Virus record (IMG/VR): IMGVR_UViG_3300049440_000156
Coordinates: 3,705 to 67,704 of that record
DNA length: 64,000 bases
Direction: 5' to 3' (one strand)
Source of the DNA: a virus
This document shows, in pieces, positions 1 through 64,000 of this stretch. Position numbers and translations under genes: made by a program. Each line of letters begins with the position of its first letter. The first letter of the stretch is position 1. Below the pieces are notes generated by a model that saw nothing but the letters and a program-made list of their open reading frames with translations, did no database searches and had not been told where the DNA came from.

Positions 1-957
1 GCCGCCGACCTTGATGCGACCAGAGAGGACATCAGGAGTTGTCGCTACACCAGCGCGGACTTTTCCGCCGAACACAGAAGCGCCTGAGAACTTTCCTTCT
101 GGCGTTTCAACGCTTCCTGTTTTCAAGCCGGACGCTGTGCCTAGGAGGGATGGAAGAAAGAAAGAAGCAGTTCTTATTAACTCCTCATCTTCAGGCGATA
201 CGTGACTATGCACGGCAGAGCCAATGCCTTCGCTTGCCCCGACGCCAGCTCCATAACCAGCGATCACCGGCAGCGGGTTCAACATCGCCGACGCTGCGGC
301 AGCCGGTTCCATCAGTTGACCGGCACCCTGGAGGGTTTCGGCTGCGCCGAGCATCCGTTGCCGCCTTTGGCGTTCTTGCTCTTGCGGCGACATCGTACGC
401 ACCGGAGGACCCATCGGGTTATTCGGATCGACGTTATACGCCGGCTGATCATTCTCCTTGAATCGCGATAGGCCAGTGGCGACTGGTTCAACACCAGTCC
501 ATGCGTCAAATACAGGTATACGGTCAGCCTCAGGAACCAAAGGCCTCTGGCGAAACTCTCCGGTACGCGCATCGGCCTCGTAGGGAACGTCTAGTTGCGG
601 ATCGTGTGGCCGCCCCGCAGGCTCCGAAGGAGTAACACCGTTAACTCTGGTAGCTGCGCGCGTAGCTGCTGCTTCATCAGCCGGGCTTGGTGGCTGATTG
701 AAGGCTGCTTCCGCAAATGATGGGAACTGCGCGGCTGGTTTTGGAGCGTATGAAGGCGTAGGAAGAGATGGACGTGCGAGAGGAGGTGGGGCAGGCGCTG
801 AAGCTGATTGCTGATCTAGGTCGTCGAGAGGCGCACTGACGGCGGATGAAGAAGGAGAGGATTGCTGATCGAGATCGTCAAGAGGCGCACTGACGGCGGA
901 TGAAGAAGGAGAGGATTGCTGATCGAGATCGTCAAGAGGCACCGAATACGTGGACAT
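1..957 (-). CDS. N-terminal part of giant internal virion (ejection) protein; runs off window start, absent from ORF track
   Basis: ATG at 955-957 directly abuts the stop of 958..2673. Hand translation MSTYSVPLDDLDQQSSPSSSAVSAPLDDLDQ... is open to position 1. Probably the same gene as 58755..>64000 on a circular map. Confidence 0.8.
   Translation of the reverse strand, partial: MSTYSVPLDDLDQQSSPSSSAVSAPLDDLDQQSSPSSSAVSAPLDDLDQQSASAPAPPPLARPSLPTPSYAPKPAAQFPSFAEAAFNQPPSPADEAAATRAATRVNGVTPSEPAGRPHDPQLDVPYEADARTGEFRQRPLVPEADRIPVFDAWTGVEPVATGLSRFKENDQPAYNVDPNNPMGPPVRTMSPQEQERQRRQRMLGAAETLQGAGQLMEPAAAASAMLNPLPVIAGYGAGVGASEGIGSAVHSHVSPEDEELIRTASFFLPSLLGTASGLKTGSVETPEGKFSGASVFGGKVRAGVATTPDVLSGRIKVGG
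806..940 (-). repeat. 54-bp tandem repeat (2.5 copies) encoding PLDDLDQQSSPSSSAVSA
   Basis: gattgctgatc recurs at 806, 860 and 914. Confidence 0.95.
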
Positions 958-2673
958 TTAGAATGCTGCACGGACTTTCCCGTCTTTGTCTTTAACGAAA
1001 CCTTTGATCGTTTGGCCGTTCACCTTGTCGCCCACGTTGTACACCCTGCCGCCCGGAGTCTTGTGTTGCTTGTCGGAGATGGGCGTGATTTGTGGTTGTG
1101 CAGATGGCTGGACTCCAATCGTCGGCCTGCCCTTTCCGTCTGTTCCTGTGACGGTAGCCGTGGCGGGAGAGCCATCGTTGTTATGGGCTTCTATTCCCTG
1201 CACTGGCTGGCCTGGACGAACTGGCGCAGCAGCATTCGGAATGGCAGCCAGCGGACGGCCTTGCGAATCAGTGCTGGCAGGTACGGCAATTCCAGTGTCG
1301 CTCTGGACGTCTGGAATACCGCCGCCCTCTGGCTCTTTTACGGAAACTGGCTTGCCGGATTTGACCTGTGAGGACCACTGCTGCTTGCGGTTCTCAAATT
1401 CCGTGGTGCGCTGGTTGTAACCATCTTCAATGGTCTTATATTCAGCGCGCAGGGCATCATCAACCTTGCCGCCACCAGCGTTTTTGAAAGCTTCGGTCTT
1501 GTCCTTCCGCACCTGGTCGCGCTGCTTCTGATACCACTGGTCGGAGTACTTGTCGATCGCTGCCTGGTCTTTGAAGGTCGCGGCTAGACCTTTGCCTGCA
1601 GCTCGGGTTTTCTCGATATCCAGCCGTTGCTGCTCCATCCCAAGACGCTTTTCTTCCATGGCCAGACGACGCGCGAGTGTCGGATCATCCGGCAACTTCC
1701 CATTGGCCAGATAGAGCTTACGGTCATCGCCTGCGAGTTGGAGCTTATCGGCGATCTTCGTTCTAGCGTTCAGTATCGCCGTTTCCTTGGCCTCTGGGGT
1801 TGTGGCGTCCTGAAGCTTCTTCTTTAAATCCTCCGTCGCCTCGTTATGCGCAGTACGCTCGTCCACGTTCTGTTGCTTCAGATCGCTGATGTCTTGGTTC
1901 TTTGCAACGTCGAACTGGTCTTTCCACACTCCACTTTTATCCTTGAACTCATCGCGCGCACGGTTATTCTCGTCCTCGAAGGATTTGATCTGCGCTGTGT
2001 CGGCAGCAGCTCCACGCTGACGTGCGGCTTCATCCTTAAAGTACTGACCACTGACAGCTCCAGCGCCGTAGTATCCAGGCGAACTCTTATCGCCAAAAGC
2101 ACCTTCGAGTGGACCAGATATAGCCCCTGGCAGCCCGCCACGAATAAAACCTCTCGCCGAATCAAGAAATGCGCGTCCAATCCGCGCGCCCATGCTGGGC
2201 TTATATTGCGGCAGCGTTTGTCCGGTTGTTGGATCAACTTTCGGCGTGACGGCGCTCTTCGCCCGCAGGTCGGATTGAGCTGCGGCATAGCCTGGTGACA
2301 TTGACGGCGCTTGCGGGGGCGCGCCAAGTTTTTCGAGGTTTGTTTGCGGTGCCTGTACTGTCTGCCCGGCTGCAGCGGCGAACTCTCCGAGATCCATCGC
2401 CGCTTTCGAGGTCGATTGCGGTGGCACTGCTGGCGGAGGCGCTGGTGTCCCCATAGGATCGCGGTAGGCATTGCCCATTGACGCAGGAGTAGAGTCGTCT
2501 ACGGGTTGCGGCGCCGTTGAACCGCCAGTGTCCCCACCAGACAAACTCGGATCAAGGTAGCGAGTTGACGGAGCTAGAGTTGGGTCTTCGTCGGCGTACG
2601 CTCTGCCCATGATGGGCTGTTCGTCGTCTTCGCGCTCGTCTTGTTCGTTGTCTACATCCGGCATGATAGGCAT
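958..2673 (-). CDS. Putative ejection / internal virion protein
   Basis: 571 aa with Pro/Ala-rich disordered ends, Gly-rich segment and coiled coil; lies between pilot-like gene and giant protein. Confidence 0.6.
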   Translation of the reverse strand: MPIMPDVDNEQDEREDDEQPIMGRAYADEDPTLAPSTRYLDPSLSGGDTGGSTAPQPVDDSTPASMGNAYRDPMGTPAPPPAVPPQSTSKAAMDLGEFAAAAGQTVQAPQTNLEKLGAPPQAPSMSPGYAAAQSDLRAKSAVTPKVDPTTGQTLPQYKPSMGARIGRAFLDSARGFIRGGLPGAISGPLEGAFGDKSSPGYYGAGAVSGQYFKDEAARQRGAAADTAQIKSFEDENNRARDEFKDKSGVWKDQFDVAKNQDISDLKQQNVDERTAHNEATEDLKKKLQDATTPEAKETAILNARTKIADKLQLAGDDRKLYLANGKLPDDPTLARRLAMEEKRLGMEQQRLDIEKTRAAGKGLAATFKDQAAIDKYSDQWYQKQRDQVRKDKTEAFKNAGGGKVDDALRAEYKTIEDGYNQRTTEFENRKQQWSSQVKSGKPVSVKEPEGGGIPDVQSDTGIAVPASTDSQGRPLAAIPNAAAPVRPGQPVQGIEAHNNDGSPATATVTGTDGKGRPTIGVQPSAQPQITPISDKQHKTPGGRVYNVGDKVNGQTIKGFVKDKDGKVRAAF

Positions 2674-3249
2674 TTAGGCTCCTGCCGCCCCTGTGGCTGC
2701 CTGGCCCGCCACTTTTGCTCCTTGATTTGATAGCCAATCCCAGAATCCAGGAGCTTGCGCTGCCGGGTTAGCTACACTTAGGCTATTGTTCGCCCCGCCG
2801 AGCGATGTTGCGTATTGCTGATTGCTCGCCGTCACCGGAAATTCTGAAGCGGTCAGTCCGGTCTGCTGATACCCTGTCTCACCGGCAATCCTCGCTGCAT
2901 CCGATTTGGCCTGCGCATCCGATGCGGCCATCACCCCTTCTTGTTGCGTCTTCGCCAGGGTTGGCGCGAAGCTTCCCGTATTTTCGCCCGAGCGCTTCGA
3001 TGTCATCTGCAGTTCGCTCTGGAGAGCGTTACTGCTGGCATTGGCTCCTGAAGCGTTGATCGTCTTCTGGTCCTGATCGAACTGTCCGCCCTTGGTGTAG
3101 GGGTCGTTGGCGTAATAGCTGCTCAACCGGGAATTGAAGGTATCGAGTCCGGCATTTGCACTCCCGAGCGCCGTCTGGGCATTCGATTGGTCGGTCTTTG
3201 AATTATCGATGCCCGTTTGGGCGATCTGTTTCTGCTGGTCTCTTGACAT
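2674..3249 (-). CDS. Putative ejection / pilot protein
   Basis: Q/N/A/S-rich with Gly/Ala-rich C-terminus; position typical of podovirus ejection genes. Confidence 0.55.
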   Translation of the reverse strand: MSRDQQKQIAQTGIDNSKTDQSNAQTALGSANAGLDTFNSRLSSYYANDPYTKGGQFDQDQKTINASGANASSNALQSELQMTSKRSGENTGSFAPTLAKTQQEGVMAASDAQAKSDAARIAGETGYQQTGLTASEFPVTASNQQYATSLGGANNSLSVANPAAQAPGFWDWLSNQGAKVAGQAATGAAGA

Positions 3250-3254
3250 CGGTG

Positions 3255-3707
3255 CTACCTCAGTCTCCGGTTGTAGTGGATGAAACCAGTCTTTTTGAAC
3301 TGCGCTGCCTTCAAGTACAGGCCAATGCGCCTGGCCGTTCTTGACGTCAGGAACATCAGCCCGCGAAACAGCAGCCGCGAGAGCCAGCCGTCAATCGCCG
3401 GCGGAACAAAGCAATGCAGGTAGCGGCAACCCTTGGCGCTGGCTGAGGCGAATACCGTCTTCTGGAACCCCCAAACCGCTTCCGCCGATTGCCTGTCTGT
3501 GCCGATCTCAACGTGCTCGATGCACATCTCTTCGTAGAAGGCTTTGACAATTACGCCGTCGCGCTCGACTACCCAATAACCAAGAATGGCTGGGTCGTCT
3601 ACACCCGGCAGGTCCATCTCCATGCCGACATGTCTCTCTGTCTGCCGATGAAGCGGAAGGATGCGCGGCATGTCCTCAGGCGCCGCAGGACGAATAACGT
3701 TCTTCAC
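3255..3707 (-). CDS. GNAT-fold-like protein preceding ejection genes
   Basis: N-terminal IRPAAPEDMPRI and internal GYWVVERDGVIV, both GNAT-like. Confidence 0.5.
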   Translation of the reverse strand: MKNVIRPAAPEDMPRILPLHRQTERHVGMEMDLPGVDDPAILGYWVVERDGVIVKAFYEEMCIEHVEIGTDRQSAEAVWGFQKTVFASASAKGCRYLHCFVPPAIDGWLSRLLFRGLMFLTSRTARRIGLYLKAAQFKKTGFIHYNRRLR

Positions 3708-4246
3708 GGCAGTTGGACCGCCTTTATAACCGGGCCGGGATCGTTGAAGTTCACCGAATCAAACGACGATTGCACCTGCCAGTGCTGATTTGTGTCCGGC
3801 AGAGTGAATAACACTTGCCCGCTGGCCGGGTAGTTCTCAACGCCCGAGGAAGCGTCAAATGCGCCGGTCGTCGATGACTTTAACTTGTGAAGCAGCGGAG
3901 CCAACTGCGCGTTCGGGCCTCTTGCTGCCAGCAGTGAGTAAAGTTGCGCCGTAGGAGGCAATTGCTGCTGTGGCTCCGTAATCTCAATAAACGTCAATCC
4001 CGGCAGGCTTGCGCGCTGGGTGACTGTGATCTGTACTTGCGCCGGGACTGCGTTGGTGTCGGTCTGTTGTTGTAGCGGATTATCTACGAACCCCTGATTT
4101 AGCTGCGGCAAAAGATTAATCAGTTTATCTTCCAGGTCGCCGGCATGCTTTACCATGTCGCCGATGGACACCTTGGCCGCTTCCCAGTCCGGCTTGGCCA
4201 TGATGCGTTGCCGATACGCATGGAACCGGCTTGGCTGTGCCGGCAT
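3704..4246 (-). CDS. Hypothetical virion-module protein
   Basis: 180-aa ORF tightly coupled to its neighbours. Confidence 0.6.
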   Translation of the reverse strand: MPAQPSRFHAYRQRIMAKPDWEAAKVSIGDMVKHAGDLEDKLINLLPQLNQGFVDNPLQQQTDTNAVPAQVQITVTQRASLPGLTFIEITEPQQQLPPTAQLYSLLAARGPNAQLAPLLHKLKSSTTGAFDASSGVENYPASGQVLFTLPDTNQHWQVQSSFDSVNFNDPGPVIKAVQLP

Positions 4247-6985
4247 CTAGTTGGCCCTCGACTGGAAAATAGGATTAGTGAAGATCGTGGCATTCATCAC
4301 CCTGCCCCACGTTCCTGGAGTCTTGCCGATGGTCGAGAACCTGATACGGAAACGCTCATTCATTCCTGAGCCCTGGCATTTGTAGTCCGTTGTCAGGCCC
4401 GGCCGCACAATGGCATCCTTCATGTTGATCTCTGTGCGCCGGTCGTTTACTCCACCATCTTGAGTCGCCTTGACAGATCCAGCCAGAACCGTTACCCCGA
4501 CGTTTCCCTGTCCCGTCATCAATGCCTGCACTCCACCAAACCGAGCCACTTTCAGCGCATCGCCTGGACACATCGTTTCATTGACCCAGGGAATCAGGCT
4601 GCCGTTGTCGGTGTAGATATCCGGCGTCACCGCGTTTACGCTGCTGTCAAACGACGACGCATACCAGAACTGGCTTTGGATGGTTGCGGAATCGAACTGC
4701 GCCGGCGGATTGAGTACCGTACGCTCTACGCGTAATCCCTGATTGGCCGGTATGTCGTTGACGCTCCATTTTCTTGCGGCCGCCGAGCTGATGAACTTGC
4801 CGCGGCTGTAGATGGTCGAGTGCACCGGAGCATCGAGAGTGGCGCTCTCTTCAAAGTTGCAGCACAGTTCATGGCTTGGTACCGTTGCCCGGTCGAGCGG
4901 TACTCCTACCTTGATTTCATGGGTGTCGTCGTCAATGGCCACCCATATTGTCTTAGCGGCCGCCCAGTTCACTCGCTTCCAGGTCTTCGGAATCTCCTTG
5001 GTGATTCTTTGCGGCTTGTCGCCAAAATAGGCATACACGCCTGACCTGTGAACGAATATCAAAAACAACTGTCCAACTGCCCACGCCCTAAGTCCGCACG
5101 GCCCCTTTGCATCCCATCGCTTAACCGAACTCCAGTTCGATGGGTCGCTTGCATCTGGACTCATCTCATGGCCACCCTTCTCTTTGAGCGCTATCAGGAT
5201 GCCGTTGTAATCGGCTATTCCCATCAGGTTCTGGCCATCGGTCTCCGCGCACTGAAACAGGCCTGTCGAGCCAAACACTGTCTCCGGATCGCGCACTGGA
5301 CTGATGTACGCCCCTGATGGCGCGAGATAAGGCAGGTAGATCATCCGGTCGAGAGTGCGCGAGTAGTAGACGCTTCTAAGCGCCGGAATCTGTATCTTGT
5401 CGAAGAAGTTGGTAACGTTGGCCGTCGTCGCCAGCAAATCCGTTAGGAAGACGTCGATAAAATCGAACGTTCCCGAGGTTGTTACGTTGTCATTGATGAC
5501 CGTGGCTGTGACTGCTATCCCATTGATCGAGTCAGGATTAGGGATATAGGCAAACGGTCCTGCCGAGCTGCCGCCCGCCACAGTAATAAACAGGATGCGC
5601 GCTGCCGTGTTTGCCGGCCCGATCGCTACGTTAAGCGCAAACAGTTTGAAATTGGCGATGTCTATGTTGTTCTGAACAACCGCCGCAGGCCCGTAGCCTG
5701 AAATGTAGCCGTTGCGGTTCAGGAAAAGCACTCCAGCCCAGCGCGGCCCTGCATCTACGTTTCCAGCCGGGGCGATATTGGCTGTGTTTACTGTTGGGGC
5801 AACTACTCCTGCGGCAGTGTTATCAACGTTCACCGTGGTATTAACGGCTAAAGCAAACGGCCCTCCGGCTACCTGTAGGAAGGCTCCAGCAGCGGGAGCC
5901 GCTGCACCGTGCACGACATCGGCCTCATATACCTGAAATCCTGAAGGAATAAATAGTCCACCCAAAGTCAAAAGCCATGCACGTATAGTGCTTGTGATTT
6001 TTAGCTGTACACGATCATTGAGCACGGTAGCTATCCGAAGATTAGCCAGAGCTGCCGGACAGGGTGCAGTTTCCCCCTCGGCATTGACCAGCGTAATCGT
6101 CAAGTAAACGTCGCGCCCAGCTGCGAATCCGCCAGCCCCGGCAACAATCGTGCACTGGCCAATAAACCCGCTGCTTGGGGCCTGCGGAAATAGCTTACTC
6201 ACTGCACCACCGCCCTGCGGGTCGCCCTGGACGGCATCTGGAGGAGGAACAACGTTTGAGAAGATCAGGGTGTTCTCGGTAAACGTCACCCCGCCATTCA
6301 CTATATTCCCGCCATCCCCCGGCCACACAGGTTCCGCATTTCCGGAAATGCCTGTGGTGATGACACTAACTCTAAAGCTGCGGCCTACACCTGTGCCGTT
6401 ACCTCCTGCACTCGTCAGGATTGGGGTCACAACCTCGCCCACCTGATAGGTTGTTGCAGCCGCCCACGTTTGCCCTACCGGCCTCATGCTCAGCGGATCA
6501 AGAATCCCGGTGAGCAGGTCATACACGCTGTTCACCGAGCCAATCGCCGATGGGGTAGCGATATTGGTGAAGGCCAGGTAAGCCCGGTTGAGTGTCTGGT
6601 CGTCCTGCATGTACATGCCGACGCCGGGAGACACCAGTCCGCTTGTAACCGGCACCAGCGTTCCAGATCCCGGAGGGCTTTCAATCTTCAGGTTGCCGTT
6701 CTGGTCGAACAGCAGCGGCACGGTCTTATCCGGTGTTATCCCGTTACCTGCATACTTGAAGCATCCCATCCCCGTTACGGGAAAGTTGGTTCCGATGTTC
6801 AGGCCAAAAAAGCCATTGCCGACTTTCTGATTTATGCCGTACCTGGTCTGGACAGAGGTCAACTCATGGCGCGAGTTTCGGTTGACCGCAGCCACTCCGA
6901 GCGGGGAATTCGTGGGATCATCCTGCTCGAACAAGGAACTGAAGCGAGCAATTTCGTGGGCCTGGAAACCTTCGAAATTCGCGAT
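4247..6985 (-). CDS. Tail nozzle / packaged-DNA stabilisation protein (P22 gp10-like) with inserted beta-rich domains
   Basis: ~900 aa, beta-propeller-like C-terminal half, follows the adaptor. Start uncertain: TTG 6934 or ATC 6985. Confidence 0.6.
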   Translation of the reverse strand: MANFEGFQAHEIARFSSLFEQDDPTNSPLGVAAVNRNSRHELTSVQTRYGINQKVGNGFFGLNIGTNFPVTGMGCFKYAGNGITPDKTVPLLFDQNGNLKIESPPGSGTLVPVTSGLVSPGVGMYMQDDQTLNRAYLAFTNIATPSAIGSVNSVYDLLTGILDPLSMRPVGQTWAAATTYQVGEVVTPILTSAGGNGTGVGRSFRVSVITTGISGNAEPVWPGDGGNIVNGGVTFTENTLIFSNVVPPPDAVQGDPQGGGAVSKLFPQAPSSGFIGQCTIVAGAGGFAAGRDVYLTITLVNAEGETAPCPAALANLRIATVLNDRVQLKITSTIRAWLLTLGGLFIPSGFQVYEADVVHGAAAPAAGAFLQVAGGPFALAVNTTVNVDNTAAGVVAPTVNTANIAPAGNVDAGPRWAGVLFLNRNGYISGYGPAAVVQNNIDIANFKLFALNVAIGPANTAARILFITVAGGSSAGPFAYIPNPDSINGIAVTATVINDNVTTSGTFDFIDVFLTDLLATTANVTNFFDKIQIPALRSVYYSRTLDRMIYLPYLAPSGAYISPVRDPETVFGSTGLFQCAETDGQNLMGIADYNGILIALKEKGGHEMSPDASDPSNWSSVKRWDAKGPCGLRAWAVGQLFLIFVHRSGVYAYFGDKPQRITKEIPKTWKRVNWAAAKTIWVAIDDDTHEIKVGVPLDRATVPSHELCCNFEESATLDAPVHSTIYSRGKFISSAAARKWSVNDIPANQGLRVERTVLNPPAQFDSATIQSQFWYASSFDSSVNAVTPDIYTDNGSLIPWVNETMCPGDALKVARFGGVQALMTGQGNVGVTVLAGSVKATQDGGVNDRRTEINMKDAIVRPGLTTDYKCQGSGMNERFRIRFSTIGKTPGTWGRVMNATIFTNPIFQSRAN

Positions 6986-7015
6986 GGGATTATTCCTTGA
7001 GTGGAGATAAATGCT

Positions 7016-7525
7016 TTAGTCGAAGTTCCGGCCTTCAAACGCGACTTTAAAATCAACGTCGGCTAAGTTGAGGGCAGCATAAGCACCAGCCGCCAGTTCT
7101 GCGCCGGTCGTGGGATTGAAGAGCTTGAGCAGCCAGTGGAAGTTATCGGCTCCGGGCAGCATTTCAGCGCCCAGCCCAGCAGGACCGTTGATGATGTAGG
7201 CGCGCGTCGGCCCGGTCAGCCCCCAACCGGAGCCAGGAAGAAACGCGGGATTGCCGGTAAGACTGTTAACGCTGTTTGGGAGCAGCACTTCTCCCACGTT
7301 GGTGCCGCGCACCGCCTGTACGTAGTTTCCAGTCAGCGTGACCTTGCAGATGATGGTCTTGAATTTTTCGACCACCTGCACGCCGTTGGTGTCAATCACC
7401 ATCGTGTTGGCCGCCCTCAAGGCCAGCATAGTGAGCCAGTTGATGAAGAAACGCGCCATTCCGCGCGGGCTGAAGACCTTCTTGTGTTCGCGTACTTCTA
7501 CCTTTTCAATGTTCAGCTTGGACAT
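7016..7525 (-). CDS. Hypothetical structural protein
   Basis: AGGAGG RBS before ATG 7525. Confidence 0.65.
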   Translation of the reverse strand: MSKLNIEKVEVREHKKVFSPRGMARFFINWLTMLALRAANTMVIDTNGVQVVEKFKTIICKVTLTGNYVQAVRGTNVGEVLLPNSVNSLTGNPAFLPGSGWGLTGPTRAYIINGPAGLGAEMLPGADNFHWLLKLFNPTTGAELAAGAYAALNLADVDFKVAFEGRNFD

Positions 7526-7541
7526 TGCCGCGTTCCTCCTT

Positions 7542-8237
7542 TTATGCGATTCCGTTTCCACCTGGCCCGCGCCGGCGCCTCTGGCGGTCCATCCGTCCTG
7601 CTCGTTCCGTCTTGCCCTGCCGGCCCTTGGTCATGCCGATGTTCAGGGTGTCAAAGTTTTCATCGGCCTTGACCGAATACTCCTGCACCCACGGCGGATT
7701 GCCGCGCTTCATCCCAATGACCGCGGCGATCGCGTATGAGATCGCCGGCAGCGCATTCAAGCCAATCAGCGCCGTATCGTTCCCGCTGCTCAACGGCGGC
7801 AGCATGAATTCTCCGGTCACGCGGATATCAAGATTGATATTGAAGAGGCTCAGGAAGATCGTCAGGTGCGTCCAGGTCCAGCAATCAATTACCGATATCC
7901 CTGGTATGGCGATGTCCCGGATTTTGCTCAACTTTTCGGCGCTCGCGTAGAACGTTGGGTCTTGCCCCGGCAGTTTCCACTCAATCCGTATCGGCTCAAT
8001 CAGAAATTCAAGTGGCTGGCCCTTGGAGGAAAACCCCGAAAGGTCCGGCGTTCCCGCGGCCACGTTCGGCAGCACTACCGTGTACTCGTCAAAATCCGGG
8101 TTACACAGCCTTAGCTTGTTGGCGATCTCCGTGTAGCAGAGATTGAGCGGCGCCTGTAGGTACGCATCATCGGCGTAGTCCTGCATTGAGTCTTCAATCA
8201 GGCTCCGGACTGTGGTGTAAATCGTGGTTACATCCAT
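7542..8237 (-). CDS. Head-tail adaptor (tail tubular A / gp4-like)
   Basis: N-terminal helix IYTTVRSLIED...YLQAPLN and C-terminal AISYAIAA helix; size and position fit. Confidence 0.6.
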   Translation of the reverse strand: MDVTTIYTTVRSLIEDSMQDYADDAYLQAPLNLCYTEIANKLRLCNPDFDEYTVVLPNVAAGTPDLSGFSSKGQPLEFLIEPIRIEWKLPGQDPTFYASAEKLSKIRDIAIPGISVIDCWTWTHLTIFLSLFNINLDIRVTGEFMLPPLSSGNDTALIGLNALPAISYAIAAVIGMKRGNPPWVQEYSVKADENFDTLNIGMTKGRQGKTERAGRMDRQRRRRGPGGNGIA

Positions 8238-9575
8238 TTACCCGTGGAGCTCCAGTTCCGTCGCCATGGAACTCTGTGGCTCATTCTTCAGGCGCAAGAG
8301 GTCCTGTTGGGCTTCAGCCATCGTGTGTCCTTCCATGGTCATGGCCCAGACTTCAGCATCGCCGTTTGAGTTGGGAAAGAAGCGCGCATAGAGTCGCCGT
8401 AGTTGACTCTCTGCCGCGGTCGAAAATTCCTCTTCGTAATCCACGCGCCCGGGACGGATAAGGGCTGGGTCGAGGCGGTCTCGATGATTGGTGGTCATCA
8501 GAACAATTGAGCCTTCGCTTGCCATAAACCCGTCAAGCGCATTCAGTATTCCGGTCAGTGTCAACCCGGAGCCTGGAGCATCGTCTTCTTTAGTGCTGCG
8601 CTTACGTACCGCGAAAGCAGCATCCACATCTTCCAGAACCATGAAACTGTTTGGCGGAATCTCACTGAGTAGACACGCGAATCTCTCATCGTTCATGTCT
8701 TCGCCAGCCAGGCTCAGAATGTAGAGATTCATCTTCAGTTCGCCGGCCAGTGCGCCGATGATCGAGGTTTTCCCGCTTCCCGGAGTGCCGTGGAAGAGCA
8801 TGCCCAAGTGGTAAGGAATACCCATTTCCTGATACCACAAGCGATCTGCAATAAAGTCTTTAAGTCGCTGAAGGATGGCCTCAGCAACCCCATCGGGAAG
8901 AATGACGCTTTCCATCTTGCGCGGGGCAAAAGTCCGCAGCCGACGCCACGAGGAATACACGCCGACAAATGCGCTGATCTTCTTGGCCTGAAACGCCACT
9001 GCACGCCCAATTACTTCAGCCAGCAGCCCACGCAGAATGTCCTGTGACCGGCCAAAAATGCGGAGCGTGTAATTCTCTTCCTTGAAGCGAAAATGGCTGC
9101 TATTGCTGGATTTGTTCGTGTTGTTATCGACAGGCGCACCACCGTCGCCGCGATCAAGCCAAAGCAATCTTCCTTTGTACCTGAAGAAGTGTTGGCCTTT
9201 TGCCGGAGAAAGAATCAGCTTCGGCTGCTTGGCCTCGTCGTCAAAAGAGCATGAGGTAGCACAAGGAACGGCTGGGGCATCGGAGCCGATTTGATTACTT
9301 CCAACTTCGTAATTCGCCACCGTCGTTGCCAGTAAGCGCCTAGTCTTTCGGCTGTACGGATGATCGTTCAACCAGAGGGTTATCCAGTCAAACAGCGGGT
9401 CATTGTTCATCACCGTGACCGTGACAATGAACTGATCTTTGATCTTCCCCCAGATTCTCCCGGGTAGACTTCGAGCCAACGCGATAATCGAGGCGGTAAA
9501 CGTAAGCAAGAGACCGCCCGAGACGAACGGATTTGCCAGTTGGCGCCAAACCAGATCAAATAAGTGTGTCAACAT
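8238..9575 (-). CDS. BCS1-family AAA+ ATPase with N-terminal TM helix
   Basis: NPFVSGGLLL TM segment, DPLFDWITLWL, LSPAKGQHFFRYKGRLLW, WYQEMGIPYHLGMLFHG, Walker A GTPGSGKT, Walker B LEDVD, GILNALDG, TTNHRDRLDPALIRPGRVD. Confidence 0.9.
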   Translation of the reverse strand: MLTHLFDLVWRQLANPFVSGGLLLTFTASIIALARSLPGRIWGKIKDQFIVTVTVMNNDPLFDWITLWLNDHPYSRKTRRLLATTVANYEVGSNQIGSDAPAVPCATSCSFDDEAKQPKLILSPAKGQHFFRYKGRLLWLDRGDGGAPVDNNTNKSSNSSHFRFKEENYTLRIFGRSQDILRGLLAEVIGRAVAFQAKKISAFVGVYSSWRRLRTFAPRKMESVILPDGVAEAILQRLKDFIADRLWYQEMGIPYHLGMLFHGTPGSGKTSIIGALAGELKMNLYILSLAGEDMNDERFACLLSEIPPNSFMVLEDVDAAFAVRKRSTKEDDAPGSGLTLTGILNALDGFMASEGSIVLMTTNHRDRLDPALIRPGRVDYEEEFSTAAESQLRRLYARFFPNSNGDAEVWAMTMEGHTMAEAQQDLLRLKNEPQSSMATELELHG

Positions 9576-9597
9576 TCCTCAAATTCCTGACGTCAAG

Positions 9598-9627
9598 AAA
9601 AACAAAACGCGGCCATCGCTGACCGCG
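9598..9627 (-). terminator. Intrinsic terminator
   Basis: CGCGGUCA-GCGA-UGGCCGCG followed by UUUUGUUUU. Confidence 0.75.
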
Positions 9628-9686
9628 CTTTGCTGCGTTAGAAGCGCTCTTTCCAAAGCGCCATCGGCTATGTTGGGCCGACCTCG

Positions 9687-10892
9687 TTAAGAACCTGATT
9701 TATTGCGGGCTGCCTCTGCGCCTTCTTTGCGCCGCAGTTCTCCAGCTTTCTGTCTCGCCTGCTTCACCTTGTCCTTACGCTCGTAATCCGTGCGATAGAC
9801 TTCGGTCAATTTATCTTCAGGTAGATCGAGCAGCGCCAGATGTTCGACGTCGATCTTTGAATCCATGAAGGCTGTGTAGGCATCGATAGGCCAGCCGCAG
9901 TGCTGGCACATTACCGCCTTATCGAGCACGTCAGAGCGGCAATTGCCACATTTCTCTGCGGCTACGCCTGAATCGAGGCGGGTCGGCGTCAGCCACTCCG
10001 GAGCCTTCAGTAAAAGCCCCAGATTCAGGCAAACCTGCGCCTGGTCTCGCGTCATGCCGTTGATGCCGACGTTCTTGCGGTCTTTCCCTGTGGCCTGGTG
10101 GTACTCGGAATCCATCTTCGTGACGATCTCGAAGTACGCTTTGTTCCGCCGCTCAAACATTTCCATGTACACGTCACGGTAGGAACGCATTACAGGTACA
10201 CGCTTCTTGCCCGGAACGATTCCGCCCGCACGGCGGCTGGTGAAGTTACCCGCGACTTCGGTGAACAACGGCATCCCAAGGTCGGTGAACGTCTTGATCT
10301 TCACGTCTTCCCGCCACATCTCTTCCAGCGACAACTCGCCTTCGTAGATGAAAGCTCCCGGTCCCCACAACTGCACATTGGCGTTGGCCACATTCATGTA
10401 ATTCTGTGCCAGCCACAGCGGGAAGAGCGCATCAAATGTGTGATTGCCGCTCTCCTGGGGTACTGGGTCAATGGCGGCTTCGGCGATCAAGAGCGACGTG
10501 CATTGTTTGCCCGGTTCGCGTGTACACATGTCAGGAGTGCACGGCGGGACGCTCTGGTAGTAATTGCGTCCGCCGTTCACGCGCAGCACGAGCGGATGGA
10601 AATTTACGACCACGGCGGACGCCGGTGGCTGCGTTTCGAGCTGCTCGTACACTTTGTCCAGGTTGCGCAAAGTCTCTTCGTTGAAGTCGGCGGCCGGCTT
10701 CCCTTGCCGCATCTTATTCACGCCGTCGAAGATCGCGTCGAACTGCCCTGGCATACGCAGCGGCGCGGAAGCTCTTGCCTCGCCTACCGGCACTCCGCTT
10801 GCGACCTGCCGGTCGATTTCCGCCAACATTCTTTGGTCGTGCGCCATATCGCTATCGAGCCCGGTGTACGGAACTACTGGTGAATCACCCAT
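9687..10892 (-). CDS. Hypothetical protein with C-terminal zinc ribbon
   Basis: CGNC...CQHC near the C-terminus. Confidence 0.7.
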   Translation of the reverse strand: MGDSPVVPYTGLDSDMAHDQRMLAEIDRQVASGVPVGEARASAPLRMPGQFDAIFDGVNKMRQGKPAADFNEETLRNLDKVYEQLETQPPASAVVVNFHPLVLRVNGGRNYYQSVPPCTPDMCTREPGKQCTSLLIAEAAIDPVPQESGNHTFDALFPLWLAQNYMNVANANVQLWGPGAFIYEGELSLEEMWREDVKIKTFTDLGMPLFTEVAGNFTSRRAGGIVPGKKRVPVMRSYRDVYMEMFERRNKAYFEIVTKMDSEYHQATGKDRKNVGINGMTRDQAQVCLNLGLLLKAPEWLTPTRLDSGVAAEKCGNCRSDVLDKAVMCQHCGWPIDAYTAFMDSKIDVEHLALLDLPEDKLTEVYRTDYERKDKVKQARQKAGELRRKEGAEAARNKSGS

Positions 10893-10918
10893 AAAATCAA
10901 TTCTTCCTTCTGCCCGTT

Positions 10919-11389
10919 TTAGCCGGGTCCAGCGTTGTCCCTCTTTCGATCTTGGTAGTACTTACGACAATAGTCTGCCCTGCAGATTCGGCAGAGTCGC
11001 TTACGCCCATTCCATGTGTATACGGAAGGATCGTCTAAGCTATGGCCGTTCTTACAAAACTTTTTTCTGGAATTAACAGTTGCTGGCGAATCACTACGTT
11101 CTTTGTTGACTAGGGGAGTGACGGCCTCTAAGTGCTGCGGATTCACACAGCAAGGCATCTTGCACTTGTGGTCAATCTCCATTCCATCTGGAATCGGGCC
11201 ACGAAACATCAGATATGACGCACGATGTGCCGACAACCTAATGATTCGTCCATCGCTGTCAGGATCAGATGCTATCAGCCCATAGCCGATACCTCTTAAG
11301 TACCCTAACCAAAGCCAGCACCCTGTGTTGGGCTCAGGAACATACAGCGCGTTGAATCTATCAATCATCGGATAGAACGGTTTGGACAT
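10919..11389 (-). CDS. HNH homing endonuclease
   Basis: GCWLWLG, AHRASY, EIDHKCKMPCCVNPQHLEAVT, CKNGH...CRIC. Confidence 0.9.
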   Translation of the reverse strand: MSKPFYPMIDRFNALYVPEPNTGCWLWLGYLRGIGYGLIASDPDSDGRIIRLSAHRASYLMFRGPIPDGMEIDHKCKMPCCVNPQHLEAVTPLVNKERSDSPATVNSRKKFCKNGHSLDDPSVYTWNGRKRLCRICRADYCRKYYQDRKRDNAGPG

Positions 11390-11407
11390 AACTAGATTGT
11401 ATCTATT

Positions 11408-12196
11408 CTAGTTACCGCAATGTTCAGTAATCCCCGCCTGTTTTGCTAACTGCTCACGGTACCGTCCTGCAGCCAACGAACAACGATTAAGCAGTCCACA
11501 CTTGCCCGTCCACTCGTCGGTGATGATGTTGTCGTAGAACTGCTCCAGCTCCGCGTGTTTCTTCTTTAGCTGCTTCTCAATCACCATCGCCCGGATCAAG
11601 AACCTCTGGTGCGGGCTCTCTGGTTGTGTCTTCTGAATCAGCCTGTAGGCCCGGATCACTTCAGTTACGTGGTCCATGCTCGGCCAACGCATGCCCTCTT
11701 CTGAGCCGATCATCTCGTAGTCACCGTACTGCGGATATGGTCCCAGGAACGGATACTGCGCGACGTGGATAGCCTCCCATTCGGTTCTTGAACCGTAGAA
11801 CTCAGCTCCCTGCCAGCGCTCGATCACGATTCCCTTGAAGGAGTACTTAGGAAACCACTGCTCCCCGAGTTCATGGCCTTGCACCTTCAGGTTGCGCGCT
11901 GAGATGTATGCGCCTTCCTCCATTGCGTCCTGCTCGGACACTCCGGAAGCTACCAGGTCCGCAACCTCCTTCATGGGGATGGCGTTCAGCGGGTCCTGGT
12001 CGTCATTGAAGTAAGGCCGGTCAATCGACATCTTGCGGACGCATTTCTCCGCACGGACAACCCGGAATGTCGGCTCGTCGTACTTGTTCAGGCCGCCGAT
12101 CCGTACCATGTGCGCCCGCAACCACCGTGGGCAGTCATCGTTGATGACATCGTAGCGGGTGATCTTCGGTTTTACGTGAGCGTGACCTATGAGCAT
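11408..12196 (-). CDS. Hypothetical protein
   Basis: Long ORF; start chosen at MLIGH. Confidence 0.65.
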   Translation of the reverse strand: MLIGHAHVKPKITRYDVINDDCPRWLRAHMVRIGGLNKYDEPTFRVVRAEKCVRKMSIDRPYFNDDQDPLNAIPMKEVADLVASGVSEQDAMEEGAYISARNLKVQGHELGEQWFPKYSFKGIVIERWQGAEFYGSRTEWEAIHVAQYPFLGPYPQYGDYEMIGSEEGMRWPSMDHVTEVIRAYRLIQKTQPESPHQRFLIRAMVIEKQLKKKHAELEQFYDNIITDEWTGKCGLLNRCSLAAGRYREQLAKQAGITEHCGN

Positions 12197-12648
12197 TGGT
12201 GCTTGGTCTTTTCCTCTTCCGTACGCGGAACGCCGGCCGCAAACTCGACTTCGCACTCACGGAGCTGTAGGAACTCCATCCCACCGATATTTACCGGGGT
12301 GCCGTAGTACTTGGAGAACTTGACGCCCTCGCCCACCTGGACGCCCAGCGGGATGCGCTTGCCCTCGTCAGTCAAGAGCCCAGGCCCCACAGCTACAACG
12401 ATGCCTTGCTCTGTTTTCTCCCGTGCGTTCTGCGGAATGAAGATGCAGCCGTAAAACTCTTCAGGCTCAGAGCGCTTGATAAGAATCTGGTCGTTAAGGC
12501 AGCGACCATTGACGGATTCGATCTGCGCCGCCAGTTGAATGGCTTGTTCGCGCGCAGTGAAGTAAGCAGGGCTCAAAAGCTTTGAAATCGCAGTGCCTTG
12601 GCTCTGGATGGCCAGTGCATCATTCTTGGTGGTCTGTTTCTTTTTCAT
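12187..12648 (-). CDS. groES: Co-chaperonin GroES (Cpn10)
   Basis: LNDQILIKR...IFIPQNAREKTEQGIVVAVGPG...GKRIPLGVQVGEGVKFSKYYGT. Confidence 0.9.
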   Translation of the reverse strand: MKKKQTTKNDALAIQSQGTAISKLLSPAYFTAREQAIQLAAQIESVNGRCLNDQILIKRSEPEEFYGCIFIPQNAREKTEQGIVVAVGPGLLTDEGKRIPLGVQVGEGVKFSKYYGTPVNIGGMEFLQLRECEVEFAAGVPRTEEEKTKHQCS

Positions 12649-12660
12649 GATCTCGTTTTT

Positions 12661-12861
12661 CTAGGTTCTGTTATTCGTCACCTTGGGAAACTGCTCCTCG
12701 ACGGCGCCCATGTCGATATTCGGCAAAAGCTGAATCAGCGCCAATCGTGTTGCATGTGGTGGAACTGGACGGCCTAACGGTTTAAGGATTGACACGCAGT
12801 TAGTACCCATAACCCTGCATGTCGGGCATTGCACGTTCAACCAGCGGTTATCTTCAGACAT
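12661..12861 (-). CDS. Small zinc-binding protein
   Basis: CPTC...C...PH motif. Confidence 0.55.
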   Translation of the reverse strand: MSEDNRWLNVQCPTCRVMGTNCVSILKPLGRPVPPHATRLALIQLLPNIDMGAVEEQFPKVTNNRT

Positions 12862-12870
12862 AAAATCGGC

Positions 12871-13155
12871 CTACCACCAATCAGGCTCCAGCGCGATATC
12901 CACACAGGGGAGGCATACATAGACCGTTCCGAAGCGGCCTTCACACTTTCCTGTTTCCCTGAAAACCCGCGTGCCGGGAGGAATCATATGCTGGGCACCG
13001 GCCTTAAGACCGAAACAGGTATGTTCATGCCGAGTAACGACTAGAGCGGTTTTGCGACACTCAACCTCGGCAGGGAAATCGTCGCCAGCGCCCGGGTCGA
13101 AAGCCAAGTACTGTGCATCGGTATGCTTCGGAGCTGGGCCGTTTCGTTTAGGCAT
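12871..13155 (-). CDS. Small Cys/His protein
   Basis: TRHEHTC...YVCLPC. Confidence 0.6.
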   Translation of the reverse strand: MPKRNGPAPKHTDAQYLAFDPGAGDDFPAEVECRKTALVVTRHEHTCFGLKAGAQHMIPPGTRVFRETGKCEGRFGTVYVCLPCVDIALEPDWW

Positions 13156-13170
13156 ATTAACTTTCAGGTT

Positions 13171-13200
13171 AAAAAACAGGCCACCCTTTCGAGTGGCCTG
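13171..13200 (-). terminator. Intrinsic terminator after capsid gene
   Basis: CAGGCCAC-loop-GUGGCCUG followed by UUUUUU. Confidence 0.8.
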
Positions 13201-13223
13201 CCGAGTTTAAGGAGAGGAGAAAC

Positions 13224-14525
13224 TTACGACTGTCCGACCGGAACTTTCAGGTTGGTCAAGCCGCCTTGCGCCGAGGGATTCGAGCAGCCCCAGTTGTAAA
13301 CTTCCTGGGAATAAACCAGCTGATCGGTGGTCGGGGCGCCGGTGGGCTGATCGTAGCGCGAGAACACGATGTCGCCCGATCCGCGCTTCTTCAGCCAGAA
13401 GGGAGACGTTGCCGCCCACTTCAACTGCAGCCATACCTTGCGGTTCGGCAGGTCGAAGCGGGTCGAATCGCCGTGCAGGTTCTCGTACACCCTGCGTCCG
13501 TCGATCGTCATCATGCCTTCGCCCTTCTTGAACAGCAGGTCCAGGCCTTTCGCTTTGCCGCCGTCGAGCGGGATGTACTGCAACTGCCATCCAAGCTCTT
13601 CGTATGACTGGAGCGGCGCTCCGTGTCCATGCCAGAACAGACCGTCCAGCCCCTTGTTGCCGAGGCGCTGGTAAATCTGCTGGGTGGCAATGCGGAGCAT
13701 CGGAACTGACATTGCCGACTGGCCGGCATTGACGCCGTTCGCCTGAACGAAGGAGAGCGACCGCGGCAAGCCCATCAGGTTGCCGGTGTTGACGGTGTTG
13801 ATAAAAGTGGGCAGTCCGTTGATGAAAACCGGAGCGCCGCCTGGTAGCCCGTCAACCATTACGTTGTCGCCAGCGATGGTTCCCGGAGGAACAGCGTCAA
13901 CCGTGATCGTCTGTGCGCCGCCAACAAAGTTGAAACGCTCCAGAATGGTCATCGAGCCGCGTGGGACGAATCCGCCGCCGCCCGATTGGACTTGAACCTT
14001 CTGCTGGCGGTCCACCAGCTTCGCTCCGCGGCCATCGATCGTCGCCGTGGTTCCGGAGTTCATGGTGATGGTCGTGCCGTTGATCGAAGAGATCGTTCCG
14101 AGCGTTCCATCTCCAGGCGTCTGGAGCAGGATGTCCCTGATTTTCGCGCCCTGCTTCGATACATCGGCCATCGACTTGGCCACAGGGTTGATGATCGAGG
14201 TCTGCTGCGATTCGCCCGTCCACTCCGATTGCATGGAGAATTGCACCGGAATGACATACGGAACGGGCAAGAGGGTAAACTGCGCCCACTTTGCGCCGGT
14301 ACCGAAGGGCAGCGGTCCGCCGTCCGGGTTGTTGGCTGAATAGTTCGATACCGTATCCGACTGCAAGATGATACGGAAGGCGTGGGTGGAGACTCGTACA
14401 GCTTCCCCGCGTCCGGTGCCAAGGATCTGGCTAAGTTCAGCGGTAAACTCCAGAGCTTCCTCCACCTGTTTTGTGATTCCCTCGATCTGGAGGACGAAGG
14501 AACTTTGGCTGGTCAATCCTGGCAT
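13224..14525 (-). CDS. Major capsid protein
   Basis: 433 aa, follows scaffold and precedes a terminator; C-terminus NWGCSNPSAQGGLTNL is capsid-like. Confidence 0.8.
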   Translation of the reverse strand: MPGLTSQSSFVLQIEGITKQVEEALEFTAELSQILGTGRGEAVRVSTHAFRIILQSDTVSNYSANNPDGGPLPFGTGAKWAQFTLLPVPYVIPVQFSMQSEWTGESQQTSIINPVAKSMADVSKQGAKIRDILLQTPGDGTLGTISSINGTTITMNSGTTATIDGRGAKLVDRQQKVQVQSGGGGFVPRGSMTILERFNFVGGAQTITVDAVPPGTIAGDNVMVDGLPGGAPVFINGLPTFINTVNTGNLMGLPRSLSFVQANGVNAGQSAMSVPMLRIATQQIYQRLGNKGLDGLFWHGHGAPLQSYEELGWQLQYIPLDGGKAKGLDLLFKKGEGMMTIDGRRVYENLHGDSTRFDLPNRKVWLQLKWAATSPFWLKKRGSGDIVFSRYDQPTGAPTTDQLVYSQEVYNWGCSNPSAQGGLTNLKVPVGQS

Positions 14526-14583
14526 CGGTTTTTACCTCTCGAAGTGGATTTACTTCTGCTGCTGGCTGCGGGGAAAAATGTTT

Positions 14584-16158
14584 CTACTTCTTGCCGCCCA
14601 TGATTCGGGCGAAATGCCACTCAGTCGGCATCTCAAGACCTGCGTTTTTCGGATCGGCATCCCATGCCGCTTGACTGTCGGCAATACCTGTGCCTTTGAC
14701 TGAAATTGCCGGCGCCGCCGAGCTGGCGCCGCGTGGTTCGGCCTTGCTGGCATCGGCTGCCGCTTTCTCTTTTGCTTGCCGCTCGCCCTGGCGCTTCAGC
14801 GGGCCTTCGGTTGCTTTACGCAACACGTCTTTGACAATCGGGCCGACCTTCATGTTGCGGTACTTCAGTTCGTGGGCCTTCAGCGCCTTAATGTTCGCGA
14901 CAGATGGATCACGCTCGATTGCGGCCGTCAATTGTTTTTTGGTCTCTTTGTAATAAGGGTGTCCAGATTTTGGATCAGTCGGAATCCCCTCAAGAGCGAG
15001 GTCTAGCGCCTTGCCGATCTGGATTACTGCTTGCTCGAACTCGAACTCCGTCAACCCTGCCTTGTCGAGCGCCGGGACAAACTGGTCGGCAATCGCGTCG
15101 TCTACCTCGGTGTTGAGTGTCGAGAGCGAAGTAGTGACTTTCTCCGTATGGGCTGCTGCCCGCGATTTGGCGAGTTCGCCTTTCTCGCGGTCAATCCCTT
15201 CCTGTGCCTTCTTCTGTTCCGGCGTCAGCTCAGGAGGTTTGTTGTTCGGCTTGGGACTGACGCGCTGCAGGTTCTCGATAGAGAACACGATGTCTTCATT
15301 CGCTTCGACGTTCTGGCCCGCAGCAATGGCTTTCTTGGCGTCAGCCAGTTTGATATCGAGCACGTCATAGAAAGCATTTGCCAGAGGAGTGAGCAAGCGT
15401 CCACCCTTGGCCTGTTCGGTCATCCACTGCAGGTTTGTATCGACAATGGCGCGTTCAAAGTGACCGAAGGCGGGGTGTGGGACAGGATTCCCTTTGTCGT
15501 CCTTACCCATCTGCGACTGATACATTTGCTGCCACCAGCCGATTGCCCCTTTTGTGTCGGCGATGCCGTCAAACGATGAATCAAAGGCGTCGTACTCTGC
15601 TCCTGTCTGTACCAATCTCTGCGCGGTCTCAACGTCAGGAATCTCGCGCAGGATGGGGTCAGCGATGGCCGCGCGCCGCGCCATACTGGTCAGCGTCTCC
15701 TTGAGCGGGTTCGCGGGATCGTTGAACCATTCCTTCACCGCATCCGGCGCCGCGTCGATCTTTTCGAGCAGTGTTGCTGGCGCGATTGATTCGCCCAGGT
15801 CAATCTCAACCTGATTTGTCGGTGGTTTCGCGGCCTCGGCGGCTGCTGCTTCTTTGGCTGCTTTCTGCTCAGGCGTTTCTGCTACTGCCGCTGCTTCACG
15901 AGCTGCTTTAGCTTCAGGCGTCTCTTCGACAACAGGAGCGGCTTCCGCTGGCTTTGCTTCCTCCGCAGGCTTGACAGGTTCCTCGGTTGGAACTTTCTCC
16001 ATCGCCTCGGTAAAGAATTCAGGGCTGCCGACTACTGGCGCTGGTTTGGCTTCGACTGCTGCGGGTGCTGCTGCAGGGGCGGCTGCTGCTGGTGCTGCCG
16101 GTGCCGGTGCGGCTGCTGCGGGTGCTGCTGCGGGGGGAGCGATTGCTGTTTCTGCCAT
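14584..16158 (-). CDS. Scaffolding protein
   Basis: Ala/Pro/Glu-rich N-terminus, helical body, immediately upstream of capsid gene. Confidence 0.7.
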   Translation of the reverse strand: MAETAIAPPAAAPAAAAPAPAAPAAAAPAAAPAAVEAKPAPVVGSPEFFTEAMEKVPTEEPVKPAEEAKPAEAAPVVEETPEAKAAREAAAVAETPEQKAAKEAAAAEAAKPPTNQVEIDLGESIAPATLLEKIDAAPDAVKEWFNDPANPLKETLTSMARRAAIADPILREIPDVETAQRLVQTGAEYDAFDSSFDGIADTKGAIGWWQQMYQSQMGKDDKGNPVPHPAFGHFERAIVDTNLQWMTEQAKGGRLLTPLANAFYDVLDIKLADAKKAIAAGQNVEANEDIVFSIENLQRVSPKPNNKPPELTPEQKKAQEGIDREKGELAKSRAAAHTEKVTTSLSTLNTEVDDAIADQFVPALDKAGLTEFEFEQAVIQIGKALDLALEGIPTDPKSGHPYYKETKKQLTAAIERDPSVANIKALKAHELKYRNMKVGPIVKDVLRKATEGPLKRQGERQAKEKAAADASKAEPRGASSAAPAISVKGTGIADSQAAWDADPKNAGLEMPTEWHFARIMGGKK

Positions 16159-16186
16159 TGCGATTGTTCCTTTTCTTGACGTCTGG

Positions 16187-16223
16187 AAATAGAAAGGCGC
16201 GATCTCCTAGGAAGACCGCGCCT
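16187..16223 (-). terminator. Terminator/attenuator-like hairpin in scaffold leader
   Basis: AGGCGCGGUCUUC-CUA-GGAGAUCGCGCCU followed by UUCUAUUU. Confidence 0.6.
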
Positions 16224-16259
16224 GTCGTCGTGCGCTTTGTTTGGGTGTATCTTGCTAAA

Positions 16260-16555
16260 ACTTTCCGCAGGATGAGCAGCAACCCGCGTGGCTATCTGCC
16301 ATTGGTGGGACGCCTGATTCCAGTTATCGCGGCCTCAAGCTATGGAATCGATGTTTGCGTCTGCTGGCTATCTCAGCCTATGCCCGCGACCGTTCTGGCC
16401 TTTCGCCTCTTCGGAGCTTCCCAGCAGCCCTCACGGGATTACTCTGCTATTCCACTCCGCATCTCTAGATCGACTTTTAGCGGACCGGACCAGATTACGC
16501 GCTGCGTTCCGCCGGCTAGTCGTCCAACCGGTACGTCTGCTTTTTGCGGAAACTT
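16260..16555 (-). ncRNA. Candidate structured non-coding RNA
   Basis: Lies in a 400-bp gap; closing helix UUUCCGCA/UGCGGAAA plus several small hairpins. Confidence 0.4.
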
Positions 16556-16558
16556 GGG

Positions 16559-17551
16559 TTAAGCTACTTCGTCTGCCGGTGGCTCCGGTTCGCGTGGAGC
16601 GGGAGGGGCGTTTTCGAGTTCCGCGATCACGTCCATCTCCTCTTCCGTCTCCGTCTCCGCTTCCGGCTCAGGCGCTAACTGCTCGCCCGCGGCGAGACGT
16701 TCTGACGCTGTCGGCTCGGGCTTCACTGGCTCCGGCTTCTTCTTGAGTGACTCGGCGTAAGCTTTCGCTGTGGCGGGATCGCAAACATGCTCCTGCCATA
16801 GATGACTGTTATCGCCGCCGAGTACTGCTCCTTCTTTTTGTGCTCCGTCAACCGGCTCCCATTGCCTGCCGCCTTGATGACTGGCAATGCGCTTTACAAG
16901 AGCGCCGCAGCCCTGGCAGGTGAACGGGAAGCCAACCGTCTGCGGATGTGCGGGGTGGCCGATAGGCACTGCTTTGTCTCGGCATGTCCGGCAATACGGT
17001 TGAGCGCTTACATCATCTTTCACCAGAAAATCACCGTCAATTGGGCAGGTTTTCCATCTTGGACCTACGTCACGAGGTAAATCCGCGCCTTGTACTGGAA
17101 TTGGCTTGGGCGCCATAACGCCAGTCGTTGTAGGCCCGAGCGTGACGCCAGCCTTCGCGGCTTTGTGCCACTGAATGTGCTTCTCGTAGATCGGCCTGTG
17201 CTTCGGAATCACCTTGCCGTCATCGTCAAACTTCGCCGATTCAAACGGATGGTCATGTACTGGATGGTCTGGCGGCAGTTCCAGGTGCTCTTCGTCCTCA
17301 AACTTCCAGACATGTAGAGCGTAGGTCGGTAGATCGGGATTTGATTCCTGCCGCGATGGATGCCCCATGTGCGGAACATCAATCAGTTCTGTCGGCTCAT
17401 CCGTCGGCGGCTTGTGGTAGGTGAGTGTTACCAGCGGCTCTTGGTCAACCAGTTCGTTGCTGGCATCCATGTGCTGACGGAAGCTTTTGACCAGCGCGTT
17501 GTGGCTGACTCCTTTGGAGTCGATGAAGATGATTACGTCGTTGGCTCTCAC
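16559..17551 (-). CDS. Hypothetical protein with Cys motifs and acidic tail
   Basis: CPID..CRTC, CQGC..HVC. Confidence 0.65.
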   Translation of the reverse strand: MRANDVIIFIDSKGVSHNALVKSFRQHMDASNELVDQEPLVTLTYHKPPTDEPTELIDVPHMGHPSRQESNPDLPTYALHVWKFEDEEHLELPPDHPVHDHPFESAKFDDDGKVIPKHRPIYEKHIQWHKAAKAGVTLGPTTTGVMAPKPIPVQGADLPRDVGPRWKTCPIDGDFLVKDDVSAQPYCRTCRDKAVPIGHPAHPQTVGFPFTCQGCGALVKRIASHQGGRQWEPVDGAQKEGAVLGGDNSHLWQEHVCDPATAKAYAESLKKKPEPVKPEPTASERLAAGEQLAPEPEAETETEEEMDVIAELENAPPAPREPEPPADEVA

Positions 17552-17563
17552 TGAATTATCTCC

Positions 17564-19984
17564 TTATCCCGCCTGTTGCGGGCCTGCTGGTAACTGTTTC
17601 TGCGCTCCCGGAGGAGGTGGCGGCTGTGTTGCGCCCTGTAATTGTCCTGAGGCTTTGGCCATCATCTGCTGCTTCTGGAACTGCATTTCCAAGCCAAGCT
17701 TAATGAACGCCACTAAGTTGCCATGGAATGAATCGTTGTCCATCCATTTGTCGGGATGTTCGCGCGCCCAATCCGGCAGAATCTTTCCAAGCGAATCCAG
17801 ATCGTCCAGCCACATATCTGGCTGTACGCTCGGCACATCTACCTGCTGCATTGCCGGGCTGCCGTCTGGGTTTATCTTGCCCGGTACCGGCACATTCTCT
17901 TGTGTTGGCTCGCCCTTCAATAGCAGATCAATCAAGATCAGTGCGCGGCCTTCAGACAGTGATCCAGGAGCAATCAATCCCTTGACACCAAAGCTCGACA
18001 CGCAGGCATCAACGTTCTTCGGCTCAGAGAAGAGCATCTCTGCAATGGCTTTGTTGGTGTTGTTGAGAATCTTCTCCCAGAAAGCCTGTATCTGCTCAAC
18101 CGTCATCGGGAAGCCCTGGTCTTCCTCGGGCTCGACGTGAATTGAGCCTTTCATCTGGTCCGGATGAACGTACTGGTTTCTAAATTCTCCAGTCTTGTCC
18201 GTGACGGTGTTCCACCATTTGTCCGTCATGTTCCGGGCCGCGCAGCTTACACCCTGCTCGGCGGCTTCGGCATCCTGCTCCCTGATCTGGTTCCAGTGCA
18301 GGTTCAGTTTGCCTTTAGCCTGCGCTAATTGCTGTTGCTGCCCACTGGCCGTCTGAACGTTTTCTCCCGGATCGCTGCCAACAATCTGTGGCATCACGCC
18401 GGTAAGCAACTGCATCTGGCTTGGCAGGCTGCCCATGTATTCGAGCAGTTGTGGCTCGATCTCAAAGACAAACTGGTGAACCAGATCAGCTAAAGCCTTC
18501 TGTGGTCCTGTCTTTCTGAGCGCCACCGGATTAAATACTCCCGGCAACAATCCTTTCCGGTTTAGCTGCTTGGTGTCGATGTACTCAGCGTTAACAATCA
18601 CCAGGCCCGCAGCCATGCGCTCAAAGAAGTCATCAACCATGTACGTCAGGTTGTTGAACCTCTTTTGTACCGGGATCGCCGCTTTGCCGGCAGCAATTCC
18701 CGTCTGGCCAACTTCGTCGCACGTTGATGCGCGTGTCCAGCAATCTGAAATCGCCTGGTTGACCGGAGGCATCAGTACCAGGTCCCCGACGTGAGCAATG
18801 AAGCAGCCCTCTGGGTATTTCGCCTTTAAGCGCTCGGCTGCTTTCCGATCATCCAGATAGCTGAATGCCCACGGCTGAACCCAATCCCGCGAATACGTTG
18901 GATCCTGCAGGAGCGTTGCCATCGCGAACCCTGGCGACGTCTTGGTTGCTGCAATCTGCCGTGCTTGCCGCTGCTGCTGGTCTTCGGCGCCCTCGGCTCC
19001 CATGCCGTCTCTGAGCTGCTCGTACAGGTCCGGGAAGACATCACGGAGCCAACCCAAAGATACTTCCATCTGTAAGCCAATAATGGGCGACTCGTCCCGG
19101 CTCATCGCCTTGGGCTTAGAGATAATATGAAGCGGTCCGAAAATGCTTTTGACCACCATCCCATTCGGGATGTCGGTCTGCTCTTCGGCCACCGGGACTT
19201 CATCGGTGTAGCCCGGATAAACGTTTTGCGGCTCAAGCGGCTGTCCGCACTTCGGACATACCGGCTGCTCTTGCCCCTGGACCGCCTGAATCGGCGTTGC
19301 CGTGCCGCAGTTCATACAAACAAAGCGGTCTGGCACGACCTGCTGCTTCTTGATGGTCAGGACCGTCTGTTTTCTGGTCTTGAACCTGGTCGCGTCTACG
19401 ACGAAGCGGTTGTATTCCCAGTAATGTCCCGCCGTCCAGAAGTGGAACAACTTCGCCAGATGAAGCTTTCTCGCCTTGTTTTTCTTGGCGATGATCTCCA
19501 TGACCGTCGTCGCGGCCTTGGCTGTCTCGCGGTCTTCCGTTTCGTCAGCGTTCTCTGGCGACGTAGTGTTACGCGGAATGTCCGCCGATAGTACCGCCTG
19601 GTAGCCGAAGAACAACATCTGGTAAAAGTTAGTCGGCAAATCGGAGAGCGTCAGGTCTTCATCTTCTTTTCCGTCCGCATCTCCACTGAGGTAGTCAGTG
19701 AAGGCCTGGAAGGAACTGAACATGTCCGTCGTGCCGGCCCAGAAATCGAAGAAGTGATTGCCTTTTAAAAACTCAATCGCTTCCAGTGTCTCGGCGATGA
19801 TGGCCCGGTACTCGGTAGCCCACTGCTCTTTCTGGACTTTAATCATGTCCAGCAGGAGCTTGATATCCGCCTGGTCCTGCTCTGAGTTATCGTCGTTCGT
19901 CGTTGTCGCCGGCGCGTCCCGAGTTGGCTCCTCACTCGGTTGCTGCTGTGGCGGGTTAACCTCCGTTATGAGTTGGTCGGCCAT
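17564..19984 (-). CDS. Portal protein with zinc-ribbon insertion
   Basis: 806 aa; EDRETAKAAT, AIPVQKRFN, MQLLTGV...TASGQQQQLAQA, Q/P-rich tail; insertion CMNC...CPKC. Confidence 0.85.
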   Translation of the reverse strand: MADQLITEVNPPQQQPSEEPTRDAPATTTNDDNSEQDQADIKLLLDMIKVQKEQWATEYRAIIAETLEAIEFLKGNHFFDFWAGTTDMFSSFQAFTDYLSGDADGKEDEDLTLSDLPTNFYQMLFFGYQAVLSADIPRNTTSPENADETEDRETAKAATTVMEIIAKKNKARKLHLAKLFHFWTAGHYWEYNRFVVDATRFKTRKQTVLTIKKQQVVPDRFVCMNCGTATPIQAVQGQEQPVCPKCGQPLEPQNVYPGYTDEVPVAEEQTDIPNGMVVKSIFGPLHIISKPKAMSRDESPIIGLQMEVSLGWLRDVFPDLYEQLRDGMGAEGAEDQQQRQARQIAATKTSPGFAMATLLQDPTYSRDWVQPWAFSYLDDRKAAERLKAKYPEGCFIAHVGDLVLMPPVNQAISDCWTRASTCDEVGQTGIAAGKAAIPVQKRFNNLTYMVDDFFERMAAGLVIVNAEYIDTKQLNRKGLLPGVFNPVALRKTGPQKALADLVHQFVFEIEPQLLEYMGSLPSQMQLLTGVMPQIVGSDPGENVQTASGQQQQLAQAKGKLNLHWNQIREQDAEAAEQGVSCAARNMTDKWWNTVTDKTGEFRNQYVHPDQMKGSIHVEPEEDQGFPMTVEQIQAFWEKILNNTNKAIAEMLFSEPKNVDACVSSFGVKGLIAPGSLSEGRALILIDLLLKGEPTQENVPVPGKINPDGSPAMQQVDVPSVQPDMWLDDLDSLGKILPDWAREHPDKWMDNDSFHGNLVAFIKLGLEMQFQKQQMMAKASGQLQGATQPPPPPGAQKQLPAGPQQAG

Positions 19985-20414
19985 TGGCTACCTTTTGCGC
20001 TATGTCGCTGAAGAGAGTGCTCGCCTGAGTTGCCGCCAAATCTGCCGTTGCCGGATCCATTGCCGGCCTGATCTTTGCGAGCGATGGCCGCCGTTGCCGT
20101 TCTACCCTGCGGAGTGCTGGCCCCAGATGCTCTGGGCGGGTTCGCGCCAACCGCTTCAATTGAAGCTTCATTTGCTGCACCGCTTCTTTGTAGCGGCTCT
20201 CTGGCGTCTCCGGCTCCTGTTCGATCAACTGATCTTCCGCTTCGCCGCCGCTTTGAAAGTCCGCGCCCATGCGCTGGTAGTAGAGGTTATGCAGCAGGAC
20301 GCGCTCTTTGTCGCATTTATCGAAACGCTCGTCTGCCTTGCGCAGCTCGTTCCGGTGGTAGCGAGTGAGTAGCGCCAGTCCAAGAATGATGAGAAGCCAC
20401 TGGTCGAGGGTCAC
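19956..20414 (-). CDS. Hypothetical protein with N-terminal TM helix
   Basis: WLLIILGLALL followed by coiled coil. Confidence 0.6.
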   Translation of the reverse strand: MTLDQWLLIILGLALLTRYHRNELRKADERFDKCDKERVLLHNLYYQRMGADFQSGGEAEDQLIEQEPETPESRYKEAVQQMKLQLKRLARTRPEHLGPALRRVERQRRPSLAKIRPAMDPATADLAATQASTLFSDIAQKVANGRPTHNGG

Positions 20415-20668
20415 TGTTTGTTCTTCTTTTTGCGCACCGCTTCCAACATCCTCATGCCGGGGTCGAGGCTCTTTCTGTACTCACAGGTGCCGCACTGGAA
20501 TTGCGTGGTCTGCTTATTCTCTCGCTCGAATTCATTGCAGCAGCCGCGATACTTGCTTATTCCGCCGTCCACCTTGACCTTGTGGCAGTCGTCGTCTTTG
20601 ACGGCTCCGACCAGCTCCATGTAGCCAGCTTTGTCGGCGGGTATCCTGGTGTCTTCGGCTCCGGACAT
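20411..20668 (-). CDS. Small Cys-rich basic protein
   Basis: TGATG overlap with upstream gene; GCCN, CGTCEY. Confidence 0.6.
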   Translation of the reverse strand: MSGAEDTRIPADKAGYMELVGAVKDDDCHKVKVDGGISKYRGCCNEFERENKQTTQFQCGTCEYRKSLDPGMRMLEAVRKKKNKQ

Positions 20669-20985
20669 CAGGCTATTGCTCGCTCTCCAACGCGATGCCA
20701 CGTTTCTGGTTTAGCGCTTACTATGCGCGCCTTTTCGACCACTCGCCTCAGTTCGTCGGCTATTTCTGTTTCGCTCCATTTCAATTTCACAGGTGTGGCG
20801 TAATACATTTGGGCATCGCCATCAAAGAAGGGACACACCACAAATAGAGATTCACCGTTAAACAGAAACCGTCCGAACCTGTCCTTATAAACACTGAAGC
20901 CCTCAGGGAGAACTAGCGCCGCACGGTCCAGCCTGAGGTCAAACTCGTAAACCTTTTTCTGAAAATCACTCAATTTAAAAGTCAT
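20668..20985 (-). CDS. Hypothetical protein
   Basis: Coupled ORF. Confidence 0.55.
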   Translation of the reverse strand: MTFKLSDFQKKVYEFDLRLDRAALVLPEGFSVYKDRFGRFLFNGESLFVVCPFFDGDAQMYYATPVKLKWSETEIADELRRVVEKARIVSAKPETWHRVGERAIA

Positions 20986-21621
20986 TTACCACGCGATCCC
21001 GAACACCGCGAACCCAGACTGTGCGCCCATATTGTTCGTCAGTGTCACTGAAGTAACGGAGGTGATGCTGGTCGTGGCTCCGGAAACCCACGCGCCATTA
21101 CACAAGTCAAAGGCCGCCTGGGTTCCTATCGCGCCGGTCCCGGTGACCGAATGAACCATTACGGTCTTCTCGGTCTTCTCGCTTGAATTGTTGATGACGA
21201 CTTCAAAGTTCCGCGTCAGTGTGGAATCGGCCGGCGCAAGCTTTATGACGTTGGTCGTCGCTGCAGTCGCGCCCGCCGCAAATGTGACTCCGCCTGCCGC
21301 CATCGTGTTGCATTCATAGCGGTAGTTGTTGCCGGTGTCGCCGTTGAATCTGTAGCCAGCCGTGTCGCCGCCGCCACCGTAGCCAGAGACGTAGTCGTAG
21401 ATAATCAGCTTGCGCCATTGCAGTCCTGACGGTGGAGGCGGGAAGTTACACGGCCCGATGGTGTTCCCGGCCACAGCAATTGACGCTTTACAGAGAAACT
21501 GGAACGCCGGCGCCTGAATCTTTCCGCCAGTACGCTGGGCATCGACCGCCAGCTCTGGACACACAGCCAATATGAACAGCGATATAAGCGCAAGCGCGCA
21601 GAGTCTCCGCAGTTGTTTCAC
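20986..21621 (-). CDS. Fibre-tip / receptor-binding-like domain with signal peptide
   Basis: N-terminal MKQLRRLCALALISLFILAV...AVDA; YRFNGDTGNNY and AWVSG..SITSVT..GFAVFG resemble phage fibre C-terminal domains. Confidence 0.55.
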   Translation of the reverse strand: MKQLRRLCALALISLFILAVCPELAVDAQRTGGKIQAPAFQFLCKASIAVAGNTIGPCNFPPPPSGLQWRKLIIYDYVSGYGGGGDTAGYRFNGDTGNNYRYECNTMAAGGVTFAAGATAATTNVIKLAPADSTLTRNFEVVINNSSEKTEKTVMVHSVTGTGAIGTQAAFDLCNGAWVSGATTSITSVTSVTLTNNMGAQSGFAVFGIAW

Positions 21622-21966
21622 TTAGTCTGTCTCCCTGAAGCGGATGTTGGTCGCGGCAGCCGTCGCCGAAGTCGCCTTAAACAAAGTCGTTGCGGCTGGA
21701 GCGCCGGTGAATCCCTGAGCTGGTGCGCCCTGGATTGGCCCTGCACCGCGCCCCTGCGCTGTTGGGTTTTCAAGAATTAGTGGCTCAGTTGCCGGCCCGA
21801 CCTGGTAGGTTCCGACAAAGGCGTCGTCTGGCACCTGGTAGATCAATCCTTGTGGCGTCGTGGCTTCGTCTTCGATGATCTCCACGCGCCGCGTCCAGCG
21901 GGTTGCCAGCACCGACACCTGCGCGCCGCCTGCAGCATTCAAAGCAATCAGCCTCAGGTTTGGCAT
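21622..21966 (-). CDS. Hypothetical beta-rich protein
   Basis: TAATG coupling; starts MPNLRLIAL. Confidence 0.6.
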   Translation of the reverse strand: MPNLRLIALNAAGGAQVSVLATRWTRRVEIIEDEATTPQGLIYQVPDDAFVGTYQVGPATEPLILENPTAQGRGAGPIQGAPAQGFTGAPAATTLFKATSATAAATNIRFRETD

Positions 21967-22319
21967 TAGTGGCCTCCAGCAAGAAAGGCTTCGAGATCCA
22001 CCGCAGAGATACAGTGAACTTCGGCATTTCGCTTGGTAGGTTCGGCATGGTTGGCCGGCCAGAGACGGTGTGCGCAACAAATCACAGTCTTCACCCCAGA
22101 CCAGCTACCAACTCCAGTCATCAACTGATTGAAGCGGGCTACACCCAAAGCCGCCGTCAAATCGTCTGAGTCGTACAGCTCAAGCAATATCCCGCTTGCG
22201 CCCTGGCCGCCCTGTTGTACTGGTTGGATCGTCAGAGCGCCAGAACGCGGGAACTTCGATTTGAACTGCTGCAGGCGTTGCTTGCCGTGTTCCGGTGAAC
22301 TGAGTGGCGTTGTGCTCAT
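21966..22319 (-). CDS. Hypothetical protein
   Basis: Coupled ORF. Confidence 0.55.
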   Translation of the reverse strand: MSTTPLSSPEHGKQRLQQFKSKFPRSGALTIQPVQQGGQGASGILLELYDSDDLTAALGVARFNQLMTGVGSWSGVKTVICCAHRLWPANHAEPTKRNAEVHCISAVDLEAFLAGGH

Positions 22320-22513
22320 TTCTTTTTCCTCTTCACAGCCTCAAGCAACCTGTGGCCCGGTTCCTGGTACTCGGTCTTTCCTGCTGCTGCCTTCTCGCGT
22401 TCGCTCAACATGATGGCCAGAGCTTGTGATTTTTTCTTGACCACTGGCCCGTCAGGACTGCCCGAGTGAAGCTTGCCCGCCGAGAATTTCGGCATCACCT
22501 CGCTAGCGGGCAT
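22316..22513 (-). CDS. DUF6496-like small basic protein
   Basis: VMPKFSAGKLHSGS..GPVVKKKSQALAIMLSE. Confidence 0.7.
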   Translation of the reverse strand: MPASEVMPKFSAGKLHSGSPDGPVVKKKSQALAIMLSEREKAAAGKTEYQEPGHRLLEAVKRKKK

Positions 22514-22517
22514 TTGT

Positions 22518-22694
22518 TTAGCGGCGCCCCTTGTACTTCTCAATCTGCTTCGCAAATCGCGGAGGAGACGAAGTGGGAGAGCCTGGCGCTTTGGTCGGCA
22601 GAGACGGATTGCTTTCTGAAACAGGTTGCGCAACCGCTCCCCGCCGTGACGACAGTATTGCGACTGCTTTCTTTTTCTTGTCGTTGTAGTCCAT
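22518..22694 (-). CDS. Small basic protein
   Basis: GGGAG RBS before MDYNDKKKK. Confidence 0.5.
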   Translation of the reverse strand: MDYNDKKKKAVAILSSRRGAVAQPVSESNPSLPTKAPGSPTSSPPRFAKQIEKYKGRR

Positions 22695-22756
22695 ACGCTC
22701 TCCCGAGACGCCTTCTTTTTGTAGAGGGAATGAACTGGCCGAAGTGAGGCCGGTCA

Positions 22757-24481
22757 TTAGCTGCCCGGAACAGGCGTGATTGTGATCTTCCTGACCGTGA
22801 AGGTAGTGAACGATGACGCGGTTGCAGTTAAGCGCACATCCAGAAAGTTCTGCGCTGTCAGGTCAATCGCGGAAGATGGCGCGGTTGTAGTATCAAGTTG
22901 TGGGCCAAAAGCAGGCGGGACAGCGTTACCTGCAGTCACCGAGGTTGAGAACCCGGTATCTGTGTTGCACTCAATAGTGCCCGTGGCTCCAATAGCTGAC
23001 GTACTGCAAATCATAGAGTACGTCCAGTTAGAAGCGCCGGCAGGATTCCAGGTGCCTGAGGCGGTGAACGGAACCGAATCGATCGTTTGCACGCCGGTAG
23101 CCTGGCGAGGGCCGAGAGTTACAACAAAGCTTCCAGCAACGGTTGCCGCTGCGGGAGTGCCTACACCTTCAAATTTAACGTGCCATGCCTTTTCAAGACC
23201 CTGATTGAAGAAGCCAGTTGGCAACGGCACTTCTGCTGCGGTCTGTACGGTCGTGACCGTGGTGATAGCTGAAAATGGACCGTAGACAGCCTGAAATCCA
23301 GGGCTTGAAGGAATCTCGGATACCATCGACAATCCTGTCGCCGTAGCCAAGCCAAGCGACACAGCACCTTGTAGAGGAATGCCGGCCGTGCCGGTGATGA
23401 TCGAAACAATCACGGAGTTGGACGTGAGCGCGCACGATATGGCCACAATGCTGGTCGTGCTGGTCGCGCACTGATTGCCCACGGTCGGCGCCGCGGTGTT
23501 TGGAGCGTAGAGAATTTCAGTAAGGGTAGCGCCGCCGTTGGCTGAAAGGTAGGTGCGATAGCCAACTGAGTTGGGACATCCAGCCGTACCGGGAGCGGTG
23601 ACTGTAATCGAGTTGGTCGAGCCCGCGCCGGTCGTAACCACCGCGTTTGCAGAGGTGTCCGTCGAGATAGCAGTCTCGCGCCCGATCGCGTCCATGCAGG
23701 TAATTGTGGCCCGGATCGCCTGCCCGGTGGCGATTGATCCTCCGGTCGTCGCGGTGTTGAGTGTTGCCGCAGCGCCACCCACCGTGGTCAATGCCGTAGG
23801 AGCCGCAGTCAGTGATAGTGAAGTGCCTTTAACTGAGTACCACTGGCTTAGTCCGTTTGAAATATCGTGGACGTAAATATTTGCCAGTACGTTCTTGGCG
23901 CCGGTAATCGTGGTATTAGGCACGCCAGGGGACGCGCCCTTACATCCCAGAGCAACAGATTCTTGTGTGTACTCGACGACGCCACCAGTTGCGCCTAGAT
24001 CGTTGATTGCTTCCTGGAGTCCGCACGTGCCTGAAGATAATCTGTAAGACACGTGCGAGTTGTTGTTGGCCAGGACCAGCGTGCAGACGCTCCCGGAGAT
24101 GCTGGAGCTGGTCAGGTTTACCGTCTCAGTGTTGGCCGCCGTCGCATCCGTGATGGTCACGCTAATGTTCGGCGTCGATTGCGTCGGCCCTGTCGCCACG
24201 GGAGCGGTGAACGGATTCACGTTGCCGCGGCCGCCAAAGCTCAAGGCGTTGGTGCAGACTCCAGCCGGAAACGTGAAATTAAGATTCCCGCCGGCAGTAG
24301 CGTCAATAACATAGTTGTAGGCCGAAGCGGTTCTGACGTTGTTCTGCGCCCATGGAGTAGCGCCAAACTGACCGTCAAATGCGTTGTTCTGGGCCAGCGC
24401 CGGGCTTGCCGTGCCGATGACCAGGCACGCGAGGGCCAGCAGTGTAAATGTGATCTTCGACACGGATGCGAATGCTTTCAT
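22757..24481 (-). CDS. Thr/Ala/Gly-rich fibre-like protein with Sec signal peptide
   Basis: MKAF...LLALACLVIGTASPALA|Q; GLQEAINDL..GGVV motif typical of tailspike necks; several Cys. Confidence 0.65.
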   Translation of the reverse strand: MKAFASVSKITFTLLALACLVIGTASPALAQNNAFDGQFGATPWAQNNVRTASAYNYVIDATAGGNLNFTFPAGVCTNALSFGGRGNVNPFTAPVATGPTQSTPNISVTITDATAANTETVNLTSSSISGSVCTLVLANNNSHVSYRLSSGTCGLQEAINDLGATGGVVEYTQESVALGCKGASPGVPNTTITGAKNVLANIYVHDISNGLSQWYSVKGTSLSLTAAPTALTTVGGAAATLNTATTGGSIATGQAIRATITCMDAIGRETAISTDTSANAVVTTGAGSTNSITVTAPGTAGCPNSVGYRTYLSANGGATLTEILYAPNTAAPTVGNQCATSTTSIVAISCALTSNSVIVSIITGTAGIPLQGAVSLGLATATGLSMVSEIPSSPGFQAVYGPFSAITTVTTVQTAAEVPLPTGFFNQGLEKAWHVKFEGVGTPAAATVAGSFVVTLGPRQATGVQTIDSVPFTASGTWNPAGASNWTYSMICSTSAIGATGTIECNTDTGFSTSVTAGNAVPPAFGPQLDTTTAPSSAIDLTAQNFLDVRLTATASSFTTFTVRKITITPVPGS

Positions 24482-24531
24482 GGTTGGAAGCTCCTGACGT
24501 CTGGAATTGAATTTGGGTGGAACTGAACTTG

Positions 24532-24789
24532 TTAGGTGTGCGCGTTATGCGCTTTGCCGTTAACCCGGCCTTTCAAATAGCCGATGTCTTCGGTGTGCTC
24601 GCCGATCTTTGACCACTGGTCTTTCTGTTCGGCCTCGATCTTCGATGTTCTCTCGGCTAGAGCGCCGATCGAGGTCTGGATGATGCCCTCTGTTTTACCG
24701 GCACGGCGTGCGGTGATAACTGCTGTGCCTACGACGCTGATAAACCCTGTAATGACCGCTCCGCCGATACCAGCTAAGGTTGCATCCAA
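24532..24789 (-). CDS. Small membrane protein (holin-like)
   Basis: N-terminal TM helix plus coiled coil ending IGYLKGR. Confidence 0.5.
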   Translation of the reverse strand: MDATLAGIGGAVITGFISVVGTAVITARRAGKTEGIIQTSIGALAERTSKIEAEQKDQWSKIGEHTEDIGYLKGRVNGKAHNAHT

Positions 24790-24822
24790 GGGGATTGACT
24801 CCTGGTGTAAAATGGCTGGCCT

Positions 24823-25263
24823 ATGAAAGCCCTGTTCTACCGCTCGCTTTTTGTTTTAACTTCCTGCCTTGTCTACCGCCTACAAGGGCGTCTCGGACTT
24901 GGCTACTGGATACCAGGATCATGGGAGGGTGCAGTAACTTTTGTCGGTATGATCGCATTTTCAGTATCCGTAACCTGCGGGATATTCTTGACGGCTAAAC
25001 CTACCATTGCTTTCGTTGGTCATCACTGGAGACTTGCGCTGAGCTCTGTCGCAATCGTTATCGTTGGGACGGCCTTGATGTATTTTTGGCCTAAGCATGT
25101 GGTTAAGCCACAGATAGAAGTTATTCAGCCTTCGCCATCGCCGATTCCAGAAACATCAGTCTCCGTACCACTCGATGAACTGGATCAAGTTCCTCCAAAA
25201 AAGAAAGATCAAAACGCAATAAAACCACCGCCGGGATATGTGCTCGACTCGAAAACCAAATGA
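24823..25263 (+). CDS. Moron-like 3-TM membrane protein, candidate superinfection exclusion
   Basis: Opposite strand to the late operon, AT-richer, three hydrophobic segments, tail SVPLDELDQ...PPPGYVLD. Confidence 0.7.
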   Translation: MKALFYRSLFVLTSCLVYRLQGRLGLGYWIPGSWEGAVTFVGMIAFSVSVTCGIFLTAKPTIAFVGHHWRLALSSVAIVIVGTALMYFWPKHVVKPQIEVIQPSPSPIPETSVSVPLDELDQVPPKKKDQNAIKPPPGYVLDSKTK

Positions 25264-25355
25264 AACGCTCACTTCCCTACGAAAACAGCATTTACAATTG
25301 GCACTGGAAGGCCCTTAAAGCCCTCTGGGAGTTCATGAAATCACTGAGAAAATAA
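25260..25355 (+). CDS. 31-aa peptide MKRSLPYENSIYNWHWKALKALWEFMKSLRK
   Basis: ATGA overlap with the preceding gene; amphipathic; hand translated. Confidence 0.4.
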   Translation: MKRSLPYENSIYNWHWKALKALWEFMKSLRK

Positions 25356-25374
25356 CAACAAGAAAGAACGCAAG

Positions 25375-25521
25375 ATGCTCGACCTGTTAGCCGCTGGATT
25401 GCTCTTCAAGATCGCCGCTTCTGCCGCCTGCCTCGTAGTGTTTTCCCTCATCCTTGTTTCAATCCTTGGAGCAGCAGCCAAACACTCCGACAAGAAAGCA
25501 TGGCCCGAGCGTAAGGACTAA
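25375..25521 (+). CDS. 48-aa single-TM protein
   Basis: MLDLLAAGLLFKIAASAACLVVFSLILVSILGAAAK...; hand translated. Confidence 0.45.
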   Translation: MLDLLAAGLLFKIAASAACLVVFSLILVSILGAAAKHSDKKAWPERKD

Positions 25522-28115
25522 CGCGCAAAGCAGCTCACCTGGAGCACATCGTTCGCGCTGAAGTTCGCTCCAACCGCCACGTCATTAAAATTGGTGATGG
25601 TTATGCTGCTCGCTCCGGTAGCGGTCTGCTTCTGTAAAAACACCGTAGTTGAGTTCGTCGATATGTCCGTCGCGTAGCAATTCCAGCCATTTGAAGCGGT
25701 CGGCATAGTGACGGTGCAGGCTGTTGTCGGCGCTGTCCCTACGTTGACCACAAAGGAAGCCGTTCCATTGCTCGTTCCAATACTTGCCGCCGATCCACCG
25801 CATCCCGCGCCTGCAATCGTTGGCTGGGTGCCTGAAAGGAGTAAGGCTTGCGTCATGTTCAGTGACGGCAGTTTGACGTTGCCTAAAAAGATCGAATTCC
25901 CGCTCACTGGGGCAATACAGAAAAGATCGGCTCCTCCTGTTGTGTCTCGCCACACCACAGATTCATTCACTGTGCAGAGCCCACTTGCAGTAGCGCGGAT
26001 CGTAAAGTCGGTGCGCTGAGAAGTATTCACCAGGGAGAACCCGACGTTATTGTTCCCGGTTTGCGTGATACGTAAATCCGGGCCGCCGCTGCCGCTCTGA
26101 ATCTCAAATAGAGCGTTTGGCGTAAAGCTCGCCACTCCCACTCCGGTCTTGCCGGTCCCTGCAGTTACGATATGGAGGAAGTTCGCGGACTTTGGCGCAA
26201 TGGTGAAATCCATAGCGATGTTCGATTGCCAGGTGCCGTCATCATTCCCGGCAGCGAATAGATTTGTGACTGTGCCACCATAGACATAGCTGGCCGCGCC
26301 GCCATCGGTGTTGTTTCCGCTGATCTTCGTGTTATCGCCTGAGTTTGCCTGAATATCTGACCCAGCGTTTGGATTACAGCCGGTAACGGTATTGCCAGCA
26401 ATGTTGACGAATTGATTTACTGGCGGATCGGCTGGTCCTGCAGTATTGTGCCAACTGAAGATGCCATCCTGGGCTGTGCCGCCGTGGCAGATGACGGTGT
26501 TCCCGGAGATGTCCACATTAGAAGCGGAGCGGGCTGAGATGCCTACCGCTCCATTAAAAGTTACCGGCACGTCAATCGTATTATGGGAGACGGTGATTCT
26601 TTGCGAACCTACGCCTACCTCAATGGATGTGTCTTGCACTCCATTGATAGTATTGCCGGAAAAATCACATCCAACAATCCCATACCCAGTCGAGGCCACT
26701 TCACCCAACGAGAATATGCCGTCCGCCTGGCCGAGTGCCACGTTAATATGGTTGCCCTGAGCCTTACAGTTTGTCAGCGAAGAATCGACACCACCTTGTG
26801 AAGCCGGAGTATTACCAAACAAGATAGCACTGCCACCTTGAGGATTTACACCTGTGCCACCAATGTTTAAAAATGTATTGTTTCTGACGACGACATCATC
26901 TGCACCAACACCCGAATATCGGAATCCGTGATTGGTGGTGTTCTGAATTCTGGAATTCTGCAAAAGAAAGTGCGACCCAGCATTGTCTACAACGCCAGAA
27001 CCTCCGGTAGGATTACCGCTTACGTTCCCGTCGATCACCACACCATCAATCGTGACGTTGCTTCCACTGGTCGAAACAAAATTACCATTGATGGTGGAGG
27101 CTGCCGTCATCTGACAGGCCAGAGGCTCAGGACAAGCGACCGTACAGTTAGCCGGAATCGTCAAAGCTGGAACGCCTGAGGAGACTCCCAACGGTAGCCA
27201 GAAAAAGCCCGGCGTAGTTCCATTACATGCGAGATTGATGTTTGCCTGCGTTAGAACAGGTCCACTGATAGAGCCAACATTGAACAGCCCAAAGCCATTC
27301 AAACTGAGCGGCCCGTTGATGCTCTGTAGGCCATTGAACGCCGGTGTCGTCAGGATCGCCTGCGGATAAACTACGCCTGAACCCTGGCACACATTCGATT
27401 GCGGTGTACCGAGTGAGAGATTAACAGTCCCTCCCGATCCACCAGCCAGATAGAAGTACTGTGGATATCCAGGGATTGGTACACCAGTCGAGCTGGCGAG
27501 GCCTACGTCGTAGCAGACAAAACTCGGTTGCAGTTCGTCGTTGAAGCGCAGCTTACAGGCTGTCGTGTTTGACGCCGGTAGCGCCGCGCCGGACACCAAT
27601 ACTACGCTCTGGCTGAAGTTGGCCCACGATCCCGGAGTACCCGTGACTAAACCTTGCTGTGTTTCTGTTCCAGTTGAGGACGAAATATAAACTTTATAAC
27701 CACTTGCGCTGGCGGGCTGTTTGACCGGCGCAGTCACAATCAAAGTCCCTTGCGAAGCCAGTACGATCGAGCCTTCTGGGCCAGCAAAACTCTCGCCGGT
27801 TCCGTCAAAGTAGGTCAACCGCACGAAATAGGTTCCAGCAGCCAATGTCCCTGAAGCCAGATTGGTCGAGAGTACCGGCACAACCAGCGGGTTGGGCTCG
27901 CCTACTACATTTCCGTTCTGATCCGTAAAGCAGCTGACTGAAGAGGCTGCGATTGAAGCCGATCCAGAAACTAAAGCAGCCTGAGTCAATGTGAAGGTAA
28001 AAGTCCCATTGGCAACTGGCCCGAGTTGAGGGTTCTGAACCTGGCCCGTGACAGTGCCCGCATTAACGCTGGCTGCCATCAACAACATCAGGATGAGGAC
28101 AAGAAGTTTACGCAT
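25518..28115 (-). CDS. Parallel beta-helix tailspike-like protein with Sec signal peptide
   Basis: MRKLLVLILMLLMAASVNA|G; NVTIDGVVIDGN and repeated VxIxxNxI rungs. Confidence 0.8.
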   Translation of the reverse strand: MRKLLVLILMLLMAASVNAGTVTGQVQNPQLGPVANGTFTFTLTQAALVSGSASIAASSVSCFTDQNGNVVGEPNPLVVPVLSTNLASGTLAAGTYFVRLTYFDGTGESFAGPEGSIVLASQGTLIVTAPVKQPASASGYKVYISSSTGTETQQGLVTGTPGSWANFSQSVVLVSGAALPASNTTACKLRFNDELQPSFVCYDVGLASSTGVPIPGYPQYFYLAGGSGGTVNLSLGTPQSNVCQGSGVVYPQAILTTPAFNGLQSINGPLSLNGFGLFNVGSISGPVLTQANINLACNGTTPGFFWLPLGVSSGVPALTIPANCTVACPEPLACQMTAASTINGNFVSTSGSNVTIDGVVIDGNVSGNPTGGSGVVDNAGSHFLLQNSRIQNTTNHGFRYSGVGADDVVVRNNTFLNIGGTGVNPQGGSAILFGNTPASQGGVDSSLTNCKAQGNHINVALGQADGIFSLGEVASTGYGIVGCDFSGNTINGVQDTSIEVGVGSQRITVSHNTIDVPVTFNGAVGISARSASNVDISGNTVICHGGTAQDGIFSWHNTAGPADPPVNQFVNIAGNTVTGCNPNAGSDIQANSGDNTKISGNNTDGGAASYVYGGTVTNLFAAGNDDGTWQSNIAMDFTIAPKSANFLHIVTAGTGKTGVGVASFTPNALFEIQSGSGGPDLRITQTGNNNVGFSLVNTSQRTDFTIRATASGLCTVNESVVWRDTTGGADLFCIAPVSGNSIFLGNVKLPSLNMTQALLLSGTQPTIAGAGCGGSAASIGTSNGTASFVVNVGTAPTTACTVTMPTASNGWNCYATDISTNSTTVFLQKQTATGASSITITNFNDVAVGANFSANDVLQVSCFAR

Positions 28116-28611
28116 GAACTTCCGGCCTCCAGGTCTGATTCAGTAGCAATCGGCCAATTGAGGATTGTGCCAAGCCGAATCGTCGTGCGAGTTGCGGCTG
28201 AGATACACCGCCAGCGCTATAAATGCCACGGATTTCCTGGGCGGTCTCAAATGTAATCCGATTAGAGCCAAGCCGCTTCTTCCGGCACATGTCAATCGTG
28301 TTGTCGCGAGCCGTACCAATGAATAAATGCTCAGGGTTAACGCAGGCGCGGTTGTCGCATGAATGAAGGACACGCTTCCCGGCAGGAATATCACCACGAA
28401 ACAGCAGCCATGCCAGCCGATGAGATCGTACCTTTACCTTGAACTGGGATGTGGTAATCGTCATCTGCCCATAGCCGGTAGATGGATCGATTGAGGCCGT
28501 CCAACGCCAACACCCATCAGTCTTAACAACCTTTGCAAAAAAGCGAGGCTCAAGCGTCTCTCGTTGCAGCGCGACAATTCCAGACGTCAGGAATCTCAAG
28601 AATGATTTCAT
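28108..28611 (-). CDS. HNH homing endonuclease with C-terminal HTH
   Basis: GCWRWT, SHRLAW, VLHSCDNRACVNPEHL, QPQLARRFGLAQSSI. Confidence 0.9.
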   Translation of the reverse strand: MKSFLRFLTSGIVALQRETLEPRFFAKVVKTDGCWRWTASIDPSTGYGQMTITTSQFKVKVRSHRLAWLLFRGDIPAGKRVLHSCDNRACVNPEHLFIGTARDNTIDMCRKKRLGSNRITFETAQEIRGIYSAGGVSQPQLARRFGLAQSSIGRLLLNQTWRPEVHA

Positions 28612-28671
28612 GGGATAGAAAGAGGAAAGGGCCGGAGCCTTCTACGGCTGGCGGCCCATTGCCTGTGCTTT

Positions 28672-29304
28672 TTAGTTAGGCACCGCAATCTGGATCTGCG
28701 GGAAGTTCTTGACGCTGGCCTTGTTGAAGTTCTGGGCAAAAGTATGGGCCGAGACGACCTTTACTTTCTTGTTTGCCGTGGCGGCATGCGCGCTGATTGC
28801 TGAAGTCTGGGCAGCAACAGCGGCCGGCACAAACGATACCAGCTCATTCAAGAACAAAGTTACGCCATCCGCGATGAGCGCTGCCTGCGCTTGGGCCTTG
28901 GCGCTCTTCAGATGGAAAGCTGCGGTCAGGCTGGCAAGTTGCGCATCGATTGCCGCGACAAGCGTATTGGCCTGCTGTAGGGCTCCCGGAGGCGCCGACG
29001 CAAGATCGTTCTGGTACGTGGTAATCAGTTGCACCAGGCTGTTTACGTCTTTGACTGCCTCGGACGCAATGCCGTTCACCGTGGCTTTGAGGTTAGGGTC
29101 TGCCGCGGTCGGATCGATGACATTCACCAGATCGATGGCGGTATCCACGATGGCGATGACCGACGGCGCTTTGGCCAGAACGGTTTGGAGAGTCTGGAGC
29201 ACCTTGGCGCATCCAACCATTGGAACGATGATGCTGAACACAACCATGAAGGCTACCAGGCTGTGAATGAGACACTTGTTCGCGAACGTGTTTTGATTTT
29301 TCAC
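28672..29304 (-). CDS. Putative lipoprotein
   Basis: Hydrophobic segment ending in lipobox MVG|C. Confidence 0.6.
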   Translation of the reverse strand: MKNQNTFANKCLIHSLVAFMVVFSIIVPMVGCAKVLQTLQTVLAKAPSVIAIVDTAIDLVNVIDPTAADPNLKATVNGIASEAVKDVNSLVQLITTYQNDLASAPPGALQQANTLVAAIDAQLASLTAAFHLKSAKAQAQAALIADGVTLFLNELVSFVPAAVAAQTSAISAHAATANKKVKVVSAHTFAQNFNKASVKNFPQIQIAVPN

Positions 29305-29343
29305 GCTTTAAATCTCCTGAAACTGATTTTGATTTGACGAAGG

Positions 29344-29577
29344 TTACGCGGTCGGGGCCGTAGTAGCTTGTGATGTGGACACGGGAGGAATTGCAATCTT
29401 CGTCACCGTCATTGCTACTTCCATTTCCCCTTCGTTGAAGGCTGCCACCATCTTGTACTGAACCATTTCCTTGTCACTCGACTTGTCGGTCGAGATCATG
29501 GTGATTGCGTTAATGCTGCCATCCTCCGGCAAGCCAGAGAGTAAGGCGGCTGCTAGTGCCTGGAATTTCTTAATCAC
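29344..29577 (-). CDS. Hypothetical protein
   Basis: AAGGAG RBS. Confidence 0.55.
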   Translation of the reverse strand: MIKKFQALAAALLSGLPEDGSINAITMISTDKSSDKEMVQYKMVAAFNEGEMEVAMTVTKIAIPPVSTSQATTAPTA

Positions 29578-29589
29578 AGTGTTTCTCCT

Positions 29590-29757
29590 TTACGAACTTG
29601 TTTTTGGAACGGCAGTGTCCGCCGCGACTTGCGCGCCTACGCTCGCCACAGTCGAGTCAATCACCGCATGCACCGCAGCCTTGGCTTTCTGGATTCTGTC
29701 GAGCGCTGGGGCCAGAGCTGCTACCGCGTCCTTCAATTCTTTGACTTCTGTGTCCAT
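29590..29757 (-). CDS. 55-aa protein MDTEVKELKDAV...
   Basis: GAGG RBS; fills the gap; hand translated. Confidence 0.5.
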   Translation of the reverse strand: MDTEVKELKDAVAALAPALDRIQKAKAAVHAVIDSTVASVGAQVAADTAVPKTSS

Positions 29758-29760
29758 GAG

Positions 29761-30027
29761 CTACCTCACGTTGTACTTGCTGGCGCTCGATTGCGCAGCG
29801 GGATCAGCGACGTTCCCATTCGTGGGCGATGTGGACCAGGCCAGCAGCTTCGGCACCCAGATTTGCCCCTCACGCACGGCCACCGCAATACCAGCAGCCT
29901 TCAGGATGTTGAGCACACCGGCCCATGAGTGAAGATGAAACGTGCCTGAGAACATGGTCATCAGTGCAGCATTGGTTAGAACCGCGTTGACCGCATTCTT
30001 GAGCGCGATGACAAGAAAAGATTTCAA
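29761..30027 (-). CDS. Small membrane protein (holin candidate)
   Basis: Two hydrophobic segments; located in lysis region. Confidence 0.45.
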   Translation of the reverse strand: MKSFLVIALKNAVNAVLTNAALMTMFSGTFHLHSWAGVLNILKAAGIAVAVREGQIWVPKLLAWSTSPTNGNVADPAAQSSASKYNVR

Positions 30028-30039
30028 GTTGCCACTCCT

Positions 30040-30333
30040 TCACTTCTTCGTCGGCGTTTTCAGTTCCTTGGCTGCCGTTTCAGCTTCTTTTGCACTATGA
30101 AAATATCTGGTTCGCCCTTTTTCGTCGAGTAAAGGGGAACCGTTATACTCAATCCAAAATGGTGACGGCCCAGCCTGTGCAATCCTGATCTCCACCGGCC
30201 TGTGCTGGATCGTTTTGTCATACCAGCACACACGCTTACCGCAATGCCAGTAGCATCCCGTGAGTAGCGCTATAAGGCACAGCGCGATAACGATTAATGG
30301 AATCCGTTTCACGCTGCAGCTCCTTATGGACAA
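30040..30333 (-). CDS. Small lipoprotein
   Basis: IVIALCLIALLTG|C lipobox. Confidence 0.55.
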   Translation of the reverse strand: MSIRSCSVKRIPLIVIALCLIALLTGCYWHCGKRVCWYDKTIQHRPVEIRIAQAGPSPFWIEYNGSPLLDEKGRTRYFHSAKEAETAAKELKTPTKK

Positions 30334-30821
30334 TTCAAACTGGAGCTCACAGCAGGAATTGAACCCGCGGCCTCTCGGTTAGATACCGAGCGCTCTTTCT
30401 CTGAGCTATGTGAGCTTGGCTCCCCGCTGGGCTTTGAACCCACCGCAGCGCTAGCTTCCGCAGGCGGGGAATAACGCCGCAGCCGATAACTGGCCAGCGG
30501 CAATGCTTGTTCTTTTGTGAGGGGGATCGTCGCAACTGCCGTAACACCCAATTCCAATTTATCCGGGTCTTTGTACTCGGCAAACAACTTCGGCGGAAGC
30601 ATTCCATCGCACAGTTTGCGATACGTTCTCTGAAATGCTTTTTCACTCTGGCCGCCATCCAGCATGATGATGCGCGGCTCGCCAGGTACTTCAGTCCGAA
30701 TCGAAGGCCCAGCGATGCGCGCCATGTGGAAAACGGCATGCGCGGCCTGCACCAACTGCTGCTCTTCGGGCAGGTCGCCGCGAACGAACACGTAAATCGT
30801 CTTGTCGTCCAGGGACGTCAC
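30324..30821 (-). CDS. Peptidyl-tRNA hydrolase, PTH2-like
   Basis: YVFVRGDL....QLVQAAHA, EYKDPD...GVTAVATIP; GTGA coupling with upstream gene. Confidence 0.75.
   Translation of the reverse strand: MTSLDDKTIYVFVRGDLPEEQQLVQAAHAVFHMARIAGPSIRTEVPGEPRIIMLDGGQSEKAFQRTYRKLCDGMLPPKLFAEYKDPDKLELGVTAVATIPLTKEQALPLASYRLRRYSPPAEASAAVGSKPSGEPSSHSSEKERSVSNREAAGSIPAVSSSLNCP
30341..30415 (-). tRNA. Atypical tRNA (nominal Arg-TCT)
   Basis: GCTCACA TA GCTC AGAGAAA GAGC G CTCGG TATCTAA CCGAG AGGCC GCGGG TTCAATT CCTGC TGTGAGC T CCA. Full cloverleaf, but A33 and no GG in the D loop. Confidence 0.75.
30417..30470 (-). ncRNA. D-armless tRNA-like mini-RNA
   Basis: TCCCCGC/GCGGGGA acceptor stem + G + CCA; T arm TGGG-TTCAAAG-CCCA. 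Confidence 0.5.
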
Positions 30822-31612
30822 GCTGCAGCTCCTTGGCTCTCGCTGAAGAATCTCCAAATCACATCCCAGCACTTCGGCGCTTTGAAGTAATCGCCATGCG
30901 TCTTAACCGGATCAAGCAACTCTGCCGGCAGAATGCTGCTGCAGTCCACAGCCTGAACGTTTGGCACTCGGGCCCAAATCGGCCCAATGGCTCCCAACCG
31001 CGCGCGCCCGTGAAGGATTCCTGAACTTTCAAGCGCTACATCTGCCGGGCAATACATCACCAGAATTTCTCCGCTTACCTGCGCAATGTTTGAGGTCTTG
31101 AGCACATCGAAATCAACATCGGCCGCCACCATGGCTAGCTTGTCCACGTAAGGCGCCGTTGCTCCATTCACCAGTTCAAAGGCTTTCTGGAGCAGGTAGT
31201 TGCCCATTGAGTGGCAAACTGCATGTGGGCAGTCTAGATCGATAAGCGCATTCATCAGGTCGCCGGCGCTCTCTTCCGCTTTCTTGCGGTCCTGCTCGTA
31301 ATCGAAGATTGAGCCGTCTGAGTTCCACAGGAAGCCTACCAGTGTTACCGCGTCTCCCAGCCCGTCAACAATCGACTGCATCACGCCCCACGCGGTCTTT
31401 GCTGATTCGTTGTAGCCGTGGACAAAGAGCACAACCGGCTTGCCTTCAGCCTTGATTTGCTCAATCGCTTCCTGATTACCCAGCCGCGCCCAATACTGAG
31501 CGTCGGCGAACGGTTTGCCCGGCGTTGACCACCACGTATTGCCATTGGGGTTGCGGTCGTTCGTGAATCCGTGTTCGTTGGCCAGCCGGTTGGTTACGGT
31601 GAAGACGCTCAT
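30818..31612 (-). CDS. Alpha/beta hydrolase (DUF900-like esterase)
   Basis: LFVHGYN, CHSMGN nucleophile elbow, AADVD, DVALESS, THGDYF. Confidence 0.85.
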   Translation of the reverse strand: MSVFTVTNRLANEHGFTNDRNPNGNTWWSTPGKPFADAQYWARLGNQEAIEQIKAEGKPVVLFVHGYNESAKTAWGVMQSIVDGLGDAVTLVGFLWNSDGSIFDYEQDRKKAEESAGDLMNALIDLDCPHAVCHSMGNYLLQKAFELVNGATAPYVDKLAMVAADVDFDVLKTSNIAQVSGEILVMYCPADVALESSGILHGRARLGAIGPIWARVPNVQAVDCSSILPAELLDPVKTHGDYFKAPKCWDVIWRFFSESQGAAA

Positions 31613-32151
31613 ACGCTTGCGGCCTCTTCTGTCGGCGGAATCCACGCCGCACGTTTGTCCCAATTCTTAAACCATGCAGCCATGCTGGGCGAGGTAGCTT
31701 CGAGCGCTTTGTAGTAAAAGGCCGCTTGGGTGCAAATCTCGGGAAGCAGTTCGCCGGCTTTCAGGTTGTTGCAAGCCGTGGCCGTCTTGGTTCCGAAGAC
31801 GCCGTCCACTGTGACCGGAATACCGCGCCCGTAAATCGCGTGCTGAAGGATCTTCGTTGCGTGACCCTTGTCGCCCCATTGCATATTCACGGCCAGGTCG
31901 AGCACTTTGGTCATTACCTGCTGGTCGTCGATCGCGGCGAAGTGTCCCCAGTTCTCGCGGTAGAGCTCTTCAGCCCGGTTGAGCGTCAGGCCTTCAATGT
32001 CTTCATCTGGAAACGAGTGAGCGGAGATACCGAACTTTGTACCCTTGAGCTGGCCGTCAGCCGTCCAGTTGCCTGGATCGTCGGCACGATTCTGGAATCC
32101 GCCTTCGTGTGTTGCGATGATGATGTCGATTGCTTTTCTGAAATTACTCAT
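31609..32151 (-). CDS. Endolysin, glycoside hydrolase family 108 with peptidoglycan-binding domain
   Basis: HEGGFQNRADDPGNWT...GTKFGIS, DLAVN, VDGVFGTKT. Confidence 0.9.
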   Translation of the reverse strand: MSNFRKAIDIIIATHEGGFQNRADDPGNWTADGQLKGTKFGISAHSFPDEDIEGLTLNRAEELYRENWGHFAAIDDQQVMTKVLDLAVNMQWGDKGHATKILQHAIYGRGIPVTVDGVFGTKTATACNNLKAGELLPEICTQAAFYYKALEATSPSMAAWFKNWDKRAAWIPPTEEAASV

Positions 32152-32363
32152 TCGTCTCTTTCGCTCATTCCAGACGTCACGAAGCCACTCTTCCAGCCAT
32201 TCGTCTTGTTTGTCGAACGGCCAGTCGATGAATCCATCGGGTAACCCACTTCCGCTTCCGGCTCCGGATCGACTACCGTTGCCGCGCGCGAGTATTCCCG
32301 GCACAAGCTGGATAGCAGGTCGTCGTCTGAGTCGAGAGGTGTTCTGCATTCGAGGCATCGCAT
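32148..32363 (-). CDS. Small Cys-containing protein
   Basis: MRCLEC start; ATGA overlap with endolysin. Confidence 0.45.
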   Translation of the reverse strand: MRCLECRTPLDSDDDLLSSLCREYSRAATVVDPEPEAEVGYPMDSSTGRSTNKTNGWKSGFVTSGMSERDE

Positions 32364-32384
32364 TTCGCTTCTCGGGAGAAAATC

Positions 32385-32411
32385 AAAAAGCCCAGATTGC
32401 TCCGGGCTTTT
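32385..32411. terminator. Bidirectional intrinsic terminator
   Basis: AAAAAGCCCAG-loop-CCGGGCTTTT. Confidence 0.7.
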
Positions 32412-32750
32412 AGGCTCTGGCGAATTCTCCGCGACCTCGCTTTCCTCAATGAATTGACCGACTCAACCTCGATTGGTTCCGCTCTGTACATTCTGAGCCG
32501 CTGCGTCCCTCGGTTTTTGTTCCTTGAACCCTGGCCGGTAACCCGGCTTCTGTCTTGCTTCCTGCCGAGCTGGGCAGACTTGGCTGTGGTTCCTTGCACG
32601 GTAATTTCCACAGTCTTCACAGAACACCGTGCGCCGGACTTTCACAAAGACTCCAGAGGGGCAGAAGCTCACTACCTTCTACCCCTCACCCGGTTTACCG
32701 GGACATCGCCACCGGCTTTACGGCGGCTGCGTTCGTTGGGTGTTATTTCT
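32412..32750 (-). ncRNA. Candidate structured RNA upstream of lysis genes
   Basis: Dense hairpins, no convincing ORF, ends at a terminator. Confidence 0.45.
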
Positions 32751-33242
32751 TTACACGCTCATGAACTGGCGTATCTCTTCCATGTTCGGCAGTGGTCCTG
32801 TACGGACTGCTTTGCGGTCAATCTCAGCCGGGTAGAACGCCAGCTTGATTTTGGCGGTCTCGATGTGATCCTGTTCGCTCACGATCCGGTTGTGCTCATC
32901 ACGGATACGCTGAACCCGCAATGCCTTCTGGTAATCAGTCATACCAATGGTTCGCGATTCTCCGTGCATTCCGGCATAAGCATCCGCTTCGCCGCGGGTG
33001 ATTGGAACACAAGGCCTCAGCGACATCACGCGATTCGAGGTCAGTTGTACGCCGGTGATCTCGCGCTGATTTGTGGGGGTTCCCATCTTGTATTGAGCGT
33101 AGACCGGCCGGTAGGTGCTGTCCGTGATGCCCAAGCGAGCTTCGCGTATGCCGATGTAGGCGATGTGGAAGCCGTTCGAGTCCATCAGCGGGATCTCGTG
33201 AGCGGCGCTCGATTTGTCGCGTCTGCGATTGTTTCTTGGCAT
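32751..33242 (-). CDS. Hypothetical protein (first late-region gene)
   Basis: 163-aa ORF. Confidence 0.55.
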   Translation of the reverse strand: MPRNNRRRDKSSAAHEIPLMDSNGFHIAYIGIREARLGITDSTYRPVYAQYKMGTPTNQREITGVQLTSNRVMSLRPCVPITRGEADAYAGMHGESRTIGMTDYQKALRVQRIRDEHNRIVSEQDHIETAKIKLAFYPAEIDRKAVRTGPLPNMEEIRQFMSV

Positions 33243-33481
33243 GTTTTTAGGGAATAGAAATCTTATGAGAGTTGCTGCGCTCCAAACTTCGCGGGAGTGG
33301 CCTTTTGAGGGCGCGCTGCTTGTTCAGCAGGTTTAATTTCGTCTCTCTCTTTGGTAGGCCACGACCGTTAAACCACTTCTGGGTCGATTTAACGGCCGCG
33401 TCACTTTAGGAGAAGAGAATCAATGCACTGAGAATAGTGCCAGAGGGGATACGATGTGAAGATGTTAAAAATAACAGGCCA

Positions 33482-33700
33482 CTAGGAATTGCGGGCGACT
33501 TGTGATTTGTCCGCAGGGCGGACGTAGATCAGGGTTAACTCTCCCGCTTCAGCCAACCGCGATATGTAGCGGTTCACCGTCATGATGTGCGTGATTTCGC
33601 AAGCGCTGGCTATTTCCTTGAGACTTGGGCGCTCGTTATGTTTGGCCTGGTAAGACAAAATGAAATCGCGGATCTCAAGATGCTTTGGGGAAAGGTTCAC
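33482..33700 (-). CDS. LexA-type winged-helix DNA-binding protein (no peptidase domain)
   Basis: LSPKHLEIRDFILSY......PSLKEIA......TVNRYISRL.EAG. Confidence 0.8.
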   Translation of the reverse strand: MNLSPKHLEIRDFILSYQAKHNERPSLKEIASACEITHIMTVNRYISRLAEAGELTLIYVRPADKSQVARNS

Positions 33701-34702
33701 GGTTGCACCTCGCCATCAATCACCGGCTGGCCTTCCTGTAGCACCAGCGGTGATTCGCTTGCCGGCCCGTACTCATGACAGACCAGAGCCGTCAGGAGCG
33801 CCTCAGCTACCTGTGGGCCAGTGAACATGTTTCCCGACGTCTGGAACATCAGCGCCAGCCGAGTGATAGCGCCTTTCAAAACAAACTCAGCGCAGGCCTT
33901 CTCGCGAGCCGTTCGAGGGATGGCGAGTTTGGTCAGGGAGACCTTCACAGGGTTTTACCACCTGGGTCACGGTCAGGGAGTAGCGAAAGGACAGCTTCCA
34001 AATGCGGCATGACGTACTCGCGTGACCACTTCTCACCCATGCCTTCGCGCCAGAGCGGTCCCTGGGCGTCGATGCGCTGCAGCCCGTAGTGGGTCTCCAT
34101 CATGTCGGCTTTGCGGCGCTCTTCGGCGCGCTCACAGCGCACATCGTTGCGAAAGCGAACATCATCCTGTAATCCGAAATCGAAAGGCCATAACGCGATA
34201 CGACCATGGAGCACAAAGCTTCTCGCCAGAGAATGCCACAATTTAGACGTGCTTCTGCCTCTCGGCCAGCCGGGAATGATGTCGCGTGCCTTCATGGCTC
34301 CCTCGGCTCGGCGGCTGGCTCGTCACGCCCAATCCCACACCTAACTCCAATTTCAACAATGTGCGTGCTTCCCATCCTGCACCAGCCATCCCTGAATCCA
34401 TTGCGCTGATGTTCCGCGATTGTATTGCGTAGATCGTCCCATTGAATCTGAGTGAGACGAATTCTGTCCAAGTTGGCGATGCGGATTTCATACTTCGCCT
34501 GAACGGTTGGCCAAACTACAGGCGGCAATGGTGCGCACTCGCATTTCCTATGCCCGAATCCTTCAGCATCTTCGCGGGTATCCCGCTCGCATCGTTCGCA
34601 CTGATAAACGCACTTGCCCAGCGAACTGCCGAAATGTAAACCGCCGCAATAAGAGCACACGGGCTGGCCGATATGCGGATTGTAACTTGCTGGATTACTC
34701 AT
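33697..34702 (-). CDS. Three coupled hypothetical genes (33697-33948, 33945-34295, 34292-34702)
   Basis: Chain of RTGA overlaps. Confidence 0.55.
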
Positions 34703-34717
34703 AAATTCATCACTCCC

Positions 34718-35227
34718 TCAAGGCTTCTGGCCCTCTGCTAGCTCAACTCCGGTAGTGGCCCCGAATCGAATCAATTCTGTGCTATAGGGCAGCATTAGCG
34801 TATGGCGTGGCGTTCCATCTGGATTCTTGCCGAAGCACACGGCCTCTGGGAACTCCCGCAAGATAGCCTTGGCCTGCCAATCGAAGCGCATACCATTCCG
34901 GCCCCAGGCCGCCGTGAATTGCGTGGCTCCAAACTGTTCAAAGTATTTGCGGATGTGCTTGGCCGTGTTCTCATCTCCAATCGGCTGGCAATGGGCTGGC
35001 TTTGGGGCTGTGCTACGGAAGGCGGAAAGGTTCACCTTGAGCAACCCGCCGAATCCCTGGCGCGCAGAGAAGCCAATATCCTTGCGAATCGTCGGATCGT
35101 TCTCGCGCTCATCTGCGGTCGAGGGATTCACACCACAACTACAGTTGACCGGAAGCAAGTCATCCCACACGCGCAGCAGCCAATAGCGGTACTTGCGGTC
35201 ATCGGATAAATAGGCGTCAGTTATCAC
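34718..35227 (-). CDS. DUF1643 family protein
   Basis: YRYWLLRVW, NPSTADE..NDPTIR, AAWG, GTPRH. Confidence 0.85.
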   Translation of the reverse strand: MITDAYLSDDRKYRYWLLRVWDDLLPVNCSCGVNPSTADERENDPTIRKDIGFSARQGFGGLLKVNLSAFRSTAPKPAHCQPIGDENTAKHIRKYFEQFGATQFTAAWGRNGMRFDWQAKAILREFPEAVCFGKNPDGTPRHTLMLPYSTELIRFGATTGVELAEGQKP

Positions 35228-36399
35228 TTGCTGCCCTCCTGAGGCTCGGCTGGTGGGGCGGGAAGGGGTTGCCAGTGCGTGATTACTACAACTCCTCTAT
35301 CATCTTCATCGTCGCGCCCACCCAGCCGCCATTCCCCGCTTTCCGGGATCAGGCCATCAACCTCGGTAAACACTCGCTGATGATCATGTTTAGGGAAGTA
35401 GCAGACGGTATCCACGAATGGCTCGCCACCCACATAGATGGGATGGGCAGGACGATCCACGATATAGCCCAGAACGGTATGCGTATGTGGTAGCTTTTCC
35501 TGGACGCTAACCCACCCCGTCCCCTCTCCCCCAGCATCGGCTTGATCACCTGTGTTTGGCGTGGCGTTAGACTGCTGCGGCCGAGGATTGGCGTGCACTT
35601 CAGGAATCCCATGATCCAGCCCAGCATCACTCATTGGGGCGGCCACGCGGCAACACTCTTTGCATGAGGCTATGGTTTCGGCCTCAGAATCGGAGGACAG
35701 TTCCATAGTATGCTCGGTTATGGCGCGACAGCAGCGCATTCCCATGGCATCTTGTGCTTCACAATAACCACCTGAACGCTTAAAAGCCTTACGGCGTAGA
35801 TTCCGCAGCCCCGGCGCTCCCCCAGCATCTACTGCGCCCGCCGCGCATCGTGAAATGATCTTGGCAACTTCGTCTATGTCGGCTTCTCCATAGCCTTCCA
35901 GCGCTTCGCCATCGGGGAATAGAATCTCCCGCGCTGCATCTCTTGCCCATTGGCTCGACTCAACCGGAGCGGGGGCTTGGGCCTCCATACGGCGTAATAG
36001 TTCGGCGCGTGAACCAGAACTATTCCCCGTTTCGTCATAAGAAGCACCGCAGCCATCACACGTCCAGCCATCGGGCAAGGTATCCTTTAGCTTCCGCAAC
36101 AGCGGCTTGGCGCAGGCTCTGCAAAGAGGCTGTCCCACAGCGCCAGGGGGCGCGCTCTCAACCACAGGAGCTGAATAGAACCTGATGGCATATTGGGCAA
36201 GCACTTCTGACAGCCTCCAGCGCTTATTATTCTTGTCCGCCACCAGCCAGGCTCCATTCTGTTTTGAATAAGCAAAAGTAACCGAATTTCCTGCCGCACC
36301 TTGGAAAACGCCCAAAAAGTCATTCAGCCAATCCAGGGCATCTTCTGCGCTTGGACAGCGCTCCTTCTGGCTGTGTTTTGTTTCATCTGTTCCTGACAT
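35224..36399 (-). CDS. Mosaic accessory protein with DUF551-like C-terminus
   Basis: GWVSVQEKLP...ITHWQPLPAPP. Confidence 0.7.
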   Translation of the reverse strand: MSGTDETKHSQKERCPSAEDALDWLNDFLGVFQGAAGNSVTFAYSKQNGAWLVADKNNKRWRLSEVLAQYAIRFYSAPVVESAPPGAVGQPLCRACAKPLLRKLKDTLPDGWTCDGCGASYDETGNSSGSRAELLRRMEAQAPAPVESSQWARDAAREILFPDGEALEGYGEADIDEVAKIISRCAAGAVDAGGAPGLRNLRRKAFKRSGGYCEAQDAMGMRCCRAITEHTMELSSDSEAETIASCKECCRVAAPMSDAGLDHGIPEVHANPRPQQSNATPNTGDQADAGGEGTGWVSVQEKLPHTHTVLGYIVDRPAHPIYVGGEPFVDTVCYFPKHDHQRVFTEVDGLIPESGEWRLGGRDDEDDRGVVVITHWQPLPAPPAEPQEGSK

Positions 36400-36433
36400 C
36401 TGGAAAATTCCTTTCTTAGCGAGAAACTAGCCG

Positions 36434-36634
36434 CTAACTAGCCGGCCTTTTGCGGCTGTGCCGCCCTCTGGTCTTCGCTTTCCACCAGCCATGCCGGCCT
36501 AATTCTTCCTTGAGAATCCGGTAAAGCTTCTGCCGCCTGGTCAGCTTCTGTAGATCGTGCCGGAGAATGTGTTCTTTCCATCTCATTAGAGTCCGTTTGA
36601 GCGGCTTAGACGTCCTTTGTTCCACGTGCAACAT
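36434..36634 (-). CDS. Small basic protein
   Basis: 66-aa ORF. Confidence 0.45.
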   Translation of the reverse strand: MLHVEQRTSKPLKRTLMRWKEHILRHDLQKLTRRQKLYRILKEELGRHGWWKAKTRGRHSRKRPAS

Positions 36635-37079
36635 TGTTTATCTGTTCATATTCCGCACTCAGTGCGTCCAAAGCCTTCCAGTACTTCTCCCTCAACCTCT
36701 GGCGTGTTTCTATCGGCAGCAGCGCCAATCGGTCTTCGTTCAGGTTGTCTTTCAGATCGGCCCGTTTCACACGAATGGCGATCAGGTTGAGTTTCACCCT
36801 GGTTAAGTACTCTTCGTAGGGTTCATCTTTGCGTTTGGTGATGGCATCGATGGCCTCGACCACTTCATCTATGAAACCATACAGGCCTACGTATTCGACA
36901 CTGAAGTCAGTGTCCTCAGCGAGATCATGCAGGACGCCTACGATCATGTACTTTTCGCCGTATGCTTGGACGGCCAGCATGACGCGGAGCAGATGCAGAA
37001 TGTAGGGCTGGCCAGCTTTGTCTGTTTGGCCGATGTGCATTTCTAGTGCTAAGTCGATGGCTTCTTCTAACATGCTCAT
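36606..37079 (-). CDS. HD-domain phosphohydrolase (small RelA/SpoT-hydrolase-like)
   Basis: H.GQTDKAGQPYILH, GVLHDLAEDT, VKRADLKDN. Confidence 0.9.
   Translation of the reverse strand: MSMLEEAIDLALEMHIGQTDKAGQPYILHLLRVMLAVQAYGEKYMIVGVLHDLAEDTDFSVEYVGLYGFIDEVVEAIDAITKRKDEPYEEYLTRVKLNLIAIRVKRADLKDNLNEDRLALLPIETRQRLREKYWKALDALSAEYEQINNVARGTKDV
36618..36633. promoter_or_regulatory. Canonical parS-like site TGTTCCACGTGCAACA
   Basis: One mismatch to the parS palindrome TGTTCCACGTGGAACA. Confidence 0.45.
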
Positions 37080-37129
37080 ATTTGCCGCATCCTCCTGGCG
37101 TGTTTACGCTCTGCTGGGTCCCTTACCCG

Positions 37130-37957
37130 CTATGAGCCGTGCTCCGTGGTTACGCTTAACTGCTGCTGCGCTGGCTGCGCTTCCTTTTCCAGTTCCGCCA
37201 ATTGCCGTTCAACCGCTTCCGCGATGTCACGCGCTCTGCCGGCGACGTGCTTCAAGTCCTCTTTGTAGCGCTCCATCACGTTCGCTTCGTTCATCAGCCG
37301 GTGTACCGCTGCGCCCACCTTTGCCGGGTGCATCCATCCGCTTCTGATGTTGAGGCCGCTGGCCGTCTCGTATTCCCGTATGATTTGTTCCAGACGTTTG
37401 GATTTTTCTTCCGCCTGTTCAAGGTCGTATTTGAGACCGCCGTGTTCGGACTTAACCCGCTCCTTTACCGCTTCCTGGATCTGCTTCTCGATGTCCGCAA
37501 TGCTTTGCGCCCGGACGGAATAGAGCAGAGAGCACAGCATGTGCCGGTCTGGAGGTAGCGCCTTCATCCGCTCGGGCTTCTTTAAGACCTTCAGCTTCTC
37601 GCCCTTGAGCACCATCCAACCCCATGGCGTTGGTATCTCGTCGATCCGCGCGATTGAACCGTCACTGGTCACCAGATAGAACCATTCACAGAACTTGCCT
37701 ATCTCTTCCGCTTTCTCCGGTTGCTTCAGTTCGCGCAGCCAGTCTGAACGTGACACCTTGATCTCAAAGCCTGTCATTTCCCGCCCGCGACTGCGATACA
37801 TCCCAATCGAAATAGCATCGGCAGAGCGAGTTGAATCAAAGCCGGTCGAGTCCCTGACTTCAAACAGGGTGATGTAGTGCGGGTGGGAGAATTTGTCCGC
37901 AAGAGCTTCTCGAATCGTCGTTGGAGGCTTGAGGGCTAGAGTTGCGGCTTCGTTCAC
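37130..37957 (-). CDS. PD-(D/E)XK nuclease-like (MmcB-like) protein with coiled coil
   Basis: FEV...RSADAI...GFEIKVSRSDWLREL..PEK. Confidence 0.75.
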   Translation of the reverse strand: MNEAATLALKPPTTIREALADKFSHPHYITLFEVRDSTGFDSTRSADAISIGMYRSRGREMTGFEIKVSRSDWLRELKQPEKAEEIGKFCEWFYLVTSDGSIARIDEIPTPWGWMVLKGEKLKVLKKPERMKALPPDRHMLCSLLYSVRAQSIADIEKQIQEAVKERVKSEHGGLKYDLEQAEEKSKRLEQIIREYETASGLNIRSGWMHPAKVGAAVHRLMNEANVMERYKEDLKHVAGRARDIAEAVERQLAELEKEAQPAQQQLSVTTEHGS

Positions 37958-38382
37958 CTGAGCACCTCCGCGCAAATCTGCTTGCCCTCCGGCCAGTAGA
38001 AGAATCCCTGGTGTCCAGTCAATGGGATCGGCTTGGGCAATGGCCGCACGTTCTCCAGCCGCCACGCAAAGCGCCCTTCTGACCAGTCGCCGTACAACCG
38101 CTCACGCTCTGAAATCACGCCTATTCCGCTCTCGGTTTCAACGCAAGCCGTTATCGTTGCCACGCAGATCACTGAGCCGTAGGCCAGAGTGAACGGGTCT
38201 ACTTCGTCCATCAGCATCTGTGTCCGGGCTTCGCGGCTCATGTCCGAGTCGCGGAACTTGCGCTTTGCGGCATGAATAGCTACCTCGCCCAATTGATGAC
38301 AGGGCTTGGAGCGTGTTTCGTATTGTTTGAGCCCGCGGCGAATCAGTTCCGCCCAGGGCTGCCAGAGGGAGATGACTCGCAT
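37954..38382 (-). CDS. ASCH domain protein
   Basis: ISLWQPWAELI..G.KQYETRS, AIHAA, GHQGFF. Confidence 0.9.
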   Translation of the reverse strand: MRVISLWQPWAELIRRGLKQYETRSKPCHQLGEVAIHAAKRKFRDSDMSREARTQMLMDEVDPFTLAYGSVICVATITACVETESGIGVISERERLYGDWSEGRFAWRLENVRPLPKPIPLTGHQGFFYWPEGKQICAEVLR

Positions 38383-39302
38383 TACTTCGGCACCGTCACC
38401 ACGATTTCTGGTGTCCCTAAACTCTCGCTCTGACAGGCCACTTCCTTGACCACGTAGAAGTACGTTTCCCCTGCTTGTACGTCGCTGTCTGTCCATGGAG
38501 AGTTCGGTACTTGAGCTTGAATCAGAGCGTATGGTCCGCCGCTTACCTGAGAGCGGTACACGTTGAAATAGACCACAGTCTGAGCGCAGGGAAACCATCC
38601 GATATCAACTGAGTGAGCCGCCGGTGTTGGCGTTGGTGTGGGCGTTGGGCTCGGTGTGGGGCTTGGCGTAGGAGTCGGTGTAGGAGTCGGGCTAGGACTG
38701 GGGGTCGGTGAAGGCGTTGGGCTCGGAGTAGGGCTGGGAGTTGGCGTAGGCGTTGGTGTCGGGGTAGGCGCCGGCGTCCCGGTCGTCAGTACAACGTCCA
38801 CATAGTAGTTCACGCTCGAATTGAATTGCGGGAATGCCGGCGTCGAGCTGTGCCTGGTCATCCCGCCGCCCGTCGCGATCGTGAACGGTCCATTCTTGTA
38901 CGGACTGATGAAGAAATTGATGTCGCCCGCGGTCGTCGTGCTCGTGGAATGGTTTGAGACCACGTACTTCGTGCCGGCTGTGATCGCCAGGGGTGTATCG
39001 AGCGCCTGCTGCTGCCAGCCGCTTGCCGTTTCGTTCTGGAAGGTAACCCGGGCCAGGAGTATTCCGCCGGTCGTCCAGAGGCTTCCGACGTGAACCCCTG
39101 TATTGGCTGACTCTTTATAGAAGCGGATCGCCGTGATCTGGCCGGCCTGGGAGCTCGAGAATACTTCACCCACCTCAACCGGCAGATTGTCTGGATCAAC
39201 TAATGCAGCACCTTTCGGCGGGTTGGGGAACATTGAACACGGACAGTTCTGCGCCGCGGCTGGCACAGCAAAAAGCATGAACCACAAAAACGCCTTCTTC
39301 AT
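38382..39302 (-). CDS. Secreted DUF4082 + Pro/Thr linker + Fn3-like protein
   Basis: Signal [17 protein letters not shown]|Q; [40 protein letters not shown]; [19 protein letters not shown]. Confidence 0.85.
38620..38780 (-). repeat. (PT/PS)n low-complexity linker
   Basis: Translation [14 protein letters not shown]... Confidence 0.9.
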
Positions 39303-39380
39303 CGTGTAACCTTCCAACTTTAGAATTTGAAAATCTCCCTGGGTCTCTTTGATCGGAGTCCCGCCGCGTGTCATTTCCGG

Positions 39381-39782
39381 TTAAACCTCTTTTCCTGACG
39401 TCTGGAATAGTGGCAACCCGATCACATCCACCGGCATGCTGCCTACTTTTCTGAACTTCGTCCCATGCGAAAGCTTGTAATCGACCGTCACCGGCGGCCG
39501 GTCGTCCACGTATCTCCGGTTTCCCTGGTAGCCCTTGACGTACTCCGCGACTCGGGCCTCAAATTCGATCTTGTCCCCTGGTTTGAGGTTTAGTTCTTTC
39601 AACTGCTTCCGCACCACAAACCAGAGATGGTCGGTTACTTCGTTCCCGGCTTCATCCCGTATATCCACCATCAGGACCGTTACGATGGGTGGGCCTTTGT
39701 AGGCTGGCTTTGAGCCAAAGCGCTTGACTGTGGCTGAGAATCTGCCGCGCTTGCCGTTCCGGGATTGAAGCTCTTCACGCAT
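39381..39782 (-). CDS. Hypothetical OB-fold-like phage protein
   Basis: VTDHLWF, LKPGDKIEFEARV.EYVKGY. Confidence 0.65.
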   Translation of the reverse strand: MREELQSRNGKRGRFSATVKRFGSKPAYKGPPIVTVLMVDIRDEAGNEVTDHLWFVVRKQLKELNLKPGDKIEFEARVAEYVKGYQGNRRYVDDRPPVTVDYKLSHGTKFRKVGSMPVDVIGLPLFQTSGKEV

Positions 39783-39797
39783 GTTTTTATTTGGGGC

Positions 39798-40454
39798 TTA
39801 TATACTTAAGTCCCTAACCCTCATTGCATCTAAATCAAGAACAAACGATGCTGGCACTGGACGGCAGGCCCTATCTCCTGGCTGCATCCCGTATTTTTCT
39901 CGCCATTCACGGCGTTCCATAATCTGAAAATCGAACCATTCGTCAAACTGCATCGTCCAGATTTCCAGTGATTCCCCATAGACGCCGTGCTGGTAACTGT
40001 TTGCAATCAACACAGCATCCGTAGCCTTATCGGGTTCGCCGTGACGTTCCAGTACGATGCCCCGGCAGTCCATGAACGCACCGTATGACTCGACACGGAA
40101 ATTGGAGTCGAGCTTTGACAGACCCATGCGCTCTTGATTTTCCCGAAGAGCTTCGGCGACAGCGCACAGATTGCAACTATGCCCTTCGCTGCGCTTGATG
40201 CAGTCCTTTGTGATTGGAACAGCAAATAGGCGGTGCGATTTCAGCAACGTGATTCTGGCTTTAGCCCCGCTCCACATAGCACCAAGCGATGCACTTAGCC
40301 GTCGCGGGCTTTCTTCGACTCCAGCCAAAACACCGTCACGATACATAGCGAGTTTGTATTCCCAAAACTTACGATGGTCACCGTATTCAACTTTGTGCGG
40401 GAATACCCTGAAAGTCATTGAGTCACTCATCTTGCGTCCCTCCAAGGGAGTCAC
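39798..40454 (-). CDS. Hypothetical protein
   Basis: 218-aa ORF. Confidence 0.55.
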   Translation of the reverse strand: MTPLEGRKMSDSMTFRVFPHKVEYGDHRKFWEYKLAMYRDGVLAGVEESPRRLSASLGAMWSGAKARITLLKSHRLFAVPITKDCIKRSEGHSCNLCAVAEALRENQERMGLSKLDSNFRVESYGAFMDCRGIVLERHGEPDKATDAVLIANSYQHGVYGESLEIWTMQFDEWFDFQIMERREWREKYGMQPGDRACRPVPASFVLDLDAMRVRDLSI

Positions 40455-40469
40455 CTATATAATTCCCTT

Positions 40470-40769
40470 TTATTTGCTACAGTCGTGCTCCGTGGCTGCT
40501 TTGGCCATCTCTGCTGCGATCCTTTTCCGGATTGCCTCCAGGATGTCGTAAGCCTCCAGCGCTGCCGGCCCTTGGTTGATGCCGGTTTCCATGTATTCCT
40601 TCAAGACGTCACATACCAGGACAACATCGCCCGCTCCCATCTCGCGGAGATCAAACAACTGAAGCGCTTCTGTTATTACGCGCGAATACCGCGCCAAAAG
40701 AACTTTTTCGATAGAAACTGACATAAGGTCTTGAAGCCCAGGCAAAGATTTGTCGTTAAGCGTCGTCAT
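40470..40769 (-). CDS. Hypothetical protein (MTTLNDKS...)
   Basis: ATGA overlap with the Fis-like ORF. Confidence 0.5.
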   Translation of the reverse strand: MTTLNDKSLPGLQDLMSVSIEKVLLARYSRVITEALQLFDLREMGAGDVVLVCDVLKEYMETGINQGPAALEAYDILEAIRKRIAAEMAKAATEHDCSK

Positions 40770-40969
40770 GCTTGTCTCGCTCCTGCGGCCGCTGCCATCG
40801 CTGCCGGCTGGGCCGGCTTCCGGACTGGCACCCGCCCACTTGTTCTCATCTGCCGTACATCCAGCTTCAATTCCACGACCGTGCGACTGAGCGTGTTCCG
40901 GTGCATCCCCATCTCCCTGGCTGCTTTGCAGCGGTGACTTCTTGTCTGCCAAAAAATACTTGTGCGCAT
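40766..40969 (-). CDS. Fis-family HTH
   Basis: HRCKAAREMGMHRNTLSRT. Confidence 0.7.
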   Translation of the reverse strand: MRTSIFWQTRSHRCKAAREMGMHRNTLSRTVVELKLDVRQMRTSGRVPVRKPAQPAAMAAAAGARQA

Positions 40970-41249
40970 ACTCGGCAGACTGAAAAATTACGCTAACCAC
41001 TCGCTGCCACTTTTCTTTTTCCTCGCCCGAAACAGAATCAAATTTGGGGAGCAACGGCTTAATGGCCTGAGCGAGTTCAGCGGCGAGATCGAGCGCTCCA
41101 TCCGTGATGCGGAGTTGGGCATGGGCCTCCACCAAGCGCGTATAAAGCCAGTCGCGCTCTGGTGTCGGTTTGCCGGCCGCGATGAACGCCTCGCAAATTG
41201 AAGCTCTGATTTCGCCGTAAATCGGATCATTTGCAATCTTTGTCGTCAT
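40950..41249 (-). CDS. Hypothetical protein; 3' end ambiguous (possible frameshift into the Fis frame)
   Basis: ATGA-coupled start; the frame has no stop until 40470. Confidence 0.45.
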
Positions 41250-41515
41250 TGCTCTCCTCCCATGGCTTTCTTTAAGTCGTAGATTGAGTTGGGCATGGGA
41301 GTCGTAAACTTCAGAGCCTCAAAAATCTTTGTAGTGGCTTCGTAGTACGGCAGCGCCCGCCGTGTGAAGCCCTGACCTATCTGCTTCAGCTCAACAGGCC
41401 CGCGTCTGCAGGTTGGACACATTCCTGAAATCTCCAACTCCCGCGCTACTCTGCGGAAGAAGCCATGCTGTGGACAGGTGCCTTCAAGAACTACACAGGG
41501 GATGAGTGGGTTCAT
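41246..41515 (-). CDS. Small zinc-ribbon protein
   Basis: CPQH...CPTC. Confidence 0.5.
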   Translation of the reverse strand: MNPLIPCVVLEGTCPQHGFFRRVARELEISGMCPTCRRGPVELKQIGQGFTRRALPYYEATTKIFEALKFTTPMPNSIYDLKKAMGGEQ

Positions 41516-41684
41516 GCGGTCTGCTCCAATGCGCGATTTATCAGTTCCTTGTCTCGCCGTCTCAACCCTGAGATGGTCGTCTCCGAACGGCGTTTTCTTT
41601 CTTCGTCATTCCAGCGCTCCAGATGCTCCGCCCGAGCCTTTGCCCGTTGGCGCTCTCTCATTGCAGCCTGTTCTCGCTGTAAGT

Positions 41685-42506
41685 TCATGCGGTCTCCTTC
41701 GCTGGGAAAAGTTTCTTCTGGGATTTCGGAGTCATGTCGATCCCAAAGCGCTCTTTGAGTTCTTCTCGTTGCCAATCGTCCGGGTAGACTGTTTGCACTG
41801 TGTCGTAGCCGTACTTGTCAGCCACTTCCCAGAGAAGCTTCTTTCGTTCGACTGCAGCGCGCATAATATTGCCGCTGGGGGGGAAAGCGATCATCATCAC
41901 GTTGCCGCTCATCACTCGCAGAAGTCTGGCTGGACGGACCCACAATTCCCACTCCGCACTATGCATCTTTGTCTTGAGTTCTTCCTTGATCTTCAGCCAA
42001 ACCTCTACCTCATCGCGGCGCAAGCCGTGTTGGTTTTGGTTAGCTTTAGGTTCTTCTAACGGTTCTTCCTTATTGCATTGCTCGTCACTGCACCCTTTTT
42101 CGTCGTCTACTGCACCCTTTGGCGCACCAACTGCACCCTTCGGCGGTGCCAAGGATGCAGTAGCGACATCCTTTCTGCGCTTACGAAAGAATGCAGTTCT
42201 TGCACCCTTCCTTTCCCATTCTGTTTTCCTTGGGAATACATCCAAATTCAGGAGGTAGCGGACAAAATTGCCAGCGCCACCCTTCTCGTTTTCAATCGGG
42301 AGCAGAGCCCCACTCTCTTTCCATCTCGCTTTATAGAGTTGGACGGTACGTAGGGGTATGCCGGTCAGCCACACGAGGTAATCGTTCGAGGGGTGTATGT
42401 TGTCGCCTTCATGATTGGAAATATCCGCGATCGCCAGCAACAGAAGTTTCTCTGGCCCTGACACGTCCAGTTCTTGCCACACAATGTCGGTGCAGCGTGT
42501 GCTCAT
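41685..42506 (-). CDS. Replication initiator (N-terminal wHTH, C-terminal DnaA-N-like domain)
   Basis: EKLLLLAIAD.....IHPSNDYL; WLKIKEELK......WELWVRP; iterons inside the gene. Confidence 0.8.
   Translation of the reverse strand: MSTRCTDIVWQELDVSGPEKLLLLAIADISNHEGDNIHPSNDYLVWLTGIPLRTVQLYKARWKESGALLPIENEKGGAGNFVRYLLNLDVFPRKTEWERKGARTAFFRKRRKDVATASLAPPKGAVGAPKGAVDDEKGCSDEQCNKEEPLEEPKANQNQHGLRRDEVEVWLKIKEELKTKMHSAEWELWVRPARLLRVMSGNVMMIAFPPSGNIMRAAVERKKLLWEVADKYGYDTVQTVYPDDWQREELKERFGIDMTPKSQKKLFPAKETA
42087..42209. repeat. Iterons / replication origin
   Basis: ACTGCACCCTT at 42087, 42109 and 42130; TGCACCCTT at 42201; within the initiator linker as in lambda O. Confidence 0.75.
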
Positions 42507-43225
42507 CCCGTTGCTCTCTCCTGCTTCAAGATCGCCATCGCCTGCAGCCACTGAGTGATAGGCGGTCTCTTCCAGTGCCAGTACGCCAGAGGGTTCCGTA
42601 ATTGACTCGGAAGCTTTCTCCAGCATCCGACACAGAACCAGTCCTTCCGGTCCCGTTTCGGCATCTCGCATACCGGGCAGGCCGTGGCGTTCCATGCGTC
42701 CTGCATTCTGTCGATAGGTTTCTTCTCCAGCCCCTTGCGCAACAGCGATGCACCGCACGGCTTTTCTCTGTCTGTTCCGCGAAAGTGCACATATTCCCCG
42801 GCATCGTTCTTTGCCGCAATACATCCGTTCGCACACCAGGCGCAGAGAACGGCAAAGCGTTCTTCCTGCGCCGGCGTGAATGTATCCTGCGATGCCATCT
42901 ATTTCCCCGCGTTTTTGTCCCGAATCACGCGGCTCTTTAGTGTGTCGAGCACCGCCATTCCGGCCTGAGTTATAAAATTCATGCCGTTCCATGACGACGC
43001 CAACCCCAGAGAACAGAGCGTTTGTCGAGCAGCTTTCGAAATCAGATAGCCATCCCACACGGCGGCCTTTCCCAATTGCTCAAGCTGCTCAAGTTCAGCA
43101 GAACCCAGGATCGGCAGCATTGCCAGCCTGTCGTTAGGATCCGCATCGTAGAGGCGTGCCGCCAGGTCAGAAGACTTGCACGCCCACTCTCGGAACACTT
43201 CTTGCGTTGTACGTTGCGCCATCAC
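42503..43225 (-). CDS. Two hypothetical genes (42503-42898 Cys-rich; 42899-43225)
   Basis: Coupled ORFs. Confidence 0.55.
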
Positions 43226-45120
43226 TTCTTCCCTTTGGCCTTCTTCTTGGCTGGCTTTGATTTCTGTTTTGCTTTGTTCGCGCGCTCGACTACGGCCTTG
43301 TTGTCTGGCTGCTTGCTTGCCTTGGCCGCTTTCTCCTTCTCGGTCTTAGGTCGTTTCGACTCCAATTGAGCCTTGGCTGCATCCAAGAGCTTCTGGTCGT
43401 CGATCTTGTAAGCTTTGGCCGCGATCTTAAGGGCCGACTCTTTATCTAATTCGCCACCCCATGCCACTTCGCCAGTTCCCAGGTCTTCGACGAGAGCACA
43501 CACGACAATGAAGCGCATCAGGGCATCACCCTTAAGCTTTCGCATATGCAGTTCAAGTGATTCCGGGTCGGCCTCTTTAAGGCCAAACACACGGCCTACT
43601 TTCTCGTGGCCGTGATGCGGCAGGGTCTTCATGATGTGCTCTGCCACAAGCGCTGCTTCCTGATCGCCGATCTTCCCCGGCAGCTTTGTCGCAATCAGCT
43701 TCAGTAGTTCATCGCGGTAGACGTACTGGACTTTCTGTTCCCAGATTTCCTTCTTCCGCTCAAAGGTGATCGGGTCACGCGATCCGCCACCACCGCCTGA
43801 TGAATAACCGTGGTTCTTGCAGCCTTCGGTGATGCAGATGGCCGTGATCTTCCCAATGTGAATGCCGTCCACCCAGATCGCCTTCGTTTCCTGCTTGCAG
43901 CCCGGCTTCACCACGTTGTAGTCGTCGGCGTAGAGAACGTCTTTCTTCTCTGCGCCCTTCGGCATCTGGTCCTCGCGTAGTGTGCTGATCTTCTGGATTT
44001 GGACTGGCGGCTCGGATTTCTTTGGCGTTGCCGTAACGCCTGCGCCGGCAGCGGCCAGTGCAGCCGATGAACTGTAACCGGCTCCCAATGGCTTTACGCC
44101 TGGCGGTAACGTTGCCGGCTTTGCTGCCGCTGCAGGAGGAGGAGGCGCCACTTGTCGTTGCGCTTCGGCAATCTTGAGCTGCACCAAAGCCTCTTTCTTG
44201 GCTTCATAGCAGCCTGGGTCGGTACAGGTGTCGCCCTTCTTTACTTCCTGTGCATCGGAAAACAATCCGGGATCCGCGCCAGTCCGCTTTGGGCAGTTGA
44301 TGCAGGCAGGAACGCCTTTAACCAGGAACTCATCCTTGGTGTCGAATGGCGCTTTCGTTAGATCGATGTGGATGTTGTTCCCGATCCACTCCCGCAGCCG
44401 GCGAACGCTCATGGAAGACTCGGCGGCCTTGTCCTTGGCAACCTCTTTTACCGACTCGTACTCTTCTTCGTCGTACTGGTTGATGAAGCAGGCCAGGAAG
44501 ATTTGCTCCTGCTGCTTCGGTTGATACTTCGCGATCTCCATGGCCACGCTGCTGTTGATCTTCCCGTCCTGGCAGGCCTTCTGGATATCCGGGATAAGCT
44601 GGTTGGTCTGGAGGATGGCGCACACTGCTGAATAGGACTTCTTTACCCGGTCGGCGATCATCTCGCGCGTATAGGGCTTGCCCTCGTCGTTCTTTTCCCC
44701 CAGGAGCGCCCGGTAGGTCCGGTTCAGCTCCAGAACATGCACGTCCTCGCGCTGGCCGTTCTCCATCAGCGTCCATTCGATTGCCTGGGCGTCTGACAGC
44801 TCTTTGACAATGGACTTGATGGTTGTGCGCGGGAACTTCAGCCGCTTGACCGCATCTTTCGATGCCAGCCAGCGCCGCTCCCCGGCTACGAGCTGGTACT
44901 TGGCGGATCCGTTCTTTACCGGCCGCAGGATCACCGGCTCCATGACTCCATCCGTCAGGACGATGGTGCCGGCCAACTCCTCCAGAGCTTGTTGGTTGAA
45001 TTGTTTACGGTTCCAGGGAGATGGTTCGATCTGATCGAGCGGAATCTCCACCATGGCGGTCGCCGCGATCGCCGGAAATACCGGCGTCTCTGGCTTTGAA
45101 GGTGTAACAGTAGTGCTCAT
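43222..45120 (-). CDS. ParB/RepB/Spo0J-family protein (long, Cys-containing)
   Basis: IPLDQIEPSPWNRK.F...LEELA, YQLVAGERRWLA, ENGQRED, HTH. Confidence 0.9.
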   Translation of the reverse strand: MSTTVTPSKPETPVFPAIAATAMVEIPLDQIEPSPWNRKQFNQQALEELAGTIVLTDGVMEPVILRPVKNGSAKYQLVAGERRWLASKDAVKRLKFPRTTIKSIVKELSDAQAIEWTLMENGQREDVHVLELNRTYRALLGEKNDEGKPYTREMIADRVKKSYSAVCAILQTNQLIPDIQKACQDGKINSSVAMEIAKYQPKQQEQIFLACFINQYDEEEYESVKEVAKDKAAESSMSVRRLREWIGNNIHIDLTKAPFDTKDEFLVKGVPACINCPKRTGADPGLFSDAQEVKKGDTCTDPGCYEAKKEALVQLKIAEAQRQVAPPPPAAAAKPATLPPGVKPLGAGYSSSAALAAAGAGVTATPKKSEPPVQIQKISTLREDQMPKGAEKKDVLYADDYNVVKPGCKQETKAIWVDGIHIGKITAICITEGCKNHGYSSGGGGGSRDPITFERKKEIWEQKVQYVYRDELLKLIATKLPGKIGDQEAALVAEHIMKTLPHHGHEKVGRVFGLKEADPESLELHMRKLKGDALMRFIVVCALVEDLGTGEVAWGGELDKESALKIAAKAYKIDDQKLLDAAKAQLESKRPKTEKEKAAKASKQPDNKAVVERANKAKQKSKPAKKKAKGKK

Positions 45121-45182
45121 GAAGTTGTTATCCTCTTTTCTTTGCCGCAGTCGTGCTGCGTTGAAACTTGAATCTGGGTCCC

Positions 45183-45737
45183 TTACCCGGTAGTCACTTC
45201 GCTGGCGTGGTCGGGTGGTTGAATCCCTGGCCGCATTACGGTTTGTCCGCTCCTGATGTGCGCATGCCAATTGCGCAGAGCGGCTGCGCTGCTGATGCAG
45301 TGATGTTTTGCTTTGTCGAGGTCTCCAGCCTTCAGTGAGGCAAGAGCTTTACCGGCGAGGTAGCCAAGCAACCAGAACCAGTCCTCCGGGGATTTTCCGG
45401 AATCGTGTTCCGTACCCCAGCGTTGCACCTGGTGGACTGCTTCGAATGGAACCGCCTTGTCGAAGTCTTCTATCTCTGGCGTGTTGAGCAGCGCTGTCAG
45501 TTCTGACAGGCGGTCGCTGATCGTGGCCGCCTGTTCCTTCCAGCTCACATGAACCATCATCGTGCCGTCGTTTGGGCAGAGGTCGCTCTCGCGATCCTGT
45601 TCAGTTGTCCCCATGTTCCCTGTGGCAACATTCATGGTTGTTTTGCTCAGGACAAACTCGCACGTAGGGCAGCGAAACAACCCAGGGATAAAAGCCAATC
45701 GGTAAAGGTCCGGGACTTCAGTCTCATTTGCCATCAC
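45183..45737 (-). CDS. Hypothetical zinc-finger protein
   Basis: CPTC...CPND. Confidence 0.6.
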   Translation of the reverse strand: MMANETEVPDLYRLAFIPGLFRCPTCEFVLSKTTMNVATGNMGTTEQDRESDLCPNDGTMMVHVSWKEQAATISDRLSELTALLNTPEIEDFDKAVPFEAVHQVQRWGTEHDSGKSPEDWFWLLGYLAGKALASLKAGDLDKAKHHCISSAAALRNWHAHIRSGQTVMRPGIQPPDHASEVTTG

Positions 45738-45971
45738 TCATCCCTCCAACTCCGCCTTGATTTCCTTCTGCTTCACTCTTCTGCGCTTTCCTGACGTCTG
45801 GACTACCTTCATTTGGTTCCAGTCGTAATCGAACTCTTTACCGCACTCCAGGCAGACAACGTAGATACCTGTGAGCCAGCGCCAGCCGAAGCGTTCGTAC
45901 TTGCGCCGGCGGATTGGGAAACTCAAGTTCCTATGTCGGCAGCCGAAGAGCCAATTGAGCACGTAGTCCAT
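45738..45971 (-). CDS. Small zinc-binding protein
   Basis: LFGCRH.NLSFP...YVVCLECGKEFDYDW. Confidence 0.7.
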   Translation of the reverse strand: MDYVLNWLFGCRHRNLSFPIRRRKYERFGWRWLTGIYVVCLECGKEFDYDWNQMKVVQTSGKRRRVKQKEIKAELEG

Positions 45972-46241
45972 TCAGCCCTTGGCCACCATGGCCTTCGGCT
46001 TCTTCCCTTCCACCAGTTTCACCATGTCGCCTACGGTCTTGACTCGCTCGAATTCGTCTTCGCTGATCTCGGGAATGCCAAACTCGTCTTCAAGCGCCAT
46101 GGACAGCTCAGCTATGTCTATGGAATCGAGGCCTAAGTCTTCCCTCAGGTCCGCGCTGGGGGTGATTTCATTTGAGTCCAGCAGGAAGATGGGATTCGAG
46201 AGAACTTCTTTTACGCGTTCGTAGCTTGATTCGGCTTTCAC
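45972..46241 (-). CDS. acpP: Acyl carrier protein
   Basis: DLGLDSIDIAELSMALEDEFGI.EISEDE...KTVGD with phosphopantetheine Ser. Confidence 0.85.
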   Translation of the reverse strand: MKAESSYERVKEVLSNPIFLLDSNEITPSADLREDLGLDSIDIAELSMALEDEFGIPEISEDEFERVKTVGDMVKLVEGKKPKAMVAKG

Positions 46242-48595
46242 TGGTATCCCTCCACGATCTTCAAAACAACAAGTACGACAAAAAACGCTATTGCCAGCAG
46301 CGCAAACAATCCGGGCCAGCCAAATGTTTTTCTTTCGGGCATCCCTGGTTCTGACCAAACCGCCATACACTCCCCTTGGCAGCCGCGCTCAAAGCAGTTA
46401 AGGCATATCTTTCTTTGCTGCGCGCGATAGTCTTCCATCTGGTTATCCAGGTTGATGAGCGAGGGAGGTATGCGTGTCTGGTCGAGTTTTGAGTTGCTTG
46501 ACATCGTAAAGTTCTTTCTTTTATTTGCTACAGTCGTGCTCCGTGGCTGCTTTCTTCTGGGTCCCTTACCCGGCAACCTGATCTTCTGTTGGCTGCTTTT
46601 TCAGCTGGCCTTGCTTATCGCCTTTCCGTATTCGATGGCCCGCTTTAAACTTCCACGGAAATTCCGCGAATCCTTCACAGCCACATGCGCAAGGTCTCGG
46701 TTCTGCTTTTGGGAGCGTATTTGTCGCCTCTATATACGCTTCTACAAAAGTCCTGCGAAGCATCAGGTAGAGACGATTGCGCATATCTACAGACAGAGTA
46801 TTCATGCAGGCATTGCAAAACGGATTACCACGGCCCTTGGTCTTCCCGCACTGGCACAAGCTGCCCATCACGAGATAAAAAGTATTTTTAATTTGATCTA
46901 TCGAAACGCGATTCCCGGTTTCAATGCTTATAGATTTTTCGGTTGACATTCCAACTCTCCTTCTAAAACTTGTCGTTTACCTCGTGGTCACACCAGCCGA
47001 AGGCCTTGGCAAAAGGCCACATGCACACAGCTATCGCGATCCAGAACCAGTCTGGGAAGCGGTTGAGGATGCGGGAGAGCCGATTCACCGGCCAACCTCC
47101 AACAGTTCGCAGACATCTTGAACCTGAGCGGGAGTAGGCTCTTCCGGTTCAACGGAGCGCACATAGGCCGCTACGTCTTCGATGGTCTTTACGCCTTGGT
47201 TCACATTGATGTATAGAGCAGTGATCTCCATCAAGTGCCGCGGAGTGAGCCACGGCCACACCTGCACAACCGTTTGTGATTCATCTGGAGAGAAAGCCTC
47301 AGGCGAGGACCCGGCGGCCCTGGCATCAGCTATGAATCCTTCTGCGAGCCCAGCAGCCAACAATGCGCCACCAAAAGCGCATCCGCATGATCCATCTGCG
47401 GAGAGCCACATCCACGGACTATGTTTCTTCAGTGAGTCACCTAAGATGATTGCCTGACTAAGCTGCAACATTTGCCGTCTCCTTCTTGGGGCATGGTTTT
47501 CCGCCTGCGTTGTGTGATTTCATGTGGCATTCGTGGCGCATCCACTTCACGCGATGGAGTTCGTCTGATTTACGAGGACCGTGTTCGTTGTGGGCGAGTT
47601 CACCTTTGGCTTTTAATCCAAGCGCCCTGATGCCGAACGGTGCTGGCCTGCCGCAGCCACACTCGCACTTTGCAGTCCTGCTGTAGTCGTCAAGGCCGCC
47701 AGCGCGTCGATATGCCGCCCATTGCAACTCAAGGTAATCATGACCGTACAACCTATGTCTTCCGCCCTTCGTGATGTAGCTCTTTGGATCTATCCATTCG
47801 GGCAGACGGTTTACGCGGCGACCAGATGGCTGTCCGGCCACCGCTGAGTTTCTCTGGTATTTCGTTTTAACTCTCGGTTTATTTGCGCATTTAGGCAGGG
47901 CCTCCTTTCGTAAGGAACCACGCCGGAAGCGCGGCTTCGCTGGTGCGAATTTCGTGCGGCGAGTGATTAACCGCGGTCGATATGGGTGGATAGGGTTCAC
48001 GCTGCCGCTTTCCAATCCAGAAACGGCACTTCTTCTTCCCTCTTCCACCAGCGCAATCGCAATCCGCGAAAGCCTGGTATTGGTTCAGGAACCGTGCAAG
48101 CTACAGCGCCACCACGCCGACAGATAATCCATTGCTCACCGTCTGCCGTTTTATCGACTCGCGTGACGGGAGCCCAGCCGCGCAGCTTTCCGTGAGCCAC
48201 GACATAGAAGCGATCACCGGGCTTAATGCTTGCCGCAAGATGGTGCCCCGTATACCAGCCCCACTCTTCTCCCGTTTCAGGATCTCCAGCAGCATCGCCT
48301 TCGGCGATCCACTCTTCCCAGAAACTCTTCGGACATGTTCCAACCAGATCGGCCATTACACTTTTGCCTCGTACCACTTCCCTGTTCCTGGCGGGACTGT
48401 CATGATGTCGCCGCTCTTTAACTTCTTTAGCAGCGGGCTTTGAAAGCTTGAGTTCGGCTGCAATTCAACCGTCCAGCCGTTAAGTCCGTCTTCTGAAGTA
48501 AGCACAAAGCCCTGGCCGAATTTAGTGCGTAGGTAGTAGGTGGCTCCTGGCTTTAAAAGGCTTTCGTGGATCGGCTGGTATCCGACGAGATTCAT
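46238..48595 (-). CDS. Run of small hypothetical genes (46238-46504, 46566-46949, 46963-47088, 47085-47471, 47458-48000, 47997-48356, 48356-48595)
   Basis: Mostly overlapping start/stop codons; 47458-48000 has an HNH-like Cys/His pattern. Confidence 0.55.
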
Positions 48596-49230
48596 AGCCA
48601 CCTCAGCGCGGCGTAGTTGATGGCTAGGTGCAACGTGTTGTCAGCGATGATCAGCAACCAAGTAGAAAGCCAGACTGGAGTTGTTGGCGGGTGTCCAGTT
48701 GGACAAGCCCAAAGCGGAGGCGTTGGAGCCAAAAAGCATTCATATTCTGAATACTTTGCGTACTGACTACCTGGGTGATCCTGTATCCACATGTCACAGT
48801 TCCAGTGGTAATACCATTTTTGCTTCGGCCCCATCCAGTTCTTAGCCCAGACCACATACCTTGCCAACCTGAAGCGGTTTATCAGGAAGTGGGTGGAGAA
48901 GATCACCAGCCAGGGAAGCCAGCGGAAATAGCCTTTGTGGACGATATCTACAGCCGGTCGTGTCGCGTAAACGTTGTACCCGTGGGCGTTTTCTGGAATT
49001 CGCAATCCTTCAGACACACACGGTGTTTCTCCCCCTCTGCCGTCGAGGTAGGTGATGCACGGCGGGTTGTGAACCATCACATATCCTGGAATCCAGCAGA
49101 GCCACACAAAGCAGAGCGAGTACAGCAGCGCATGCACCAGCGCCGGCCAGCTCCGCTTGGTCTTGTTCTGCGCCATCCAGTCCGATTGCAGGATGTAATC
49201 GCCGAAGAGGTGCGCTAAGAGTTGGGTCAT
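48592..49230 (-). CDS. DUF3307-like membrane protein
   Basis: LLAHLFGDYILQSDWMA..K, HALLY, THFLI, DNTLH. Confidence 0.8.
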   Translation of the reverse strand: MTQLLAHLFGDYILQSDWMAQNKTKRSWPALVHALLYSLCFVWLCWIPGYVMVHNPPCITYLDGRGGETPCVSEGLRIPENAHGYNVYATRPAVDIVHKGYFRWLPWLVIFSTHFLINRFRLARYVVWAKNWMGPKQKWYYHWNCDMWIQDHPGSQYAKYSEYECFLAPTPPLWACPTGHPPTTPVWLSTWLLIIADNTLHLAINYAALRWL

Positions 49231-57453: not shown

Positions 57454-58239
57454 TCAACCTTCCACGTTCAAAATTGCATCATTTTTAAAATCGCTGTACC
57501 AGCCCGGGCCGGCACTCGAATTAAAGATGATCTTCTGTGTGCCGGCCGCAAGAACTGCGTCGTAGCACTCACCGGCATCCGCCTGGAAAGCCGATTCATC
57601 GTTCAGATATCCCCATGGGTGGTACAACCGGATCTTGTTGCCAGCATCTCCCTTGCCTCCGGGAATGCCGAGTATCTTCGATCCGTTGGCAAACTCCAGC
57701 ACCAAGTCTGTCTGTCTATCGATCGCCTTGACCAGCGGGTAAGCCTCTTGCAGAAAGAGGGGCTGGCTGCGGTAAAGCTGCTTGGCGTACCCGACCAACT
57801 CAATGACCTTCAACTCCGTCAAAGTCTGGAATATTTGCAGGCGGTATGGTTCGCGCATCGCTTCCCATGTCAGGTAGGCTACGCATGCCCATGAAGCCAG
57901 CAAGTCGCGGCTCTTCTCGATGAGTACGATAGGTTCCTGCTGGAAGATATCAAAGAGATGGGGAAGGTAGGGCAGGTCTGGAAAGGGTTCGTTCGGTTGA
58001 CGCCCCTGCTCTTTCCAGTAGGGGTTGAACGTCTTTGTGCAATTGCGCGCCCAGTGATAAGGTTCGCGCATAGCCTCTTCCACCTTTGAGGCATTCGCCT
58101 GCAGGTGCAGTTTGAGGCGCTTCCGCTCACATAATTGTAGAAGGGCCTCCCGGCGCAATTCCGAATCGGGATGCGAATCGCTCGGGGACGGTTCCGTCTT
58201 TTGCAAATTGTTCCAGTTCACTGTCGGTAAATCCTTCAA
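57454..58239 (-). CDS. Terminase large subunit, ATPase half (start uncertain)
   Basis: IEKSRDLLASW Walker A variant, FANGSKI, YLNDESAF Walker B, NSS coupling motif. Confidence 0.85.
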   Translation of the reverse strand: MKDLPTVNWNNLQKTEPSPSDSHPDSELRREALLQLCERKRLKLHLQANASKVEEAMREPYHWARNCTKTFNPYWKEQGRQPNEPFPDLPYLPHLFDIFQQEPIVLIEKSRDLLASWACVAYLTWEAMREPYRLQIFQTLTELKVIELVGYAKQLYRSQPLFLQEAYPLVKAIDRQTDLVLEFANGSKILGIPGGKGDAGNKIRLYHPWGYLNDESAFQADAGECYDAVLAAGTQKIIFNSSAGPGWYSDFKNDAILNVEG

Positions 58240-58744
58240 ATTTGTCTGGGTTCTGCGCGCCGATCTTCATGCCAAGAATTTCTGACAGTCCGAGCGCCGC
58301 CCGCACCTGCGCGTTCATGTTCCCGTTGGTCAGGACGTTCGGCATATTGGCCTGTGTCCAGAGCAAGTGCATCACATCGGCCTTAGTGACAGCACGCCGC
58401 TTGCCCAGCTCCTTGGCTTCTGCTTCGGCCGCTTTTAGCGCGGCGTTGGCCAACAGGCTCTGATACTCAGCCATTTCCTTCTTTACTAATGGCCGTTTCA
58501 TCAACATGCAGCCCTTGACGTCAGGATTCTTGTCGTTTGGATAGGCTATCTGTGCGGCCTGGGTCTGCGTCTTTCCTGCCTTCAGTTCCTCGATGAACTT
58601 CCGCAACGCCGGCGTCCACTTCGGTCCTGGCTTGGGGCCGCCCTTCTTCGCTAATTTGTGATCTCCATCATGCTCGAACTTAAGGGTGCAATTCGGATAC
58701 GGGCAATCATCTCTTGTTTTCTTTTTCTTCTTCTTGAACGCCAC
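58127..58744 (-). CDS. Terminase small subunit
   Basis: KFIEEL..GKTQTQAAQIAY...LMKRPLV, VRAALGLSEILGM. Confidence 0.75.
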   Translation of the reverse strand: MAFKKKKKKTRDDCPYPNCTLKFEHDGDHKLAKKGGPKPGPKWTPALRKFIEELKAGKTQTQAAQIAYPNDKNPDVKGCMLMKRPLVKKEMAEYQSLLANAALKAAEAEAKELGKRRAVTKADVMHLLWTQANMPNVLTNGNMNAQVRAALGLSEILGMKIGAQNPDKFEGFTDSELEQFAKDGTVPERFASRFGIAPGGPSTIM

Positions 58745-58754
58745 AACATCACCT

Positions 58755-61700
58755 TCAGTGTTTCTTCTGTTCCTTTTTCTCGTTGATGCCGATCATCTTC
58801 AACAAACTGTCCATCGCCTTTTCGGCATTCGAGTCTTTGCTTTGCCTCATCCAGGGTTGCAGCGGGATGGGTACGGCGCCCTCGCCATGGCTCTTCAGTT
58901 TGTCGGCCAGGGATTCATGTTTCTTGTGGAAGTGCGGATCTTCGTTTTTGAAGACTGCTGACACTGGCGGACTCACACGGTTCTGCAGGAACGTCTTCGG
59001 GTCGGTGGCCGCGTCCATGACGTCGCCCTGGACGGTGCGTAGATGGTATTCCTTGCCGTCATGGACGACGCTGAAGGGCTTGTCCCAATGCGGGTCTTTG
59101 TCCGACATCTCGTTAATGATGCGTGCTGCTGTGTAGAGCACTGCCGCTCCGAGCATGAGAGCTACGAGTTGCTCCCGGCCGTATTTGGTGCCGGCTTGCG
59201 CCACAAACCGCGCGCGGGCTTCCGTGAAGTCTGGAGCCATCAGGAACAGCCGCAACGTGTCCTGTAGCGTCTTGTTGCGCCCCAGCAGGCGGTAATTGAG
59301 GCCTCCGAATGCCGCGTTGGCCTGGCTGGCCGTCAGGAATTGTAGTTGGTCTTCGCTTAGTTCGGGATAGCGCTTCCGGTTGCGTTCTAGTGCCACTTTG
59401 GCCATCTGCATCTTCAACCGCGGCATGTAATCGCGGAAGAGATAATCGACGTAAGTCCTGTAAAGCGGCCCGATGCCTGGTGTTTTCGTTACCAGTCCAC
59501 CAGAAGATAGTCCCTCACCGAAAGCTTCCATTGCGTCGTAGTGCGCCACCATCAGGCCATGATCGACCAATCCTGATTGCACAGGATCGTTCAGATCCAG
59601 CTTCGGCATGTGTCTGGGCCAGACTTTGTGTTCCAGTGCGTGGATACCCAACGTCGTTTGATGAAAGACCGAGAACGATAGGACAAAGCTCTTGATCTCT
59701 GCTGCTGTGTCGAGTGCAAACGCTCCAGGCCTGACGGTCTTGTCGCCGATGGTGATCTGGTAGCGACGCAGAGCCGACGTGCTCAGGTTGTTCTTGAGCT
59801 TCTGGTGAATCTCTGGATGCACCAGGGCATCACCCTGCACAAAAACATTCTTGCCGTCCACGTTGCCGGCCCACTTCCAGCCACGCAGAGCAGGATGGTC
59901 AATCGATTTGTAGTCGGCAAATTCCTCTCCGGCTTTGATGTTCGGCTTAATCACATACGCTGGCTGCTCTTCGCCTATCTCTTTGGCGCTGGCCCAGCTC
60001 GTCGCAACCAGCGGTCGCCCGTCAGAGGCTTCTCCGCCCATAAGGCTCTCGATGTACGCTCGCGCTGCCAGAGCTTCTCGTAGGGACCGCTCGTGTACAG
60101 ACGTCAGGAACCCAACGTCCTTGTCCTTCGGCGTGAAGCCCAACTGCTCCGCGTCGAAGTAGGTCGGCAAGCTACGTTTCTTGCTGAAGCTGGGCTTGGT
60201 CACTAGCGTGTTGAAATTCATCTCCGCGCGGATTCGGGCTGCAAACTTTGGTTTGTCGGCATAGACGTGCTGGATATAGTTCTCTACGCCCGCCTCTAAA
60301 ATCCCAGCCTTGATCGACTCCTGCAGCGTGGCATCATGCAGGTTCATGATGTTCTGGGCTATCGTTTTTTCCGCGTCCGTCAGCTTAAGCGCTGCTTCGT
60401 AGCCGGGCTTAAATTCTTTGTCTGATTTGCCGGCCCGTTCGCGTAGCAGGTCTTCGTCGCCGCTGGCCTCGATCCAGTTCGAGATTGCCTCGCGTGTCAG
60501 CTTCTCCGGCACTGCAGCCTTAATGGCCTTGGTAAAGCGGTAGAGGTCGAGAGCGCTCCGCTGGTCGGCTCCTGACCATTCCCCGGTTGCTTTCTCGTAG
60601 TCACCGGCCTTTGGTGGACGCTTCACGGCATCAGCCAGAGCAGCGAAGCCACCCTTCAGTCTGCCCAGCAGCGACGTTACTTCGTCCTTCGCCCCGGCGG
60701 CTTTCTCCCCAAGGTTAGAGCCGATCCGGATTCGGGACGAAAGGGAGGCGCCAGGCGAGCTCTTGGCAATGGAGTCTGTGAGTTGTTGCATCTCGCCCAG
60801 TCCGGTTTCGTTGTCACTGTATGCCGATTTGCTGCCAGGAACGATGCGTGTAGGATTCTTGATGTATGGAGCAGTAGCTACCTGCTTCTTGATCGGGAAG
60901 CGGTCCAGAAATTGCTTGACCGCCTCCTTGTCCTCTGGCAGATAGAAAAAGCCACCTGACACAGCGTTGTACTTGGCTCCATGTCTCAACACGTCCTGGC
61001 CGCGGTTGGTGTTTGACAGCTTCGCCCCGTCGATCACGACATAACCCTTCCTTTCTCCGCCCTTGCCCATGTAGAGAGTCCAGCCGTTGTCGAGCGGAAC
61101 CTTGTCGCCGGCAACAACATCCTGCAGTGCTGTCTCTGGCGTGTGTTCATAGGCAATGCCTTTGCCGAAAGCCTTGGCGATCGGTTCAATCTGTCCAGGA
61201 CGCAAACGCAATCCCGATATCTGTTCGCCATTCGACCCCGTAAAACTCGTGTACTCGCGGCGCTTGCGGATCACGGTCATACCTTCGGCGGTCTTCTCCT
61301 CGCCACTCTCCAGGTGCGACTGCAGGGCATTCATGTGCTCTGTGACCATGCCAGAGAGAATGCCGGCCCGGTGACCTGATGAATCCTTGATTTCGTAGAG
61401 GTCAAGGTCTGGCCCGAGCTGGTGAACGCGTAATATCTCGCCCTTGGTTTTGCCTGTCTTCTGCGCTTCGCGCGTGGCTACAGCGTCACCGGAATACGTC
61501 TCTTCGCGCTGCTTCCAGAAGTGGTCCCAAATCTGGTTTCCTTCCTCGACGGGAATCAATTGGAGCTGCAGCAGGAAATCGCGGACTCCCACGCCCTCGA
61601 TGGCACTCTTCGGCCTGGCTACGCCGTCCTTGTCGTAGTTCATGAACTGCTTCCCACGGAACTGCTCACGTAGGCCGAGCGGCAGTGTGCGCCACATATC

Positions 61701-64000
61701 ACGGACTACCTGATTATCGATATCGCCACCCAGCTCAAAATGCTCAAGTGCTCCGGTTCCGGTTGATTCAGCCGCACCCTTTGACACCGCGCCCAGCGTC
61801 TTCATGCGGTTAGCAATGGTCGAGATGAATTTCTTTTCAGCAGCGGAGCCCAGTGTTAAGGCTGTGATCTTCGGCGCAGATGCCTGCCCAGAGCGGTCCA
61901 CGCGACCCAGTTCCTGCTTGAAGTTTGTTGCACTCCATTCGTAGTCGGCCAAAATCAAATGCCTGCGACCCTTTGCCCCGCCTGGTGTCTCGGTAACGTG
62001 ATGTAGAGATATCCCTGTTTTACCAGCGCCGCTGATAACGGCGATTTTCCGGATACCCTGCTGGAAGTCCTCCATCATCTGCCGGCGCACCTTGGGCGAT
62101 TCATTGCCGGTGATGACTGACACCTTGTCCTTGCCAAATTCCTTCTGGATCATTGCGATCGGGTCGGGTGAAGGCGGGAACTCCTGTTCGGCTCGTTCAA
62201 TCAGATCGTTCTTAACCGCTACGGCTTCCGGGATTTCACCTAGGTCCGTGACTTCGCCGGTTTCTTTATCCACCAGAACCTTGTTGACGTTGATCTGGTT
62301 GAGCGCTGCGGCCATATAACCTTCGCCGACCTTGGTCTCATTGACGTTAATGACGGAGATTACGGGCTGCTCGCCGCGGGCCAGCGATTCCTTGGCCTCT
62401 TTCATGGCTCTGGTGAGGCGCACGTCGAATAGGCGGCGCTTGGCGGCCGACTGCAGGAATGCAGTGATCCCGAAGCCCCTCCGCATGGCCTCGTTCTCAT
62501 TGGCAAAGGCGTTGAATGCCTTTTCTACCTCGCGCATGTAATTGACGGACTGCCGGTAGGAATCTGATTCTGCTTGAGTGAGTGGGGCTTCCTTTTCGGC
62601 AAACTCTACGCCGCTACGCCAGAGATCACGCGCACCGTATTTGCCTTTCATCTTCAGTTCGCGCATGATCTGCTCCATCTCGGCGGTCGAGACGGTCACG
62701 TGGAACGAATCGCCTTTACTCTGCCCCCACTTCTTGTTCTTCTGGTCCTTTTCTGCCTGCTTCAGCTCTCTTTCCCAGTGGGCGATCATTGCTCGATCGC
62801 CAGTCAGTTTGGCGGCCGCCAGCGACTGCGCTACGCGCGTCACTCTGCCAGTCTTCGATACATCCGCCGAATCGCTGCCAACCTGCTGCGCCAGGTCCTG
62901 CGTTTGGCCGGGCACTGTGCCGCGTTTTTTCTGTGTCTCTTCGGTGCCGTGTCCAGTCTTTCGCGCCACCCAGTCACTGAACCCGTCTAATGGCCATTCC
63001 TTCAGTCCGTAGAGGTATTCCAGATCATCGAGCGTGGTACCTGGCGTTGCCGTGAAATACGCGATCGGCACTTTCCGCTGCAGCCAATCAGCATGCAACA
63101 CCTTCCAAGTCTGGCCTACTCCAGCATCGTCGTTCTTGTAGGTGTGGACTTCATCTCCCAGCACGCCATCAATGCCAAGGTCCTGAATGGCGCGACGGTA
63201 GGGCGTCAGGTTGAACGATTCAACGACGTAGACGGTGTTGTCGGTCTTGGGTACTGGATTGTAGGGCTTGGTGTTTTGCGCGCGCTCTGCGGCCTCTTTA
63301 TAGTCGCGAAGATATATGTACTTGAACGGCAGATTGTCAGTGCCGGCTACGACCTTCATCTCGCTTTCAAGGTCGCGCAGGTTGACTTCGCCTTTGCTGG
63401 TAATCAGGATGCGCTTCGCTTTGCCCTTTTCCAGCCAGTCAATAGCAGAAGCAGCGATCTCGCGCGATTTTCCCAGTCCAACATCGTCCGCCACCATCAA
63501 TGCGTGGCCGCGTTCATTGGCCTGGCCAACGGCTGCAACGGTGTCCACCTGCTCGTCAGAAATGACCTTACGCTTGTGGGCATCGATCACGCCCTTGCTT
63601 GGCTGGTAGTTGATTTCCGGGGCAGGAGCGCCGGCGAGAGAGCGGGTCTCTACAATTTGTCTGGGGTGGGGATTTCCTGAGACTCCGCTGCGCAGTACAT
63701 AAGGAGTAAAGACAGGGCTATGGTTTGCTTCGTCGAACTCTCTGGCCCGTTCTCTGCTAACGTTTTCGGGGCGTAATGCGTGAGTGCCTTGTCGAACCAG
63801 TCGAGGCGCTGTTGCGGGCTGGGACGCACCATCTGCTCCTGGGCTGTCCACCGATTCAGAAACATCTCCCGCGGGAACCACGTTGGCACCCACCCCGGCG
63901 CGCTCGGATCGAACAGACTCAGGGCTTGCTCCTGGTTCGCGCAGTTCGGGTAGTCCTCGCCCGCCGTCAGCTCCGGCAGCGGCACCTTGGGATCGAGCAG
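58755..64000 (-). CDS. Giant polyvalent internal virion protein with Strawberry-notch-type SF2 helicase (DarB-like); 5' end beyond window
   Basis: ADDVGLGKSR, DEVH, TATPG, GKTGISLH, QELGRVDRSGQ; hand check shows the frame open to 64000. Confidence 0.85.
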   Translation of the reverse strand, partial: ARSQGAAAGADGGRGLPELREPGASPESVRSERAGVGANVVPAGDVSESVDSPGADGASQPATAPRLVRQGTHALRPENVSRERAREFDEANHSPVFTPYVLRSGVSGNPHPRQIVETRSLAGAPAPEINYQPSKGVIDAHKRKVISDEQVDTVAAVGQANERGHALMVADDVGLGKSREIAASAIDWLEKGKAKRILITSKGEVNLRDLESEMKVVAGTDNLPFKYIYLRDYKEAAERAQNTKPYNPVPKTDNTVYVVESFNLTPYRRAIQDLGIDGVLGDEVHTYKNDDAGVGQTWKVLHADWLQRKVPIAYFTATPGTTLDDLEYLYGLKEWPLDGFSDWVARKTGHGTEETQKKRGTVPGQTQDLAQQVGSDSADVSKTGRVTRVAQSLAAAKLTGDRAMIAHWERELKQAEKDQKNKKWGQSKGDSFHVTVSTAEMEQIMRELKMKGKYGARDLWRSGVEFAEKEAPLTQAESDSYRQSVNYMREVEKAFNAFANENEAMRRGFGITAFLQSAAKRRLFDVRLTRAMKEAKESLARGEQPVISVINVNETKVGEGYMAAALNQINVNKVLVDKETGEVTDLGEIPEAVAVKNDLIERAEQEFPPSPDPIAMIQKEFGKDKVSVITGNESPKVRRQMMEDFQQGIRKIAVISGAGKTGISLHHVTETPGGAKGRRHLILADYEWSATNFKQELGRVDRSGQASAPKITALTLGSAAEKKFISTIANRMKTLGAVSKGAAESTGTGALEHFELGGDIDNQVVRDMWRTLPLGLREQFRGKQFMNYDKDGVARPKSAIEGVGVRDFLLQLQLIPVEEGNQIWDHFWKQREETYSGDAVATREAQKTGKTKGEILRVHQLGPDLDLYEIKDSSGHRAGILSGMVTEHMNALQSHLESGEEKTAEGMTVIRKRREYTSFTGSNGEQISGLRLRPGQIEPIAKAFGKGIAYEHTPETALQDVVAGDKVPLDNGWTLYMGKGGERKGYVVIDGAKLSNTNRGQDVLRHGAKYNAVSGGFFYLPEDKEAVKQFLDRFPIKKQVATAPYIKNPTRIVPGSKSAYSDNETGLGEMQQLTDSIAKSSPGASLSSRIRIGSNLGEKAAGAKDEVTSLLGRLKGGFAALADAVKRPPKAGDYEKATGEWSGADQRSALDLYRFTKAIKAAVPEKLTREAISNWIEASGDEDLLRERAGKSDKEFKPGYEAALKLTDAEKTIAQNIMNLHDATLQESIKAGILEAGVENYIQHVYADKPKFAARIRAEMNFNTLVTKPSFSKKRSLPTYFDAEQLGFTPKDKDVGFLTSVHERSLREALAARAYIESLMGGEASDGRPLVATSWASAKEIGEEQPAYVIKPNIKAGEEFADYKSIDHPALRGWKWAGNVDGKNVFVQGDALVHPEIHQKLKNNLSTSALRRYQITIGDKTVRPGAFALDTAAEIKSFVLSFSVFHQTTLGIHALEHKVWPRHMPKLDLNDPVQSGLVDHGLMVAHYDAMEAFGEGLSSGGLVTKTPGIGPLYRTYVDYLFRDYMPRLKMQMAKVALERNRKRYPELSEDQLQFLTASQANAAFGGLNYRLLGRNKTLQDTLRLFLMAPDFTEARARFVAQAGTKYGREQLVALMLGAAVLYTAARIINEMSDKDPHWDKPFSVVHDGKEYHLRTVQGDVMDAATDPKTFLQNRVSPPVSAVFKNEDPHFHKKHESLADKLKSHGEGAVPIPLQPWMRQSKDSNAEKAMDSLLKMIGINEKKEQKKH

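Follow-up and report, generated by a model that had tools for sequence, protein, structure and literature searches.

The window analysed here is a stretch of 64,000 nucleotides of phage DNA (G000:C1:3705-67704) taken from a 67,704-bp virus record, and it covers nearly the whole 67.7-kb genome of a temperate phage. Almost all genes in the window lie on the minus strand. At 24823..25263, an antisense ORF on the plus strand encodes 146 aa, with a predicted membrane anchor followed by a Pro-rich tail of 56 residues that holds two short motifs, which we call tags. The first, SVPLDELDQ (aa 114-122; 25162..25188, plus strand), had been reported in the first-pass annotation and is confirmed here; it is of type A, the phage's own type. 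The second, PPPGYVLDS (aa 135-143; 25225..25251, plus strand), is of the P-P-G-F type (type B) of the related phages G001 and G002 and of other family members. Both matches fall within one 33-residue stretch of the tail (aa 114-146).

The protein had also been described as having three transmembrane segments. We found two strong hydrophobic segments, at aa 36-57 (24928..24993, plus strand; Kyte-Doolittle 19-residue mean up to 2.13) and at aa 70-90 (25030..25092, plus strand; mean up to 2.01), and these stand; however, the third, near the N terminus, is weaker and is seen by hydropathy only, and the start codon is uncertain. It may be M1 or M43, the latter being the start of the 104-aa gene call on the record. 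Counting Lys and Arg residues by the positive-inside rule left the side of the membrane on which the tail lies ambiguous.

Two further ORFs complete the antisense cassette: a putatively coding 31-aa ORF (25260..25355, plus strand), its start codon and the stop codon of the membrane ORF overlapping as ATGA, and, last in the cassette, a 48-aa ORF with one hydrophobic helix (25375..25521, plus strand) that had no match in Pfam or PHROG. Divergent from the membrane ORF lies a gene whose 85-aa product has one helix and a region resembling a coiled coil (24532..24789, minus strand); the two start codons (counting from M1) are 33 bp apart, and an XhlA match of the 85-aa product, at E=0.11, falls far short of the cut-off. 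The cassette is flanked by a fibre-like protein (22757..24481, minus strand), which had no family match and is named by its position, size and conservation pattern, and by a fibre- or spike-like protein (25518..28115, minus strand), of which the N-terminal ~277 aa are kept in all relatives and the remainder is variable. The membrane ORF is thus inserted between two fibre-like genes that are kept in all five relatives, in a 728-bp gap that holds no minus-strand ORF of similar length.

The base composition of the membrane ORF is atypical, with a GC content of 47.6% compared with 55.3% for the window and a GC3 of 0.45 compared with 0.55-0.75 in seven phage genes. Searches for homologues gave none in viral contigs or in the five relatives, and in a collection of 5.8 billion proteins only its own 104-aa gene call was found among 29 candidates; nor did the ORF belong to a family in Pfam or PHROG. 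A sigma-70-type scan found 0 promoters at the ORF, using a consensus that may not be the host's, and the one terminator-like site at the ORF is weak and lies inside it. Contigs of four other runs covering 24000-26000 were identical within the membrane ORF. Its antisense orientation, its place between conserved late genes, its absence from relatives and its atypical GC content support a moron-like character. We also considered a holin, the build of which the ORF would fit; however, the endolysin (GH108 + PG_binding_3; 31609-32358) is ~6 kb away on the strand opposite to the membrane ORF, and we rejected this reading.

The record, hereafter G000, ends in a 127-bp direct terminal repeat, and we therefore regard it as a complete, circularly permuted phage genome; the phage is called temperate because of a tyrosine integrase (53912..55381, minus strand; PF00589, E=2e-12). 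The structural module comprises genes for a protein of portal size (806 aa; 17564-19984), a scaffold-like protein (524 aa; 14584-16158) and a coat candidate (433 aa; 13224-14525) with an SU10_MCP-like lead from a protein atlas, a GroES-like gene, and genes for an AAA ATPase of the BCS1-like kind and for a protein that weakly matches an SU10 adaptor; the putative adaptor lies at 7542-8237. Towards its end come an 895-aa nozzle-like protein (4247-6934) and three smaller proteins, and then the gene of a giant protein. The module is syntenic across five related virus records, which were taken whole (four are complete, and G002 is about half); G006, a record without the N-domain described below, was left out of the genome set. 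A profile search for further family genomes yielded none among genome contigs and one 1.4-kb contig among metagenome contigs, and two more searches, one of them with the family protein P0012, yielded none. The 23 runs listed for the part of the window from 22700 to 28200 are all soil or rhizosphere DNA metagenomes, with no RNA run among them, and G004 also turned up on a contig assigned to the genome bin of a Candidatus Angelobacter (Acidobacteriota); as pointers to the host, these are leads and no more.

The giant protein is 3259 aa long, and its gene wraps round the end of the record. Its first 319 aa (1..957, minus strand) contain three tandem type-A tags and, after them, a conserved region at aa ~99-318 (the N-domain); the first ~100 residues are of low complexity, with short motifs repeated. 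The protein read from 957 opens with MSTYSVPLDDLDQ and, as the first-pass annotation had stated, has PLDDLDQ three times, and we found two further copies outside the window. In all, S-[VA]-P-L-D-[DE]-L-D-[QK] occurs five times, at aa 5, 23, 41, 922 and 1160: copies 1 to 3 (aa 5-13, 919..945; aa 23-31, 865..891; aa 41-49, 811..837; all minus strand) stand in tandem, and copies 4 and 5 (PLDELD at aa 924 and 1162) lie in linkers between domains. The middle part of the giant (G000:C1:1-3704, outside the window) holds these last two copies, a 2H phosphoesterase (PF13563/PF02834, aa 774-879) and an N6-methylase (PF02384/PF07669, aa 1339-1467). The C-terminal 1747 aa (58755..64000, minus strand) comprise an Sbn/SNF2-type helicase (PF13872+PF13871) and a C-terminal region. 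The giant also has a GGDEF-like stretch, called by eye. With this set of domains it belongs among the DarB-like polyvalent proteins as Iyer et al. 2017 (PMC5512222) define them. Its DarB-like domains and the position of its gene, at the end of the structural module after nozzle-like and core-like genes, suggest that it is carried in the virion.

Adjoining the giant gene is that of a 571-aa protein (958..2673, minus strand), with its stop next to the start of the giant. Its C-terminal domain comes in one form in G000 and L019 and in others in G001/G002, in G003/G005 and in G004. That this domain varies with tag type is a pointer to a receptor, only a lead given the few related genomes; co-folding of aa 440-571 with the first 62 residues of the giant gave a score of 0.01, which is no answer either way.

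We compared the type-A tag of the membrane ORF with the copies in the giant. The codons quoted in the first-pass annotation are exact: SVPLDELDQ and the giant copy differ at the third position in eight of nine codons, which comprise seven identical residues written with other codons and one D/E change. Within the giant itself, the copies at aa 922 and aa 1160 share 8/9 residues, with seven codons different. Because the copies differ at synonymous sites, the type-A motif is kept as protein sequence at all six sites. The loose pattern P[LI][DE][DE][LI][DE] likewise occurs at six places in the six-frame translation of G000, five in the giant and one in the membrane ORF, and had zero matches in the five related genomes. 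A matrix derived from the five copies in the giant gave the copy in the membrane ORF a score of 20.2, which was attained by 1 of 656,913 non-giant windows of the six genomes, namely this copy itself. The proposal that the match is kept at the protein level is supported, and the match lies well beyond chance.

For the second tag we used a P-x-G-F family matrix made from 41 windows, script-picked from ten giant proteins with at least two such windows. PPPGYVLDS was the best of 104,246 six-frame windows in G000 and outscored every window of G003, G004 and G005. With a matrix from G001 and G002, the score of the G000 tail was reached by 3 of 656,913 non-giant windows, most likely the tail itself and the two tagged small ORFs described below. 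The PPGF/YVLD motifs that the first-pass annotation placed at the N termini of other phages' internal proteins do exist, in the giants of the relatives. Its suggestion that the second motif is another phage's tag agrees with the match to these giants, but the runner-up in G000 was its own giant, near aa 733 just before the 2H domain. This stretch partly belongs to the conserved start of the 2H domain, and given its presence the second tag may not be foreign, or not purely so.

Tandem tags are a rule of the protein family. Searching 1.84 billion representatives with a profile of the N-domain gave 45 proteins (E<=0.001), most of which are 1,600-4,500 aa long; 28 were inspected in full and 16 short ones in the alignment. 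Together with the six giants from the genomes, 51 proteins were scored by script, and they include fragments and close kin, so that the counts given here are not independent. An N-terminal pair of 7-mers with at least 6/7 identical residues was present in 26/51 proteins, a level that at most 3 of 300 shuffles reached, and these 26 have two or three tag copies spaced 15-20 residues; at a threshold of at least 5/7, the count was 33/51. Further copies beyond residue 100 were found in 20/51 (shuffle expectation at most 0.3 each), a few of which look chance-like by eye.

The tag types vary between proteins (PDLVSEFE; P-P-G-F-x-[LP]-[DE]; DIFD-, VLGEVDL- and YEVVGSE-like), and all of them are acidic and hydrophobic. 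The N-domain of G003 is 47% identical to that of G000, yet its tag is of another type, and P0005 has one tag type at its N terminus and another internally. Internal copies mostly precede a module: P0010 and P0033 have them ahead of the 2H domain, and in G000, P0002 and P0007 a tag of the protein's own type occupies the linker just before the GGDEF-like module. Seven linkers were located by pattern, and the six that belong to proteins with an N-terminal pair held the own tag in three, a foreign one in one and none in two, too few for a rate. We infer that the giants were built by fusion of once separate, N-terminally tagged modules, with tags left at the joints. As far as our searches show, this tag system is previously undescribed; no mention of tandem motifs, short motifs, linkers or low-complexity or disordered regions was found in the main text of PMC5512222.

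Next to the giants, other proteins also carry tags. A matrix was made for each genome from the tags of its own giant and run over all six frames of the six genomes. The top non-giant match was the membrane ORF in G000 (score 20.2, next best 12.0) and a membrane ORF in G004 (14.4, next best 10.3), and it was a small upstream ORF in G001 (22.0, next best 14.5) and in G002 (23.8, next best 15.5). G003 had no credible tagged non-giant ORF, its best match (15.3) lying in a 21-codon open frame, and none was found by the own-tag matrix in G005. The small ORFs of G001 and G002 encode soluble proteins of 53 and 59 aa immediately upstream of the giant, with the giant's tag at the start and then a small conserved domain, which also ends the upstream protein in G003 and G005; no tagged small upstream ORF was seen in G000, G003, G004 or G005. 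Judged from sequence, these small ORFs would fit a signal common to several cargo proteins.

The second mimic, in G004, is an antisense ORF of 138 aa with three hydrophobic segments (G004:61276-61692 = L030:4276-4692). It is syntenic with the membrane ORF of G000, since the fibre-like genes on either side are homologous to those that flank the G000 cassette, and PPVVFEERDIQ lies within its C-terminal 21 residues. The G004 giant has tags of the G004 type at aa 4, 21, 589 and 1167, and in the six genomes the pattern P..F.[DE].[DE]I was found only in these four copies and in the tail of the G004 membrane ORF. The tail copy shares 4-7 of 11 residues with the giant copies, which share 3-6 of 11 among themselves, and the codons differ. 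Its own-tag score was reached by 1 of 638,289 background windows, the tail itself. When tails and matrices were crossed, the G000 tail scored high for type A and the P-P-G-F type only and the G004 tail for its own type only, and all other combinations were at background. Each mimic thus tracks the tag type of its own phage's giant.

The two membrane ORFs have no significant similarity to each other; the best BLASTP match between them (E=0.027) covers 11 helix residues. Among 116 candidates from the 5.8-billion-protein collection, the G004 ORF found only itself, and it has no Pfam family. Both ORFs are predicted by gene callers. The GC content of the G004 ORF (0.54 compared with 0.567) is a weaker deviation than that in G000, and its cassette also holds a class-I methyltransferase-like gene. 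Seven Lys and Arg residues on the predicted cytoplasmic side of the G004 ORF compared with four on the other would favour a periplasmic tail by the positive-inside count. Tagged membrane ORFs are found in 2/6 genomes, and the 4/6 without one include the temperate G003 and G005: an integrase is present in G000 and G004, which have a mimic, and in G003 and G005, which have none, and it is absent from the complete G001, which also has no mimic. The expected co-variation of the tail motif with the motif of the cognate giant was seen in one further case, G004, and this co-variation (n=2) rests on the position and build of two dissimilar membrane ORFs.

We propose that the short acidic and hydrophobic motifs are phage-type-specific address tags on the effector modules of the giant, and we read them as address signals because of the packaging signals of P1 DarB and T4 and the docking of N4 gp52 (see below). 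The tags would mark the N terminus of a protein or module for loading into the virion and/or for ejection; each phage type would have its own receptor to read the tag, and selection would keep the tag in place. A BCS1-like AAA ATPase as the universal tag reader was rejected, being absent from the complete genomes G003 and G005. The ORF at 24823-25263 would then be a mimic anchored in the inner membrane, with its Pro-rich tail displaying the phage's own tag and the tag type of its relatives. Such tethered tags could compete with the giant of an incoming or replicating phage for the tag receptor, and this competition would block delivery of the giant or its loading into the virion, leading to exclusion of the same phage and of phages with the second tag type. 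A periplasmic tail would result in a block of entry, and a cytoplasmic one in interference with loading. Either site of action may apply: the experimental precedents act in packaging, which is cytoplasmic, whereas by the positive-inside count the G004 tail would be periplasmic and the G000 tail could lie on either side.

The first-pass annotation had suggested a decoy of this kind. In its favour are the protein-level match, the relatives' tags, the temperate phage, the moron-like features and the co-variation in G004; against it, 4/6 genomes have no tagged membrane ORF. That own and relatives' tags occur together speaks more for exclusion than for a part in assembling the phage itself. We consider the tags and the mimics real and statistically strong, and the proposed decoy function has passed a first comparative test (n=2). 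That the tags are address signals and the membrane ORFs anchored exclusion decoys, with the expression of the ORFs and the receptor being putative, is a reading in which we have moderate confidence, its chances being about even. A wider scenario is more tentative: members of a widespread soil-phage family might carry type-specific module tags that were fused into giants, temperate members might have evolved tag decoys in the inner membrane, and the resulting arms race might have diversified the tags rapidly. A bispecific G000 decoy, and decoys that shut out rivals, belong to this same joint reading and share its tentative standing.

Could the resemblance be due to chance, in a non-coding or meaningless open frame? 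The lack of homologues and of a promoter match in the sigma-70-type scan would agree with this. Nevertheless, two independent tag matches stand within aa 114-146, both ranking first or close to first among more than 100,000 windows, and a second phage, G004, has the same arrangement with another tag; moreover, gene callers predict both ORFs, and no comparable minus-strand ORF occupies the 728-bp gap. We regard chance as very improbable. Alternatively, the membrane ORF might be a tether for the phage's own use, bringing the receptor to the inner membrane during the lytic cycle of its own phage and excluding nobody; it would there organise assembly or an exit or entry complex, and the receptor would be a virion part, for which the portal, the adaptor, the scaffold and the 571-aa protein are candidates. 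The prohead initiation of T4 is membrane-linked, the membrane ORF sits among late structural genes, the tag in both G000 and G004 is of the phage's own type, and the stretch near aa 733 of the giant could make both G000 tags "own". This proposal must also account for an ORF of atypical GC content on the strand opposite to all neighbouring late genes, for the 4/6 genomes that manage with the same structural module and no membrane ORF, and for the lack of homologues in both phages, which one would not usually see in an assembly factor; we consider it unlikely, though not negligibly so.

A further possibility is that the tags are sites at which a maturation protease splits the giant, with the membrane ORF as a substrate or competitive regulator, for example by releasing its tail peptide. 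The T4-type prohead protease cuts after Glu. All tags end in acidic residues and lie at module borders and at the N terminus, and the P1-type prohead protease also cuts after Glu (PMC9024508); processing of polyvalent proteins by peptidase domains has been proposed by Iyer et al. 2017 (PMC5512222). However, searches of the ORFs of the structural module against Pfam, PHROGs and NCBIfam gave no protease family, tandem sites 15-20 aa apart at the N terminus would free only tiny peptides, and the periplasmic tail favoured for G004 would miss a capsid protease, which makes cleavage sites improbable. We give a similarly low probability to tags that bind a host factor, in which case the membrane ORF would recruit or sequester that factor to a benefit of the lysogen unrelated to exclusion. 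Colicins offer the analogy, with short boxes in disordered N-terminal domains that bind a host factor, and the first ~100 residues of the giant are indeed low-complexity with repeated short motifs; by eye, the Pro-rich tail also resembles periplasm-spanning linkers such as that of TonB. Binding to a conserved host factor would not predict that tags differ sharply between relatives as close as G003 and G000.

If the address-tag and decoy reading is true, the tags would be a readable code that addresses very large effector proteins to the virion or the ejection path, legible straight from sequence in many uncultured phages, and they would explain the build of polyvalent proteins as fused tagged modules. 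Phage-phage exclusion by peptide mimicry would follow, and which decoy blocks which phage would be predictable from sequence. The holding and ordering of ejection proteins in short-tailed phages could be approached with tag peptides as receptor bait, and the tags could be put to work as packaging signals that are moved from protein to protein, a use that the T4 and P1 signals already have.

Peptide mimicry in assembly has been seen elsewhere: SaPI1 CpmB copies the capsid-binding peptide of the 80-alpha scaffold and competes for its site, and the cargo-loading peptides of encapsulins are short terminal peptides that bind HK97-fold shells. Unlike the membrane ORFs, these are soluble, act in assembly without a membrane anchor and belong to unrelated proteins. 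Among phage exclusion proteins, the closest in build is P22 SieA, which is 162-164 aa long, is predicted to have three helices, bears a conserved motif close to its C terminus and blocks DNA injection, with escape mutations mapping to ejection proteins (PMC10883804). Like the membrane ORFs, SieA is small, has a motif near the C terminus, and is encoded by a temperate phage outside the direction of late transcription; by hydropathy, the G004 ORF has three candidate helices and the G000 ORF two strong ones and a weak one. No sequence similarity links SieA to them, and they had no family match (in Pfam and PHROG for the G000 ORF, in Pfam for the G004 ORF); the sections of PMC10883804 concerned describe no copying of an ejection-protein motif, whereas the tails of the membrane ORFs do copy the tag. 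HK97 gp15 and TP-J34 Ltp are grouped with SieA as prophage inner-membrane exclusion proteins aimed at the DNA-delivery conduit.

For the tags themselves, the nearest precedents are capsid targeting signals. The internal proteins of T4 have a capsid targeting sequence (CTS), and in P1 DarB the N-terminal 30 residues are enough to carry a reporter into the P1 capsid; a prohead-type protease site lies at E120/S121 in P1, and the P1 authors found no common consensus among the N termini of the Dar proteins (PMC9024508). Like our tags, the T4 CTS and the DarB signal are short N-terminal signals on a protein that travels in the virion, as the giant probably does, and the methylase-helicase pair of the G000 giant has its archetype in P1 DarB (PMC9024508, PMC5512222). 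The tags here differ in being tandem, in recurring at internal module borders and in differing sharply between related phages, and for the T4 and P1 signals the relevant sections of these two papers describe no membrane-anchored copy (PMC9024508, PMC5512222). The G000 giant resembles the polyvalent proteins that Iyer, Burroughs, Anand, de Souza and Aravind described in phages and conjugative elements (2017; PMC5512222): it is a multi-domain effector encoded next to virion genes, and its domains include an N6-methylase, an Sbn/SNF2-type helicase and a 2H phosphoesterase. N4 gp52 belongs to another phage family, and repeats, internal copies or a mimic are not reported in the portion of PMC13434306 that deals with it; in full virions, 12 copies of its N-terminal ~16 residues occupy the exit channel, inside the head-to-tail adaptor, and empty virions no longer have them (PMC13434306). 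It is a concrete example of docking for the N-terminal tag of an ejected protein and, because gp52 docks and leaves on ejection, an N-terminal peptide can serve loading and exit at once.

The C-terminal domain of the protein encoded next to the giant, DarB-like polyvalent protein varied with tag type, that is, with the kind of short acidic/hydrophobic motif that differs between these phages. This held across all six genomes (the phage under study, G000, and its relatives G001 to G005) as well as the further locus L019. In G003 (36511-38148) and G005 (25826-27454), this upstream protein, of 545 and 542 aa respectively, ends in a helical domain of ~35 residues. We observed the same domain in a free-standing tagged mini-protein in G001 (L002:9526-9687) and G002 (L003:9400-9579).

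P0005, a giant of the same family, carries tandem N-terminal tags of one type, while another type (the PDLV kind) occurs twice at an internal linker. P0005 looks like a natural chimera, and its two tag types support the idea of module exchange between giants. The G001 giant (L002:9701-20803) is a 5566-aa open frame, or 5564 aa counted from Met. By eye only, an intein-like insert appears to interrupt its helicase part at the DE-H box; this insert spans ~350 residues, begins with Cys and has His-Asn-Cys at its end (also by eye).

G003 and G005 are temperate and lack a tagged ORF; nonetheless, both have a short antisense membrane ORF at the site occupied in G000 by the antisense cassette between the two fibre-like genes (L023:13011-13241 and G005:4511-4789, both on the minus strand). 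In a pairwise comparison of the G003 ORF with the G000 membrane ORF, 8 of 11 helix residues were identical (E=0.001), and the G003 ORF has no tail. The G003 ORF may represent either a remnant or a short relative. In the G004 cassette, the 3' end of the tagged membrane ORF is overlapped by a gene for a 379-aa class-I SAM methyltransferase-like protein (L030:4577-5716, plus strand; PF13489). L037, a contig of 76 kb from the bin of an Acidobacteriota genome (Candidatus Angelobacter MAG), carries the same two genes as G004, those for the giant (2485 aa) and for the 138-aa membrane protein; this binning provides a lead to Acidobacteriota as the host phylum of the phage family.

Within the structural module of G000, a BCS1-like AAA ATPase (8238-9575, minus strand; BCS1_N + AAA) was the most conserved of all proteins between G000 and G001/G002 (72-78% identity). 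Its gene adjoins the fibre gene in G001 and G002, unlike in G000, and is missing from the complete genomes of G003 and G005. A GroES-like co-chaperonin gene (12187-12648, minus strand) directly follows the coat candidate, at lower coordinates, and is conserved in G001, G002 and G004. Immediately upstream of the 865-aa fibre/spike gene, and overlapping it by 4 bases, lies an HNH endonuclease gene (28108-28611, minus strand; PF13392). The early/replication region encodes a phosphopantetheine-attachment (acyl-carrier-like) domain protein (45972-46370, minus strand), which is unusual for a phage.

Lastly, the 2H phosphoesterase domain of the G000 giant (aa 774-879; G000:C1:1-3704, outside the window) gave a weak, below-cut-off match to the anti-CBASS Acb1 family (E=2.9e-4), a resemblance that would fit an injected counter-defence module.
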